From: Bdellovibrionales bacterium
GTDB taxonomy: Bacteria > Bdellovibrionota > Bdellovibrionia > Bdellovibrionales > UBA1609
Direction of reading: 5' to 3'
NCBI GenBank assembly: GCA_965261545.1
Contig: CBDHDF010000010.1
Location: 960,001-1,024,000, forward strand
Length of the DNA: 64,000 nt
Shown here: positions 1 through 64,000 of the stretch, in pieces
Position numbering within the stretch: the stretch's first letter is position 1
How the letters are laid out: each line of letters starts with the position of its first letter
Program-made: the position numbers and the translations under genes
The notes under the pieces: generated by a model
Databases searched by the model: none
The model's input: only the letters and a program-made list of their open reading frames with translations
What the model was told of the DNA's origin: nothing

Positions 1-1235
1 CGATATAAACTCAATATATCTGTTTTCTTTAAATCATGACTATTTGTAATTAATATCATAATACCCAGCGTAGAAGATTCTTCATTAATATTTTCTTCAT
101 TTAAAGAAATCTTAAATGGAGTGCAATCAGAGATATTGAGAAACCTTTTTTTATTTCCTAAAGTTTCTTTCATATAGGAACTAGCTTGTTCTTCTGATTT
201 CAAATCTTTCTCAAGAAAGAGTTTCATAAAATCAAGCAACTCTTTCATTAACACAGATTCCTCATAAACCCTTCTTTCTTTGTCTAAGAAAATATGAGCC
301 GTACAATCAAATCCTCCGATTTTTATTGATTCTTTGCAATGCGAATAAATTTCCTCATTAAAAGTAAAAGAGCATGATGGAGATTTTATTTTCTCATTTA
401 AAGCCACAGCAAGCTCTCTTGAGAGTTTTGTTCTAAAACTCATGGGTATCAAATACTTCAATTCCTTACGATGCAGTCCCTTAATATTTTCTACACTAGA
501 AAAACCCTTATCCATAACTAAACAATCTAAATCTAATTTATAACTTGTTATGATCTCAATAATATTCGATAAAGTTTTGACATCCGGTATACTTCCAGGA
601 TAGATTCTGTACGCTATAGGCGTATGAGTTTTATTGTCTTCAGATTTCCTACTTATCAGACCTAAGTTTATCTGTTCGAGATTCTCTCCATCTCTGTTGT
701 AACCTTTCTCTAAAAATTCATTATTCATAGAGTAGGAAGAAAAGGATGTGATGTCAAACATTACCGTACCAGAACCCTTCACTTGACTTATCCATTCGCT
801 AAAGAAAGATTCTATCTTTTTTTGATCTCTCCCAAGATCACATAAGAGATTGCTTATTTTTTGTGACGACATAAAATTTTTCTTTGAAACATAAGCTTCT
901 TGACACCACATATCGTAAAGATAAAAGGGCTCTCTTTTGATTATTTTAAAAAAAGCTAAATGCAAATAATGTTCGTAATTATCTGGATAAATTTTAGACA
1001 ATGTTTTTAGAAGATTTAGTTGTTCGCATATTTTCTCTAAGAAAAATAAGGCTCCCACATTATAGGAGCCTATGGGAATCTTTTTTCTTTTGGTCTTAAT
1101 TTGACCTGTAAACTCATCCTTTCTTCCAAGGTAGATGCGTTTTTGCCTGGCCTGCTTTTTTTCCTTGTCCCAAAAGCTTTCAACTTTATAGACATAGGTT
1201 TTTCCCTTATTTTTTTGCTCAAAAGTGTATGACAT
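1..1235 (-). CDS. IS1634-family transposase A (runs off left edge of window)
   Basis: Manual translation from ATG at 1235: MSYTFEQKNKGKTYVYKVESFWDKEKKQARQKRIYLG...VMFDITSFSSYS...KGYNRDGENLEQINLGL...YPGSIPDVKTL...VMDKGF, a typical IS1634 DDE pattern. Probable left end CCCGACTGCAAG at about 3707. Confidence 0.85.
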   Translation of the reverse strand, partial: MSYTFEQKNKGKTYVYKVESFWDKEKKQARQKRIYLGRKDEFTGQIKTKRKKIPIGSYNVGALFFLEKICEQLNLLKTLSKIYPDNYEHYLHLAFFKIIKREPFYLYDMWCQEAYVSKKNFMSSQKISNLLCDLGRDQKKIESFFSEWISQVKGSGTVMFDITSFSSYSMNNEFLEKGYNRDGENLEQINLGLISRKSEDNKTHTPIAYRIYPGSIPDVKTLSNIIEIITSYKLDLDCLVMDKGFSSVENIKGLHRKELKYLIPMSFRTKLSRELAVALNEKIKSPSCSFTFNEEIYSHCKESIKIGGFDCTAHIFLDKERRVYEESVLMKELLDFMKLFLEKDLKSEEQASSYMKETLGNKKRFLNISDCTPFKISLNEENINEESSTLGIMILITNSHDLKKTDILSLY

Positions 1236-1363
1236 CGTTAATATTGTAACTATGCTTTTGAAGAGATGACAATCTCTTAATCAAAGTGAAGGCCTTCTCA
1301 GACAATAATCAGGACTTAAGCCCTACACCTAGTTACAACTTTTAGGGATTTCAGGTAGTTGGT
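955..1363. repeat. 409-bp direct repeat, copy 1 (target duplication of IS1634-B)
   Basis: Matches 3277-3685 (offset 2322); both copies abut the IS1634-B inverted repeats. Confidence 0.9.
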
Positions 1364-3276
1364 CCCGAGTTTGACAGCAGCATCTGCGTCAAACGAATGA
1401 TATTAAAGGATTAACGCATATAGTTGTATTTTGTTTATCCACACTTGTGGGCATTAAGGATTCTGGGAGGGATGGGGACGCCTGCGGCTTTAAATAAGGA
1501 GTTGGCATTGCCAGTGATATCTGTGCGGGTCCAAATGACTTGATCACGAATTTTAACAGGGATAGCCCTAACTTCCTTGAGTTCCCTCATGGCCTCTACA
1601 ACAGTTAAAGGTCGCTCTTTAACATGACCAATGCCTATGGCTGGGCTTTTTAGGTTCATCTTCTTATCTCTTAAACATTTTGTAAGGTGGGCCTCACAAA
1701 GATAAGTTAAAAAGCATAGAGTTAAATGTCCAATAATCCTCTGGTCTGTCCAATGGAAAACAGGACGTGTTTTCAAAGTCCCTTTTAACTCACCAAAAGC
1801 ATCTTCAATTTTCCACAATTCTTTGTAGTTGATAATAATCTCATCTGCCGTCAAGTCTTTGACATTTGTAAGGACGGCAAAAAAACCATCAATTTTTTCA
1901 TCTAATTCTATTTGTTCTGCATTTAATTCAGGTTTTTTATTTTTGTCGTCAGCCATCTTTACATATTTCTTATAACCTTTATTGGAAACAAAAGTACTAG
2001 ACTGAACACCTTTAGAAGATAGTTTTCCTTCGATCTTTTCAAGAAGGGATTCTCTAGATTTTTTATCCCTCTCTGCTCTTTTCCTAGACCAAGTCACAAT
2101 ACATCTATGCCCCCCATGGTCTGTTTCGTAAACAGCAAGCTCATTCTCATATACCCAGCTAAAACGATTTAAATCATAGACCTCTTGTTTCTTTTCTTTT
2201 TTTAAAGATCCAAGCTTCATACCAACAATAAACTCGCTTTGATCCTCACTGAGTTTGTCAGTATTAGCCTTTGATAAAAGCCCCCTATCAGCCACAAAAA
2301 TGAAACGGCGTACATTAAACTTTTTTCTCATTTTATCAACAATATCTGAAAGCGTCTTGCCTTCAAAAGTATTACCAGGGAAAACCTCAAAACCTAAAGG
2401 GATGCCATCCCGATTCACCAACAAACCAAAGACAACTTGGGTGCAGTCTGATCGTCTCTCTTTACTATAGCCAAATTGACGAAGTTTCCCTAAGTCTGTT
2501 CTTGTACTCTCGAAGCGTAAGGTTGTTAAATCATACAACACAATGTCTACTTGGAAATTAAATAAATCTCGCCCCACCCAATAAAGCGAGTTCTCTATTT
2601 CATCCTTATGGGAGGCAAGTAAGTCCATAGACCGATAAATATGCTGGAGACTCAAATCACCCTTAATCATGTCTGGGTAAAAAGATTTTTGCCAATACTC
2701 AAAAACCTTTAACTTGGAACTAGGAGCAATAAATCGGATGGCAACTAAGGTAAAAATCACCTTACATAAATCAAATTGAACTTTCTCATGAGAATCTTTT
2801 ATGTCTTTGAGGGTCTTATTGATACCCAGTTGATCAAACAACTTTTGTAAAATCAGCAAGGGACCCAAAATGAAAGTCTCTTCGATGTAAAGCTCCTTAG
2901 CCAATTGACTCACAGTGAGAAGCTCTCGGTGGCGGGATACGGCCTGCGCCAAACTATTAATCTTATCCTCTCCTCCTTCTCCAGCCTTACCTAAGGACAT
3001 GAGCATGCGTTTTTTGGATTTGCCTTTTTCTCTGTAGGACTCCACAAGGTGGTAGTAGCACTGACCTTTTGAGTTTTTAGTCGTTTGGATGTACATGAGG
3101 ATATTTTCTACATATTTCTATGATATATCAATATTTAAAACGATAAAATCCTATTTTGTTTTCTACACTTTTTTTACGTCAATTTTAATTTTTCCAGCAG
3201 CTACCATTATATTTCAGTACAACCCCAATTTCTGGAAATTTCGCATTTTAACGCAGATGCTGCTGTCAAACTCGGG
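1364..3276 (-). mobile_element. IS1634-family element B, complete
   Basis: 26-bp perfect terminal IRs CCCGAGTTTGACAGCAGCATCTGCGT (1364-1389) and its reverse complement (3251-3276). Confidence 0.92.
1435..3096 (-). CDS. IS1634-family transposase B (553 aa)
   Basis: LYDLTT, FGYSKERRSD, FPGN, VADRG, YKELWKIEDAF, RPVFHWT..RI.GH motifs. Confidence 0.93.
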   Translation of the reverse strand: MYIQTTKNSKGQCYYHLVESYREKGKSKKRMLMSLGKAGEGGEDKINSLAQAVSRHRELLTVSQLAKELYIEETFILGPLLILQKLFDQLGINKTLKDIKDSHEKVQFDLCKVIFTLVAIRFIAPSSKLKVFEYWQKSFYPDMIKGDLSLQHIYRSMDLLASHKDEIENSLYWVGRDLFNFQVDIVLYDLTTLRFESTRTDLGKLRQFGYSKERRSDCTQVVFGLLVNRDGIPLGFEVFPGNTFEGKTLSDIVDKMRKKFNVRRFIFVADRGLLSKANTDKLSEDQSEFIVGMKLGSLKKEKKQEVYDLNRFSWVYENELAVYETDHGGHRCIVTWSRKRAERDKKSRESLLEKIEGKLSSKGVQSSTFVSNKGYKKYVKMADDKNKKPELNAEQIELDEKIDGFFAVLTNVKDLTADEIIINYKELWKIEDAFGELKGTLKTRPVFHWTDQRIIGHLTLCFLTYLCEAHLTKCLRDKKMNLKSPAIGIGHVKERPLTVVEAMRELKEVRAIPVKIRDQVIWTRTDITGNANSLFKAAGVPIPPRILNAHKCG

Positions 3277-3685
3277 GCTAAATGCAAATAATGTTCGTAA
3301 TTATCTGGATAAATTTTAGACAATGTTTTTAGAAGATTTAGTTGTTCGCATATTTTCTCTAAGAAAAATAAGGCTCCCACATTATAGGAGCCTATGGGAA
3401 TCTTTTTTCTTTTGGTCTTAATTTGACCTGTAAACTCATCCTTTCTTCCAAGGTAGATGCGTTTTTGCCTGGCCTGCTTTTTTTCCTTGTCCCAAAAGCT
3501 TTCAACTTTATAGACATAGGTTTTTCCCTTATTTTTTTGCTCAAAAGTGTATGACATCGTTAATATTGTAACTATGCTTTTGAAGAGATGACAATCTCTT
3601 AATCAAAGTGAAGGCCTTCTCAGACAATAATCAGGACTTAAGCCCTACACCTAGTTACAACTTTTAGGGATTTCAGGTAGTTGGT
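3277..3685. repeat. 409-bp direct repeat, copy 2 (duplicated 5' part of transposase A)
   Basis: Matches 955-1363; produces the chimeric ORF 3207-3557. Confidence 0.9.
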
Positions 3686-3707
3686 ACAACCCGTTCTTGC
3701 AGTCGGG

Positions 3708-4008
3708 ATACTCCGCGTGGTGTACGTGTCGGTTATGTATATGGAGTTCTACCGGGGTTGCGATTAGAATGTGGCAGCCGTGATTCAAAATAGGCTGCAC
3801 GTGAAGGTTTGGCCGACCAACTTGTCCTGGGGCGTCATCAAAGGCTATGCAGGCGCGGCCGACATTAAAGGGCGGACATATGCTGTTCGAGAACTATACC
3901 AGCAAAGGCGCAATCACTCCTTCGAGTTGATTGGTGCTTCGTGCAAAGTGGGGGGCTAGATAAGATTCATGGGCGTGGGTGGGGAAGCAAGGCGCCCCCA
4001 TGAGTTAC
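3708..4008 (-). mobile_element. Orphan IS110-like non-coding left end, inserted just after the rpsG stop
   Basis: About 3936-4008 nearly identical to the IS110 terminus at about 60917-60994 (GCTTCGTGCAAAG...TTCATGGGCGTGGGTGGGGAAGCAAGGCGCCCCCATGA..GTTAC); the rest diverges. Confidence 0.6.
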
Positions 4009-4010
4009 TA

Positions 4011-4484
4011 TTACCAATTATAATGGGCAAAAGCCTTATTGGCATCCGCCATACGATGAACATCGTCTTTTTTCTTAATGGAATTTCCTCGGTTATTGTA
4101 AGCATCCGCCAACTCATGGGCTAAGCGAGTTGACATGGATTTTTCTCCCCGCTCGCGAGCATAGGAAATAATCCACCTCATGGCCAAGGTTAAGCGACGA
4201 GCAGGCCGCACATCCACAGGAACTTGATAAGTCGCTCCACCCACACGACGTGAGCGCACCTCCAGAGAAGGCTTGCAGTTCTCAACAGCCTTCTTAAAAA
4301 CAGCCAATGGCTCTTCTACAGAAACCTTGCCTTTAAGCTCATCAAAAGCCGCATACAACAGCTTCTCAGCGGTGTTCTTTTTGCCACCGATCATAAGCTT
4401 GCGAATAAACCGAGCTACAGTCACATCGTTGTGAATGGGATCGGGATCCACTTCTCTTTTATAATTACCCTTACGCCTAGACAT
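4011..4484 (-). CDS. rpsG: 30S ribosomal protein S7
   Basis: [25 protein letters not shown]. Confidence 0.99.
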
Positions 4485-4528
4485 GAAACACTTATCCTTT
4501 TAAGAACCTTTTAAAAATTTTTTAAAAA

Positions 4529-4903
4529 CTATTCCTTGGGCCTTTTTGTACCATACTTTGAGCGGCTACGCTTACGATCATTCACCCCTTGGGTATCGAG
4601 AACTCCTCTCACGGTATGATAGCGCACACCAGGCAAGTCCTTCACTCGCCCCCCACGAATGAGAACCACACTATGCTCCTGAAGATTATGGCCAATGCCC
4701 GGTATATAGGAGTTGACCTCAAAATTATTGGACAGGCGCACACGAGCCACTTTTCTCAAAGCTGAATTCGGCTTCTTGGGCGTTGTGGTAAAAACGCGCG
4801 TGCAAACCCCTCGACGCTGAGGACATGCAGACAGTGCTGGAGACTTCGACTTTCCCTTCTGCAAAACCCGCTGTTTGCGAATCAACTGATTAATTGTTGG
4901 CAT
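4529..4903 (-). CDS. rpsL: 30S ribosomal protein S12
   Basis: [29 protein letters not shown]. Confidence 0.99.
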
Positions 4904-5090
4904 TCCAACACCTCACTCTATTTCTTGCGACCCAATTCATTTGCACTCCTCACTCATTGCAACTCTCAATTCTAAACGGCTTGCACTCCTCACTTCTGAT
5001 TCTTAATTTTTAATATTCTCAGCGCAAAGAAACTTCTCATCGCACTGAATTCTTATACCCTACCAAAGGCATTCGTCAACTCCTTCTTTA

Positions 5091-8000
5091 TCAACCCGGA
5101 GGAGAAGGGCTATGATCCGTCACAATTCCTGCCATACCCATGCCAGGCAGACCCACAATCGTCTCAGGCTCATCCTTTTCAACCACAACTTTCCAACGCT
5201 TGTAAACTGGGACCCCTGTTCCCGCAGGAATGAGGCGTCCCATAATAATATTCTCTTTAAGCCCCTTCAAATCATCAGACTTTGAATTAATAGCTGCTTC
5301 GGTAAGCACCTTGGTTGTCTCCTGAAAAGAAGCCGCTGAAATCCAACTATCTGTACTGAGAGCCACTTTCGTGATACCCAGCAAGAGAGGCTCTGAAGCC
5401 GCCAGTTGACCTCCCTCTCGAAGAACTCTTTCATTTTCTTCCTCAAAAACAAACCTCTCTACCTGCTCTCCTGCAATAAACTTGGTATCGCCAGCATCCG
5501 TCACAGTGATCTTTCGGAGCATCTGTCGAGCAATGACCTCAATATGCTTGTCGTTGATAGTCACACCCTGGAGACGATAGACCTCTTGAATCTCATTGAC
5601 CAAGTAGGAAGAAAGGGCCTCGTCCCCCAGTACCTTTAAAATATCATGGGGATTTGTCGATCCATCCATCAAAGCTTCACCAGGCTTAATAAATTCGCCT
5701 TCACGAACAGCAACCTGCTTGCCCTTGGGGATAAGATACTCCCGTTGCTCACCCATTTCAGGGGTGATAATCACCCTTTGCTTGCCCTTAACGTCTTGCC
5801 CAAAAGTCACATAGCCTTCAATTTCAGAGATAATGGCAGCTTCCTTGGGCTTTCTTGCCTCAAAAAGCTCAGCCACACGAGGGAGACCCCCTGTAATATC
5901 TTTAGTTTTTGAAGTTTCTCTGTAAATCTTAGCAATAACATCTCCAGCATGAACCTCAGCACCATGATCCACGAGAAGTTGGGCCCCCCAAGGAATGACA
6001 TAGCGAGCGGGAATGTCTCGCCCCGGTAAATTAAGAGGCTCGCCATTCTCATTATTGAGTATAACTGTGGGCTTCACATCAATCCCTTTATTTTCGGTAA
6101 TCACTCGCGTGGAAAAACCTGTCACCACATCCACCTGATGACTCAAGGTCATCCCTTCTTCAATGTCCTGGTACTCCACCGTGCCAGAAATATCTGCCAA
6201 AATCGGATTAGAGTAGGAGTCCCACTCAGCAATCTTGTCACCTTTTTTCACCGCATCACCATCTCTTACATTGAGAACAGCTCCGTAAATAATTTTATAG
6301 CGCTCTCTTTCTCTCTGGTGAATATCGTAAAGAACCATCTCTCCATTACGAGCCATGGCCGTAAGTTTTCCATGACGATTTTCTACAGTATGGACCCCCT
6401 CAAACTTAATCACCCCATCGGTACGCGCCGTATGCCCAGACTGCTCCACAGCCCTGGAAGCTGTTCCACCCAAGTGGAAGGTCCGCATCGTAAGCTGTGT
6501 CCCTGGCTCTCCAATAGACTGGGCTGCAATAATCCCCACAGCTTCTCCCAGGTTCACCATGTTTCCACGGGCCAAGTCTCTTCCATAACACTTTACACAA
6601 ACACCACGGCGAGTCTTGCAAGTCAGGGCTGAACGAATTTTGACTCGCTCAATTCCTAAACTATCAAATTTCTTACAAATTTTCTCATCAATTTCTTGGC
6701 CTGCTCCAAGAATCAACTCACCTGTGGAGGGGTCAGTAATATCCTCTAAAGCCGTCCGACCTAACACCCGATCCACAAGAGGTTGAATAATCTCTCCACC
6801 TTCCATAAGTGGCATCACCTCCATGCCTACTTCCGTGCCACAATTCACTTCATTGACGATAACATCTTGGGCAACATCCACAAGGCGACGAGTGAGATAA
6901 CCTGAGTTCGCTGTTTTAAGGGCTGTGTCCGCCAAACCCTTACGAGCTCCATGGGTAGAAATAAAATACTGAAGAACAGAAAGACCCTCACGAAAGTTCG
7001 CCGTAATGGGCGTCTCAATGATCTCTCCCGAAGGCTTCGCCATAAGGCCACGCATTCCCGCCAACTGACGAATCTGTGCGGCTGATCCACGCGCCCCCGA
7101 GTCAGCCATGACAAAAATAGGGTTAAAAGAATCTCTCTGCAATTCTTTGCCGCCTACCACGACCTTTTCGTACTCAATTTGGTTCATCATTTCTCTGGCC
7201 ACCTTATCTGCCGCCTGAGCCCAAATATCAACAACCCTGTTGTAGCGCTCCCCATCGGTGATAAACCCCTCATCGTACTGTTGCTGGATCTCGTAAACCT
7301 GGGACTCAGCACTATCGAGAAGAGCTTTCTTTTGGGAGGGAATAATCAAGTCGTCCACACAAATTGAGATTCCAGCCTGGGTGGAGTACTTAAAACCAAG
7401 CTGCATGAGCCTATCTGCAAGAATCACTGTCGCCTTAGCCCCTGCCAAGCGAAAAGATGTGTCAATAAAGTTGGCAAGAGCCTTTTTGTCCATCACTCTA
7501 TTCACAACCCCAAAGGGGACTCCATCAGGAACAATATCTCCTAAAATAGCCCTCCCTACAGAAGTGTCCTCCAAGTGCCCCTTCATTCTCACCTTAATGG
7601 CAGCCTGAAGATCCACTCGCCCCATATCATAGGTATAAAGCACCTCTTGAATATTGGAGAAAATACTCCCCGCCCCCTTAGCCCCTGGACGAATACGAGT
7701 CATCCAATAGGCACCTAACACAATATCCTGAGTGGGGTTAATCACAGGACGCCCATTGGCAGGACTCAAAACATTATTGGTAGACATCATTAAAACACGA
7801 GCCTCCACCTGAGCCTCCACAGACAATGGAACATGAACAGCCATTTGGTCACCGTCAAAGTCCGCATTAAAAGCTGTGCACACAAGCGGATGAAGCTGAA
7901 TGGCCTTGCCCTCGTGAAGCACAGGCTCAAATGCCTGAATTCCTAGTCTGTGAAGAGTGGGGGCGCGGTTGAGAAGAACGGGATGCTCTTTAACACACTC

Positions 8001-9239
8001 TGATAAAATATCCCAAACTTCCACTCCCTCCTTTTCCACAAGCCTTCTCGCTTGCTTAATTGTCGTTGCAAAGCCTCTTTCCTCAAGCTTATTGTAAATA
8101 AAAGGCTTAAAAAGTTCCAAAGCCATTTTCTTTGGAAGGCCACACTGGTGCAATCTTAAATAAGGCCCCACAACAATCACTGAGCGCCCGGAGTAGTCCA
8201 CACGCTTACCGAGAAGATTTTGACGAAACCGCCCCTGTTTCCCCTTAAGCATATCGCTCAAAGAGCGCAGAGGTCGCTTTGTTGGCCCTGTAAAAGTCTT
8301 GCCACGACGTCCATTATCAAGAAGTGCATCCACCGCTTCTTGAAGCATTCGCTTTTCGTTGCGAATAATAATATCTGGAGCATTGAGTTCACCTAAGCGC
8401 TTAAGGCGGTTATTCCTGTTAATCACACGACGATAGAGATCATTTAAATCCGAAGTGGCAAATCGCCCTCCATCCAAGGGAACAAGAGGCCTCAAATCAG
8501 GTGGAATCACAGGAACCACGTTAAGCATCATCCACTCAGGTTTATTGATAGAGCCTTTAAAAGCCTCAGCCACCTTCAACCTTTTGGAAAGCTTTTTAAC
8601 CTGGGCCTCCGACTTTGTTTCTTTGAGGTCCATACGAATACGACGAGATAAATATTCGATATCAACTTTTCTTAAAAGGCCAAGAATGGCCTCACCACCC
8701 ATAGCCGCCTTAAAGTTGGGACCAAATTCATTCAGAGCCTCCTGATAAGCACCCTCATCGAGAATCTGCCCCTCTTTTAAAGTTGTCTCCATGGGGTCAA
8801 TCACAGCATAGGACTCACAGTAGAGAACCTTTTCCACATCTTTGAGAGTCATATCTAAGAGGTTACCAATACGGCTTGGGAGAGAACGCAAAAACCAAAT
8901 ATGAGCAACAGGGCTGGCCAACTCAATATGCCCCATGCGACTTCTGCGAACCTTAGACTGGGTCACCTCAACACCACATTTTTCACAAATGACCCCACGA
9001 TACTTCATACGCTTGTACTTACCACACAAGCACTCATAATCTTTCACAGGGCCAAAGATTTTAGCACAAAAAAGTCCATCACGCTCAGGTTTAAAAGTTC
9101 TATAGTTAATGGTCTCTGGCTTTTTCACTTCTCCATGGGACCAGCTACGAATCAACTCTGGTGAAGCAAGTGATATACGAACCCCATTGAAAGAAAGAGG
9201 GTCTTTGGGCTTATCAAAAAAATTGAGTAAGTCTTTCAA
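5091..9239 (-). CDS. rpoC: RNA polymerase beta' subunit
   Basis: [10 protein letters not shown] catalytic motif and N-terminal Zn finger; TTG start. Confidence 0.99.
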
Positions 9240-9357
9240 AATTAGGCTCCCTTTATATTTTATGATGATATATTCATTACATCATACATCCTATTTTTAG
9301 GCTTTATTTTTTTAGGCTTTATTTCTATTTCATATTCATTTCTAATAGAGGATTTAC

Positions 9358-12300
9358 TCACATCTCCACACCTGAATCCGAAGTCAACTCCCTCGGAGCT
9401 TCTGTAAGTACATCTGACTCAATGAGATCGACATTCAAAGCAAGACTTTGAAGTTCTTTGATCAAAACATTAAAAGATTCTGGTAACCCAGGTTCAAGGA
9501 TATTCTCACCCTTAACAATGCTCTCATACATACGAGTTCTTCCAGCCACATCATCTGATTTCACTGTCAAAAATTCTTGCAAAGAGTAGGCCGCACCATA
9601 GGCTTCAATGGCCCAAACCTCCATTTCTCCAAGCCTTTGGCCACCAAATTGGGCCTTACCACCAAGAGGTTGTTGAGAGACCAAAGAATAAGGACCAATG
9701 GAGCGTGCATGAATCTTCTCCTCCACCAAGTGATGAAGTTTCAACATGTACATAATTCCCACGGTCACAGGATTTTGAAAAGGCTCCCCTGTGCGACCAT
9801 CAAAAAGAGTCATCTGACCTGTGGAAGGAAGATTGGCACGATCTAAAAGCTCCTTCACATCAGACTCCTTAGCTCCATCAAAAACGGGGGTTCCAATATG
9901 AATACCATCCACAACTTTTTCAGCTATCTTTTGAATGGAGGAGTCATTTGCTTGATCTAGTCTCGCCGATAATTCTTCATCCGAATAAGCGTGCTTTAAG
10001 GCCTCCCTCACCTCTGAAGATTTAAAGCTTTCAAGAGTCTCTTCAATTTGCTTACCTAAGTTGTAGGCAGCCCAGCCTAGGTGAACTTCGAGAACTTGGC
10101 CTATGTTCATACGAGATGGCACACCCAAGGAGTTGAGAACCATATCCACCGGCGTTCCATCGGCCATATAGGGCATATCCTCCACCGGCATTACGCAAGA
10201 AATCACACCCTTGTTTCCATGGCGGCCCGCAAACTTATCTCCCACTTGAAGTTTACGCTTAATGGCCACGTAAACTTTCACCATCTTAATAACCCCTGGC
10301 GGTAACTCATCGCCCTTACGGAGACGATTTACTTTTTCATTAAAAACCATCTTCACAACATCGAGTTGGTTTCTCGCCCCATCCATCACACGAGTGATTT
10401 GATACTCAAGTTCTTGACCCAAGGGAATATAGCTTAGTAGCTCAAAGGGAATGGACTCCAGATCAGCACCTGATATTTCCTGCCCCTTAGAGAGAAGCTT
10501 TACGGAGCCATCTTCACTGAGAAGAACACCTGTTGTCTTTTGGCTCACAATAAGTTCTTTCAGTTTGTCAAAAGCATTGTTTCTAATAATATTCTGCTCA
10601 ATCTCCATATCCTTTTGGATTTTTTGTTGCTTCTCATCAATGATCGATTGAAGACGCGAGTCTCTCTCCGCTCCCTCACGACTATACACTTGGGCATCAA
10701 TCACTGTGCCCGAAACCCCCGACGGAACACGAAGGGAAGTGTCCCTCACATCTCCAGCCTTTTCACCAAAAATAGCTCGCAGAAGTTTCTCCTCAGGGGA
10801 CAGCTGTGTTTCACCCTTGGGAGTCACCTTACCCACAAGGACATCTCCGGGATGAACCTCCGCACCAATACGAATAATACCTGTGGTATCTAAATCTTTA
10901 AGAGCTTCCTCCCCCACATTGGCAATATCACGAGTGATTTCTTCTTTGCCAAGTTTGGTATCACGAGCCACGCACTCAAATTCCTCAATGTGAATGGAAG
11001 TGTAAACATCATCTTTAATAAGACGCTCAGAAATAAGAATGGAATCCTCAAAGTTGTAACCCATCCAAGGAGTAAAGGCCACGAGAATATTTTGCCCCAA
11101 AGCTAACTCACCCAACTCTGTGGCCGGACCATCAGCAATCACATCCCCACGAGAAACTCGGTCTCCAACACGCACAATGGCCTTTTGATTAAAGCATGTG
11201 TTTTGATTGGTTCTCTGGTATTTAACAAGATTGTAAATATCAACATTGCCTCCAGGCTTTCCGTCCTTGGCAAAACGACGCACCACAACTCGCGAAGCAT
11301 CTACCTCCTCTACCTGCCCATGGTTGGTACAAACAACACTCGTCCCCGAATCTCTTGCTACAAGCTTCTCAACACCTGTCCCCACCAAAGGAGAACGAGA
11401 TTTTAATAGAGGCACAGCCTGACGCTGCATATTAGAGCCCATCAAAGCCCTATTGGCATCATCGTGTTCGAGAAAGGGGATAAGCGAGGCGGCAATAGAA
11501 ACAAGCTGACTCGGAGATACATCCATAAGGGAGACTTTTTCACTATCCACCATCTCATACTCACCATCACAGCGAACAGTAAGATTGTCTGTGGAAATTT
11601 TGCCTCCCTGCATATCGCGCCCCGCTTGGGCAATATAGTGGCCAGCCTCCTCCAGAGCCGACATATAACGAATGTCCTCTGTCACTTCAGCCGACTCTAC
11701 TTTACGATAGGGTGTTTCAATAAATCCATAGCCATTAATGCGAGCATAGGTGGCCAAAGATGCAATAAGACCAATATTGGGCCCCTCAGGAGTTTCAATG
11801 GGACAAATGCGACCATAGTGGGTCGGGTGAACATCGCGAACCTCGAACCCTGCGCGATCACGGGTCAATCCCCCTGGCCCAAGAGCCGAAAGACGTCTTT
11901 TATGGGTGATTTCAGAAAGAGGATTGGTTTGGTCCATAAACTGAGAGAGCTGAGAGGAGCCAAAAAATTCTTTCACCACAGCATTCACCGGTTTCGCATT
12001 GACAAGATCGTGGGGCATCATTGTCTCCACATCTTGAAGGCTCATTCTCTCACGAATGGCCCTCTCCATTCTCACCAAGCCAATGCGATACTGGTTCTCC
12101 AAAAGCTCACCCACAGAGCGAACCCGGCGATTGCCCAAGTGATCGATATCGTCCACCTCACCCTGACCATTTTTAAGCTCAATGATTGTTTTAGCCACAA
12201 AAAGAATATCTTCACTCCTCAAAGTACGAAGTTCCACCGGACACTCATCAAAATTAATACCAAATCGATGGTTGATTTTAAGGCGACCTACCTCACTCAA

Positions 12301-13524
12301 ATCGTAGGTTTCAGGATCAAAAAAAAGACGATGAAAGAAACTTGTCGCCGCCTCAATTGTTGGAGGCTCACCAGGGCGAAGTCTTTTATAAATTTCGAGA
12401 AGCGCCTCATCTTTTGTGCTAACTTTATCGATGAGAAGTGTGTTTCTTAGGTAAGGCCCCACAGCGAAGCCATCAAAAAAGATGAGATGAAACTTGTAAA
12501 TTCCAGCATCCAACAACTTCTTAAAGGTATCACGGGTCATCTCTTGATTGGAATCAACAATAATTTCCCCTGTCTCTTCATCCACCAAAGGCTTGGCCAC
12601 AACCTTGCCCTCAAGAGCCTCAAGAGAGAGTTCTACTTTGGCCACCTTGGCCTCAAGAACTTTCTTAACCACAGCACGGGTGATACGACGTCCCGCCTTC
12701 ACAAGAACTTCACCATTCTTCGGGTTGACAATATCTGAAATCGCCTTCTGGCCCGCCAAGCGCTCAATATCTAAGTCACGATAAACCTTGCCACTTTTGG
12801 GATCTACCGTCACCAAATCCAGCTTGTAGTAATACTCCAAAAGTTCCTCTGTATCGTAGCCAAGGGCTTTTAAAAGAATCGTGGCGGGGAATTTTCGCCT
12901 TCGATCAATGCGTACATACAGAAGATCTTTCTGATCAAACTCAAAATCGAGCCATGAGCCACGGTAGGGAATAATTCGAGCTGAGTAAATCAACTTGCCA
13001 CTGACGTTGTTTTTTCCTCCATCATGATCGAAAAAAACTCCTGGAGAACGATGCAACTGACTGACAACAACCCTTTCTGTTCCATTAATGATAAAGGAGC
13101 CACTGGAGGTCATAAGGGGAATTTCTCCCAAATAAACTTCTTGCTCTTTGACATCCCGAATACTCATAGACTCCGAACCTTCATCTGTATCGAAGACAAT
13201 AAGTCTCAAAGTCACCTTTACAGGGACGGCAAAGGTCATTCCACGCTGACGACATTCCTCTACATCATACTTGGCTGGTTCAAGAGTGTAGTTAACAAAC
13301 TCTAAACTCGCTGTTTCATTGAAGTCAGAAATGGGAAAAACGGATTTAAAAACCCCGTTAAGGCCCTCATCTCCACGGCTGTCGGGATCTGTTTCCTTTT
13401 CGAGAAAAGCCTCATAAGACTTCTTCTGCAACTCAATGAGATTGGGTATTTCAGTAAGCTGCTTGGTTCTGGCATAGCTACGACGCAAGCGAATATTAGA
13501 GGCGACGACGGGTGTGGTCTCCAT
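9358..13524 (-). CDS. rpoB: RNA polymerase beta subunit
   Basis: [47 protein letters not shown]. Confidence 0.99.
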
Positions 13525-13638
13525 TATTTCTCCTTAGAAAGTGCAAAAAAAAGGACGGAACAAGGCATGATCGGCCTTGCCCTCAAAAAGCCCATGAAAT
13601 AGCCCTGAAAAACACCATCACAAGCCCAATTGACTATG

Positions 13639-14013
13639 CTACTTAATTTCAACCGTAGCTCCAGCTTTTTCAAGGGCGGCCTTGATCTTCTCGGCCTCTT
13701 CCTTGGGCTGACCTTCCTTAATGGGCTTAGGAGCACTCTCAACAAGCTCTTTGGCTTCCTTCAAGCCAAGACCTGTAATAACACGAACTTCCTTAATCAC
13801 GTTGATCTTGCTAGACCCTACACTGGCCAGAATAACATCAAACTCTGTCTGCTCTTCCGCCGCAGCTTCTCCGCTAGGACTTCCAGCCACTACAGCCACA
13901 GGAGCTGCGGCACTAACGCCCCACTTTTCCTCAAGATCTGAAACCATTTCAGCCAGCTCAATGACAGGCATCTTTGATAAGAACTCAATAACCTCTTCTT
14001 TATTTAAAGCCAT
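13639..14013 (-). CDS. rplL: 50S ribosomal protein L7/L12
   Basis: [26 protein letters not shown] at 14013 follows GGAGG. Confidence 0.98.
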
Positions 14014-14168
14014 TATATCCTCCAAAACAATGTCAAATGAAGTGAGCTAACATCACTTATTCACCATTTGTCAATTAGCTCATAAAATTCTATTAAAATA
14101 AAGCTCTAACATAAAATATAAACAAAATACAAAATCTCAATTTATTGGTAATAACTGGTTGGAAAATC

Positions 14169-14690
14169 TCACTTTGAGTCTTTGTAGGCACTGAGTAAAC
14201 GAACAAATCCACTAGGTACAGCATGAAGCACACGAACAAAATTGGCCATGGGAGCCTGCAAAGTTCCAAGCAACTTGGCCTGCAACTCCTCTTTTGAAGG
14301 CAGTTGTGCAAGATGCTTTATTTGGGCCTCGTTGAGACCTTTCCCACCAACAGCACCTGCTTTTATAACAAGTGCTTGAACTTCCTTGCTGAACTCAGTG
14401 AGCTGTTTGGCCGAAGCACTCACATCTTCATAGGCAAAAACAACAGCTCTAGGTCCCACAAAGTGGTCGGCAAGACACGCCTCAAGCTCAGAGTGATCCT
14501 TGAGAGCTCTCTTCACCAAAGTGTTTCTCACCACTCTCATCTGTGATTGAATAGGGCTTAAAAACTTGCGCAAGCGAGTGACCTGCTCCACATTCATGCC
14601 AGTAAAATCGACAAGAAATGCCGCTTTAGCCTTACCTAAACAGCTTGAAAGATGGGCAATTTCTTCGGCTTTTTGTGCCCGAGTCATCAT
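14169..14690 (-). CDS. rplJ: 50S ribosomal protein L10
   Basis: RVVRNTL, LAQLPSKEEL; operon position. Confidence 0.97.
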   Translation of the reverse strand: MMTRAQKAEEIAHLSSCLGKAKAAFLVDFTGMNVEQVTRLRKFLSPIQSQMRVVRNTLVKRALKDHSELEACLADHFVGPRAVVFAYEDVSASAKQLTEFSKEVQALVIKAGAVGGKGLNEAQIKHLAQLPSKEELQAKLLGTLQAPMANFVRVLHAVPSGFVRLLSAYKDSK

Positions 14691-14699
14691 TCTCTATGA

Positions 14700-14820
14700 A
14701 CCTCCTTCATGCGGTTTTTGGATAGGGACACAGGAGAAGAGAAGCAAAATCCACAACATTTCCCACGTCTCAACAGGCTATCTATTAAACCCACTTCGGG
14801 GCACCTGTGTCTCTGACCGC
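14700..14820 (-). promoter_or_regulatory. Putative L10 leader (autoregulatory RNA)
   Basis: GTCAGAGACACAGGTG...TTAAT...CCTGTTGAGAC upstream of rplJ resembles the L10-leader consensus. Confidence 0.6.
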
Positions 14821-14982
14821 AACTTATTAAATTAAATGCACCAATATAAATGAACTAAACAAACAACTCTTGCATGAAGCTTAGCAAACTGTTCCTATAC
14901 GACACAAACCAATCATAGCATAGGCTTAATGCGCCAAGTTACACGCGTAGAATAAAAAAACCTCATAAAATAAAAGTTGAAC

Positions 14983-15687
14983 TTAAACAAGAGCCCCCTG
15001 GGTATTGGCCACATCCATCTTGATTCCAGGTCCCATGGTGGCACTAACAGCAATGTTCCTCAAATAAATACCCTTGCTCGATGCAGGTTTCGCCTTTTGC
15101 AAAGCCCCTATGAAAGCTAAATAGTTATCCATCAACTTCTCTGCACCCATAGAAGAGCGCCCCACAGAAGAGTGCACAATACCAGCTTTCTCAACTCGAA
15201 AGGCCATCTTGCCCTTTTTCTCTACCTCCACAGCTTCTGTCACATTCATTGTCACAGTGCCCACCTTAGGATTGGGCATAAGACCACGGGGTCCGAGAAT
15301 TTTAGCGACCTTAGCCACCATAACCATCATATCAGGGGTCGCAATCGCTTTATCAAAGTCCAACCAACCATCTTTGATTTTTTCCACAAGATCATCTGCA
15401 CCCACAAAACAAGCTCCAGCCGCCTTAGCTTCTTCTTCCTTGGATCCTTTGGCGAAAACAACAATACGAACTTCTTTTCCCAGCCCATGGGGAAGGGCAA
15501 TGGCCCCCCTCACCTGCTGGTCCGACTGCTTAGGGTCCACACCCAAACGAACAGATACATCGATGGACTCATCAAACTTAGCCACAGCTGTCTCTACCAC
15601 CAAATGAACTCCTTCCTTAACAGAATATCTTTTTGCAGAGTCCACCTTAGCTTTCACTGAGACAAACCTTCTTCCCAATTTCTTCAT
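14983..15687 (-). CDS. rplA: 50S ribosomal protein L1
   Basis: KFDESID, LGPRGLMPNPKVGTVT. Confidence 0.99.
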   Translation of the reverse strand: MKKLGRRFVSVKAKVDSAKRYSVKEGVHLVVETAVAKFDESIDVSVRLGVDPKQSDQQVRGAIALPHGLGKEVRIVVFAKGSKEEEAKAAGACFVGADDLVEKIKDGWLDFDKAIATPDMMVMVAKVAKILGPRGLMPNPKVGTVTMNVTEAVEVEKKGKMAFRVEKAGIVHSSVGRSSMGAEKLMDNYLAFIGALQKAKPASSKGIYLRNIAVSATMGPGIKMDVANTQGALV

Positions 15688-15861
15688 AATTTATACCTAC
15701 TCCCTGTCACCTATACTGCTCCGTAACAAATACATACAAACGGACAACATAACAAATAGTACTAGTGATCGTAACCATTACTTTAATGATAATGCAATGT
15801 TAACATTGTTACTTAACTTAATGACTACGCTTGTTATTTCATGGCCATGACGACACAAATA

Positions 15862-16284
15862 TTACTCAATTTCTAAACCCATGCTTTTCGCCGTTCCCTG
15901 CACTTGAGAAATAGCTGATTCAAGGCTTACACAATTGAGATCAGACATCTTTGTTTCTGCAATCTCCCTCACCATATCTTTACTGACAGTACCCACTTTG
16001 TCCTTTTGAGGCATCTTCGACCCACTCTTTAAGTTCAAGGCTTTTTTGAGAAGAACAGACGTTGGAGGTGTCTTTGTCACAAATGTAAAAGAGCGATCCT
16101 GATAAACTGTAATAATCACGGGTATGACCGTATCACCTACACCTTGGGTCTTTGCATTAAACTGCTTGCAAAAGTCCATGATATTCACACCGTGCTGACC
16201 TAGGGCCGGCCCCACAGGTGGAGCCGGATTCGCCTTGCCCGCCGGAATCTGTAATTTAATTTGACCTGTCACCTGCTTAGCCAT
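15862..16284 (-). CDS. rplK: 50S ribosomal protein L11
   Basis: [22 protein letters not shown]. Confidence 0.99.
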
Positions 16285-16420
16285 GACCTAACTCTCCTAT
16301 ATTTCTCAAATTTTCTGTACTTTGTACTTTCTCTACACAACTCTCTCAATCCTCTATGGATTGCTACTTGATGTTTTCGCAGGGCGCCACGCAATCAGCT
16401 AGCAAGAGTTTTAGAAATGG

Positions 16421-16954
16421 TCAAGCTTTTTCTACTTGTACAAAGTCCAATTCCACAGGGGTGGGACGACCAAAGATACTGACAAGCACTTTAACCTTAC
16501 CCTTCTCTTCATTTATATCCTCAACAGAACCATTAAAACTACTAAAAGGTCCATCTATAACAACGACACTCTCTCCAACAGCAAAAGATATTTTGTGCTT
16601 GATTTTCTCAGCCCCCGTCTTCATTTGCTTTGTAACACGAGCGACTTCTTCCTCAGAAACTTCAGAGGGTTTACCAGAGCTTCCCACAAAACCTGAAACC
16701 TTGGAAGCCCCCCTCACCAAGTGCCAAGTCTTGTCAGACATGTCCATTTGTACAAAAATATAACCAGGAAAAAACTTGCGCGCCCTTGTGGTCTTCTTGC
16801 CCTTTACAAGCTCCACCACATTTTCAGAAGGAACTAAGATATTTCCAAAACACTCTGACATCTTCATGCTCTTAATGCGATCTTCAATAGAAGACTTCGC
16901 TGTATTTTCACAGCCTGTTTGAGTATTCACAATGTACCACTTCAACTCCGACAC
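16421..16954 (-). CDS. nusG: Transcription factor NusG
   Basis: FFPGYIFV, KOW motif DGPF, VSIFGRPTPVEL. Confidence 0.99.
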   Translation of the reverse strand: MSELKWYIVNTQTGCENTAKSSIEDRIKSMKMSECFGNILVPSENVVELVKGKKTTRARKFFPGYIFVQMDMSDKTWHLVRGASKVSGFVGSSGKPSEVSEEEVARVTKQMKTGAEKIKHKISFAVGESVVVIDGPFSSFNGSVEDINEEKGKVKVLVSIFGRPTPVELDFVQVEKA

Positions 16955-17063
16955 TTAAGACCTCTATGCCACCATTTTCTATGGCTCTATAATTGGCTTT
17001 CTAAGCTAACTTCCCAGTTAACTCTTCCCACAACTTCTTATGACTTGCTGACTCATCACTGAC

Positions 17064-17444
17064 TTACTGCTGAATAATAACTTTCACAATTTCTGTGGAG
17101 AGATAGTCAAACACAAACAAAATCAAACAAGAAATAGTCAACATAACGCAAACGACAAGAGTCATCCCCGTTGTATCGCGACGAGAGGGCCAAACGACTT
17201 TAAGCAATTCTGTCACCACCTCATCCGCCCAAACCAAAACTTTTTTGTTAAACTGCAAAGAAAAAAAGGTGACCAAAGCGACAACCACAGGAAGACCATG
17301 ACGCACAACATCTTGTGCGTAAAGCCTTGCCACAAATCCAAAACTCGCTGCAACTGTCTCCAAAAGTATATTTACTGTAACAGCCACCAGAAAAGCAAAA
17401 ATGAGAAAGCTCACAGTAATGATTTTATGATGACTTCTTCCCAA
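17064..17444 (-). CDS. secE: Preprotein translocase SecE (3-TM form)
   Basis: ELLKVVWPSRRDT motif; lies between tRNA-Trp and nusG. Confidence 0.93.
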   Translation of the reverse strand: MGRSHHKIITVSFLIFAFLVAVTVNILLETVAASFGFVARLYAQDVVRHGLPVVVALVTFFSLQFNKKVLVWADEVVTELLKVVWPSRRDTTGMTLVVCVMLTISCLILFVFDYLSTEIVKVIIQQ

Positions 17445-17482
17445 AGCGACCTACTTTCTTTGAACTTTTTAGAGTTATAAAC

Positions 17483-17559
17483 TGGCAGGGTAGGAGGGAT
17501 TCGAACCCACAACCTACGGATTTGGAGTCCGTTGCTCTACCAATTAGAGCTACTACCCT
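17483..17559 (-). tRNA. tRNA-Trp (CCA)
   Basis: Cloverleaf AGGGTAG...CT-CCA-AA...TTCGAAT...GCCA. Confidence 0.97.
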
Positions 17560-17601
17560 CCCTCACCCAACCTTACAGCGGGACAACCGATTTACTCCAC
17601 T

Positions 17602-18792
17602 TTACTCCACAATATCCGTAACGACACCCGCACCCACAGTACGGCCACCCTCACGAATTGCAAAACGCAATTCTTTTTCCATGGCAATGGGAGCAATCAA
17701 CTCCACATCCATTTCAACACGATCTCCAGGCATAACCATCTCAACACCTTCCTTCAAGGTGACCACACCCGTAACATCTGTGGTACGAAAGTAAAATTGA
17801 GGGCGATACCCCTTAAAAAATGGGGTGTGACGCCCACCCTCTTCTTTTGTAAGGATATAAGCCTCAGCTTTAAACTTTTTATGGGGCGTAATAGAGCCAG
17901 GAACGGCAAGAACCTGGCCACGCTCAACATCTTCTTTTTTTGTCCCGCGGAGAAGGCAGCCAGCATTGTCGCCAGCCTGCCCCTCGTCGAGAAGCTTGCG
18001 AAACATCTCAATGCCCGTCACAGTCGTTTTAGCTGTTTCCCGAATACCAATAATCTCCACTTCTTGGCCCACTTTAACAATTCCACGCTCAATACGACCT
18101 GTCACCACTGTTCCACGGCCAGAAATGGAAAAAACATCCTCAATGGGCATGAGAAAGGGTTTGTCTGTGACACGAATTGGAGCTGGAATATATTCATCCA
18201 CAGCCTCCATAAGCTTATTGATAGCCTCCTCACCAATATCGCTGACATGCCCCTCAAGTGCCTTAAGGGCAGAACCCTGAACAATAGGTATATCATCACC
18301 AGGAAATTCATACTTGGAAAGAAGCTCGCGAATTTCCAGTTCCACAAGTTCAAGCAACTCAGGGTCATCCACCTGATCTACTTTGTTCATAAAAACAACA
18401 ATGGCAGGCACACCCACCTGACGAGCCAATAAGATATGTTCACGAGTTTGTGGCATGGGACCATCTGCGGCCGAAACCACAAGAATCGCACCGTCCATTT
18501 GGGCCGCTCCCGTAATCATGTTTTTTACATAGTCAGCATGACCGGGACAATCCACATGGGCATAGTGACGTCGCTCTGTTTCGTACTCCACATGAGCTGT
18601 GGAAATGGTGATCCCACGCTCCCTCTCCTCTGGAGCATTATCGATCTGATCGTAAGCTTGGGCTGTCGCCCCACCACTTTTTGATAATACTGTTGTAATA
18701 GCCGCCGTCAGAGTGGTCTTACCGTGGTCCACATGGCCAATGGTTCCAATATTCACATGAGGCTTACTACGATCAAATTTTTCTTTAGACAT
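17602..18792 (-). CDS. tuf: Elongation factor Tu
   Basis: [21 protein letters not shown]. Confidence 0.99.
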
Positions 18793-18987
18793 TTTTAAAG
18801 ACTCCTCTACTTTGAATTGTAATGATGAGCAACATAACTCACGCTGCGGTTCATTGTTAATCGTTTTATACTTTTATACTTAATATTTCTATTTACTTAC
18901 ACTTTCTATTTACTTAATTTACTCTGCCATCAACATAACAACATATATAACAAAGTTAAGCTCCTTATGAAGGCAAAGCCTACAAAA

Positions 18988-19062
18988 TGGAGCCCATGGA
19001 GAGACTCGAACTCTCGACCTCACCCTTACCAAGGGTGTGCTCTACCCCTGAGCCACATGGGC
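18988..19062 (-). tRNA. tRNA-Thr (GGT)
   Basis: GCCCATG...TT-GGT-AA...TCCA. Confidence 0.96.
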
Positions 19063-19266
19063 ATAGGCCGAACTTGAGGGTCCCCGCTAAGTAGCATACC
19101 CCAAAAAGAGAAGCAATAGAAAGGTCACGCAAGTCGTCATACACAAATAGACCAAAGTAACCATAATGGCCACCCCTCATGTACGTCTAACCTCATGTAT
19201 AGCCAATTCTCATGCCAAACTAACTCCCCCATTTTAAGGCTTTCCGTTTAAAGCTCCCCCTTAAAA

Positions 19267-19342
19267 TGGAGCGGAAGACGGGCCTCGAACCCGCAACCCT
19301 CAGCTTGGAAGGCTGATACTCTACCAATTGAGCTACTTCCGC
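19267..19342 (-). tRNA. tRNA-Gly (TCC)
   Basis: GCGGAAG...CT-TCC-AA...TCCA. Confidence 0.97.
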
Positions 19343-19353
19343 AACAAAAAAAC

Positions 19354-19439
19354 TGGTGGAGAGGGTAGGATTCGAACCTACGTAGGCCGAAGCCAACGGG
19401 TTTACAGCCCGTCCCCTTTAGCCACTCGGGCACCTCTCC
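19354..19439 (-). tRNA. tRNA-Tyr (GTA)
   Basis: GGAGAGG...CT-GTA-AA, long variable arm, ACCA end. Confidence 0.97.
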
Positions 19440-19495
19440 ACATAGAGCTTCAATACAGAGTTTTTCAATTCCACCTCTAAACAGGGTTAAGAAAA

Positions 19496-19571
19496 TGGAG
19501 CTGGATATGGGACTCGAACCCGCAACCTGCTGATTACAAATCAGCTGCTCTACCAATTGAGCTAATCCAGC
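19496..19571 (-). tRNA. tRNA-Thr (TGT)
   Basis: GCTGGAT...TT-TGT-AA...TCCA. Confidence 0.96.
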
Positions 19572-19918
19572 TCAGAGAACCCAAAGCATGGCTAGGCAAT
19601 TCAATAAATTCAAAGATATGATATGGCAGCACTAAAAACAGAGTATAAAGAGAAGAGTCCTACCGATCAAGCTACGAAAAGCTCTTTTTAAAGTTTAATT
19701 AGGTGAGTCATAGAACCTCGATGTCATTTTTTTGACTTCGCCACGCTCCCCAGGCTTCAACCTTCCTCTTCGAGACAGAAAGGCTCAAAGGCAAAAACAG
19801 TTGCTTTTACCCAATGATGCCAACTATAAACTATACCTAACCTATACCCATAAAGATATAATGAAAATGTGTGGCAAGAGCCTATGTGTCGCCTTGCAAA
19901 TATGTCACCTTGAAATAA

Positions 19919-20962
19919 GTGGAGTTACTTTTGAAGAATGCATCGGGCAAAGTGGTGCTGAAAGCTGTGGCCGGCAATGGATCCCTAGCCATAGGCAAGT
20001 TTATTGTATGGCTTATAACATTGAGCCCATCTATGCTTGCCGAAGCCATTCACTCCCTTGCAGATACCAGCAATCAAGTTTTGCTCTATGTGGGAGTAAG
20101 GCATGGACAGTATGGCCCAACAAGAGAGTACCCTTGGGGGCGAGCCAGCGCCCGTTATTTGTGGAATCTAGTTTCTGCCGTCGGAATTTTCTTTATAGGT
20201 TTTGGAGTGACGGTGTCCCACGGCATTTACTCCCTCATTCACCATGAAGATTATAGCATAGATGCCAGCATGTCGTTGATGAACTTTTTTGGAGTAGACA
20301 TCAGCATGTGGACAGTGGGCATCCTCGCTTTCTCACTCATTGTGGAGGGAGCTGTGTTGAATACCGCCATCAAAGCTGTCAATAAAGAGCGCGAGGAGCA
20401 AAGTTTATGGGACTACATCAGAAAAGGAGATGACCCCACCAACGTAGCCGTTCTCCTTGAGGACGGAGCCGCCGTTCTAGGGATTTTTGTAGCACTCTTG
20501 GGCAACTGGCTGTCTAGCTACTATCACTCTGGCATTCCCGATGCTATTGCAACTCTTATTATTGGAGTTCTCCTGGGTTTTCTAGCTATTGTTCTTGCAA
20601 GGGCCAATGGGCGCCTTCTCATTGGTGTGGCCGTTCCTATGTCAGAGGAGAAAAAAATTCGCCAATTTTTGGAGGATTGCCCCTCCGTAGAAAGAGTCAT
20701 TCATTTTCGCACAGAAATTCTTGGTCCCGACAGGTGGCGCTTAGCTACAGAAATTGAGTTTCACGGTGAAGTGATGGTCAACCGTGAGCAAATAATTAAG
20801 GATGCTGAGAAGATTCGCTCGGGAGAAGAGGATGCCCTTCCTGTTTTGATGGATATTGCCGGTCGAATGGTTCGCACAGTGGGGAATGAAATCAATGAAC
20901 TCGAAAAACAACTCAAACAGGAATTTCCCCAGCTCTATGCCATTGAACTCGAAGTCAACTAG
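19919..20962 (+). CDS. Cation diffusion facilitator (CDF) transporter
   Basis: AEAIHSLADTSNQ and LLEDGAA metal-site motifs, several TM helices; real start may be TTG at 19931. Confidence 0.9.
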   Translation: MELLLKNASGKVVLKAVAGNGSLAIGKFIVWLITLSPSMLAEAIHSLADTSNQVLLYVGVRHGQYGPTREYPWGRASARYLWNLVSAVGIFFIGFGVTVSHGIYSLIHHEDYSIDASMSLMNFFGVDISMWTVGILAFSLIVEGAVLNTAIKAVNKEREEQSLWDYIRKGDDPTNVAVLLEDGAAVLGIFVALLGNWLSSYYHSGIPDAIATLIIGVLLGFLAIVLARANGRLLIGVAVPMSEEKKIRQFLEDCPSVERVIHFRTEILGPDRWRLATEIEFHGEVMVNREQIIKDAEKIRSGEEDALPVLMDIAGRMVRTVGNEINELEKQLKQEFPQLYAIELEVN

Positions 20963-21193
20963 TGAACGAGAAGCCGTGGCAGTTCCTATGTCAACTGAAA
21001 CTAAGAGTTCTTCTAAAAGTCATTAAAAATACTTCTTATGAATTGCCAAACCTTAACGCCAATAGACTTGAAAAAAATAAGCTTGAAAAAAAAACATACT
21101 TTATCTTAGACTATCAACTAGAGCTTCTATAAGAAGGAGGCGCCACGTAAGGCTTTCAAGCTGAAAGCTAAATTTAATAAGGGGGGATTATTA

Positions 21194-23041
21194 ATGGTAT
21201 ACGTATTTCTAAGGTCAGGATGGCTTGCAACTTTATTAAGTATATTTTCTCTAGTCAGTATTTTATCTTTTTCATCCTATGGGGCACGGTATATTGTAAC
21301 TTTTAAAGAAAAGGGATCATTTGAATCCGTCAAGGCTCGCACACTTCTAAACAATAAACATAAACTCTCAGTCATGGTTCAAGGTGAAATACCTATAAAG
21401 GATTCCATAAAAAACTCTAGAAAGACTTCCATGAATTTTATGGGCACCTCCGTTCAAGTCATTGAAATTTTAGATGAACTAGATATTGTTTTAATAGATA
21501 CTGAAAACGAACAAGCCTTAGAGGCCCTCAAGGCTAACTCCCATGTGGTTATCGAAGAGGATGTGATGATTCCAACACCTGCTCCTCTTTACAACTATGA
21601 AGAATATATTTCCCTGCGTAACTCCATGGAGACGACTGACAAACAAAAGCAAAATAAACAAAAAATACTTAATTCATTTAATATAGAACGCCCCTGGGGC
21701 CTCGATGCCATAGGGACCCCGAATGCTTGGAAAATCACTCGGGGACAGGGTGCAACAGTTCTTATTTTAGACTCAGGTATCGACAAGGACCATAGGGAGG
21801 TGAAGGACAGTTTCCTCATGGGCAAAAACTTTGTCGTTTCTCAAAGAAAGGACCTTCCCTATGACTTCTTTGATGAAACAGGGCATGGCACCCACACATC
21901 GGGAACTGTGGCAGGGGCTCTTGTTGGCGTGGCTCCTGAAGCAAAAATCTTAATGGCCAAAGTTTGCAATGATGGCTGCCTTACCTCTAATGTTCTTAAC
22001 GGAATCAACTGGGGGCTCGCCAATGGCGCCGATGTCATTAACTTTTCCCTGGGAGGACGCTGGCCGTCGTCGTCTCGCCAAAAAGTGATGAAGGAAGCCA
22101 CAAAACGCGGCGTTGTGATTGTGGCAGCTTCGGGCAACAGTGCCGAACCTGCAGATTTTGCAGATAACCCATGGATGATCTACCCCGCAGCCAACGATTT
22201 TGTTATCGCCGTGGGAGCTTTGAATCGTGAAAATACAAGGGCTGATTTTTCTCAATACAGTGAGGGCTTGAGTGTTGTTGCTCCAGGTGTTTCCATTCAA
22301 TCCTGTGGACCTGGAATGACTTATTACGGACATGTAAGTATAAACCTTGGTGATCGAACTCTAGAGGCCGTGCCCAATACCTTGGCCCATGGTGCGAGCA
22401 TTATTAAAGATGAAACACTGTCGGCTCCCATTATCTTTGCAGGCCTAGGCAACAAAGAAGACTTTGAGAAACTTGACTTAAAAGGTCACTGGGCCCTTGT
22501 CCACCGAGGAGAGATTACTTTTCTGGAAAAAGTAAACCATGCCACTGAGGCAGGGGCTCTGGGTGTGATTATTGTCAATAACAAACCAGGTCTTATTCGG
22601 CCATGGCTCAAAGATGTAGGCGAAACCCCAGTGAGTGTGCCCGTATTCCTTGTGGAGCAAGAAGTGGGGTCAATTTTGTTAGAATCTCTCAATGCTGGTA
22701 CTGTACCCACTATAAGTATGAGCATGGAATTGGGTCCCAGTTACCTCCTTGCTGACGGCACCTCCATGTCATCTCCCCATGTGGCAGGTTTGGCCGCACT
22801 TATTAAATCAGTGAGTCCCAACTTTACAAGCAAGCAAGTGCAAGAAATTATAGAGAGCACAACCACTCCCATTGAACCTACTCTCGAATATGGTCATGGT
22901 CTTATCCATGCTGAAAAAGCTGTGAAAAAAGCTGTGGAAATGACTATGAATGCGGATACTATTCGAAAATCAGAAATGTCATGGGTGGAATCACCATCAT
23001 GGGCAGAGACGACGGAGGCGGCTCTTCCTATTGCCAACTGA
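21194..23041 (+). CDS. Secreted S8 (subtilisin-like) serine protease with PA domain
   Basis: Signal peptide; triad ILDSGID / GHGTHTSG / GTSMSSPHVAG; PA insert (RGEITFLEKV...GA.GVIIVNN). Confidence 0.95.
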   Translation: MVYVFLRSGWLATLLSIFSLVSILSFSSYGARYIVTFKEKGSFESVKARTLLNNKHKLSVMVQGEIPIKDSIKNSRKTSMNFMGTSVQVIEILDELDIVLIDTENEQALEALKANSHVVIEEDVMIPTPAPLYNYEEYISLRNSMETTDKQKQNKQKILNSFNIERPWGLDAIGTPNAWKITRGQGATVLILDSGIDKDHREVKDSFLMGKNFVVSQRKDLPYDFFDETGHGTHTSGTVAGALVGVAPEAKILMAKVCNDGCLTSNVLNGINWGLANGADVINFSLGGRWPSSSRQKVMKEATKRGVVIVAASGNSAEPADFADNPWMIYPAANDFVIAVGALNRENTRADFSQYSEGLSVVAPGVSIQSCGPGMTYYGHVSINLGDRTLEAVPNTLAHGASIIKDETLSAPIIFAGLGNKEDFEKLDLKGHWALVHRGEITFLEKVNHATEAGALGVIIVNNKPGLIRPWLKDVGETPVSVPVFLVEQEVGSILLESLNAGTVPTISMSMELGPSYLLADGTSMSSPHVAGLAALIKSVSPNFTSKQVQEIIESTTTPIEPTLEYGHGLIHAEKAVKKAVEMTMNADTIRKSEMSWVESPSWAETTEAALPIAN

Positions 23042-23090
23042 GACTGAGCCAGAAAAATTAATTATCCAAAAATATTCATAGTCAATTCAT

Positions 23091-23133
23091 AAAAAAAGCA
23101 CGGCTTTATCAGGGGGGATTGATAAAGCCGCGC
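23091..23133 (-). terminator. Rho-independent terminator between convergent genes
   Basis: Stem CGGCTTTATCA/TGATAAAGCCG, with an A-run on the left (U-tract for the minus-strand gene). Confidence 0.7.
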
Positions 23134-23212
23134 AGAAAGGAGGAAAACTATGAATAAACAAACCTTAATATAACCTTCAAACTAATAATGATAATTATAC
23201 TAAATCTTTGAG

Positions 23213-23926
23213 CTATAATAAATTGGCTCTTTTATTCTTAAGTTGAATCGCTTTCTTTTCTACAAGAGTCGTTTGAACTTCCATTCTTTGATTCTTCCTC
23301 GTGAGCTTTTTGTTGGCCTTACGCAGCTTTTTGATCTCCTTTTTCAAGTGCGTTGCAATTCTCTCAGCATTTTTCTTACGCTGTGTAAGGCTTTTATATC
23401 GACGCTCCCCACGGGTGATCTTGCTTTGAAGAGCCAACCTTTCGTTTTTGCTACGAATAGCCTTTTGCTCCACACGATCCACTTGACCTTGAACCTTGTT
23501 CAATTGTATTTGCAATTGATGGTGGATAGCTCTGAATTTTTCAGCTCTTTTCTCAACTCTTTGGGCTACCGCCGCACTTTTAAGGTAGCGCAAATGAAGT
23601 CTCTTTGTCTTTGATTGAATATTTTTATTCTTCTTCTTCAGACGAGAGATTTCTTTTTTAAGCTTCTGAGTTTTACGATCAAGCCTTTGTCTCTCAACGA
23701 GAGTTTCTCTCATTTGAGCTTCTCCATCATAAAAACCAAGCTCTTCAATTTCAGATTCAACATTGAGCTCAACGACTTTATCAAAGTTAGCAACACTATC
23801 TTCCGCATTGACACTGAAGGCGCATGTATTGATAACTAAAATGTGCAATGAACTTATAGGAATAATAAGATTTCTTCTAAGGTTCTTTAAGATACAGAAC
23901 CTTGTAAATAATAATTCTTTTTTCAT
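23213..23926 (-). CDS. Hypothetical exported basic coiled-coil protein
   Basis: GGAGG RBS, signal-like N-terminus, long K/R/Q/E heptad region. Confidence 0.75.
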   Translation of the reverse strand: MKKELLFTRFCILKNLRRNLIIPISSLHILVINTCAFSVNAEDSVANFDKVVELNVESEIEELGFYDGEAQMRETLVERQRLDRKTQKLKKEISRLKKKNKNIQSKTKRLHLRYLKSAAVAQRVEKRAEKFRAIHHQLQIQLNKVQGQVDRVEQKAIRSKNERLALQSKITRGERRYKSLTQRKKNAERIATHLKKEIKKLRKANKKLTRKNQRMEVQTTLVEKKAIQLKNKRANLL

Positions 23927-24091
23927 AAATACCTCCTTATTTAATGTCCTTGCCTTTGTATAAGAGCAAATGATGTGCCAATGCTCTTTTCAAAATAAGA
24001 GGTATTTGAGGCTATCTCTTTAAAAAATGGGCCCAGAAAGTGCCCTAAATGGTCACCCAGTGACCTTAATTGTTAAATATAAACGGAAAAG

Positions 24092-25144
24092 CTAAATAAA
24101 AATTCCCAAGCGCTGGGCCATGAGAGCCCAGCGGTGCCTCCGATGGATTCTTCGAGGAGGCTTCATAAAATCGTCAACAGAGGCCCGGCGGACAAGTCCC
24201 CGTCGATAAACAACGGCCTGCCCCCAACCTCCTTCTTTCACAATCTGAGCCGCTTCAAGGCCCATGGCCATGGTCAGAAAGCGATCCGTGGTGGTCGGGG
24301 CTCGGCTTCTCTGTAGGTGACCTAAAACGACATGACGACTTTCCCAGCCCGTTTCTTTTTCCACCCATCGAGCTAATTTTTCAGCAATCCCGCCCAAGCG
24401 CTTTGGTTCGGGCGAGCCCTCCACCATAAAGGCAACCTCTGGATCTTCCCCATGAGAAAAGGCCCCCTCTGAAACGACACAGATAAGACCTCGTTGCTTG
24501 TAGACATTTTGCTTTTTTTTGATAAATTGAATAAGTTGATTCTTATCAAATGGCTTTTCGGGAATAAGAATCACATCAGCGTAGGAAGAAAGCCCTCCCC
24601 CTAGAGCAATCCACCCGGCATGACGCCCCATGGTTTCCACAACAATCACCCGGCGGTGGGCATCTGCCGTGGTCCGAAGAGAGTCTACGGCCTCAGCCAC
24701 CACCGAACAAGCTGTGTCGTAACCAAAAGTGATCTCTGTACCCGCCAAGTCATTGTCAATGGTTTTGGGCACGCCGATGAGTGGAATGTCATCTTTAAAG
24801 CTTGATAACCCTGAAAAAGTTCCATCTCCACCGGCGGCAATAATTCCATCCAGTTGAAGGTCCTTGTACTTGTCTATAAACTCTTTCTCACGCCCCTTGG
24901 TTCCACATCGATTGGAGGTTCCAAGAAATGTCCCCGCATAGGCATGAAGCCCATTGACGTCTTTCCAGGTCATTTTCCTGTATCGGCCCTCAAAAATGCC
25001 TTCAAATCCATCATAAATCCCAATAACCTCAAACCCTTCATTGAGAAGAGCCTTGGAAGATGATTCCAGAATTCCATTGAGACCAGGAGCATCTCCGCCC
25101 CCTGTTAAAATACCAATTCGCATAAATCTTTCTTTTCCTTTCAC
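24092..25144 (-). CDS. pfkA: 6-phosphofructokinase (group III type)
   Basis: LTGGGDAPGLN, GGDGT, PKTIDNDL, MGRHAGW, LGHLQR; start at 25123 or 25144. Confidence 0.95.
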   Translation of the reverse strand: MKGKERFMRIGILTGGGDAPGLNGILESSSKALLNEGFEVIGIYDGFEGIFEGRYRKMTWKDVNGLHAYAGTFLGTSNRCGTKGREKEFIDKYKDLQLDGIIAAGGDGTFSGLSSFKDDIPLIGVPKTIDNDLAGTEITFGYDTACSVVAEAVDSLRTTADAHRRVIVVETMGRHAGWIALGGGLSSYADVILIPEKPFDKNQLIQFIKKKQNVYKQRGLICVVSEGAFSHGEDPEVAFMVEGSPEPKRLGGIAEKLARWVEKETGWESRHVVLGHLQRSRAPTTTDRFLTMAMGLEAAQIVKEGGWGQAVVYRRGLVRRASVDDFMKPPRRIHRRHRWALMAQRLGIFI

Positions 25145-26139
25145 GTAACTTTAAGTAAATCATGGATATGGACAAGGCCCACGGGAGCCTGAGGATTCTC
25201 TGAGCCTTTGTCGAGAACAAATAAAACTTGTATCTTGTGTTGTTCCATAACAAAACGAGCTTTTGCTGCAAGCTCTTGGGCGTCAATGACCTTTGGGTTT
25301 GTGGACATAAGGCTTTCCACCCTTTCGTCGATAATAAAGCTGTTTGTCTCTAACTTTCGGCGAATGTCACCATCTGTTATAATCCCTTGAAGCACTTGTT
25401 TTTGATCCACAATATCCACAACACCCACAACACCTCGAACCTCTCGCTCTGTCATCAATGAAATAATTTTGGAAAGACTATCCTCCTTTCTCACAAGGGG
25501 TAGGGCTTTGTGCATCACATCTGCAACCCGAGTGAGAAGTTTTCTTCCCAGAGAACCACCGGGATGGAATTCAGCAAAGGAGGTTTCATCAAAACCACGA
25601 GCCTTTAAAACAGCCATGGAAATGGCATCTCCCAAAGCCAGAGTGGCCGTGGAACTTGAAGTTGGCGCCAAACCCAAGGGGCAAGCCTCTTCGTTCACAT
25701 AAGTATCTAGGTAAATCGTAGAGGCATTGGCAAGCATGCTATTGGATTTGCCTGTCATTCCAATCAGGGGAATTCCCTTCTTAGAAACATAGTTAATGAG
25801 AGGAAACATTTCAGGAGCCTCCCCACTGTGGCTAATGGCAATAAGAAGGTCCCCCGGCATCACCACACCCAAGTCGCCATGACAACTCTCCGCAGGATGC
25901 AAGAAAAAAGAAGGGGTTCCCGTGGAGCTTAAGGTGCTACTGATTTTGCGACCCACTAAACCTGACTTTCCCATGCCTGTGACAATGACCTTGGATGGGC
26001 AGTTTAAAATCATTTCAATCACTCTATCAAACCTTTCATCTAAACTCTCCATGAGATGATGAAGTGCTTGGGCTTCTATGGTTAAAACACGATGGGCTTC
26101 TCTACGATGAGAGGATGAGTGGGATGAGCTTTCAGTCAT
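25141..26139 (-). CDS. kdsD: KpsF/GutQ arabinose-5-phosphate isomerase (SIS + CBS)
   Basis: [31 protein letters not shown]. Confidence 0.95.
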
Positions 26140-27970
26140 AAGTACCTATCTCTTTCTCAGTACTCTTAACATTACTTTTAACATTGAGACGAGAAGTCGA
26201 TCTCTCAAGAGCCGCTTGCACAAAGCTTGCAAACAAAGGATGAGGCTCCATGGGCTTGGACTTAAATTCAGGGTGAAATTGCACTCCTATAAACCAAGGA
26301 TGATTCTTGATTTCAATGACTTCCACAAGCTCACGCTCCCTGCAAATTCCAGATAAAGTCATTCCATGACTCTCAAAAAGAGACTTAAACTTATTATTAA
26401 ACTCGTAGCGGTGTCTATGACGCTCCCTAATGGGGGAATATCCATAGATCTTAAGAACATGGCTCCCCTCGGTGAGGTGACAAGAGTAAGCCCCCAACCT
26501 CATTGTCCCCCCCATTTTGTCCATGGACTTTTGCTCCTCCATGAAATCAATAACAAAATCTTGATGCGTGTTTCCTTGAAGATCCTCCACGTCAAGAAAC
26601 TCACGACTTGTAGCATCTTGAATTCCACACACATTTCTCGCAAACTCAATGGAAGCCAGTTGCATGCCTAAGCAGATTCCTAAAAATGGAATTTTATTTT
26701 CACGAACATAGCGAATGGCAGCTAACTTGCCCTTGGTGCCACGAGTTCCAAACCCACCTGGCACAAGAACTCCATCGAGGTGAGAAAGAAACTTCTTCAC
26801 ATTCTCATCTGTCAGATAAGACGAATCAATGTAAACAAATTGGACTCTTGAGTGATTGGCGATTCCACCATGATCCATGGCTTCGTGAAGTGATTTATAG
26901 CTTTCCTTTAAATCCACATATTTACCCACAATGCCAATGGAAATTTCACGAAGTGGACTCTTCAGTCTTAAAACCATATCTTTCCAACCCAAAAGATTTG
27001 GCACTCTAAGCTCCAACCCAAGACGACAACAGACTTTCTTATCCAACTCCTCGTCATGGAAAGCCAAGGGTACCTCATAGATAGTTTCAGAGTCCACGGC
27101 GGCAATAACATGTTCGGGGCAAACACTGCAAAACAAACTAATTTTAGATTTTATATTTTTATGTATCAACTTTTCAGAGCGGCAAATTAAGAAATCGGGT
27201 TGAATGCCCACTTCGCGAAGCTCTTTGACCGAGTGCTGAGTTGGCTTACTTTTTAACTCACCTGCGGATGAGATATAAGGAAGATATGTTACATGAACAA
27301 AGATGGAATTCTGTAAGCCCACATCCACTCGCATTTGACGTATGGCCTCAATAAATGGAAGACCCTCAATATCTCCCACAGTGCCGCCAATTTCTACGAT
27401 AATGACATCGGCATCTCCAACAACATGGTGAATGCACTGCTTGATTTCATCTGTAATATGAGGGATGACTTGAACCGTTCCACCGAGATAGCCCCCACGG
27501 CGCTCTCTAGAAATAACACTTTCATATATCTGTCCTGTGGTAATACTGTTGGAGTGGTTAACAAGAACTTGGGTGAAGCGCTCGTAGTGACCTAAGTCCA
27601 AGTCTGTTTCAGCTCCATCCTCAGTCACATAAACTTCTCCGTGCTGAAAGGGAGACATCGTGCCTGGGTCCACATTAATATAGGGATCGCACTTCATCAG
27701 GGTCACCTTGAAACCACGAGCCTCAAGGAGGGTCCCCAGGCTTGCTGCCGTCAAGCCCTTTCCAATGGAAGACACCACTCCTCCAGTGACAAAAATAAAC
27801 TTGGGAGCCTCAGAAGACTTCCTTGCCTGCGCAGCCTTTACTTGTGAGATCTCTGCTGCTTGTGAAGTCTCTAGTAAAGTCTCTATTGGTGAGTCTCCTG
27901 AGGTCTCTGGAAAGGTCTCTATTGGTGAGGTCTTTACTTCTGAAGTTTCTGGAAAAGTCTTTTTAGCCAT
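26132..27970 (-). CDS. pyrG: CTP synthase with repetitive N-terminal extension
   Basis: [26 protein letters not shown]; start uncertain (27970 chosen). Confidence 0.97.
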
Positions 27971-28295
27971 AGCCAACTCATTACTTGCTTTACCGCCATG
28001 TATCAATACTTTTAGCTCGAAAATTTTGACGCATACACCCTCTAAGAGAAAGCCCTCCCTTCGCTAGAAAAAATTAGGGTGCCTACATATGCCTAATGCC
28101 TATACAAAGTGTCTATCGTGAAGACAGAAGCTTTTTTTGTAGACAGACCTTTGGGAAACTTTGGCCTCACAGGACTCTCAGTTGATTTGTACACATCTTC
28201 ACATATTCCACTTTGGCTCTTTATTTGCTTCTTAAATATTATTGAGGGTATTGGTGAAGACACTTTCTTTACCTAGGAGCTAATCAATTATAATC

Positions 28296-28994
28296 ATGAA
28301 GGCTGTGAAAATGGTGAAAGAAGCATTTACAAATTCAATCTATTCTATCACCTGTACCACCTCTATCATCATGCTTCTTACAAGCCCCACAAAGACGTGG
28401 TCTTCCTCAGATCCTATTCATGCAAGATCACTTGAGAGTATTCAAGTTCTTATTCAGGCCAATCACCAAAGGCTTACAAAAATCAATAAAAAGATTTCCA
28501 AAGAAAGAATTAAAAGAATCAAGCAATACCTTCCTAGCTCTTTACTTTCCTCACCCCTTACTCAAACACACCCTTCAACCATTCAAGCACACCCGTCAGG
28601 CTGGATGTGTACAGAAAGCCAGATTGAAAGGCTTAAAAAAAGTCAAAGAGAGCACCTTCTCAAACAAGACTTCTTAGATCGTCTCAAGGTCCAAGTGGAC
28701 AATAATTACGAAAGCTACAAAGAAAAAGAAAATCTTCAAACTTTTCTCGTTAATATTTTAAAGAGAATGGTTCAAATTGAAAAACGGCAGAAACCACAAA
28801 CTATGTATAAATTTCTAAAATATCTTTCTGTAGCTATGGAAAAACTGATGGAGCCCACAGAATATTCTATCGATTTCATTGAGGGCTATTTAAGAGCATC
28901 GACTTTCGAACAACCTATCAGCCCCCAAGTCTATAGGCAAATGAGGCATTACTCCAATGGTATTGACAACGAACCAGCTCAACAAAGACCTTAG
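28296..28994 (+). CDS. Hypothetical exported protein
   Basis: 232-aa ORF with hydrophobic N-terminus, upstream of the gliding cluster. Confidence 0.7.
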   Translation: MKAVKMVKEAFTNSIYSITCTTSIIMLLTSPTKTWSSSDPIHARSLESIQVLIQANHQRLTKINKKISKERIKRIKQYLPSSLLSSPLTQTHPSTIQAHPSGWMCTESQIERLKKSQREHLLKQDFLDRLKVQVDNNYESYKEKENLQTFLVNILKRMVQIEKRQKPQTMYKFLKYLSVAMEKLMEPTEYSIDFIEGYLRASTFEQPISPQVYRQMRHYSNGIDNEPAQQRP

Positions 28995-29108
28995 ACTTTT
29001 GGCCAATCCCTATGGATTCATGTGGCTTTAAATGTACCTTTTCATCCAATAACGATAATATAAATATATAAAAACACAACATAGTGACGGTCTGAGGAAT
29101 ATTTAGGG

Positions 29109-29831
29109 ATGAATTCTACTTTATTAATTGCCAAAGTAAGTCTATGCCGTTGGGTTTATCAGCTTCTTGGCTTCACAACCCTATTATTCATCTCTTTCGG
29201 AGCGCCGATTTCTTCTTATGGAGCCCCCTCCGGAAAGTACTACGACTTACCTAAGGTGGTGGCTGTTCAAAATCGCTCTTACTATGTCAATAAAGATCTT
29301 ACATTTCAACTTGGATTTCTTCCTTCAGACCCCTTCAACAAGGGGGTCACCTTTGGGGTTGGCTACACACATTATTTCAAAGACTACCTTGCTTGGGAGG
29401 TGGCCAATGTCAATTACAATATGAATCGTGAAACAGGTCTCAAGCGTGATGTCAACAACCTCAATATAGACATTCAAAATAAGGGGGGGCTGAGTGGTCA
29501 GCTAGACTATATGAATTACTATTTGGCAACCAACTTAGTGTACACACCCATTTATGCAAAGAATCTTCTTTTTAATTCCAAAGTTATTCATGGTGAAATC
29601 AGCCTCACTCTTGGCGGAGGAGTCACCAAACTTCAAAAAACTGGGGTTCGCCCTCTTGTTATGGCCGGTGGTTACTTTAGATTTTTTACTCAACCCGATC
29701 GCTCATGGAAGTTTGACTTCAGAAATAACATCTACTTTAGTCAAGCCGCAGGAGCTATCAATGCTTGGTCTTTTGGTATTGGTTATTCAATACAACTGGG
29801 AGACAGACCTCCCTCTGTTTCAAGCTATTAA
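29109..29831 (+). CDS. Outer-membrane beta-barrel domain protein (delta-proteobacterial, gliding-associated type)
   Basis: Signal peptide, VVAVQNR, DPF, YTPIYAK motifs, alternating beta-strand pattern. Confidence 0.8.
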   Translation: MNSTLLIAKVSLCRWVYQLLGFTTLLFISFGAPISSYGAPSGKYYDLPKVVAVQNRSYYVNKDLTFQLGFLPSDPFNKGVTFGVGYTHYFKDYLAWEVANVNYNMNRETGLKRDVNNLNIDIQNKGGLSGQLDYMNYYLATNLVYTPIYAKNLLFNSKVIHGEISLTLGGGVTKLQKTGVRPLVMAGGYFRFFTQPDRSWKFDFRNNIYFSQAAGAINAWSFGIGYSIQLGDRPPSVSSY

Positions 29832-29910
29832 AGGAATACCTGGCATGGAGATCATCGGCTCCAGCGTCAAGGAAACTCACTTCCTTGTGAGAATTTATGA
29901 AGAGTAGCCA

Positions 29911-31563
29911 GTGATTAACATCAAAGGTGCAAAAATGATGAAAATAGTCCAATATTCAACAAAAATAGAGATTTTATTTTATGTGATTCTTTTTACCATC
30001 TTTGTTGGAGCCTTAAATGTCAAAAGTAGAGCAAATACAGAAAATGTAAAATCCACAAACACTCCCTCAAAAAACAATTCCGAAGGAAAAAGTCTCGAAT
30101 TAAGCAACAAATTTATGAATAGCAAAGAAAAGCAAGGTTTTCGTTACTGGCCCACAGATGATCTCTTCTGGAAGGAATACCAGGATTTATATCAAAAAGA
30201 ACAAATCCAAAACGCTATAGGTTTCGCTTGGAGCCAACTGCAAAGCTTTGGAGATGAAACCCCGGAAGGAGCAGAAGCTTATCTTGCCATAGCGCAATCT
30301 CTGTTTAAGAAGGGTTATACCTATGCCAGCTTTTTAATACTTATTGACTTAGCCAAGGATCGCATCGGAACTCAGGTCGGTATTGCGGCCCTTTACGAAC
30401 TATCTCTATTGGCAGAAACATCTCTTTACGACAAAGGTTCTCTCACCAATTTCTTGAATAATCACGATTTTGGCAATCTCCATTCTGATATTAGAAGCTT
30501 TATCAGCTATCATAAATCTCTCAGAAATATGACCTTTGGCTACAATAAGTGGGCGAAGAAATATATCACACAAATAGATCCCACCAGCCACTGGTCCTAC
30601 CTCTTTCAGTACTGGGGAGCCATTGGAGAGGTGGCAAGAGATAAAATTGATTCCGCTTTGCCGACACTACAGAGTCTCCAAGAGAATACGAAAGTGCGGC
30701 CCTCACTGAGAAATTTGGCGAGTTTGCAGATAGCTAGGCTTGAATTTGAAAAGGGTCAATTTGATACAGCGTACAACATTTACTCAAACATAGGCCATCT
30801 CGGCGTGCGTGAGCAGGGCCGCATTCAGCTTGAACGCGCTTGGGCACAGTACTATACAGGAAACTATTCCAAAGCTTTAGGGCTGCTTTCAGCCTTGAGA
30901 GCTCCTTATTTTCGACCCTCCTTAAGTCCAGAAAGATTTATATTAGAAATGCTTATTTTTCGTGAACTTTGCCACTACAACTCCGTTTTAAATACAGCCA
31001 AAAGATTCCAATCAACCTATAGAAGTGCCTTTAAAACGATTCAAAAAAGAACTCCTCTCAAAAACAACAAAGTGCTTCTTAGCATGAGCTTGATGAATAA
31101 AGATATTCAAGACAAGGCCAATCTCATTGCCCTTATTCGTAGGGAGAAAGCAAAATTTAAAGAAGAAAAAATAGCACCGAACCTCATTAAAAAATTGATG
31201 ACTCAACACAAGAATGCCGATCAAAGGCTACAAATGGAAATCGATTATCAAATTGAGGATCATATTCGACAAATAGCCAGTGAGCTTCTAGAATATCGAG
31301 ATGAAGTTTCTTTTCTAAAGTATACAGCAACATTGGATAATTTGAGAATTGTTCGTCGAGGAGAGGGGCGAGAATATGCATCGGAGTCTATTTCCACATC
31401 GACCTTTGATCGAATCTATTGGCCTGTTGAAACACGATATGGAGTTATAGAATACTGGACTGACGAATTTGAGGATTATAAAATGCTTATTTCCAGTCGT
31501 TGCTACAGTGAAGCTCCTCAAAAAAATCCATCTAGCAAAGAACTGGAAAGAAGATTTAAGTAA
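29911..31563 (+). CDS. TPR protein, GltC-like gliding component
   Basis: LERAWAQY..GNYSKALG.L..L, LCHY, C-terminal YWP....EYWTDE...Y......SRC. Confidence 0.72.
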   Translation: MINIKGAKMMKIVQYSTKIEILFYVILFTIFVGALNVKSRANTENVKSTNTPSKNNSEGKSLELSNKFMNSKEKQGFRYWPTDDLFWKEYQDLYQKEQIQNAIGFAWSQLQSFGDETPEGAEAYLAIAQSLFKKGYTYASFLILIDLAKDRIGTQVGIAALYELSLLAETSLYDKGSLTNFLNNHDFGNLHSDIRSFISYHKSLRNMTFGYNKWAKKYITQIDPTSHWSYLFQYWGAIGEVARDKIDSALPTLQSLQENTKVRPSLRNLASLQIARLEFEKGQFDTAYNIYSNIGHLGVREQGRIQLERAWAQYYTGNYSKALGLLSALRAPYFRPSLSPERFILEMLIFRELCHYNSVLNTAKRFQSTYRSAFKTIQKRTPLKNNKVLLSMSLMNKDIQDKANLIALIRREKAKFKEEKIAPNLIKKLMTQHKNADQRLQMEIDYQIEDHIRQIASELLEYRDEVSFLKYTATLDNLRIVRRGEGREYASESISTSTFDRIYWPVETRYGVIEYWTDEFEDYKMLISSRCYSEAPQKNPSSKELERRFK

Positions 31564-31592
31564 TGATAATTTAAGTAATGACAATTTAAATA

Positions 31593-34500
31593 ATGACATT
31601 GGGAAATAATAAGGTGAAAAGAAAAGAATACAAATCTACTCAATTAATTCTTATCATCAGAAATGTCATATTATTTTCTCTTAATTTCTTTCTTATTGCT
31701 ATGGTTTTTTCCACTTCACCCTCTGCTCAAGAAACCAAGTCATTGAGCCTTGAGCAAATGCATAGAAATTTGACAAAAATACGAAAAAGTACTGAAGAAA
31801 CAAAAAAGAAAATTAAAATCATTCGAGACGCAAGATTTCTTCCGGAACTTTATTTTGCTCTTGCTGAATTTTATATTGATGAGGCTAAATATTTATATCT
31901 TATTAAAGTGGCTGAAAATAAAAATGCTCCTGTGGAAGAATTGGATTTCGCTAGCAGCAAGAGGCTTAAAGTTCTAGCAATTAAAACCTATAACTATATT
32001 ATTGAAAAATTTCCAAAACTCGAAGAAAGGGATAAGGCGATCTTCTTAAAAGCCCATGAATTTAAGGGCTTGGGTCGCTTTGAAGAGATGGTTCGAGCTT
32101 ATGGCCAGCTTGTTCGAGAGTACCCCAAGAGCCCTTATTGGGAAGAATCTCAGGTTACTATTGGTAATTATTTCTTGGACCAGAAAAAAGATATAGATAT
32201 TGCATTAGACACCTTTAAACAAGTCACCAAAAGACCTCTTAATCCATTTACACCTATAGTCTACTACAAAATGGGATGGATCTACATTAATAAGGATAGT
32301 TTTTATAAATCACTTCTTTATTTTGAAAAAGCCATAAAGGTGGGAAGCAAGGTTGACCTTAACCATCCCTCGGGGCTTTATAAAGCCTCTGACATACGAA
32401 GAGAAGCTTTACTCGCTATGGTTTGGCCCTATTCAGAATTAACTCCAGCTCAAAAAAAATACCATGGAGGTAAGCGAAAAAATGTGATTTCGTATTTCTA
32501 TAAACTCTCCCCTGACTCTAAAAGCTTCCAAAAAGTGCTACTCAAGCTAGGCCACCGGCTTACTTTGAAGAAGAATTTTATCGCTGCTACCAAGGTCTAT
32601 TTTGAGGCTCTTCGTATGACGACAGATCTTGAAAAACGAATCGACATCATTGAAAGAGCCTATGTTAGCATGAAGAATACACAAAAGGATTGGCCCCTCA
32701 ATGGATTTGTTGAGGAGATTATTTCTACTTTGATTAGAGTCAAGACGGACCCTACGATAAAAAAATCTTTGGTAAAAAAAGTTGTTCACGACTTTGAAAT
32801 ATTTTCTAGAGATGTCTCCACGCGCCAGCAGCAAAGAGCTAAAAGATTAAGATCTTCCGAAGCTTGGAAAATGGCGATAAGAGACTATGAAAAATATTTA
32901 TGGGCTTTTCCAAAAAACAAGAATGCCAAAAAAATACGCTTAAATCTTGCTGAAAGCTATTTCAATTCTAATCATTACCTGAAAGCAGCTCAACAATATG
33001 CCTGGCTAGCACGCCATTCAAAAAAATCTAATGAAAAAAAATCCTACCTGGATTCATCCATCCAATCTTATATCTCAAGCATTAGAAATGAATCATCTGG
33101 AAACCTTCTTGTTCTCAATGAAACTCGATATGGATTTCGTCGTGCAGGACGTTATTTTATGAAAAAATACCCAAAAAATGAAGCTGTTCCCGGTATCATA
33201 TTTAATATTGCTCAAACTTATTACGATGAAAGAAATCTTTCTAAAGCTGTATCTTATTTTAAAAGATATATCAGAAAGTACCCTGATGGAAAGAATGTAA
33301 AGATTGCAACCCATCTCATACTAGACTCTTTCAATCAAGTGGAAGACTTTAAAGGTCTCATTCGTGCGGGAAAATGGATTCTTGCACAAAAAAGCCTCCA
33401 AGATAGTGGTCTCAAAAATCAAGTTCGTCAAATTGTTCAACAAGCCGATTTAGAAAAAGTTTTAAGTGGATCTCAAGATATTGAGTCCTCTTCCTACACC
33501 AACAAATTATTAAAACTTGCGAGTAAATACAAGGGATCCAAGCTAGGAGATGAAGCCCTCTTTCAAGCCTTTGTCGCTTTTAAAGCAAAAAAAGACCCTC
33601 GGGCCTATGAGTCAGGGGAGCAACTTGTTCTTCAGCACGGTAAATCTAAGTACGCCCAAGAGGTGACCAATCAAATGGTTCAAATGGCTCTCACAACAGC
33701 AGATTTTAGAAGGGCTGCCATTTACCTTGAACTCTTCAACGAAAAATACCCTCGCGCAACAGGGGCCACAGAGTATTTAAAGAATGCAGCCTCTATTCGT
33801 GAGTCCATGGGAGAATTTAGTATTGCCGCCAGAAATTATGCTAAATTAGGTAACTATCACTCAGTGGCTAAAATGGATTTTCTTGCCCAAAATTGGTCTG
33901 GGCTTAAAAAGACAGCTCGAAAGGCCAAGGGCATTTATGCGCCTTACTGGGAAGGGCTGGCCCTCTATCGCCTTAAAGGCCCTGGACCTGCACAAAAGGC
34001 CTTGACGGCAGCTAGTCAAGCTTCAGCCTCGGACTATAAAGAAAAAGAAGCCGCAGCTCATGCTCTCTATTTACTTTCAAGAGGTGATTTTGAACACTAT
34101 CGAAAAATTAAACTTGTTGCCAACAATGAAGCTCAGTCTGTCAACGATAAATCAGCAAAATTAAGGCAATTAGAAGAAAAACTCAATAAAGTGATTGAGT
34201 TTGGAAATGGCAGATGGGCCATTGCCGGGCTTCAAGAACTGGGAAATGTTTATAAAGAATTTGCTAAATTTATTTATGGAGCCCCTACTCCAAGCGGGCT
34301 TAGTTCAACGGAGACAAAGCAATATGCTCAAGAAATTAGAAAGCAAGCAAAAGTCTATGAAAAAACAGCCAATCAGTTCTTTCAGCAATGCCTTGGTGTT
34401 TCATCCCGGCACCATATCTTTACAGATTTTGTAAAAGCTTGCCAAAGCCGTGGAAAAATCACTGTGAATGAAGCCTCAGAGACGAAATTCCTAGCTCGCA

Positions 34501-34901
34501 CAAGTTCCAAAGAACCAAAGCGTGCCAAATCTATAAGAAGAAAGTTAATAGACTCCCCTCAAAATGTGACACTCTTAAGTCGTTTGACAGAAGTATATAT
34601 CCGAGCAAAGGATTTCTCTATGGCAGAGCTTATACTCCACCGGGCTTTGGAAATTAAAAAAAATGATGCCACACTTATAGCTAAGCTTGGATCTGTTCAA
34701 CTCTATAAGAATGATCCTTCAACAGCCAATGAGTGGTTTAAAAAAGCTCTTTCCGTAAACAAGAGCCAACCTCTGGCTATTTTAGGAATGGCTGGACTCT
34801 ACAAAAAATATGGTTACAAGAAAGATTTTCTAAAATACAAGACTAAAGTGAAGCCGCAAAACTCTGCGTTTGTTCATCCGATGATGCAAAAAGTTTTGTA
34901 G
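31593..34901 (+). CDS. Large TPR protein, GltD/AgmU-like gliding component
   Basis: 1102 aa, signal/TM segment, many TPR units (YYKMGW, YP..), cluster context. Confidence 0.75.
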   Translation: MTLGNNKVKRKEYKSTQLILIIRNVILFSLNFFLIAMVFSTSPSAQETKSLSLEQMHRNLTKIRKSTEETKKKIKIIRDARFLPELYFALAEFYIDEAKYLYLIKVAENKNAPVEELDFASSKRLKVLAIKTYNYIIEKFPKLEERDKAIFLKAHEFKGLGRFEEMVRAYGQLVREYPKSPYWEESQVTIGNYFLDQKKDIDIALDTFKQVTKRPLNPFTPIVYYKMGWIYINKDSFYKSLLYFEKAIKVGSKVDLNHPSGLYKASDIRREALLAMVWPYSELTPAQKKYHGGKRKNVISYFYKLSPDSKSFQKVLLKLGHRLTLKKNFIAATKVYFEALRMTTDLEKRIDIIERAYVSMKNTQKDWPLNGFVEEIISTLIRVKTDPTIKKSLVKKVVHDFEIFSRDVSTRQQQRAKRLRSSEAWKMAIRDYEKYLWAFPKNKNAKKIRLNLAESYFNSNHYLKAAQQYAWLARHSKKSNEKKSYLDSSIQSYISSIRNESSGNLLVLNETRYGFRRAGRYFMKKYPKNEAVPGIIFNIAQTYYDERNLSKAVSYFKRYIRKYPDGKNVKIATHLILDSFNQVEDFKGLIRAGKWILAQKSLQDSGLKNQVRQIVQQADLEKVLSGSQDIESSSYTNKLLKLASKYKGSKLGDEALFQAFVAFKAKKDPRAYESGEQLVLQHGKSKYAQEVTNQMVQMALTTADFRRAAIYLELFNEKYPRATGATEYLKNAASIRESMGEFSIAARNYAKLGNYHSVAKMDFLAQNWSGLKKTARKAKGIYAPYWEGLALYRLKGPGPAQKALTAASQASASDYKEKEAAAHALYLLSRGDFEHYRKIKLVANNEAQSVNDKSAKLRQLEEKLNKVIEFGNGRWAIAGLQELGNVYKEFAKFIYGAPTPSGLSSTETKQYAQEIRKQAKVYEKTANQFFQQCLGVSSRHHIFTDFVKACQSRGKITVNEASETKFLARTSSKEPKRAKSIRRKLIDSPQNVTLLSRLTEVYIRAKDFSMAELILHRALEIKKNDATLIAKLGSVQLYKNDPSTANEWFKKALSVNKSQPLAILGMAGLYKKYGYKKDFLKYKTKVKPQNSAFVHPMMQKVL

Positions 34902-35030
34902 CTGCTCACCTAGCCCCATCTCACTGCTTGCAATTTTGCTCTTACGTCCTATCCATTCACCCTTGTTCTTCCCCTATCTAGCCCTAGGTATGTTGAGCGT
35001 AGGCCCTTATATTCCGATCATATCTCTGTC

Positions 35031-37283
35031 ATGAGTTCAAAAAACAACGATATCAATTTATATATTAAGATTCAGTATCGTAATAAAGTTGTGTTTGAAG
35101 ATATCTTTTCAAATTTTCCAATTTCCATTGGACGTCATCCAAGCAATGATATTTCTTTTCCTGAATTTAATTGGTTATCTAGACAGCATGCTTGCATTGA
35201 GGAAGTTTCAGATCAACTCGTCTTAAGAGATATGCAAAGTGGTAATGGACTTCATGCCAATGGGAAGATCATCAAAACAGTCGTTATTAAAGGCCACCAA
35301 GTTGTTAAAATTCACGAGCTAGAAATAACTTTTTCTCTCTTGGACTCAGAAGCCACAGTGATCTTACAGCAACCACCGGACCTCGATGAGAATGGTGATG
35401 AAGCCACAGAAATCGTTTCACCTGAACCCTACCTTCGTCTCCAAAAAACCTTGGTCAAGTCGTTAAATGAGTCACCAGATAAGCCCTTAAACGAATCCTT
35501 GGGTGAATCACTGGATGAGCCGGATGAGCCCTTCAGTGGGCTACTGGATAGCCCACTGAATGATTCCTTAAACGAGTCATTGGATGAATCATTGGACGTC
35601 CCCTTGAACGAACCACTCGAACCACTGGATGAATCATTCCCAGTGGATGAATATGTTCAAGCACAAACCTTTGTCTCCCCAACAAGCCCTCAAGTCACAA
35701 ACCCCACGATTACAAAAAAGGAAACAAAGACGGAGACCAGAAGCAGCCTTTCTCGCCCCCCTCTTTCATCTCCCAAAAGGAAAGTACACCCTGTAACCTC
35801 TCACCATTCCATGGAAGGACCTTCAGGTTCTGTCAACCAGACCGCTCACACTCTTTGTCACACAGATATGAAGGTCCAAGAACTTTCCAAAGCCAAAATG
35901 AGTCTTCAAGTCACCGTAACCTGGCAGGGAGATATTTATGAGAGCCGTACCTTTCGCCACGGTGAGGATGTAAGCATCGGAGTGCACGCTTCATCCATTT
36001 ACCTCCCTATTCTCAATGGGAAATACCACCTCGCTGATTATGACGGGAACTATATTTACTGCTGCCTTTCAGAAAATGGGCATGGGGAGTATATTCCTAT
36101 AAATGCGGACGCCCAACCCCTACAGCAACTCATACCCTCCCTGCCGAATAAAGAAGGAGTACGGTTCCTCAAGCTCCATGCCGGAGATATGTGTGTGATT
36201 TCTATGGGGCAAGGGATTCTAGTTTATTTACAATACATTCCCTCACCTCGACAGTTGACAAACATCCGCCCCATTCTTCCTGAAAAACTTCTTAGAAGAA
36301 CGCTCACAGTTTCAGGCATTGGTCATGTCTTTGCTATTTTATTTATGTTCTTGCTCACGCCAAAAGAGCCCGATATTAAAATACGCAACCTTCCTCCAAG
36401 AATTGCTAAGCTCCTCATTCAAAAGCCTAAAACTCCACCTCCTCCCCCACCTACACCAGTGAAACCACCGGAGCCAAAGCCCAAAGTGAAGCCCGTGGTG
36501 AAAAATAAAAAAATACCCAAGGTGAACAAGAAAAAACTTATTAAAAAAGTGGTGCGAAAAAGAAAAATACGGAAACCTCGCAAAGTTGTCGTCAGAAAGA
36601 GTAAAAAAATGCAACGAATGAACAATAGGATGGTTGTTAAAAAGAAACCACCTCGAACCAATATTAAAAAACTAGGGGCTCTTGCAGCCCTTGGTCTTCG
36701 CAGCCCCATTTCAAAACCTCGAAACCGACCTGTGGCCTTAAATATTAACCCCAAAGCGGGGGGCGCCTCTTCACCAAAAATCAATACCAAGGGAGTCATT
36801 GGAACAATCAAAACTAAAAATGGACGCTTACCTCCCGCCTTGGGCAGCTCTGGAATCCAAACTAAGGGCAAGGGCTATGGAACGGGTAAAGGCTATGGAG
36901 TCCAGGGACTCAAGGGGCGTGCCGGCTCAAGAGGCATTGCTGGAGCTGTGCAAGGTAACCCCAAGCTTCTCGAGGTTCGTCGAACCGAAGGTCTCACACA
37001 TAAGCAGGTCATGAAAGAGGTCAATCGCCATATTGCCAAAATACAAGGTTGTTATGAAAAAGCCCTTCTCAGTGCTCCTAGTATTTCAGGTCTGGTTGAA
37101 TACGAATGGCATATCACACCCAAGGGGCGAGTGAAGTGGGCCAAAGTCAAGCGCTCCGAAGTCAGCAGTGGTGATGTTTTAAATAACTGTGTTGTCAGAG
37201 TTTTTAAGAAAATGAAGTTTCCTGTGGCTCAAAACGGAGAGTCCACGGTCCCAAGAATAGGCTTCCCCTTTGGAAGGTTATAA
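35031..37283 (+). CDS. FHA + TM + Pro-rich + AgmX/PglI C-terminal domain protein (GltG-like)
   Basis: FHA (IGRHPSNDI, SRQHA, SGNG), single TM, PPPPP linker, C-terminal IQGCYEKALL...CV...FP. Confidence 0.85.
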   Translation: MSSKNNDINLYIKIQYRNKVVFEDIFSNFPISIGRHPSNDISFPEFNWLSRQHACIEEVSDQLVLRDMQSGNGLHANGKIIKTVVIKGHQVVKIHELEITFSLLDSEATVILQQPPDLDENGDEATEIVSPEPYLRLQKTLVKSLNESPDKPLNESLGESLDEPDEPFSGLLDSPLNDSLNESLDESLDVPLNEPLEPLDESFPVDEYVQAQTFVSPTSPQVTNPTITKKETKTETRSSLSRPPLSSPKRKVHPVTSHHSMEGPSGSVNQTAHTLCHTDMKVQELSKAKMSLQVTVTWQGDIYESRTFRHGEDVSIGVHASSIYLPILNGKYHLADYDGNYIYCCLSENGHGEYIPINADAQPLQQLIPSLPNKEGVRFLKLHAGDMCVISMGQGILVYLQYIPSPRQLTNIRPILPEKLLRRTLTVSGIGHVFAILFMFLLTPKEPDIKIRNLPPRIAKLLIQKPKTPPPPPPTPVKPPEPKPKVKPVVKNKKIPKVNKKKLIKKVVRKRKIRKPRKVVVRKSKKMQRMNNRMVVKKKPPRTNIKKLGALAALGLRSPISKPRNRPVALNINPKAGGASSPKINTKGVIGTIKTKNGRLPPALGSSGIQTKGKGYGTGKGYGVQGLKGRAGSRGIAGAVQGNPKLLEVRRTEGLTHKQVMKEVNRHIAKIQGCYEKALLSAPSISGLVEYEWHITPKGRVKWAKVKRSEVSSGDVLNNCVVRVFKKMKFPVAQNGESTVPRIGFPFGRL
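35458..35637 (+). repeat. Degenerate 12-bp coding repeats (SLNE/PLNE/SLDE)
   Basis: SLNESPDKPLNESLGESLDE...PLNDSLNESLDESLDVPLNEPLEPLDES. Confidence 0.7.
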
Positions 37284-37284
37284 A

Positions 37285-37620
37285 GGAATACGATCCCGCC
37301 AATTCTCTCTGGATTATACGGCTGGTCCAAGAAGGCAGTCCTCCGTGTACAACCAGATTAGCGTCGCTCTCTGGCAAATCTCGATTCCTGTGGTATTTGG
37401 GACCTTATCTGGTCCCCATTCCTACCTCTATTTCTTATCAGATGAGATTTGTTTCTTCGGACACCCTTGTCCTCGTCTACACGTTCCCCTCCTCTAGGGT
37501 CGTGATCAATCTTTCATTGACTAATTCCTGCCCATGCCGGGGACACCACCGAGCAAAGTTACCTTACTTTGTGAGTCCATGCGGCTTTATTGCGATGCAT
37601 CTTGATGTCAATTCGTACCT
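37285..37620 (-). ncRNA. Candidate structured non-coding RNA, family not recognised
   Basis: About 105-nt rod (37285-37389) plus several hairpins; no credible ORF. Confidence 0.35.
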
Positions 37621-37684
37621 CAAGTTTATATTTTTTTATTGACAACAGTTATAATTATTCAGTAGGTGCTCCTTACGCTAGCTA

Positions 37685-39831
37685 GTTCCTGTCCAGGGAA
37701 GAAAGTTAAGTAGTTTTAAGTATTTACATGCCTTCCCTTTAGATTTTATGCTTTAAAATGGAGTCCATCAAACATAATCCGTGTAAATTCAGTTACTTAC
37801 ATAAAACGGAAAAATAAAATAAGTTCCCCCCCCCCTCTCTTGACGAACCTTTCACAGCCCCTCCCTTTCAGTGACTTATGTGGCTATCAACTGGTTACTT
37901 GATATGAGAGGAAGAGTTGGATCAACCTGTGTTTCCACCGTGGTGATTTCAAACCTCCTTCAGGGAAATAACATTACGTTGCGCATCAACTTCAAAAAAT
38001 ACTTGACGTGTTTTTTCAGAGAAATAATTTTTGATATTTTATTCTTCATTTATTTTTTATGTAGGTTTTAGGAGGCGTGGGAACCTCTCTATGAGGTAGA
38101 ATTCTTATCCATGTTCTCCGAGAACCTCTCTGATTTTTTTCTTCTTAAAAGACATCCTTGCTCACTTTTTTCCCTCAAAAAAACGTATGTTAATATAAAA
38201 ATTAAAGAGAAACTTTCACCAAAGGGGGGACTATGCGCCATTTGAAGAAGACACAGTTGGGACTCTTTTCCCAATATCCTAACCACCAACTCAGTACAGA
38301 ATTGCAGCAAATTAATAACATCATTGATCGCCATCCAGAGTTTGCCCATATGGTTCATGAAGACCTTGTTAAAGAAAAGAAAGATTCTGGTGATATTGGT
38401 ATGACATCGGAGCAAGTTCTCAAGGTGGCTATTCTTAAATCCATAAGAGGTCTTTCCTATCGTGCGTTAGCCTTTAATCTTGTCGATTCAGTATCCACCA
38501 GAGCTTTTCTGGGCCTTGAATTGGAAGAAAATTACGCTCACTCCACCTTACAGGACTTGATTGTTCAAATAAGTGAAGAAACTTGGGGAATTATTAGCGC
38601 CTCTTTAGTTTCAGATGCAAGAGATCAAAAGATTGAGCCGTGTAAGAAAATGAGATTGGACAGTACAGTGACGAAATCAAATATTCATCATCCAACGGAT
38701 GCATCCCTTTTATATGACTGCATAAGAGTTACAGAAAGAGAATTTAAAAAAGTTCGTAAAAATGTCATGAAAGATTTTTGGCGACTTATTTCAAGAGAAG
38801 ATCTTAAGAGAGCAAAAACCTTGCTTTACAAAATTAATAATTCCAAAAATGATGCGGAAAGACTACCTTGCTATAAGGAGCTTTTAAAAATCGCTACCAA
38901 ATTGAACAAAGGATTACCTGATACCATCAGAAAGATAAAAAAAGAACAAAAATGTGTGAAGATGAATGCTTTGAAAAAGAGTCTAAAACAGTTAGAAAAT
39001 GTTGCCTTCTACCTGGAAAAAATCATCTTTCAAACTCAAAAAAGAGTTATTGAGGGGAAAAAAGTATCTTCTGAAAAAAAGGTCCTATCCATCTTTGAAC
39101 CGCATACAGACATTATTGTAAAGGGGCAAAGAGAAGTCGAGTTTGGGCATAAAATCTTTTTGACCTCAGGGCAAAGCAACATGATTTTAGATTGTCAGAT
39201 CCCTGATGGCAACCCCGCAGACTCTGATATGTTTTTAAAAGTTATGAATTCAGTGACACAAACCTATGGGGCTTGCCCTGTAAAAGTAAGTGCAGATGGT
39301 GGGTTTGCTTCAAAAGAAAATCTTGAAGAGGCCAAAGAGATGGGGGCTAAAGATGTTTGCTTCCCAGAAAAAAAAGGAATGAAAATATTAAAGATGGTTA
39401 AAAGTGCTTGGGTCTTTAAAAATCTTCTCAATTGGAGAGCCGGAATAGAGGCTGTTATTTCATTCCTTAAGAGATGTTTTGGTATGAGAGTTGCTTACTG
39501 GAAAGGGCATGATGGTTTTAAGAGGTATGTAAAGAATGCCGTTTGTGCCTATAATTTTGTTGTCTTGGCAAGACATGAATTATCAACTGTCACCTAAATT
39601 TATCCATTAGGAATAACAGCAATGGACCAGGTCGAAGGTGCTAAAATCTTCCAAAGGTAGGGGTGCGTCTTCAAATCGAAAAAACTAGGGCGCAAGTCGC
39701 TTAAAGACCTTTTTCCCCTTAATCTGTAGAGTTTGTGTGGCAAATCTCCAACTCTCACTCCCCCATTGAGGCATTGGGAGGCTCAATGGGGAGTGTCAGA
39801 GAACAAAAAATGGGCCTTTCTGGACAGAAAC
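37685..39831 (+). mobile_element. ISNCY (ISDol1-like) element, copy 1, intact
   Basis: IRs GTTCCTGTCCAG / CTGGACAGAAAC; 6-bp TSD TAGCTA at 37679-37684 and 39832-39837. Confidence 0.88.
38233..39597 (+). CDS. ISNCY/IS5-like DDE transposase (454 aa)
   Basis: RLDSTV, SIFEPHTDIIVKG.REVEFGHK, ADGGFAS, RAGIEAVISFLKR. Confidence 0.9.
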   Translation: MRHLKKTQLGLFSQYPNHQLSTELQQINNIIDRHPEFAHMVHEDLVKEKKDSGDIGMTSEQVLKVAILKSIRGLSYRALAFNLVDSVSTRAFLGLELEENYAHSTLQDLIVQISEETWGIISASLVSDARDQKIEPCKKMRLDSTVTKSNIHHPTDASLLYDCIRVTEREFKKVRKNVMKDFWRLISREDLKRAKTLLYKINNSKNDAERLPCYKELLKIATKLNKGLPDTIRKIKKEQKCVKMNALKKSLKQLENVAFYLEKIIFQTQKRVIEGKKVSSEKKVLSIFEPHTDIIVKGQREVEFGHKIFLTSGQSNMILDCQIPDGNPADSDMFLKVMNSVTQTYGACPVKVSADGGFASKENLEEAKEMGAKDVCFPEKKGMKILKMVKSAWVFKNLLNWRAGIEAVISFLKRCFGMRVAYWKGHDGFKRYVKNAVCAYNFVVLARHELSTVT

Positions 39832-39929
39832 TAGCTACATAATTAATTATAACCATAGCAACAGTCAGCTCGTTACTTCTATGTTGCAAATTAAGCCAAA
39901 CCACCCCAATTCCAATTAGGAGGAACATT

Positions 39930-40202
39930 ATGATTGCAAATATAATCACTAAAAGTATTTCTAGTAGAAACATCAAAAACACTTCCAAATACCTATGTGC
40001 ACTATGCTTGCTTATTACAACGCCATCAGTCCATGCCATTTCTAGTGGCAATAGTTCCGCTGCCAGTGCTGCCAGTTCTGCAGCCAGCGTTGCATCTTTT
40101 AACCAAGCTCTCATAGCCTCCAAACTCAGTGTGACGGCAGCAAGTCTTGCTAGTCAAGCTGCTGTAGAAGCATCTGTGCAAGCCATTGAAGCAACTTTAG
40201 AG
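39930..40202 (+). pseudogene. 5' half of an Ala-rich exported hypothetical gene split by the 21-kb insertion
   Basis: AGGAGG RBS; joins in frame to 61322-61678 after removing one TSD copy (...EATLE|LGRKVV...), about 209 aa in total. Confidence 0.85.
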
Positions 40203-41773
40203 GTAACTATTCAGGGGGTGGGCGAATTCGAGTCATAAATGAGGGAAGTTTTCCTTGAAATAGCATATTTAGAGCATCTTTAGGTTCTATGCCATTTTTC
40301 TGGCAAGTCAGGAGAAAGCTTCGGTTTCTACAAAATGTCTTGGCTCCCATCAACGAACGAAAGCACCCAGATATTTTCTGCTGAACTTTGGTCATTCTCA
40401 GATCATTTTCTGCTATATTATTCGTAAATGGAACTATGGGGTCCTTCATAAAGAGCAAGGTATCATCTTCAAAGTTTCTCAGTCGATCTAGTAAATTTCT
40501 AGATTTGGATTGTTTAACCTTTCCCTTCTTTTTTTTCTCTGTCCTCTCCATTAATGGAGATTCCTTTTCCCCTTCGAAGAGAATATTTCGATATTTCTCT
40601 TTGTAATATTCAATTCGGTCTTGTGAAAGGCATTGGTTCTGCGTATCGTGCACCTCTTTGTTTATTGTCTCTAAAAGAGACTTCATTTCTTTTGCCCATT
40701 TTTGATCATCTTGCTCCCAAGCTCTTTGAAGCTCCCTTAAATGGTGCGCATTGCAAAGGGCATGAATGCAGGAAGTATATGTATAATAAGGTTTCCAATG
40801 GTCATGACAAACAATCCCTGTGTATTTTGGAAGAATTCCCATGCGATCCATAGCCTCTGCGCCTCTTTTTTCGTCCACCTGATAGAGAACCACAGTATCA
40901 TTGGACAAGAGGTGAAACCACAGCCTCTTCCCATTAACATTCACTCCAGTTTCGTCAGCATGAATCAAAGGTGAGTTCAGAAGAGTTTCCTTTGCCCACT
41001 CCTCAAAAGCTTCCAGAGCCTCAAAGGCAGATTTGTTAAAATTGTGTACCGTAGATCCAGCAAGCGATAGACCCCATTGATTAAAGTAACTTGCGACTCG
41101 AAGATGAGGGATTAACTGAAACTGGGACATATAAACTGAGTGAGCTTTCACAGAAGGGCCATATTGAGTTGGGTTATTGATTCCTTCTGGAAAACCTGCA
41201 ACCCACTGATTCCCATCTTGGTCTTCGAGGATTTCTCCTTGATACTCCGTGACATGCACAGAAAGGTCTACCTCAAATACTTGACGCTTTTCAACTCCAG
41301 AAGAAATGTAATCACCTGGAGGAAGTTCCTCTTTATTAATAGAAATGAACTCCACCTTGTCTGGAGTATCCACGGGTTTTAAAGTAGCTCCTTCGTGTCC
41401 GGGTTGTCCTCCTGGCTTCTTACCAGTTTCTTCCTTAGGTTTCTTTTTAGGGCCATTCGGATCTTGAGAAGGGGCAATACTACTGTTTTGACTATTTAAT
41501 TTTTTTTGATTTACTAGAATAGTGATGATTTTGATCAACAACTCAATGGCCACAATAAAAGCGGGAGAAAGGGACTTCTCTTTCTTAAGAAGCTTCCCAT
41601 AGGTGTTCGTGGTTTTTTTCTAATTTTAATTCCGAATTAATGGAAATACTTTTCAAGCCTCCTTTTTTACATAGAGGGAAGTGGGCGATTTATAAATATT
41701 TATAGATGGTATTTTGAGAAATGGACGCAGATTGACATTTGATATCCACGACAAGCCATGTGTTTTAAGAGAC

Positions 41774-42237
41774 TTAATTGTGTAACGAAAGAACTGTGGA
41801 CTTTTGGGAACAACAGAATTTAAATTTCTTTCCACTTCCGCATGGACAGGATTGATTTCTTTCAATTTTTTCGCTTTGGTCATTTTTCTGCTGTGATGCC
41901 GACATATCTTCAGTTACAATTTTTTTTTCTTTTCATCTTCCAAATCCTCATCCAAATTATCAAAAAGAATATCTCCTAGATTCTGGTGAAAGTAACGATT
42001 TTTAAATTGAGATATGAGCATCATAAAAATACATGTAAGAACCAAAAGTGTGAGTGAAGCAAAAAACAAATAAGATGCTTGCATCTGAGTTAATGGGAGG
42101 ATGAGTGCCAGTAAATAACCAAATCCAAATACCAATAAGGAAATAAAAAGAGATATAAAGGATCCCAAAGAAAGTAATATTAAAAGTCCAAAAATCATTG
42201 CTATTTTTTGCTCCTGTCGAATACAATGAATCCGCAT
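41774..42237 (-). pseudogene. Passenger membrane protein with C-terminal SEC-C motif, frameshifted at an A9 tract
   Basis: 107-aa TM ORF; the -1 frame from 41920 reads IVTEDMSASQQKNDQSEKIERNQSCPCGSGKKFKFCC...stop at 41774. Confidence 0.8.
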
Positions 42238-42342
42238 AGATACAAGTGAGTTATCTACAGACTTAATGATTCTCGCGTTAGTATCTTAATAGGTCAAGAT
42301 TAATTGGAGGAAATTTTTATTTTTTAAACGCAGGGGGCAAAT

Positions 42343-43587
42343 ATGAGCACGGAAGCTCAAACACTTAAAACGATCAAAAAATGTTTCAAGAAAGTTATTC
42401 CTGAAAAGGACTCTCGGGCAACCATTCCACCTCTTGAGTTTATTGTGGCTCTTGTCTTGTCATTCCAGGGAGACTCTAAGACATATTCAATAGAGGGGAT
42501 TAGGAGGTTTATGATAAGTCATTTAGGGTTAAGAATTGAAAGACACAGCTTCTGGGAAAGACTCTCTAGAAAAAGATTAAAAAAGCTTCTGAGTAAACTG
42601 GTTGAAATGCTCATGATAAAGCTATCTCATGGAGCTTTTCATGGAAGCAAAGCCATATTATTACAACTGGGAGTCTCAGACGTTCTTCTTGTTGACTCAA
42701 GCACAATAAGCCTTTGGGATGGAGCATCTGAGAATTTTCCAGGGACAAGAACAAACGCAGGAATTAAATGGCACGCTTGTTTCAGTTTATTCAGTGGTAT
42801 AATGACTTGGTTCGAATTAACTCCGTCTTCCACTAACGATAGGAAGTGCTTTCCTGATATAAAGGAACTCGTTGGAAAATTAGTCATCTTTGATTTGGGA
42901 TATTGGGACTATGGCTTATTGTCATCTATTCATGAAGCTAAAGGATTTTTCTTGTCTAGAGTGAAGTCAAATGCCTCTATTCTTATTGATGCTGTTGTTG
43001 AAGGTTTGCCAGATTACTATGTTGGAAAAGAGTTCTCTGATATTAAACTCAAGAAAAAAAACGATGTTGTTGAATTTATAGGCAGTGTCTTGTCCAATGG
43101 TAAATGGGTAAGTTTGAGAATTGTAGGCTTCTGGAATTCCTCCGAAAAACGCTATCATTGGTATTGCACGAATTTAGATGTGGCAGCGGAGTCCATATAT
43201 CCAATTTATCGTTTACGTTGGCAATGTGAACTTATTTTCAAATCTTGTAAGAATTCTTTGAATGCAAATCAGATCACCTCAAACGATCAAAATATCATAG
43301 AGAGTCTTCTTCTTGCTTCATTAGCGGCTCACCTCACATCAAGTGTTGTTTTGAGGATAGGAAGAACTAAACTCAATAAGGAACAAAATGACTCCACATC
43401 GTTTCAAAGAGTTGCTAAGGTTACCGTCTTATTAGCCTCTGATTTTATCAAATATCTCCTAAGCTCATCTCAAAAGTATTTAAATATTTTGATAGAGAAG
43501 ATCAAGATATTCTCCCATGAAATTTATGACACAAACTACCGACGGCGAAAAACATCAATGAATATGGCTAAAAAGGTCTTGCTATGA
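42343..43587 (+). CDS. IS4-family transposase (414 aa)
   Basis: VDSST, FDLGY, YRLRWQCELIFK (YREK motif). Confidence 0.93.
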   Translation: MSTEAQTLKTIKKCFKKVIPEKDSRATIPPLEFIVALVLSFQGDSKTYSIEGIRRFMISHLGLRIERHSFWERLSRKRLKKLLSKLVEMLMIKLSHGAFHGSKAILLQLGVSDVLLVDSSTISLWDGASENFPGTRTNAGIKWHACFSLFSGIMTWFELTPSSTNDRKCFPDIKELVGKLVIFDLGYWDYGLLSSIHEAKGFFLSRVKSNASILIDAVVEGLPDYYVGKEFSDIKLKKKNDVVEFIGSVLSNGKWVSLRIVGFWNSSEKRYHWYCTNLDVAAESIYPIYRLRWQCELIFKSCKNSLNANQITSNDQNIIESLLLASLAAHLTSSVVLRIGRTKLNKEQNDSTSFQRVAKVTVLLASDFIKYLLSSSQKYLNILIEKIKIFSHEIYDTNYRRRKTSMNMAKKVLL

Positions 43588-45874
43588 AAGAATAAAAAAC
43601 CACGAACACCTATGAGAAGCTTCCTGATTTTATTTATGGCTGAAGACACGTCAATATTTTCTATTTTCATACTTACCTTATGAAAATATTAACATGCCTT
43701 TTTTTCATTAAAAAAAATGCACTAGGATTCGTTCTAAGAAGCAAAAGGAATGAGAAGTGCCCCCCGCGACCTATGTTTCACAATCTTTCAATACTATGGC
43801 TCTCAGAGAGTTTAAGGCATATGCAGGAACATATTCGATAAAGAACAAATGAAAGAGGTCGTTTGCTTCAAAAACTTGTCAAGAATTTTTATACTTTTTT
43901 TAAAAAAATTGTTCGAATTAATGCGGCACCCCCTGAATAGTTACTATGAATCTCCGGGGTAGTTTGGACGCACGAATCCACTATCCGTTCTTCGAATTTT
44001 TTCAAATGTCCGAGTTTTTAAATCATCCTACATTACATGAAATCATACTTTTTTAACGCTCTAATCCACCTTGGTGCATTTTTTTTCACCATGAGCTTTT
44101 CATAGTCAATTCCAGGGTCTTTGTAGGGGGTGTCATTACTTATGACTGAATAAACAACTCCCATCATTTTGTGACCAACGGCAATCACTGATCTCTTGTG
44201 CCCACGCCTTATAACAAGTGATTGGTATTTGCCTTTGAATTGTGAATTCGTCTTAATAGCACTATTGGCCATCTCACATACCAACGATTTCACATATGTG
44301 TTCGCTTTCCTCGTTCGTGAAGACTTTTTTTTCCTGCGCTCTCATTATTGGATGGGCAAATCCCCATCCAGGAGCAAAAATTTCCTTTATTTTTAAAAGA
44401 CTTCACATTGCCTCCTATTTCTGCAATCAAAAGCGCTGCACTTAATTCGTCAATTCCAGGTATAGTCTGGAGTAGATGCCACTGCCTTTCATAGGGTTTC
44501 ATACGAATGAAAAGTTCTTCTTCAATTTGAGAGCATTCTTTTTTCAAAAAATCTATTCGATCAAGAATGCGTTGAAGAACAAAACGATTTTCTTCCGTCA
44601 TCTTTCCCGACAGGGCGTAAGAAAATTCTTCGGTCTTTTGACGTAAAGACCCTCTGGCAAGAGACATCAATTTAGAAACTGATCTCTCTCCATTAGCTAG
44701 TTTCTGTCCAGAAAGGCCCATTTTTTGTTCTCTGACACTCCCCATTGAGCCTCCCAATGCCTCAATGGGGGAGTGAGAGTTGGAGATTTGCCACACAAAC
44801 TCTACAGATTAAGGGGAAAAAGGTCTTTAAGCGACTTGCGCCCTAGTTTTTTCGATTTGAAGACGCACCCCTACCTTTGGAAGATTTTAGCACCTTCGAC
44901 CTGGTCCATTGCTGTTATTCCTAATGGATAAATTTAGGTGACAGTTGATAATTCATGTCTTGCCAAGACAACAAAATTATAGGCACAAACGGCATTCTTT
45001 ACATACCTCTTAAAACCATCATGCCCTTTCCAGTAAGCAACTCTCATACCAAAACATCTCTTAAGGAATGAAATAACAGCCTCTATTCCGGCTCTCCAAT
45101 TGAGAAGATTTTTAAAGACCCAAGCACTTTTAACCATCTTTAATATTTTCATTCCTTTTTTTTCTGGGAAGCAAACATCTTTAGCCCCCATCTCTTTGGC
45201 CTCTTCAAGATTTTCTTTTGAAGCAAACCCACCATCTGCACTTACTTTTACAGGGCAAGCCCCATAGGTTTGTGTCACTGAATTCATAACTTTTAAAAAC
45301 ATATCAGAGTCTGCGGGGTTGCCATCAGGGATCTGACAATCTAAAATCATGTTGCTTTGCCCTGAGGTCAAAAAGATTTTATGCCCAAACTCGACTTCTC
45401 TTTGCCCCTTTACAATAATGTCTGTATGCGGTTCAAAGATGGATAGGACCTTTTTTTCAGAAGATACTTTTTTCCCCTCAATAACTCTTTTTTGAGTTTG
45501 AAAGATGATTTTTTCCAGGTAGAAGGCAACATTTTCTAACTGTTTTAGACTCTTTTTCAAAGCATTCATCTTCACACATTTTTGTTCTTTTTTTATCTTT
45601 CTGATGGTATCAGGTAATCCTTTGTTCAATTTGGTAGCGATTTTTAAAAGCTCCTTATAGCAAGGTAGTCTTTCCGCATCATTTTTGGAATTATTAATTT
45701 TGTAAAGCAAGGTTTTTGCTCTCTTAAGATCTTCTCTTGAAATAAGTCGCCAAAAATCTTTCATGACATTTTTACGAACTTTTTTAAATTCTCTTTCTGT
45801 AACTCTTATGCAGTCATATAAAAGCGATGCATCCGTTGGATGATGAATATTTGATCACTCATGTTGATACCCCC

Positions 45875-47920
45875 TTAGTAACGTAGCTTTTTAATTGATC
45901 CGGACTTAAGTTTTTTAAAGTCAGATATGGTTTTTTTCTTATCTGGAAAGAGATAAGCCTTTGTTTTCTCGTGTTTTTTGACAATGATCCTCCCTTGTTT
46001 AATATGGTGATAAATCCAATGAACTTTAACATCAATAAGTGCTGCAATTTGAGATGTTGTGAGGCTTCCCTCGACTTTGGTCGGAAAAGAGTGCTTTCGA
46101 TTCCGATAGATTTTATTGTTTAGTCTATAGGACTTCACAGTATTTCTGAGAAAAGTGGTATCCATTGGTGATCTGAATCCTTTTTGGGTCAATAGTTTGG
46201 CAATATCTTCATCAGACACCCCAAGCTTGACCTGATGCGCAATTATTTTCTTTATCGTTTCAGAAGATGACAGTTCATCAAAAGATCCAACTTTGATTGG
46301 AATGCTAGCTTCTGTTGTATCTCCTCCAATCCAAACAATTCTCAGTGCAACCATATCTCTTTTCTTTCTGTGAATGACAACCTTTTCAACCAATGTTCTA
46401 AGAATTTTCTTTTTCATGTCTTTGGTCAATATCTTATCCTCCCATAGCGAAGGTAGTTTTTGATTCAAATCTGAAAATTCTCTTTTCATTTTTTGAGAGA
46501 TCACAGTTGGAATACGCTGTTCATTCTTAACCCTCTCTAGGTGATCTTCGGCTTTTTTAAGTATTACTAAAGCCTCTTCCCATTGTGTTTCTAATTCATC
46601 TGCAACAAGTCTATTCTCAGGGTCTACTTTGCGATACCTCTTTTCTACCAGTTGAGCTTCATACCTTAAACGCTGAATTTGCTGAATGTGTGATTTGTAA
46701 ACCTCTTGGTCAATTTTTGACTTATTTTCTAAAGCCTTGGCATACAAGTCTAGCTCGACAGGGGAAAGAACCTTAAAAAAAGCGTTTACTACATAATCAT
46801 CGATTGGATCTGTAGGAATGAATTGGCAAGTAGGTTCCCGATGTTGTTGGCGTAGATAGTTGCATAAGTATCGAGTTGCTGTTTTATACTGCACTGACAT
46901 TTTGTGGCCACATTCTCCACAATAGACTATCCCATGTAAGAGGGCCTTACCAGGGCGAGGTATGCCTCTTGTTTTATTACGAGTATATTCAGTGTAGTTG
47001 TCTTTTAGAATTTCTTGTATCTTTAAGAATGTATTCCAATCGATATATTTAGGATATTTATCTTTCACAACAATTTTCCATTCATTAAGTGGAAGCTTTG
47101 TACGCTTAAGTTTTCCAGCTAAGTCTTTTCTACGGTATTCAGCTTTGCCATATACAAAAGTTCCGCTATAAGCTGGATTCTTCAAAATAGAAAGTATGGC
47201 TGCCTTGGATGTTTTTTTCCAATGAATACTTTTTACAAAATCAACTCTTGGAAGTAAGAGGTTGTTATCGTTAAAAAATCGCGACACCTTACCGGCTGAT
47301 TTCAGTTTTAAGAATATAGTAAATACTAAATTTATGCGATCTTGTAAATCTTTATTTGGATCTTTTAGCACTTTACCTTGTTCTGTTCGAATAAAACCAA
47401 CTGGTAATTTAAGAGCTAAATCTCCTCGCTTGGCTTTGTTGAGAAGACCTGCTGTTAATCTATTGCGTATCGTAAATAATTCCATTTCTGAGAGTTGACC
47501 TTTAAACCCGAGTAACATTCTTCCATTAACATTAGAAGGGTTATAAATAGACTCTCTATCAGCAATGAGGCAATTCTTAAAAGCACACAGATCAAGTAAT
47601 TGGTACCAGTCCGTACAGTTTCTAGATAGACGAGTGACATCGTACGATAGAATAATACCAATTTTTTCCAAGGTCACTTCTGCAAGGATATTCTTGAAGC
47701 CTTCTCTAAACTGTATACTACTTCCTGTGATCCCCAAATCATCATCGACAATTTCAATACTATCTTCTTGCCAACCTAATTCAGTAGCTCTTTGCCTGAG
47801 TGAGTATTGAAGGTCGAGACTTTCTTTGTTTTTGATGGCTTGCTGAGGGGTCGACTGTCTGATGTATATTATGGCTTTTCTCTTTAAGTGAATAGGTGTA
47901 ATCAATTCCGATGTTTTCAT
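45875..47920 (-). CDS. Large serine recombinase (resolvase + recombinase + Zn ribbon + C-terminal HTH-like)
   Basis: YIRQST, DVTRLSRN, ILKNPAYSG, LLHGIVYCGECG; ATG at 47920 follows GAGGAG. Confidence 0.93.
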   Translation of the reverse strand: MKTSELITPIHLKRKAIIYIRQSTPQQAIKNKESLDLQYSLRQRATELGWQEDSIEIVDDDLGITGSSIQFREGFKNILAEVTLEKIGIILSYDVTRLSRNCTDWYQLLDLCAFKNCLIADRESIYNPSNVNGRMLLGFKGQLSEMELFTIRNRLTAGLLNKAKRGDLALKLPVGFIRTEQGKVLKDPNKDLQDRINLVFTIFLKLKSAGKVSRFFNDNNLLLPRVDFVKSIHWKKTSKAAILSILKNPAYSGTFVYGKAEYRRKDLAGKLKRTKLPLNEWKIVVKDKYPKYIDWNTFLKIQEILKDNYTEYTRNKTRGIPRPGKALLHGIVYCGECGHKMSVQYKTATRYLCNYLRQQHREPTCQFIPTDPIDDYVVNAFFKVLSPVELDLYAKALENKSKIDQEVYKSHIQQIQRLRYEAQLVEKRYRKVDPENRLVADELETQWEEALVILKKAEDHLERVKNEQRIPTVISQKMKREFSDLNQKLPSLWEDKILTKDMKKKILRTLVEKVVIHRKKRDMVALRIVWIGGDTTEASIPIKVGSFDELSSSETIKKIIAHQVKLGVSDEDIAKLLTQKGFRSPMDTTFLRNTVKSYRLNNKIYRNRKHSFPTKVEGSLTTSQIAALIDVKVHWIYHHIKQGRIIVKKHEKTKAYLFPDKKKTISDFKKLKSGSIKKLRY

Positions 47921-48017
47921 ATATAATCTCCTCAATGGCTAAAGTTAAGTCTTTGATGACTTGCTTTTGAATTTCTTTTGGCAGTCTTGGCCAGACATCT
48001 TTTGGTGTAATTGACAT
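47781..48017 (-). CDS. Small accessory ORF overlapping the LSR1 start
   Basis: 78 aa; overlaps both the upstream ORF and the LSR start. Confidence 0.5.
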   Translation of the reverse strand: MSITPKDVWPRLPKEIQKQVIKDLTLAIEEIIYENIGIDYTYSLKEKSHNIHQTVDPSASHQKQRKSRPSILTQAKSY

Positions 48018-48307
48018 AGTTGCTCTTCCAGTTGTTGAGTCAGTGAAATTAGCTCCTGAATTGCAACTATACCAAGTTTGCTTGGGGCCTGCCTATCGTA
48101 GAGATTGGGGTTCAGATTGGTAGAAGCCAATGGTATGCGTAGCGTCATGTGGTTCTTGTATTGAACAAAAGCAAAAGTAGATTTTTTCTGATTTTTAGGT
48201 ATGGAAATCACCTTGAATGACTTCCTATAAAGGGGATGGGAGGGGTCCGTGACCCTTAGCTCTCTAAAACCTCTGTCGTTGACGGGGGTATTAAGTAATG
48301 GACTCGT
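47945..48307 (-). CDS. Body of a junction-split accessory gene (VTDPxHPLY motif, DUF5372-like)
   Basis: Frame is open to the element end with no ATG/GTG/TTG before the motif; in-frame ATG and RBS lie at the other end (45862). Confidence 0.7.
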   Translation of the reverse strand, partial: TSPLLNTPVNDRGFRELRVTDPSHPLYRKSFKVISIPKNQKKSTFAFVQYKNHMTLRIPLASTNLNPNLYDRQAPSKLGIVAIQELISLTQQLEEQLCQLHQKMSGQDCQKKFKSKSSKT

Positions 48308-50147
48308 TTGATTTCGTCACTGTACTGTCCAATCTCATTTTCTTACACGGCTCAATCTTTTGATCTCTTGCATCTGAAACTAAAGAGGCGCTAATAATTC
48401 CCCAAGTTTCTTCACTTATTTGAACAATCAAGTCCTGTAAGGTGGAGTGAGCGTAATTTTCTTCCAATTCAAGGCCCAGAAAAGCTCTGGTGGATACTGA
48501 ATCGACAAGATTAAAGGCTAACGCACGATAGGAAAGACCTCTTATGGATTTAAGAATAGCCACCTTGAGAACTTGCTCCGATGTCATACCAATATCACCA
48601 GAATCTTTCTTTTCTTTAACAAGGTCTTCATGAACCATATGGGCAAACTCTGGATGGCGATCAATGATGTTATTAATTTGCTGCAATTCTGTACTGAGTT
48701 GGTGGTTAGGATATTGGGAAAAGAGTCCCAACTGTGTCTTCTTCAAATGGCGCATAGTCCCCCCTTTGGTGAAAGTTTCTCTTTAATTTTTATATTAACA
48801 TACGTTTTTTTGAGGGAAAAAAGTGAGCAAGGATGTCTTTTAAGAAGAAAAAAATCAGAGAGGTTCTCGGAGAACATGGATAAGAATTCTACCTCATAGA
48901 GAGGTTCCCACGCCTCCTAAAACCTACATAAAAAATAAATGAAGAATAAAATATCAAAAATTATTTCTCTGAAAAAACACGTCAAGTATTTTTTGAAGTT
49001 GATGCGCAACGTAATGTTATTTCCCTGAAGGAGGTTTGAAATCACCACGGTGGAAACACAGGTTGATCCAACTCTTCCTCTCATATCAAGTAACCAGTTG
49101 ATAGCCACATAAGTCACTGAAAGGGAGGGGCTGTGAAAGGTTCGTCAAGAGAGGGGGGGGAACTTATTTTATTTTTCCGTTTTATGTAAGTAACTGAATT
49201 TACACGGATTATGTTTGATGGACTCCATTTTAAAGCATAAAATCTAAAGGGAAGGCATGTAAATACTTAAAACTACTTAACTTTCTTCCCTGGACAGGAA
49301 CTAGCTATGGCACGAATCATGGCCATACCAGATACGCAGTCAGCTTTAGACATTGCATAGGTTAAACGAATGCCTGAATATTCAAGAACCTTATACATAC
49401 GATTTTGTTCCGAAGATATTTGGCGGATCGTTTTTGTACGATAACGAGCCAAAAGTCTAATAGAACGAATCTCACGTGGAGGAATGAAGCTAGCTCTTAG
49501 AAGACCACAAGCACCAAGCTCTGCAATCCACTGGCTATCCAACACGTCAGTTTTTTTACCAGTAATATTTTTGACATGAAAGGCATTGATAACATCTACT
49601 TCATAACCTTTTTCTGTCAAATCATCGTATAAAGAATTCCAATAAATCCCTGTGCTCTCAAAAAGAACTCTCTCAACCTTATGTGGCTTCATCCAAGAGC
49701 GCATTCTAGGAAAATTTTTTGGAAAATTCTTGAACTCTTTTGTGAAAAACTTCTTCTTACCGTCTTCCACTTTGACAATCGTACACATCAACATATGTTG
49801 ATGAACATCTATTCCACAAACAGAACTATAAATAATATCCACATGACTCCTCCTTTCTGTTAGAAAAAAAGAAGGTGATAAAACTAGAGCCTTGGGATTT
49901 TGCCATAAATTCTAAAGCGAAAATAGGTCAACTTACTATGAATCTCCGGGGTAGTTTGGACGCACGAATCCACTATCCGTTCTTCGAATTTTTTCAAATG
50001 TCCGAGTTTTTAAATCATCCTACATTACATGAAATCATACTTTTTTAACGCTCTAATCCACCTTGGTGCATTTTTTTTCACCATGAGCTTTTCATAGTCA
50101 ATTCCAGGGTCTTTGTAGGGGGTGTCATTACTTATGACTGTAAAATT

Positions 50148-52058
50148 GGTTACGGTAGGAATGCGTGTTGCCACGCACCCCCCGCACAGATCCGGACGTG
50201 CTCGTTAAAGCATCCGGCTCCTACTTCAGGTGGTACCGCATAGCGAACCTATCTGTTGGCCACGGGTGGCGTATGGATATACGAGGCCAGAATAGACGAA
50301 TCATTCTATCCAACCTCTTCCACGAGAATCTCCGTCCACGCTGTGAGCGTCGTCGGATGGCTTTCATCCAAGCACTCCTGATTGCGCAAATAAATTTTCG
50401 TAGGTACACCGTACTTCCTGGAACCGCAAAATAATTGAGCCAGCCTTTGATGACCAAACCCAACCACTTTGCACATTCCGCTAGGTCCCTCGTGTAGACT
50501 CGTTTTCTCAGACTCAGCTTCAGGTGCTGTAAGGTCCGGCAGACTCTCTTGGATATGGGTTTACGCCCTATCCTAAAGCCTCCTTTCCTCGTGCGCACAC
50601 AAAAGTGAGTGAATCCTAAGAAATCAAAAGTCTCGGAGTGACCAAGACCTCGTCGGCGGCAATTTGCATTTGCAAATCGACCGAACTCTATGAGGCGAGT
50701 TTTCCCCGGATGTATTTCTAGAGAAAACTCCTTAAGCCTGCGCTTCAGATCATTGAGGAAGCGTTCAGCTTCCCCCTTGTATTGAAAGCCTACGACAAAG
50801 TCATCGGCGTAGCGAACAAATATCATGTCCCCTGTGGCATGGTCCTTGCGCCATTTCTGCATCCATAAATCCAACACATAATGTAAATATATGTTGGCGA
50901 AGATAGGGGAAATATTTGAACCTTGAACGGTCCCTCTCCCTGTGTCTTCTAAGACGCCTTGAGATAGCACTCCGCACTTGAGCCACTTTTCAAAGAGACG
51001 AATGAGTCTCTCATCTCCGATGAGGTGTTTTAGAAAGCGAATTAGAGTCTTTCTATCCACGCTATCGAAGTAGGATTTTATATCCGCATCCAATATGTAG
51101 CTGATCTTCCTACGCTCTATTCCGTAAGCCAGAGCATCCAACGCATTATGCGCTCCACGCCCTGGACGGAATCCGTAGCTATAACCGAGGAAATGTTCCT
51201 CGTAGATGGGAGAGAGGATGCTGTCTACAACGGCCTTCTGGACAATCTTGTCCTCCAAGGCCAGGACACCCAAGGGTCTTGTGCCCCCGTCTGACTTGGG
51301 TATTTCTACCCGCAAGACAGGTTGCCCTTTGTAAGCACCCGTGTGGACCCGACGATGTAAATCGAACAGGTTTTGCACGAGGTTCTCGCCATACTCCTTC
51401 CATGTTAAATGGTCCACTCCCGCACTGGCTCCCCTATTCAAATAGAGGTAAGCCAAGTGGAGGGCTTCCACAGATACATGGTGAAGCAAGCAAGTGAGCT
51501 TACCATCCTTTCTCTTTGCTGCTATACGGACTCGCTCCGTCGCCTGTGACACCTTTTCCCAACTCTGTGTTCGGCAGATGCTTTGACGGATTGAGTTCCC
51601 TTCAGTTCCACCCCTTCGCTCCAAGGACTCCGCTGGGCTTGTAGGCCCTTTGTTCGTCCTCTTCATCGCTACTATGAGTGGATCCGATTTCTTTATTTCG
51701 TTCATGGGTTACGGTTACCTCCTTTCCCATGTCGCCCGTCGCACATGACGGGGTTAAATAAAGACCTCCCGAGGTCCCGAGATAAGATTCATGTATGTGC
51801 CAGTTTCTACGACGCCGTGGAGTCACCCACCAACTCACCATAGCGCTGGTGGGTATGTTGCGTTCGGCTACCATGACAGCCTCCGCACTCCAGAGTTCGG
51901 CATTTTCGACGCTCAATTATTTGGCCCACACACACCCCTACCGATACATCGCTTCGGCCTCACGGCCGACAGCGCACGGCTTGGGGAGAGAAGTGGTCGG
52001 TTGACCTTCCTCTCGGGGGACTCTAACCCCCTATCTTATCTCAGTTCGCCCGGCGAAC
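50148..52058 (-). mobile_element. Group II intron, copy 1, intact (class E-like)
   Basis: 5' GTTCGCCGG; D5 GAGCCGGATGC...GTCCGGATC; D6 ending CCTACCGTAAC(C), 3' end +/-1 nt; EBS1 TATGGT in hairpin 51826-51853 pairs with 5' exon GCCATG. Confidence 0.9.
50221..51705 (-). CDS. ltrA: Group II intron RT/maturase, no endonuclease domain
   Basis: AGVD, IPKSDG.TRPLG, YGFRPGR, QGSNISP, RYADD, FDFLGFTH, GWLNYF. Confidence 0.95.
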   Translation of the reverse strand: MNEIKKSDPLIVAMKRTNKGPTSPAESLERRGGTEGNSIRQSICRTQSWEKVSQATERVRIAAKRKDGKLTCLLHHVSVEALHLAYLYLNRGASAGVDHLTWKEYGENLVQNLFDLHRRVHTGAYKGQPVLRVEIPKSDGGTRPLGVLALEDKIVQKAVVDSILSPIYEEHFLGYSYGFRPGRGAHNALDALAYGIERRKISYILDADIKSYFDSVDRKTLIRFLKHLIGDERLIRLFEKWLKCGVLSQGVLEDTGRGTVQGSNISPIFANIYLHYVLDLWMQKWRKDHATGDMIFVRYADDFVVGFQYKGEAERFLNDLKRRLKEFSLEIHPGKTRLIEFGRFANANCRRRGLGHSETFDFLGFTHFCVRTRKGGFRIGRKPISKRVCRTLQHLKLSLRKRVYTRDLAECAKWLGLVIKGWLNYFAVPGSTVYLRKFICAIRSAWMKAIRRRSQRGRRFSWKRLDRMIRLFWPRISIRHPWPTDRFAMRYHLK

Positions 52059-53275
52059 CATGGCATTGCCCGCACCAGTTGGTTACGGTAGGAATGCGTG
52101 TTGCCACGCACCCCCCGCACAGATCCGGACGTGCTCGTTAAAGCATCCGGCTCCTACTTCAGGTGGTACCGCATAGCGAACCTATCTGTTGGCCACGGGT
52201 GGCGTATGGATATACGAGGCCAGAATAGACGAATCATTCTATCCAACCTCTTCCACGAGAATCTCCGTCCACGCTGTGAGCGTCGTCGGATGGCTTTCAT
52301 CCAAGCACTCCTGATTGCGCAAATAAATTTTCGTAGGTACACCGTACTTCCTGGAACCGCAAAATAATTGAGCCAGCCTTTGATGACCAAACCCAACCAC
52401 TTTGCACATTCCGCTAGGTCCCTCGTGTAGACTCGTTTTCTCAGACTCAGCTTCAGGTGCTGTAAGGTCCGGCAGACTCTCTTGGATATGGGTTTACGCC
52501 CTATCCTAAAGCCTCCTTTCCTCGTGCGCACACAAAAGTGAGTGAATCCTAAGAAATCAAAAGTCTCGGAGTGACCAAGACCTCGTCGGCGGCAATTTGC
52601 ATTTGCAAATCGACCGAACTCTATGAGGCGAGTTTTCCCCGGATGTATTTCTAGAGAAAACTCCTTAAGCCTGCGCTTCAGATCATTGAGGAAGCGTTCA
52701 GCTTCCCCCTTGTATTGAAAGCCTACGACAAAGTCATCGGCGTAGCGAACAAATATCATGTCCCCTGTGGCATGGTCCTTGCGCCATTTCTGCATCCATA
52801 AATCCAACACATAATGTAAATATATGTTGGCGAAGATAGGGGAAATATTTGAACCTTGAACGGTCCCTCTCCCTGTGTCTTCTAAGACGCCTTGAGATAG
52901 CACTCCGCACTTGAGCCACTTTTCAAAGAGACGAATGAGTCTCTCATCTCCGATGAGGTGTTTTAGAAAGCGAATTAGAGTCTTTCTATCCACGCTATCG
53001 AAGTAGGATTTTATATCCGCATCCAATATGTAGCTGATCTTTCTACGCTCTATTCCGTAAGCCAGAGCATCCAACGCATTATGCGCTCCACGCCCTGGAC
53101 GGAATCCGTAGCTATAACCGAGGAAATGTTCCTCGTAGATGGGAGAGAGGATGCTGTCTACAACGGCCTTCTGGACAATCTTGTCCTCCAAGGCCAGGAC
53201 ACCCAAGGGTCTTGTGCCCCCGTCTGACTTGGGTATTTCTACCCGCAAGACAGGTTGCCCTTTGTAAGCACCCGT

Positions 53276-55213
53276 TACTCCTCGGACACAATAGACAACT
53301 TTTCCATTGAAATTTCCATAAATATATATAATCATTCACTTTATGCAAGTGGTCGTAAATATGCTCACTATCGTTGGCATCCACCTGAGGATTCTTCCCA
53401 TTTAGCTTCGAACCATAGTCAAAGGAATGATAATGGCCCACCAAACAAAACATCAAAATCCATGGACAGCTCAGCTAAAAAGTGTCTATCAAAGCGACCA
53501 AACCACACGGATTCAACAGACATACGAAGTTGTTGTTCCAAAAATAAAGAAACAATTAAAGCAGAAAGTAAAACAACAGAAAATAATGGAGGTTAAAAAT
53601 GGAAACATCAGTAGCTCTTTATTGTCGAGTGTCCTCAGATAAACAAGCTCAAGAGGGAACCATTGATTCACAGATTTCTAGTCTTCACGATTTCGCTAAG
53701 GAACACAATTTTTGTGTAGAGGAGGATCTTATATTTATGGATAATGGTGTGAGTGGCGCCACCCTTGTTCGTCCTGCTTTAGACTCTCTTCGCGACAAAG
53801 CTTTTTCTGGGGAGGTTACAAAGGTACTTGTGTTATGTCCAGACAGATTAGCTCGTAAATATGCCCATCAATTGATTCTAATTGAAGAATTTCAGAGGCT
53901 AGGTGTTGAAATTATTTTTTCTAATAGAGATATTACAAATTCACCCGAAGATCAGCTTTTGCTACAAATACAAGGAGTCATTTCAGAATATGAAAGAGAA
54001 AAAATTATGGAAAGAAGTCGAAGGGGTAAACTTCAAAAGGCTTCTAAGGGCTTTGTTAGCGTTTTATGTGGAGCCCCCTATGGTTATATATATATTCTGA
54101 AAACAGACTCCGCTGACGCACGATATGAAATCCATCCAGAAGAGTCTAAAGTTGTTAAAAATATTTTTCAAATGTATTGCCGAAACAAACTAAGTATTAG
54201 AGCAATTGCAAAGGAATTAAATATAAGGGGGGTGCCTACTAGAAGACAACAAGGTATTTGGGGGCGTTCAACTATCTTGTGTATGCTTAAAAATCCCGCT
54301 TATTATGGACAAGCTGCTTTTAGAAAGACTATCAAGGTAGAAAGGTTGCGTCCAACCAAGTTCGCAAGAGACAATAATTTTTATCCAAAAAAACATAAAT
54401 CAAGTTCTTCCAATCGAAATAAAAAGGATTGGATATATATTCCCGTTCCATCTATAATTTCTTCAAAAACTTTTCAAGATGCGTCCAGCCAATTGGAAGC
54501 TAACAAAAAACTTTCCTCTCGGAATAATAAAAAATATGAGTATTTGTTAAGTGGTCTTTTACGATGCAAAGAGTGTGGTTATTCGATCTATGGCAAACCT
54601 GCTTCTCACTCAAGGTATAAGCTTTGTTATTATCGCTGCATGGGACAAGATGGTTATAGGTGGCCAGCTAAAGGTAGAGTTTGCTCATCTCATCCCGTAA
54701 GAGTTGAAGTTTTAGATGACTTAGTTTGGGAACAAACAGTTAAATTACTTGAAAATCCTCAGACAGTTATAGATGAGTATACAAGTAGAATTCATGAGCA
54801 AAAAGGTGAACAACAATCATTGGAAAAATTAATTGTAAAAAAGGCTCAGGAGATTCGTCAAATAACACATGAAAAGGAACGTCTCTTGGATCTTTATCAA
54901 AATGGAACTCTAAATCTATCAGAAATAGAGTCACGATTAAAAAAAATAAGAGGAAAAATAAAGCAACTTGAAAATGAAAAGCAATCTTTAGAGTATGAGC
55001 AAAGGCAAGAAGGACAACAACTACAGCTTGTAGATCAACTCCAAGAATTCCAAAAAAAAGTGAGTGCCAATTTAAAGGTATTGAGTTTTGAGCAAAAAAA
55101 GGAGATTGTAAGGCTACTGGTGAAGGAGGTTGAGGTGAACATTAAGGCAAGTGAAATTGTAGTTCGACACGTTGTGCCAACCTCCAAAAGTTTGCCATTG
55201 TGTCCGGGGAGTA
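53276..55213 (+). mobile_element. Large serine recombinase mini-element 2 (1940-bp unit)
   Basis: GT core duplicated (53274-53275, 55214-55215); 28-bp imperfect terminal IRs TACTCC(T/C)CGGACACAAT...AACTTTT. Confidence 0.92.
53433..53642 (+). CDS. Small ORF overlapping the LSR2 start
   Basis: MAHQ...RIQQTYEVVVP...; position resembles accessory ORFs seen upstream of such LSRs. Confidence 0.45.
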   Translation: MAHQTKHQNPWTAQLKSVYQSDQTTRIQQTYEVVVPKIKKQLKQKVKQQKIMEVKNGNISSSLLSSVLR

Positions 55214-55233
55214 GTGTGGACCCGACGATGTAA
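53599..55233 (+). CDS. Large serine recombinase (544 aa; stop codon supplied by the target DNA)
   Basis: YCRVSS, RPALDSLRD, DRLARK, EYEREKI.ERSRRGK, LLSGLLRCKECG; GGAGG RBS. Confidence 0.94.
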   Translation: METSVALYCRVSSDKQAQEGTIDSQISSLHDFAKEHNFCVEEDLIFMDNGVSGATLVRPALDSLRDKAFSGEVTKVLVLCPDRLARKYAHQLILIEEFQRLGVEIIFSNRDITNSPEDQLLLQIQGVISEYEREKIMERSRRGKLQKASKGFVSVLCGAPYGYIYILKTDSADARYEIHPEESKVVKNIFQMYCRNKLSIRAIAKELNIRGVPTRRQQGIWGRSTILCMLKNPAYYGQAAFRKTIKVERLRPTKFARDNNFYPKKHKSSSSNRNKKDWIYIPVPSIISSKTFQDASSQLEANKKLSSRNNKKYEYLLSGLLRCKECGYSIYGKPASHSRYKLCYYRCMGQDGYRWPAKGRVCSSHPVRVEVLDDLVWEQTVKLLENPQTVIDEYTSRIHEQKGEQQSLEKLIVKKAQEIRQITHEKERLLDLYQNGTLNLSEIESRLKKIRGKIKQLENEKQSLEYEQRQEGQQLQLVDQLQEFQKKVSANLKVLSFEQKKEIVRLLVKEVEVNIKASEIVVRHVVPTSKSLPLCPGSSVDPTM

Positions 55234-57035
55234 ATCGAACAGGTTTTGCACGAGGTTCTCGCCATACTCCTTCCATGTTAAATGGTCCACTCCCGCACTG
55301 GCTCCCCTATTCAAATAGAGGTAAGCCAAGTGGAGGGCTTCCACAGATACATGGTGAAGCAAGCAAGTGAGCTTACCATCCTTTCTCTTTGCTGCTATAC
55401 GGACTCGCTCCGTCGCCTGTGACACCTTTTCCCAACTCTGTGTTCGGCAGATGCTTTGACGGATTGAGTTCCCTTCAGTTCCACCCCTTCGCTCCAAGGA
55501 CTCCGCTGGGCTTGTAGGCCCTTTGTTCGTCCTCTTCATCGCTACTATGAGTGGATCCGATTTCTTTATTTCGTTCATGGGTTACGGTTACCTCCTTTCC
55601 CATGTCGCCCGTCGCACATGACGGGGTTAAATAAAGACCTCCCGAGGTCCCGGGATAAGATTCATGTATGTGCCAGTTTCTACGACGCCGTGGAGTCACC
55701 CACCAACTCACCATAGCGCTGGTGGGTATGTTGCGTTCGGCTACCATGACAGCCTCCGCACTCCAGAGTTCGGCATTTTCGACGCTCAATTATTTGGCCC
55801 ACACACACCCCTACCGATACATCGCTTCGGCCTCACGGCCGACAGCGCACGGCTTGGGGAGAGAAGTGGTCGGTTGACCTTCCTCTCGGGGGACTCTAAC
55901 CCCCTATCTTATCTCAGTTCGCCCGGCGAACCATGGCATTGCCCGCACTGATTGGCATGACTGATTCCCCTTAGCATAGCGTCATTGATGTTCTATAAAG
56001 ACCTCCAATCTTTAACCAAGGAGGTCGAAATGAGAACAAAGATGGATCATGAGCGTTACACAAAAATAAAATCATTAATAAAGGCAAATATTCCCGACCG
56101 AGAAATCAGTCGCCGCATGAAATGCTGCACCAAGACTCTTAGAAAGATAAGACGTGGTCTTTTAACAGACCCCAAGGATTGGAAGACCCAAAGAGAAATT
56201 CCCCCTTGGTCTTACGGTATAGATTGGAAGATTATTGAGAAGGAGATTGAGGATAGGCATTGTTTAAGTGACGTTTGGGAGGAAAAATTTCTGAAGGTCA
56301 TTAGCTACCCCCAGTTTACGAGGGAGTTTCATAAGCAATTTCCAAAAGCTGGCAAAAGGATTATTACCTTGCGTGATTTTCAGCCAGGCCACCAAGTTGA
56401 GGTTGATTACGCAGGATTTCAGCCAGAGTGGATCGATGAAGACCTTAATATTCATAAGGCCCATATATTTTGCTCAAATCTATGTTTCTCTCAGCGTATT
56501 TTTGCTTATGGCTCTTTGAGCGAATCTAGTGAAGATTTTCTTCACGCTCACGTTCTGATGTTTGAATATTACGGTGGGGTTCCGAGAGTGGTTGTTCCTG
56601 ATAATTTAAAGACTGGAGTGAACACACCCCATTTGTATGATCCAGAGTTGAATAAATCCTACCAAGAGCTTTTGGAACACTATGACACGGTGGCTGTTCC
56701 CGCTCGAGTTCGTCGTCCCCAGGATAAAAGCCTTACTGAGAATGCCGTGAAGCTCGTTACAAGGGCCCTCAGGTTTATGTACAGACGAGAGACCTTCACC
56801 AGTCTGGATCAAATTAATAAGGCTTTAAGGGAGGTGTGCGAGAAGATAAATGCTCGCCCTCACACAAGATTTAAGGTCTCTCGCAATGAAAAATTTCAAC
56901 GAGAGGTAAAAACTTTAAAACCCTTGCCTTCTTTTCCCTACCGGTGGGGACGTTGGGAGAAGAAAAAACTCCACCAAGACTGTCATGTGAGCGTTGAATC
57001 CAACTTCTACTCGGCTCCGTTTCAGCACCGAGGGG

Positions 57036-57087
57036 TGTTAGGCGCCAATTAAAATTGGCCATTTTTAGAAGCCGTCGCCAATGAAAA
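57036..57087 (+). mobile_element. About 50-bp terminal fragment of a second IS21-like element
   Basis: TGT start and repeated CGCCAAT(T/G)AAAA boxes. Confidence 0.55.
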
Positions 57088-58129
57088 ACGGCGTACATTA
57101 AACTTTTTTCTCATTTTATCAACAATATCTGAAAGCGTCTTGCCTTCAAAAGTATTACCAGGGAAAACCTCAAAACCTAAAGGGATGCCATCCCGATTCA
57201 CCAACAAACCAAAGACAACTTGGGTGCAGTCTGATCGTCTCTCTTTACTATAGCCAAATTGACGAAGTTTCCCTAAGTCTGTTCTTGTACTCTCGAAGCG
57301 TAAGGTTGTTAAATCATACAACACAATGTCTACTTGGAAATTAAATAAATCTCGCCCCACCCAATAAAGCGAGTTCTCTATTTCATCCTTATGGGAGGCA
57401 AGTAAGTCCATAGACCGATAAATATGCTGGAGACTCAAATCACCCTTAATCATGTCTGGGTAAAAAGATTTTTGCCAATACTCAAAAACCTTTAACTTGG
57501 AACTAGGAGCAATAAATCGGCTGGCAACTAAGGTAAAAATCACCTTACATAAATCAAATTGAACTTTCTCATGAGAATCTTTTATGTCTTTGAGGGTCTT
57601 ATTGATACCCAGTTGATCAAACAACTTTTGTAAAATCAGCAAGGGACCCAAAATGAAAGTCTCTTCGATGTAAAGCTCCTTAGCCAATTGACTCACAGTG
57701 AGAAGCTCTCGGTGGCGGGATACGGCCTGCGCCAAACTATTAATCTTATCCTCTCCTCCTTCCAGCGCGTCATGCGAGCCTTGCGCACTGATAAAACTGC
57801 GCCAAACTATTAATCTTATCCTCTCCTCCTTCTCCAGCCTTACCTAAGGACATGAGCATGCGTTTTTTGGATTTGCCTTTTTCTCTGTAGGACTCCACAA
57901 GGTGGTAGTAGCACTGACCTTTTGAGTTTTTAGTCGTTTGGATGTACATGAGGATATTTTCTACATATTTCTATGATATATCAATATTTAAAACGATAAA
58001 ATCCTATTTTGTTTTCTACACTTTTTTTACGTCAATTTTAATTTTTCCAGCAGCTACCATTATATTTCAGTACAACCCCAATTTCTGGAAATTTCGCATT
58101 TTAACGCAGATGCTGCTGTCAAACTCGGG
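57086..58129 (-). mobile_element. IS1634-B copy 2, truncated (equivalent to 2303-3276)
   Basis: Near-identical to copy 1, ends in the same IR; carries 70 extra bp at about 57727-57832. Confidence 0.9.
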
Positions 58130-58601
58130 ATTTACTTTCAAAAACAGCTCCTCGCTCGCCACAAGAGGACCAAAGGTAAACTCGGAGAGTACATCACCAA
58201 AAACGAACACCTCCCGGAGCCCAGTCGCGCCTACAAGGAGGCCACTCCCCAGAACATTCTTATTCAAGCAAGTATGATTTGTAAAGAGCTTGAAAACTTC
58301 ATTGAGGAGCTTTTTCAGGGTGGGACCATTGAAAATCTCAGAAGAGCTATGGGCTTTGTAAGCTCCTGTCACAAAGAAATCCAGAAAGAGGGCAAGGAAA
58401 AGTCCCTTCCTCTCATTATCAAAGCCCTTGAGGACTGCAAGCAGTGGGAGAAAAGGAGGGTTAGATATTTTCAGCAACAACTCCATTTCTATAAAGGGCA
58501 AAAAATAAAAAAGGTGAACGAGAAAATAGATCGTAAACAAGGCAACCCTTATTTGCGACATAACGAAAATCCAAATAACCAAAGCCCCAAGGAGGTGCCA
58601 G

Positions 58602-59354
58602 ATGGATGAAGTACAAATCAAAAACCACATGCATGAGTTGAAGCTCTATGGAATGTTAGACAGCCTTGAAGTGGCGCTGGATAACACAAGCCACAAGACT
58701 CAAGCATTGGATCTATTGAACGAGCTGTTATTTGCAGAAGTGGAGGCTCGGAAAATCCAATTCAGCCAAAGACTTCTCAAGACCTCAAAGCTGCCTCACA
58801 AGGTCAGAGGTGAGGCATTTGACCACCATGCCAAAAGGTCTATTAGTAAAAGAGAGGTGGATAGGCTTCAAACTTTATCATGGGTTAAGGAGCAAAGGTC
58901 TATCATTGTCGAAGGGCCAACGGGGGTGGGTAAAACCTTCTTGGCCCAGAGCCTGGGACACCAGTGTTGTCAATCCAGAATCTCCACACTGTTTATAGAC
59001 ATCAACATATTTCTAGAAACCTTGGCCCTGGAAAGGCACTCAGGAAGGTATTTGAACTACTTGCGTCGTCTGGGCCGCCCCCAAGTGTTAATTTTTGATG
59101 ACTTTGGATTAAGGAAGTTCTCCCAAAGTGAATCCACAGACTTCTGCGATATTTTAAAGTTTCGTTCCGATAGGTCCACCGTTATTACCACTCAACTGCC
59201 AATAACGCATTGGTCAGAAATTATTGATGATGAGGTGCTGGCAGATACTATCATCGACCGTTTGAAGCATACCGCCATAAAAATTTTACTTAAAGGAGAG
59301 AGTTATCGAAAAATCCAGGGAACAAAACTTGACCAGGACTTTTCCCTAAAATAG
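58602..59354 (+). CDS. istB: IS21 helper ATPase IstB
   Basis: GPTGVGKT, LIFDDFG, IDRLKH, GESYR. Confidence 0.95.
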   Translation: MDEVQIKNHMHELKLYGMLDSLEVALDNTSHKTQALDLLNELLFAEVEARKIQFSQRLLKTSKLPHKVRGEAFDHHAKRSISKREVDRLQTLSWVKEQRSIIVEGPTGVGKTFLAQSLGHQCCQSRISTLFIDINIFLETLALERHSGRYLNYLRRLGRPQVLIFDDFGLRKFSQSESTDFCDILKFRSDRSTVITTQLPITHWSEIIDDEVLADTIIDRLKHTAIKILLKGESYRKIQGTKLDQDFSLK

Positions 59355-60659
59355 GAAGAAATAGGATTACAAATTAACTAAAATTTTCCCCAGAAATGGG
59401 AAGGAAAATCATCAATGACGCATTGAAATAGGGAAAGTGAGGGTAATGGGTGCAACCAGTGCGGGCAATACGCGCAATTGTACACTTATGACTGAATAAA
59501 CAACTCCCATCATTTTGTGACCAACGGCAATCACTGATCTCTTGTGCCCACGCCTTATAACAAGTGATTGGTATTTGCCTTTGAATTGTGAATTCGTCTT
59601 AATAGCACTATTGGCCATCTCACATACCAACGATTTCACATATGTGTTCGCTTTCCTCGTTCGTGAAGACTTTTTTTTTCCTGCGCTCTCATTATTGGAT
59701 GGGCAAATCCCCATCCAGGAGCAAAAATTTCCTTTATTTTTAAAAGACTTCACATTGCCTCCTATTTCTGCAATCAAAAGCGCTGCACTTAATTCGTCAA
59801 TTCCAGGTATAGTCTGGAGTAGATGCCACTGCCTTTCATAGGGTTTCATACGAATGAAAAGTTCTTCTTCAATTTGAGAGCATTCTTTTTTCAAAAAATC
59901 TATTCGATCAAGAATGCGTTGAAGAACAAAACGATTTTCTTCCGTCATCTTTCCCGACAGGGCGTAAGAAAATTCTTCGGTCTTTTGACGTAAAGACCCT
60001 CTGGCAAGAGACATCAATTTAGAAACTGATCTCTCTCCATTAGCTATGGCACGAATCATGGCCATACCAGATACGCAGTCAGCTTTAGACATTGCATAGG
60101 TTAAACGAATGCCTGAATATTCAAGAACCTTATACATACGATTTTGTTCCGAAGATATTTGGCGGATCGTTTTTGTACGATAACGAGCCAAAAGTCTAAT
60201 AGAACGAATCTCACGTGGAGGAATGAAGCTAGCTCTTAGAAGACCACAAGCACCAAGCTCTGCAATCCACTGGCTATCCAACACGTCAGTTTTTTTACCA
60301 GTAATATTTTTGACATGAAAGGCATTGATAACATCTACTTCATAACCTTTTTCTGTCAAATCATCGTATAAAGAATTCCAATAAATCCCTGTGCTCTCAA
60401 AAAGAACTCTCTCAACCTTATGTGGCTTCATCCAAGAGCGCATTCTAGGAAAATTTTTTGGAAAATTCTTGAACTCTTTTGTGAAAAACTTCTTCTTACC
60501 GTCTTCCACTTTGACAATCGTACACATCAACATATGTTGATGAACATCTATTCCACAAACAGAACTATAAATAATATCCACATGACTCCTCCTTTCTGTT
60601 AGAAAAAAAGAAGGTGATAAAACTAGAGCCTTGGGATTTTGCCATAAATTCTAAAGCGA

Positions 60660-60785
60660 AAATAGGTCAACTTACTATACGTCCATACACTCAGAGTGCA
60701 GGTACATGCGTGGGTTCGATCCAAAGCTCAAGACCATGTTACTTCACGGAATTAAAATTACCAATCTATTCAACGGCCACTCATC
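60660..60785 (+). ncRNA. Putative IS110 bridge RNA (target and donor loops); strand inferred
   Basis: Lies in the non-coding end; ATGTTACT (60736-60743) equals the predicted circle junction AATGTTAC|TATGAATC, and downstream ATTCA complements the other arm. Confidence 0.4.
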
Positions 60786-61309
60786 TTATCACCTTCCAAT
60801 AATGTTATTGCTTTATCCTTTATTGTATCGGAATCATACATGACAAAAATACCATCAAAAGTCCAGAGTAACTAAAAGAGGCCAATTATATAGACCAGCG
60901 AAGCTGTCCACCGAGTTGCTTCGTGCAAAGAAGTGGGGGCCTAGAAAGATTCATGGGCGTGGGTGGGGAAGCAAGGCGCCCCCATGAATGTTACTATACG
61001 TCCATACACTCAGAGTGCAGGTACATGCGTGGGTTCGATCCAAAGCTCAAGACCATGTTACTTCACGGAATTAAAATTACCAATCTATTCAACGGCCACT
61101 CATCTTATCACCTTCCAATAATGTTATTGCTTTATCCTTTATTGTATCGGAATCATACATGACAAAAATACCATCAAAAGTCCAGAGTAACTAAAAGAGG
61201 CCAATTATATAGACCAGCGAAGCTGTCCACCGAGTTGCTTCGTGCAAAGAAGTGGGGGCCTAGAAAGATTCATGGGCGTGGGTGGGGAAGCAAGGCGCCC
61301 CCATGAATG
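60672..61309. repeat. 319-bp tandem duplication (non-coding ends of inner and outer IS110)
   Basis: 60672-60990 matches 60991-61309. Confidence 0.93.
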
Positions 61310-61321
61310 TTACCTTTAGAG

Positions 61322-61678
61322 CTAGGTCGCAAAGTTGTAATCACATCTACAAAGGTCGTTGGAGATGTCGTCGAAATAACTTTGGAAGCCTCTGCGGCCG
61401 GCCTTGAGTTTGTTGCAGAACTTGCCAGTGAAGTTATTACATTTACCATTCAAGTCTCTCGCGCCGCTTTAGAAGCTTCTTTAACTGCGGCAGGACACAC
61501 CTTAGATTTTATTGTGGCGAGTAGTGAAGTGGCACTTAAAGGTGTGGCCATTGTTGCTGGATCCACAGCTCAAGTGATTGGGCATACACTTGTCCTAGCT
61601 ACTTCACCTGCCGTCGCTGTGGGAATCGTACTCAACGATGTTGGATGCCAAATCTATGGAGCAAATCACTGCGAATAA
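61322..61678 (+). pseudogene. 3' half of the split Ala-rich host gene
   Basis: In-frame continuation after TSD CTTTAGAG. Confidence 0.85.
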
Positions 61679-61757
61679 CAGGTAGGTACATACTATTAAA
61701 TTTTGTATACCAATTAGGTTGGAGAGCTGTCTTTGCAGTTCTCCATTTCTCTTCGCA

Positions 61758-61805
61758 CAACGAAGCAACGAAGCAACGAAGCAACGAAGCAACGAAGCAA
61801 CGAAG
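61758..61805. repeat. (CAACGAAG)x6 tandem repeat
   Basis: Six perfect 8-bp units, intergenic. Confidence 0.95.
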
Positions 61806-61835
61806 GCATTAAATTGCTACCATAAGGAGAATGAC

Positions 61836-62538
61836 ATGACTTTTATGAAAAATATGAAAGAAAAGATAGCATTACTCACCTTACTTACATGCAGCTTATG
61901 GCTTATCTTACTTGCGCCCACATCCTCTCTTGCTGTCGTCAGTGGTGGTGGCTGTGGAAGCGAAGAGCCCCAAGCTCCCAAGTATGATCTTAAGAAACAC
62001 AAAGAGAATACCGCCACCATGGGCTTTCTACTGTACCAATACCTAAATGAAAATGTAGACCAAGTTGCCATTGTGGCACGGGCAGGAGGAGATGTCTCTA
62101 AAGAAAATTTTCGTTATCCCTCTCAACTAAAGTATACCCATGCAGGTATTGCTTGGAAAAACTCCAAGGGCCATTGGTATTTCAAACATGTTCTCAATAC
62201 TTGTGCAGGACCAACCTCTGACATATACGATCAAAGCCTTGCTCAATTTTTTAATGATAGCCCATACTTCTATGATTTCATAGTTGGGTCCCCCTCCAAG
62301 GAATTACAAGACAAAATGATCCAAGTATTAGAGGATGAGAAGCTTGTCCAAAAAATTCACAACCCCGACTACAGCAATATAGCAAATCCATTCAATAGAG
62401 TGTATCAGAATTCCAATGGATGGGTATTAAATGCCCTAGCCGCAGCCCAAAGCGGGAAATCGACACTCCGTGGTCTCATGAATTATTATAAAAGACAAGG
62501 CTTTCGACCTAGTCAAGTTGAGGTTGGATTTTTTAAAA
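61836..62538 (+). pseudogene. DUF2145-like exported protein interrupted by intron copy 3 (antisense)
   Basis: AAGGAG RBS; VARAGGD, YTHAG, HVLNTC, YS.IANPF..YQNSNGWVL. Confidence 0.7.
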
Positions 62539-64000
62539 GGTTACGGTAGGAATGCGTGTTGCCACGCACCCCCCGCACAGATCCGGACGTGCTCGTTAAA
62601 GCATCCGGCTCCTACTTCAGGTGGTACCGCATAGCGAACCTATCTGTTGGCCACGGGTGGCGTATGGATATACGAGGCCAGAATAGACGAATCATTCTAT
62701 CCAACCTCTTCCACGAGAATCTCCGTCCACGCTGTGAGCGTCGTCGGATGGCTTTCATCCAAGCACTCCTGATTGCGCAAATAAATTTTCGTAGGTACAC
62801 CGTACTTCCTGGAACCGCAAAATAATTGAGCCAGCCTTTGATGACCAAACCCAACCACTTTGCACATTCCGCTAGGTCCCTCGTGTAGACTCGTTTTCTC
62901 AGACTCAGCTTCAGGTGCTGTAAGGTCCGGCAGACTCTCTTGGATATGGGTTTACGCCCTATCCTAAAGCCTCCTTTCCTCGTGCGCACACAAAAGTGAG
63001 TGAATCCTAAGAAATCAAAAGTCTCGGAGTGACCAAGACCTCGTCGGCGGCAATTTGCATTTGCAAATCGACCGAACTCTATGAGGCGAGTTTTCCCCGG
63101 ATGTATTTCTAGAGAAAACTCCTTAAGCCTGCGCTTCAGATCATTGAGGAAGCGTTCAGCTTCCCCCTTGTATTGAAAGCCTACGACAAAGTCATCGGCG
63201 TAGCGAACAAATATCATGTCCCCTGTGGCATGGTCCTTGCGCCATTTCTGCATCCATAAATCCAACACATAATGTAAATATATGTTGGCGAAGATAGGGG
63301 AAATATTTGAACCTTGAACGGTCCCTCTCCCTGTGTCTTCTAAGACGCCTTGAGATAGCACTCCGCACTTGAGCCACTTTTCAAAGAGACGAATGAGTCT
63401 CTCATCTCCGATGAGGTGTTTTAGAAAGCGAATTAGAGTCTTTCTATCCACGCTATCGAAGTAGGATTTTATATCCGCATCCAATATGTAGCTGATCTTT
63501 CTACGCTCTATTCCGTAAGCCAGAGCATCCAACGCATTATGCGCTCCACGCCCTGGACGGAATCCGTAGCTATAACCGAGGAAATGTTCCTCGTAGATGG
63601 GAGAGAGGATGCTGTCTACAACGGCCTTCTGGACAATCTTGTCCTCCAAGGCCAGGACACCCAAGGGTCTTGTGCCCCCGTCTGACTTGGGTATTTCTAC
63701 CCGCAAGACAGGTTGCCCTTTGTAAGCACCCGTGTGGACCCGACGATGTAAATCGAACAGGTTTTGCACGAGGTTCTCGCCATACTCCTTCCATGTTAAA
63801 TGGTCCACTCCCGCACTGGCTCCCCTATTCAAATAGAGGTAAGCCAAGTGGAGGGCTTCCACAGATACATGGTGAAGCAAGCAAGTGAGCTTACCATCCT
63901 TTCTCTTTGCTGCTATACGGACTCGCTCCGTCGCCTGTGACACCTTTTCCCAACTCTGTGTTCGGCAGATGCTTTGACGGATTGAGTTCCCTTCAGTTCC
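62539..64000 (-). mobile_element. Group II intron, copy 3 (runs off right edge; RT stop at 62612)
   Basis: Near-identical to copy 1. Confidence 0.92.

What the first reader, a model, noticed from the sequence alone, without database searches (positions are those of the whole stretch)
45850..48312. Gene assembled only on circularisation of a serine-recombinase mini-element
Seen: on the minus strand the LSR stop is followed by TAAGGGGGTATCAAC-ATG-AGT-GAT-CAA, i.e. a Shine-Dalgarno and an ATG (45862) a few codons from the element end. At the opposite end, the frame of ORF 47945-48211 stays open to the boundary (TSPLLNTPVNDRGFRELRVTDPSHPLYRKSFK) with no ATG/GTG/TTG, and there is a TGA just outside in the flank. 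Joining the ends at the shared TTTGAT gives an in-frame 124-aa protein, MSDQTSPLLNTP...VTDPSHPLY...KSSKT, directly behind the recombinase. When integrated, the ATG reads only a short peptide into the flank. Inference: a recombination-state switch, for example a directionality, integration or target-capture factor made only from the circle. Circle-junction promoters and attP-truncated phage repressors are known precedents; I am not aware of a start codon supplied across the att site for this element type.
Basis: partly seen in the sequence, partly recalled or inferred. Interest (0 to 1): 0.9.

Follow-up and report, generated by a model that had tools for sequence, protein, structure and literature searches.

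The report
Gene completed only in excised circle
A 2.5-kb jumping element lodged inside another jumping element's gene keeps the ribosome-binding site and start codon of its first gene at its far end, so that gene can be read in full only when the element's two ends are joined, a design shared by a large and apparently undescribed family.

Summary
The finding is a 2,457-bp element (45851-48307, minus strand). It carries a 681-aa large serine recombinase (LSR) and a 120-codon DUF5372-like ORF, and it sits in an IS transposase gene. The same genome holds 39 empty sites and 9 occupied ones.

When integrated, the small ORF is open to the element boundary and has no ATG, GTG or TTG for its first 33 codons. 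A TGA lies just outside it. A GGGGG Shine-Dalgarno, an ATG and three codons lie at the other end, 12 nt after the LSR stop. They are in frame only across the joined ends.

The layout holds across the family. In 80 related loci plus the window, both ends were found in 67. All 67 have the ATG at the same offset and in frame (48 distinct end pairs).

The ATG is invariant, while its mirror position in the other recombinase-binding arm is nearly free. Arm symmetry therefore does not explain the ATG. The Shine-Dalgarno is itself part of the arm.

No circle, transcript or peptide was observed, and the protein's function is inferred: a state-specific LSR partner, with only weak support from a predicted complex.

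This scan already noted the same design on at least eight other genomes. I found no paper describing it.

The parts
45851..48307 (-). The mobile element, 2,457 bp. The crossover lies within the shared hexamer, between the two A's at the centre of symmetry of the arms.
   Evidence: Contigs skip exactly 2,457 bases between 45849 and 48307, with 6 ambiguous bases. Empty and occupied sites both occur in the same genome. The arm centres were located by template scan.
45851..45874 (-). Right-end module: Shine-Dalgarno GGGGG (45874-45870), ATG (45862-45860) and three sense codons (AGT GAT CAA) up to the crossover.
   Evidence: Sequence. The integrated reading is an 18-aa peptide. ATG occupies the same offset in 69 of 69 related right ends.
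45851..45882 (-). P arm of the attachment site: the last 32 nt of the element. It overlaps the LSR stop codon, the SD and the ATG.
   Evidence: It mirrors the left arm (TTTTTGA..GGAGTATCAAG versus the reverse complement of the left end) in 41 and 46 distinct arms.
45875..47920 (-). Large serine recombinase gene, 681 aa from the ATG at 47920. It has its own GAGGAG ribosome-binding site.
   Evidence: Pfam matches: Resolvase 6.6e-20, Recombinase 5e-18, Zn_ribbon_recom 1.7e-09. 5,516 relatives at E<=1e-20 among 8,000 scored candidates. Start position and RBS.
47945..48307 (-). Body of the DUF5372-like gene: 120 codons plus a stop. It has no start codon of its own before codon 34 (GTG at 48211).
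   Evidence: 231 cluster representatives at E<=1e-3 align from query residues 1-5 onward. 26 of 51 aligned relatives hit Pfam DUF5372. The AlphaFold2 model has mean pLDDT 81.5.
48276..48307 (-). P' arm of the attachment site: the first 32 nt of the element. It encodes the first 11 residues of the small protein, including the conserved L-N-T-P.
   Evidence: It mirrors the P arm. Synonymous change is suppressed here: pS 0.285 against about 0.61 in the rest of the ORF.
45850..45855 (.). Copy of the shared hexamer TTTGAT (ATCAAA on the minus strand) at the right junction.
   Evidence: 6 letters fit either side of the joint.
48307..48312 (.). Copy of the shared hexamer TTTGAT (ATCAAA on the minus strand) at the left junction.
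48308..48755 (-). N-terminal part of the interrupted IS transposase (DUF772 domain). This is the target gene.
   Evidence: Pfam DUF772 6.9e-07. An intact 454-aa version exists in an empty copy.
44934..45850 (-). C-terminal part of the interrupted IS transposase (DDE_Tnp_1 domain).
   Evidence: Pfam DDE_Tnp_1 9.4e-13. Intact version.

Best explanation
SHOWN
- This is a 2,457-bp site-specific transposon with two genes, a DUF5372-like gene followed by a large serine recombinase (LSR) gene.
- It is integrated precisely into a conserved site of an IS transposase gene. It occupies 9 of 48 such sites in this genome.
- Its attachment site is a roughly 64-bp imperfect palindrome centred on A|A.
- One arm carries the LSR stop codon, a Shine-Dalgarno sequence, an ATG and three codons.
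- The mirror arm encodes the first 11 residues of the DUF5372-like protein, which has no start codon of its own.
- In the integrated state that gene therefore lacks a ribosome-binding site and a start. The ATG reads only 18 codons into the flank.

INFERRED
- When the LSR excises the element and joins its ends, as a circle or any head-to-tail joint, the attachment site is rebuilt and so is a complete 124-codon gene.
- That gene would begin 12 nt after the LSR stop and end 24 nt before the LSR start. Transcription once around the circle would then express it together with the LSR.
- The element's topology would thus decide whether the protein exists.

INFERRED, LESS SURE
- The protein binds the LSR and acts as a cofactor specific to the excised state. 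It may license or bias integration, or block re-excision.
- Each state would then make the protein set needed for its next step.
- A classical excision factor fits poorly, because it could not be made from the integrated copy.
For: Anatomy in this window.

Ends fixed by natural empty sites:
- The joint skips 2,457 bases.
- 39 empty-site and 9+9 junction exact matches in the genome.
- Intact 454-aa transposase in an empty copy.

The small ORF is a real protein family, conserved from its first codons:
- 231 representatives at E<=1e-3 and 37 at E<=1e-10.
- 26 of 51 aligned relatives match Pfam DUF5372. The nearest Atlas clusters are DUF5372, score 0.93.
- pN/pS is 0.53 in the core and 0.64 in the linker before it.
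- Confident fold, mean pLDDT 81.5.

Family-wide layout, from 81 loci (the window plus the best 80 of 411 relatives found in genome contigs):
- ORF present in 80.
- Left arm found in 78, in frame in 78.
- Right arm found in 69, ATG at -12..-10 in 69.
- Both arms found in 67. ATG plus three sense codons are in frame in all 67 (48 distinct arm pairs).
- Element lengths range from 2,443 to 3,113 bp.

The arm template left the ATG positions free. ATG carries 2.0 bits at each of its three positions in 41 distinct P arms. The mirror positions in 46 distinct P' arms carry 0.60, 0.24 and 0.75 bits.

No consistent start exists in the integrated state:
- 46 of 61 distinct left ends have no in-frame ATG, GTG or TTG before the conserved D. 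None has an ATG.
- Six copies of one Wolbachia element have six different flanks. Three have a stop 2-3 codons outside the boundary.
- 43 of 57 loci have no in-frame start in the flank.

Gene calls in public assemblies fit the joined reading M-x-x-[RQ] then T: 3 of 150 representatives (P0166, P0208, P0214). P0166 lies on a 2,600-nt contig, close to the 2,567-bp length of its nearest relative's element.

Predicted LSR-protein complex: verdict 'weak support', score 0.60, best control 0.00.
- The mark was reached by 116 of 157 solved complexes and by 2 of 215 mismatched pairs.
- A score of 0.60 or under was seen in only 18 of those 157 solved complexes, and in both of the mismatches that passed.
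- The runs agree in at least 90% of contacts. Partner pLDDT is at least 64.
Against: - The SD and the first 11 codons are the recombinase-binding arms. Their conservation is at least partly at the DNA level: pN/pS is 0.98 and pS only 0.285 in codons 1-11.
- The related loci share ancestry, so 67 of 67 is not 67 independent trials.
- 15 of 61 distinct left ends have an in-frame GTG or TTG before the motif. Most are the V codon just before T-D-P. In those elements it could serve as a start.
- 14 of 57 loci have some in-frame start in the flank.
- There is no direct evidence of a circle, a junction transcript or the protein.
- The LSR has its own strong ribosome-binding site in nearly all relatives. 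LSR expression therefore need not depend on the small gene.
- The complex prediction is only weak support. The fold is a generic SH3/KOW-like barrel and assigns no function.
Confidence: 0.72

Rival explanations
1. The ATG and the G-rich box are conserved only as parts of the recombinase's DNA-binding site. The DUF5372-like protein is made from the integrated copy by another route, such as a GTG or TTG just before the T-D-P motif, a non-canonical start, or read-in from the flank.
For: The arms are strongly mirror-symmetric and include the G-rich box. Synonymous sites in codons 1-11 are constrained and pN/pS is 0.98 there. 15 of 61 left ends have an in-frame GTG or TTG before the motif. 14 of 57 loci have one in the flank.
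Against: ATG is invariant (2 bits at each of three positions) while its mirror position is nearly free at 0.24-0.75 bits. 46 of 61 left ends have no candidate start, and this window has none before codon 34, which lies downstream of the best-conserved motif. Flanks differ between copies and often carry a stop 2-3 codons out. The variable-length linker stays open and in frame with the arm in 78 of 78 loci.
Confidence: 0.12
2. The split start is real, but the protein is a classical recombination directionality factor for excision. A rare first circle makes it, and it acts in trans on the other integrated copies, giving bursts of excision.
For: It is a small element-encoded protein with weak predicted binding to the LSR: score 0.60, best control 0.00, with the counts as given under the best explanation. 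Elements are multi-copy here and in relatives, with 9 copies here and 6 in a Wolbachia genome, so action in trans is possible.
Against: A single-copy element could never start the cycle. Known excision factors of serine integrases also inhibit integration (recalled, not from a call here), which would strand the circles. No sequence or fold likeness to a known factor was found.
Confidence: 0.12
3. The joined form that matters is not a free circle but a head-to-tail tandem or other chromosomal joint, which would express the gene stably.
For: Any head-to-tail joint rebuilds the same gene. Gene calls with the joined N-terminus exist on contigs of 637-3,610 nt whose structure I could not see.
Against: The joined-end words are absent from this 4.3-Mb assembly. 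A degenerate joined-end motif is absent from five other genomes that hold 1 to many copies.
Confidence: 0.04

Closest known systems
Tn4451/Tn4453 of clostridia (large serine recombinase TnpX)
   Same: A small transposon moved by a large serine recombinase through a circular intermediate. The circle changes expression of an element gene. [quoted passage not shown] The paper itself was not read.
   Different: There the joint is said to form a promoter for the recombinase. Here the joint supplies the ribosome-binding site and start codon of a second, accessory gene, and the recombinase gene stays whole with its own RBS. The ATG lies 12 nt from the crossover, so a promoter spanning the joint could not include it.
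SSV-type ('suicidal') tyrosine integrases of archaeal viruses and plasmids
   Same: The attachment site lies inside a coding gene of the element, so integration splits that gene and only the free form has it whole. A review states this and calls the module a built-in directionality control (PMC8371274, passages read).
   Different: Those are tyrosine recombinases. The split gene is the integrase itself, cut in mid-gene, and the review says such enzymes are found exclusively in archaea. Here the element is bacterial, the recombinase is a serine enzyme that stays intact, and the cut falls four codons into an accessory gene, separating it from its translation start.
Junction promoters of IS circles (IS110/IS1111 family; also IS911, IS2 and IS30 from recall)
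   Same: Joining the ends of an excised element creates an expression signal that the integrated copy lacks. A passage in PMC11187229 mentions a promoter generated at the junction.
   Different: Those are transcriptional signals for the transposase of DDE or DEDD elements. Here the assembled signal is translational, it belongs to an accessory gene, and the recombinase is site-specific, regenerating the empty site exactly.
Integration-dependent immunity of mycobacteriophages (attP inside the repressor gene; recalled, no paper read here)
   Same: The product of a gene that spans attP differs between the integrated and free states.
   Different: There the 3' end of a repressor is removed on integration and the shortened protein is the active one. 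Here the 5' start is removed and the integrated state should make nothing.
Pfam DUF5372 (PF17342), family of unknown function
   Same: 26 of 51 aligned relatives of the small protein match it (best E 9.3e-07). The nearest Atlas clusters carry it. A second DUF5372 ORF lies in the flank of two related loci.
   Different: The window's own protein gives no Pfam hit at E<=0.1. A full-text search for 'DUF5372' found 0 papers, so the family name adds no function.

Membership tests
Large serine recombinase (serine integrase/transposase) | N-terminal resolvase-type catalytic domain with the conserved R-x-S serine | tested here: met
   PF00239 at 6.6e-20, residues 16-167. Y19, R21, Q22 and S23 are invariant in 26 aligned relatives.
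Large serine recombinase (serine integrase/transposase) | Recombinase domain followed by a zinc-ribbon domain | tested here: met
   PF07508 at 5e-18 and PF13408 at 1.7e-09.
Large serine recombinase (serine integrase/transposase) | Short attachment sites: imperfect inverted arms around a central dinucleotide, with precise regeneration of the empty site | tested here: met
   32-nt mirror arms centred on A|A. The empty site and an intact target gene are present in the same genome.
Large serine recombinase (serine integrase/transposase) | Catalyses excision and integration | not testable with these tools
   Only indirect evidence: 9 occupied and 39 empty identical sites, with copies about 100% identical.
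Pfam DUF5372 | Match to the PF17342 profile above its gathering score | tested here: inconclusive
   The window protein gives 0 hits at E<=0.1. 26 of 51 relatives hit, best E 9.3e-07. Atlas neighbours are DUF5372 at 0.93.
Elements whose circle junction switches on a gene (Tn4451 type, IS circle type) | Excised circular form exists | tested here: inconclusive
   Precise empty sites show excision or non-occupancy. Joined-end gene calls exist in public assemblies, but I could not read their DNA.
Elements whose circle junction switches on a gene (Tn4451 type, IS circle type) | The joint creates a promoter | not tested
   No joint sequence was scanned. The ATG lies 12 nt from the crossover, so a promoter spanning the joint would start downstream of it (reasoning).
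SSV-type split-gene integration modules | The attachment site lies inside a coding gene, which is split on integration | tested here: met
   The crossover lies between codon 4 and codon 5 of the joined reading.
SSV-type split-gene integration modules | The split gene is the (tyrosine) integrase itself | tested here: not met
   The recombinase is a serine enzyme and stays intact at 681 aa. The split gene is the accessory DUF5372-like gene.
Recombination directionality factors of serine integrases | Binds the integrase | tested here: inconclusive
   Complex prediction gave weak support: score 0.60, best control 0.00.
Recombination directionality factors of serine integrases | Can be made from the integrated element, so as to trigger excision | tested here: not met
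   There is no start codon or RBS for it in the integrated copy, here or in 46 of 61 distinct relatives.
Recombination directionality factors of serine integrases | Stimulates attL x attR and inhibits attP x attB | not testable with these tools
   Needs recombination assays.

The most novel reading that the evidence does not exclude
Element topology itself is the directionality switch. The DUF5372-like protein would be an 'inverse' directionality factor that exists only in the excised state and licenses integration or blocks re-excision by the serine recombinase. The recombinase alone would drive rare excision. The attachment site would then serve at once as recombination site, ribosome-binding site, start codon and first coding segment. 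The family would be a widespread class of hyperparasitic transposons that home into the genes of other mobile elements, namely group II intron reverse transcriptases and IS transposases.
Probability: 0.3. Interest if true: 0.85.

Novelty: new variant of a known kind. Interest (0 to 1): 0.75.

Why it matters
It would be a compact way for a mobile element to sense whether it is integrated or free. No regulator is needed. The recombination reaction itself assembles or dismantles a gene's translation start.

It would extend two known ideas to translation: junction promoters of circles, and att sites inside genes. It would also extend them to bacterial serine recombinases, whose directionality control is actively studied because these enzymes are genome-engineering tools.

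It gives the uncharacterised DUF5372 family a concrete, testable role. It also flags a very large family of roughly 2.5-kb elements (5,516 recombinase relatives at E<=1e-20) that land inside the genes of other mobile elements.

A self-contained, topology-gated recombinase partner could be useful as a synthetic switch.

Tried and rejected
- **Circle joint in sequencing data.** Four runs of one sample (X1-X4, Logan contigs) were laid on 45700-48460. They showed the occupied form and the empty-site joint, but no contig joining the element's two ends. Contigs drop rare variants, so this says nothing about circles.
- **RNA.** No RNA holder was listed, so expression could not be examined.
- **Joined-end motif in metagenome contigs.** A degenerate motif gave 1 stretch, a chance match inside an unrelated long ORF. 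The motif demanded exact ATCAAG and more, so it would miss many relatives.
- **Joined-end motif in five genomes.** A looser motif found 0 matches in the five genomes that hold L067, L084, L082, L105 and L065. Joined-end words of 24-50 nt built from the window inside a script had 0 matches in the own genome.
- **The repeat finder.** The tool did not list the arms among its 25 longest inverted pairs. They were found by reading the sequence and by a template scan.
- **First homology search for the small protein.** It gave only one hit, P0001, a variant with a different N-terminus. The exhaustive search was needed.
- **Relatives of the host.** 0 of 40 related genomes have the recombinase at E<=1e-50, so host kinship gave no comparative data.
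- **Fold searches.** Foldseek against the PDB had no match at E<=0.001, best 0.023 (PsaE, NdhS, Spt5 KOW). VIA-align wide had best Z 5.2 (NdhS, rmsd 1.9, 47 aligned), tied with NusG/Spt5 KOW and SH3 domains. This is a common small barrel and implies no function.
- **Promoter and terminator scan of 45600-48800.** It found 8 promoter-like sites against 8.6 expected from shuffles, so I assign no promoter.
- **Translational coupling as the sole route to the LSR.** Rejected, because nearly all relatives have a GGAGG box before the LSR start.
- **Superseded arm profile.** My first arm profile used a search pattern that required ATG, so its 'invariant ATG' was circular. replace it, with the ATG positions left free.
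- Searches used a wrong frame or coordinates and were corrected.
- **Literature.** Seven full-text searches found no description of this family or of a start codon supplied across an att site. The library lacks most subscription journals.
Full report
**What is in the window.** All features lie on the minus strand.
- A 681-aa large serine recombinase (LSR) runs from the ATG at 47920 to the TAA at 45877-45875. It has Resolvase, Recombinase and Zn_ribbon_recom domains.
- A frame directly upstream ends at 47945. It is open back to 48307 and reads TSPLLNTPVNDRGFRELRVTDPSHPLY.... It has no ATG, GTG or TTG until the GTG at 48211, and an in-frame TGA lies just outside at 48319-48317.
- Twelve bases after the LSR stop lies an ATG (45862-45860), preceded by GGGGG at a normal Shine-Dalgarno distance. 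It is followed by AGT GAT CAA and then the flank. When integrated it reads 18 codons.
- The hexamer ATCAAA occurs at both ends in the same codon phase. Joining the ends therefore gives 4 + 120 codons in frame.

**The ends are real.**
- The flanks are the two halves of an IS transposase gene: DUF772 upstream and DDE_Tnp_1 downstream.
- The host genome has 4.3 Mb in 11 contigs. It holds seven flank-to-flank matches at about 100% identity, one nearly full match, and fragments.
- It also holds 9 exact 40-mers of each junction and 39 exact empty-site 50-mers.
- An empty copy encodes an intact 454-aa transposase.
- Contigs of four runs of one sample show both forms. The empty-site joint skips exactly 2,457 bases, with 6 bases fitting either side.
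- The element is therefore 45851-48307, cut within the shared hexamer.

**The small ORF is a real gene, conserved from its first codons.**
- An exhaustive profile-free search found 231 cluster representatives at E<=1e-3 and 37 at E<=1e-10. Many align from query residues 1-5.
- The window protein itself has no Pfam hit. However, 26 of 51 aligned relatives match DUF5372, and the nearest Atlas clusters are DUF5372.
- The best-conserved stretch, E-I-E-V-T-D-P-x-H-P-L-F-G-R, lies upstream of the only internal start candidate in this window.
- The AlphaFold2 model (mean pLDDT 81.5) is a four-stranded SH3/KOW-like barrel plus a long helix. Fold searches gave only generic small-barrel matches.

**The layout is family-wide.** A scan of species-representative genomes found 411 stretches encoding LSR relatives, and the best 80 were kept (49-63% identity). 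Their hosts include cyanobacteria, Chloroflexota, Planctomycetota, Proteobacteria and Wolbachia. I located the ends with a 15-position arm template that left the ATG triplet and the five bases after it free. The template was derived from arms I had already seen, so it is not blind. Counts over the 80 loci plus the window:
- The ORF is present in 80 of 81. It was not found in L063.
- The left arm was found in 78 and is in frame with the ORF in all 78.
- The right arm was found in 69 and has ATG at -12..-10 in all 69.
- Both arms were found in 67. ATG plus three sense codons are in frame in all 67, from 48 distinct arm pairs.
- Loci without a right arm include contigs that end inside the element, for example L042, L048, L053, L060, L096 and L118. 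In L074 the arm scored 12 but still shows the ATG by eye. I did not examine each one.
- Element lengths run from 2,443 to 3,113 bp, so the layout survives about 650 bp of extra cargo.

These loci share ancestry and are not independent trials.

**Is the ATG only part of the recombinase's binding site?** The two ends are mirror images over at least 32 nt (TTTTTGA..GGAGTATCAAG). The G-rich 'Shine-Dalgarno' on one arm mirrors the codons for L-N-T-P on the other, so its conservation proves nothing about translation. Consistent with this, codons 1-11 show suppressed synonymous change (pS 0.285, against about 0.61 elsewhere) and pN/pS of 0.98. The linker and core give 0.64 and 0.53. These are rough figures from 443 non-independent pairs.

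The ATG is different. It carries 2.0 bits at each of its three positions in 41 distinct right arms. The mirror positions in 46 distinct left arms carry 0.60, 0.24 and 0.75 bits. A symmetric protein-DNA contact does not explain that asymmetry. A start codon does.

**No consistent alternative start exists.**
- Of 61 distinct left ends, none has an in-frame ATG before the conserved D.
- 15 have a GTG or TTG there, mostly the V codon next to T-D-P. The other 46 have nothing.
- Six copies of one Wolbachia element sit in six different flanks, and three have a stop 2-3 codons outside the boundary.
- 43 of 57 loci have no in-frame start in the flank at all.

**Signs of the joined form in public data.** Among 150 listed representatives, three gene calls begin M-x-x-[RQ] and continue with the left-end sequence (P0166, P0208, P0214). 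P0166 lies on a 2,600-nt contig, close to the 2,567-bp length of its nearest relative's element. I could not read these contigs. Assembled genomes show no joined ends, so the joined form is not a stable chromosomal tandem.

**Mechanism.**
- Shown: integration splits the gene from its translation start.
- Inferred: excision rebuilds the attachment site and, with it, a complete gene that starts 12 nt after the LSR stop and ends 24 nt before the LSR start. In relatives that last gap is -4 to 60 nt in 50 of 54 distinct cases. The circle thus carries a closed two-gene loop, and transcription passing once round it would express the protein.
- On function, a predicted LSR-protein complex scored 0.60 against a best control of 0.00. 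The tool grades this 'weak support'. The mark was reached by 116 of 157 solved complexes and 2 of 215 mismatches. A score of 0.60 or under was seen in only 18 of those 157 solved complexes, and in both mismatches that passed. The runs agree in at least 90% of contacts, and partner pLDDT is at least 64.
- A classical excision factor could not be made by the integrated element. I therefore favour a partner specific to the excised state that promotes integration or blocks re-excision. This step is inference.

**Comparison with known systems.**
- The closest in logic are the archaeal SSV-type integrases, whose att site lies inside their own gene. The review I read says such enzymes are exclusive to archaea (PMC8371274, passages).
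- Also close are junction promoters of circles. For TnpX of Tn4451 I saw only the title in a reference list. For IS110/IS1111 I read a passage.
- Here the recombinase is a bacterial serine enzyme that stays whole. The split gene is an accessory one, and the assembled signal is translational.
- Seven full-text searches found no description of this. 'DUF5372' occurs in no paper of the library.
- This scan's earlier notes report the same design on at least eight other genomes. I treated them as leads and re-tested the claims here.

**Verdict.** The function is inferred. I rate it a new variant of a known kind, with interest 0.75.

Noticed in passing
L119, L121, L075, L047, L088, L052, L101, L097 (flanks of the related elements): Relatives of the element sit inside group II intron reverse-transcriptase genes, antisense to them. 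11 of 11 flank ORFs tested match RVT_1, and five also match the maturase domain GIIM. The split falls at RVT_1 profile position about 78-80, within the conserved D-x-D-I-x-x-[FY]-F | D motif. This window's copy targets an IS transposase instead, and the Wolbachia lineage sits in unrelated genes. The family seems to home into other mobile elements.
   Followed up: partly
L052:5261-5746 (+), L097:5325-5684 (+); similar motifs in L061, L062, L088: A second ORF of a different type, matching DUF5372 (E 3.3e-04 and 8.4e-08), lies 190-250 nt beyond the right end of the element, on the same strand. A second serine-recombinase element may be nested in the same reverse-transcriptase gene.
   Followed up: partly
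window 50221-51705 (-): An apparently intact 494-aa group II intron-type reverse transcriptase/maturase ORF carries the motif LDADIKSYFDS, the site that relatives of this element target in other genomes. It is unoccupied here (no domain scan was run on it).
   Followed up: no
window 45875-46020 (-), LSR residues about 620-650: The LSR has a long C-terminal extension with a weak HTH_17 match (E 0.0051, below the Pfam cut-off). From recall, that family includes excisionase-type DNA-binding domains. This may be a built-in accessory DNA-binding module.
   Followed up: no
G000:C11:326875-327970 and C11:329986-331396 (L010, L009); C11:318634-318701 (L013); C7:583349-584343 (L011): Some copies of the element in this genome are broken. 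One is interrupted within the LSR gene by about 2 kb, with 13 query bases (1151-1163) matched on both sides of the insert. Others are truncated. The element is itself a target of, or damaged by, other insertions.
   Followed up: no
window 45700-48460, runs X1-X4: Element-contig depth, as a share of element plus empty-site depth, differs between four runs of one sample: about 33%, 29%, 22% and 24%. The assembly has 9 of 48 sites occupied (19%). Contig depth is not a copy number, so this is unexplained rather than evidence of movement.
   Followed up: no
window 42343-43587 (+), 44033-44796 (-), 49273-49842 (-), 43889-44056 and 49884-50048: The neighbourhood is crowded with other mobile DNA. There is a 414-aa transposase-like ORF. 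There are ORFs of 86, 168 and 189 aa that look like pieces of another transposase. Two short ORFs about 6 kb apart share a 30-residue identical stretch. None was scanned for domains.
   Followed up: no
L102, L105, L106, L115, L058: Longer versions of the element (3,023-3,113 bp) carry about 650-720 bp of extra DNA between the DUF5372-like gene and the LSR gene, yet keep the same split-start ends. The cargo was not examined.
   Followed up: no

Follow-up and report, generated by a model that had tools for sequence, protein, structure and literature searches.

Nested insertion of an IS110 element into the predicted donor-guide DNA of another copy in a Bdellovibrionales bacterium

What follows when an IS110 element inserts into its own non-coding end, and can such an event rewrite the guides of its bridge RNA? 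This question is raised by a locus in a Bdellovibrionales bacterium (GenBank assembly GCA_965261545.1, contig CBDHDF010000010.1, positions 960,001 to 1,024,000). This stretch of 64,000 nucleotides was analysed as a whole and is called the window; all coordinates refer to it. The nested structure is directly observed in the assembly as the initial annotation had described it. On the minus strand we found the first 323 nucleotides of a left end, then a complete inner copy, and then left-end positions 324-413 followed by the recombinase gene and the right end, which is the order predicted for a second copy inserting at an internal site. The proposal that a second 1.7-kb copy had entered the non-coding end of the first is thus borne out, the entry point being left-end position 323.

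The outer copy (43941..61313, minus strand) is divided into three pieces on that strand: left-end positions 1-323 (60991-61313), the remaining left end with the 5' half of the gene (49302-49939), and the 3' half of the gene with the 92-nt right end (43941-44699). The inner copy (49933..60994, minus strand), inserted at position 323 of the outer left end, consists of 59484-60994 and 49933-50140. Comparison of the window with itself showed 100% identity over 323 nt between 60672-60994 and 60991-61313, and identity of 43941-44148 with 49933-50140 and of 49302-49939 with 60041-60678. Two hybrid junctions, reciprocal and both at an AA core, are found in the assembly. At the left junction (60991..60998, minus strand) the unchanged outer donor guide is followed by the inner left end, and at the right junction (49926..49940, minus strand) the inner right end, the core AA (49933-49934) and the remaining outer left end follow one another. 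Among the motif positions listed initially, TTACTA is indeed present at 43941, 49933, 60672 and 60991, whereas 61310 reads TTAC followed by CT and not TA. The 319-bp unit was also considered as a separate IS66-type miniature element, and this was ruled out because every full IS110 copy begins with it.

The recombinase contains the Pfam domains PF01548 (DEDD N-terminal) and PF02371 (Transposase_20), both above cut-off, and the element has the left end (413-414 nt) and right end (92 nt) expected of the IS110 group. In our junction survey its core was AA and there was no target duplication beyond this short core. Out of 35 right junctions of IS110 copies, 15 were IS66 ends, and the outer copy sits at such a normal target (43941-43944). 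This end belongs to an IS66-family element (40203..43944) with terminal repeats starting GTAAC, a transposase (40207-41553) recognized by Pfam DDE_Tnp_IS66, and another insertion sequence inside. Its 8-bp target duplication, CTTTAGAG, is found at 40195-40202 and 61314-61321 and brackets the entire array.

Each of the two recombinase genes has been split by later insertions, a feature absent from the initial annotation. The outer gene carries a DDE insertion sequence (44694..49307, minus strand), present in 43 copies and itself split by a serine-recombinase element at about 45856-48306. The inner gene carries an IS21 element at codon 366 (50141..59483), with an 8-bp duplication; this IS21 in turn holds parts of a group II intron, a serine-recombinase element and a fragment of a further transposase. 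Because these later insertions broke both genes, the locus is probably a dead end in which mobile DNA has piled up.

Alignment and consensus folds predict a complete bridge RNA in the inner copy (60608..60797, minus strand), with an outer stem, a target loop and a multi-branched donor loop. This candidate had a single-sequence fold z of -3.08; its target loop is derived from the alignment and was not recovered by the single-sequence minimum-energy fold. Eight of 11 pairs were changed on both sides, a number reached in 0 of 500 shuffles, and the longer fold gave 36 of 50 pairs, but the shuffle tests overstate significance because the homologues are related by descent. The left end gave no sigma-70 promoter match and no terminator match, and an Rfam search returned one weak, irrelevant match.

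Two predicted target guides match the insertion site. The long one, TGAATAG(AT) (60764..60772, minus strand; 61083-61091 in the outer piece), is complementary to the IS66 end CTATTCA and agrees at 8 of 9 positions with the reverse complement of the core and right flank of this element; a match of that kind is missing from most relatives. The short one, GAAGTAA (60739-60745) with the handshake CA (together 60737..60745, minus strand; 61056-61064 in the outer piece), covaries with the left flank in 21 of 27 cases, a count that an AAA rule raises to 26, and its handshake is identical to the opening two bases of the left end in all 27. In a normal insertion, one handshake base would pair before strand exchange and three after. 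These counts equal those given for IS621 in the available part of PMC13626964, which supports our loop map. The donor guide, TATAGTAA (60672-60679) with the handshake GT at 60670-60671 (60670..60679, minus strand), is intact in the inner copy, and its outer equivalent took the insertion; both target guides are upstream of this point, at a distance of 60-90 nt. A search over 11 offsets yielded no donor guide that covaries with the left end (lowest p 0.07), so the map of the donor loop is incomplete.

The genome holds six internal self-junctions of the element; an AA precedes each of them, and five are at non-guide sites. The element is therefore promiscuous, and the guide hit, a single event, could be partly luck. 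Yet when the element's 376 AA dinucleotides are compared, the guide site gives the best match to the donor arm after the real end; 11 internal sites read GTAA, this one among them. It shares five contiguous bases and the core with one donor arm, against 2 of 7 bases with the long target arm and 1 of 7 with the other donor arm, and so matches the core and one arm only.

Recurrence at this position, which the initial annotation had suggested counting, amounted to one in 35 junctions in this genome, with none in the relatives searched. A genome scan for relatives with a single protein found none and was then repeated with an alignment. We saw no nest among 112 protein matches in five genomes, as judged by gene spacing, by which interrupted nests would be missed, and none among the left-end DNA matches scored (40 of 68, 40 of 54, 23 of 23 and 14 of 14 candidates). 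Likewise 150 homologue loci contained no nest, and a profile search of 159 loci, with matches in 61, revealed none. One split left end considered as a second nest was rejected, being another element's insertion.

We consider it likely that the locus records a one-off, one-sided (half-match) off-target insertion into donor-guide DNA, an event of a known kind that left the guides unchanged. A circular IS110 copy would have recombined, at the AA core, with the donor-guide DNA of a resident copy. By construction such DNA contains a copy of one donor arm plus the core (TATAGT-AA, compared with CATAGT-AA at the true end), and the complex of recombinase and bridge RNA, if this RNA is produced and folds as predicted, could bind it as a half-site. 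Either a second donor loop could do the binding, in a donor-donor reaction, or the short target guide could, for which GT-AA would be enough. The outcome would be one intact bridge-RNA gene, in the inner copy, an upstream fragment with its target loop unchanged and its donor loop broken, and no new specificity.

The initial annotation had gone further and suggested that self-insertion rewrites the left target guide and yields reprogrammed or functional tandem bridge RNAs. Its placement of the site inside a guide holds for the predicted RNA, on the evidence of covariation among homologues, two adjoining handshake bases are altered, and the array now has two target loops at a distance of 319 nt. 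The guide that was hit is nevertheless not the left target guide, which is GAAGTAA at 60739-60745, but is identified as the donor loop's 3' guide, for which 25 of 30 elements show covariation with the right end against 4.3 expected (0 of 30 for a control guide). The crossover fell at its last two bases and replaced only the two handshake bases (GT to CA) and the downstream stems. As the guide ends in the core, and the crossover falls at the core, the guide stays whole; by direct comparison all mapped guides are identical in the outer and inner copies, and what had been read as donor-like AATGTTACTA is merely the inner left end joined behind an unchanged guide. The two target loops are likewise identical, to each other and to those of all copies, and in the outer 319-nt piece the predicted donor-loop closure is lost, the z of the hybrid sequence going from -3.08 to 0.36. 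The site was used once in 35 junctions and not in the relatives searched. Reprogramming is very improbable, and the earlier interpretation overall is partly supported.

Two other explanations bear on how the half-match insertion is read, and we regard both as improbable. The array could stem from two in-place duplications, of left-end positions 1-323 in tandem and of the remainder separately, each from a donor half-match or microhomology. A survey preprint proposes, in its available part, that donor-arm-initiated reactions often resolve in situ, duplicating the stretch in between (10.64898/2026.08.14.744561), and the left-end alleles are common to the inner and outer copies. This scenario nonetheless requires two events at the same base, while a single insertion yields both junctions; the alleles also occur in other copies, and the sole difference, found in an A-run, could come from faulty assembly. 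Haplotypes therefore decide nothing here, including whether the inner copy came from elsewhere. Alternatively, the nest could be an assembly artefact of a repeat-rich region with about 35 near-identical copies that show homopolymer differences. In public contigs of a single sample, possibly that from which the assembly was made, the element continues across the site without branching, and neither junction is among the pieces listed, but contigs drop rare variants and the nest is one copy in 35. An artefact is also hard to reconcile with reciprocal junctions 11 kb apart that are both exact at the recombination core, or with the finding that each of the two genes carries a different, unique insertion.

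The half-match insertion can be set beside known systems as described in the available parts of the cited reports. IS621 (Durrant 2024, PMC11208160; PMC13626964) likewise has a DEDD recombinase, a long left end with a two-loop RNA, a dinucleotide core in every guide, target arms of 7 nt and 2 nt and the same one-to-three handshake gain. Unlike IS621, the present element has a 400-aa protein, the core AA and an IS66 end as target; its guides stand in reversed order with respect to the gene, such that the 5' guide is the one complementary to the right flank, and its donor loop is multi-branched with only one covarying guide found. Half-match insertion of IS621 at donor-only sites has been demonstrated (bioRxiv 10.64898/2026.08.31.748434), and there as here the site matches one donor arm and the core but not the target; our case arose in nature, with DNA that codes for the element's own guide as the half-site. 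A survey of natural loci describes tandem non-coding units with one-sided donor matches (n=468 units; bioRxiv 10.64898/2026.08.14.744561). Such expanded loci are re-inserted while occupied, with no target immunity, as in our array, but in the available part of the survey unit boundaries are not linked to guide-coding sequence. ISEc21, a seekRNA element, also targets the inside of another insertion sequence (Siddiquee 2024, PMC11187229). The order of target matches is that described for IS1111 (PMC11187229), although the non-coding region lies upstream, as in the IS110 group. In CazIS110-1 (bioRxiv 10.1101/2025.10.25.684509) tandem copies are also by-products and a target-loop-only RNA can act, but that short RNA is a processed product, whereas here insertion left a target-loop-only gene fragment. 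Our literature search found no paper stating that the half-site is the guide's own DNA.

The locus is a clear natural example of half-match mis-insertion, and the predicted guides of an active IS110 element aimed at IS66 ends are now mapped. How guides gain new targets is not answered by it, because a core crossover cannot alter bases 5' of the core. Tentatively, and with a rather low chance of being right, we suggest that every bridge-RNA element has perfect self half-sites in its guide-encoding DNA, a self-targeting hazard, and that the handshake bases, paired there before strand exchange, may keep such events rare. A hit in a donor guide would detach a non-coding module (target loop intact, handshake GT to CA). 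This module could be transcribed and could work in trans as a natural RNA that has only a target loop or is biased towards excision, and it could account for some of the tandem non-coding units seen where IS110 loci have expanded. In bridge-editing design, the bridge-RNA cassette itself constitutes a half-site, and off-target checks should include it.

In the 4.3 Mb source genome, GCA_965261545.1 (11 contigs, the window lying on contig C10), an intact IS110 copy measures 1709 bp, with a left end of 414 nt, a gene of 400 codons and a right end of 92 nt, and its protein has both IS110 Pfam domains. The genome has 49 left-end starts, including some from short derivatives, and 35 right ends. All the positions given in the initial annotation for the five core sites and for the repeats were confirmed. 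In coding orientation a resident outer copy (43941..61313, minus strand) reads as left end 1-323 (60991-61313), an entire second copy (49933..60994, minus strand), then the remainder of the outer copy, from left-end position 324 through the gene to the right end. Out of 37 copies of this internal site in the genome, 36 have the normal continuation and only that of the window runs into a new left end. Similarly, only the window's downstream half, out of 36, has a right end before it. The outer recombinase gene was later disrupted by a DDE element and the inner one by an IS21 flanked by an 8-bp duplication; both of these insertions contain further elements. The outer gene is also one base short in an A-run, possibly an assembly error. 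Over all copies this run (codons 300-303) is 7 bases long in 18 copies, 8 in 3 and 9 in 14; it is in frame in public contigs, and the same shifted frame occurs at the end of two relatives (73-80% identity). Its length variation reflects either assembly error or a slippage site.

The two junctions are reciprocal and exact at the core, which counts against a misjoin. In public data the stretch is available from four runs, all of one sample, and only in assembled contigs. In two of the four runs the element is a single unbranched 1619-nt contig across the internal site, as expected if one copy in 35 was dropped, and neither hybrid junction is present among the listed contig pieces of that sample. 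We regard the event as an apparently genuine self-insertion, found once and belonging to a known class. Arrays of at least three head-to-tail copies lie at C7:122500-128200, C7:263200-270000 and C11:725850-729300, and some head-to-tail arrays show 15-20-bp right-end duplications or deletions to internal AA sites.

Among the 35 right junctions, 15 are at IS66 ends, 8 in head-to-tail tandems, 3 at target-like sites and 9 of other kinds; 15 of the 33 exact IS66-type ends bear an IS110, and left flanks are conserved at GT only. All six right ends that run into the element interior do so after AA, which establishes AA as the core. The target reads GT-AA-CTATTCA, the donor TTCATAGT-AA-CATTCAT and the internal site CGTATAGT-AA-GTTGACC; the internal site is thus similar to the IS110 right end and dissimilar to the target. 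In the literature searched, largely titles and abstracts, we found no IS110 whose bridge RNA targets IS66 ends. The IS110 left end GTAACATTCATGGGGGCGCC (61294-61313, minus strand) resembles the displaced IS66 terminal repeat GTAACTATTCAGGGGGTGCC (40203-40222 and 43925-43944), so an IS110 insertion may leave a functional IS66 end at the outer boundary, through which IS66 could carry the IS110. Such mimicry is supported by 51-bp hairpin elements at C2:618569-618619 and C6:99928-99978, near-identical to left end 1-46, both of which have inverted ends, are flanked by 8-bp target duplications and were apparently moved by an IS66-type transposase. Non-autonomous derivatives of about 105 bp, with IS110-like left and right ends and neither gene nor bridge RNA, are located either at an IS66-like end or next to a full copy in tandem (C2:233617 and C2:289232, both minus strand, C3:20869, C6:3548, C10:576455 and C11:725855); their nearest parallel is ISPpu9, for which mobilisation of a non-coding module in trans is reported. 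A host gene without Pfam match (39930-40202 and 61314-61678, plus strand) appears split by the IS66 insertion, its halves separated by 21 kb of nested mobile elements. Single-gene elements encoding large serine recombinases (45875-47935, minus strand; 53599-55233, plus strand), with 8 genome copies each, sit in a DDE element and a group II intron.

To map the bridge RNA we retrieved relatives' loci (79 from genomes, 80 from metagenomes) and kept those with at least 39% identity, the C-terminus reached and 260 nt upstream present. This gave 47 sequences including the query, and 38 after removal of near-duplicates, of which 31 left ends were aligned (seven were excluded for truncation, poor fit or long insertions). 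The predicted consensus fold comprises a target loop and a donor loop. Of its 11 pairs, 8 show changes on both sides, a count above that of all 500 shuffles and every slid control. Folding a longer region in 27 of the 38 sequences adds an outer stem and renders the donor loop multi-branched (36 of 50 pairs changed on both sides); for the window IS110, pairing is poor at several donor-loop positions of this consensus. The right-end comparison used 30 elements, after removal of seven rows without a right-end motif in the retrieved DNA and one misaligned. The four variable pre-core bases of the segment at the insertion site agree with the element's own right end in 25 of 30 (4.3 expected), with a maximum of 12 in 10,000 shuffles, although shuffle significance is overstated because the relatives are kin; the target-loop guide, used as a control, matched the right end in 0 of 30. 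The initial annotation had placed the insertion in the DNA of the left target guide. The site does lie in a predicted bridge-RNA guide, but this comparison assigns it to the donor. The definitions of Durrant 2024 (excerpts of PMC11208160), applied to the coding strand, make it the left donor guide, whereas by loop position (3' strand, handshake bases next) its counterpart in IS621 is the right donor guide; under either naming it is a predicted donor guide.

Agreement between the left flank and the 3' guide of the target loop is seen in 21 of 27 elements (12.2 expected). A leftmost-AA rule, chosen after the data had shown five AAA-run rows to be one base out of register, raises this to 26 of 27; under the same post hoc rule the next two bases equal the left end's first two in 27 of 27 (11.5 expected). 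Along the 5' strand TGAATAGAT of this loop, 8 of 9 bases in the window IS110 agree with the IS66 end read as its reverse complement, a type of match absent in most relatives. Our covariation search of the aligned relatives found no left-end guide. Kinship inflates the significance of all these shuffle tests, though roughly ten distinct guide types are represented among the relatives. The guide order, taken from our alignment, is that of IS1111 elements in Siddiquee 2024 (excerpts of PMC11187229), though the RNA here is upstream. The clade (window 60608-60797, minus strand, and relatives L033-L191) has its bridge RNA upstream, with the guides ordered as in IS1111, and a multi-branched donor loop in which one donor guide covaries. 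Its recognition of the donor may by nature be one-sided. Left end 83-147 (60848-60912, minus strand) shares 65 nt with the end of another multi-copy element present at about 50 further places. This stretch is apparently missing from the relatives, so capture may have lengthened the left end.

Since every guide ends in the core (PMC11208160, excerpts), a crossover at that point retains the guide in the upstream piece. In the outer piece both target guides and the donor guide are unaltered at every base; CA has replaced the handshake GT, and the second hairpin, closing stem and outer stem are gone. The predicted fold has z -3.08 for the intact 190 nt and 0.36 for the outer copy from the corresponding start. 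No guide-bearing loop is left in the downstream piece. The locus therefore contains one whole predicted RNA gene plus one fragment of identical specificity. With all mapped guides unchanged nothing is reprogrammed, contrary to what had been proposed.

By the pairing rules, the DNA of a guide would always be a perfect half-site for that guide. The internal site is the best donor-arm match among the element's 376 AA dinucleotides, the true end excepted. In IS621 the core and one matching arm reportedly suffice for insertion, and with programmed RNAs donor-only sites took 47% of non-target insertion reads (10.64898/2026.08.31.748434, excerpts). A survey describes 468 cases of tandem non-coding units adjoining IS110 genes, finds an excess of one-sided donor matches at the unit boundaries and reports that IS110 loci lack target immunity (10.64898/2026.08.14.744561, excerpts). 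For CazIS110, tandems are described as by-products, and a target-loop-only RNA is used (bioRxiv 10.1101/2025.10.25.684509, excerpts). The self-site could have been bound by a second donor loop, which would better account for the choice of site, or by the target loop, which would give the better handshake count. Normal insertion has 1 handshake pair before and 3 after exchange, as stated for IS621 (PMC13626964, excerpts); for the self-site the numbers would be 2 and 2 with a second donor loop as partner, 0 and 4 with the target loop. We consider both routes possible.

Five of the six internal self-junctions are at non-guide sites, which counts against a special role for the guide. The suggested count of self-insertions at this position gave 1 in 37 site copies here. 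No second case turned up in 5 other genomes, judged by the gene spacing of 112 protein matches (a criterion that would miss interrupted nests), in 150 homologue loci, or among the left-end DNA candidates scored (40 of 68, 40 of 54, 23 of 23 and 14 of 14). A profile search of 159 loci, with a hit in 61, likewise gave none, and one split left end proved to be an insertion of another element. The literature searched, largely titles and abstracts, holds no statement of IS110 insertion into its own guide-coding DNA, and preprint supplements may list cases. The noteworthy detail is that the half-site would be the guide's own gene.
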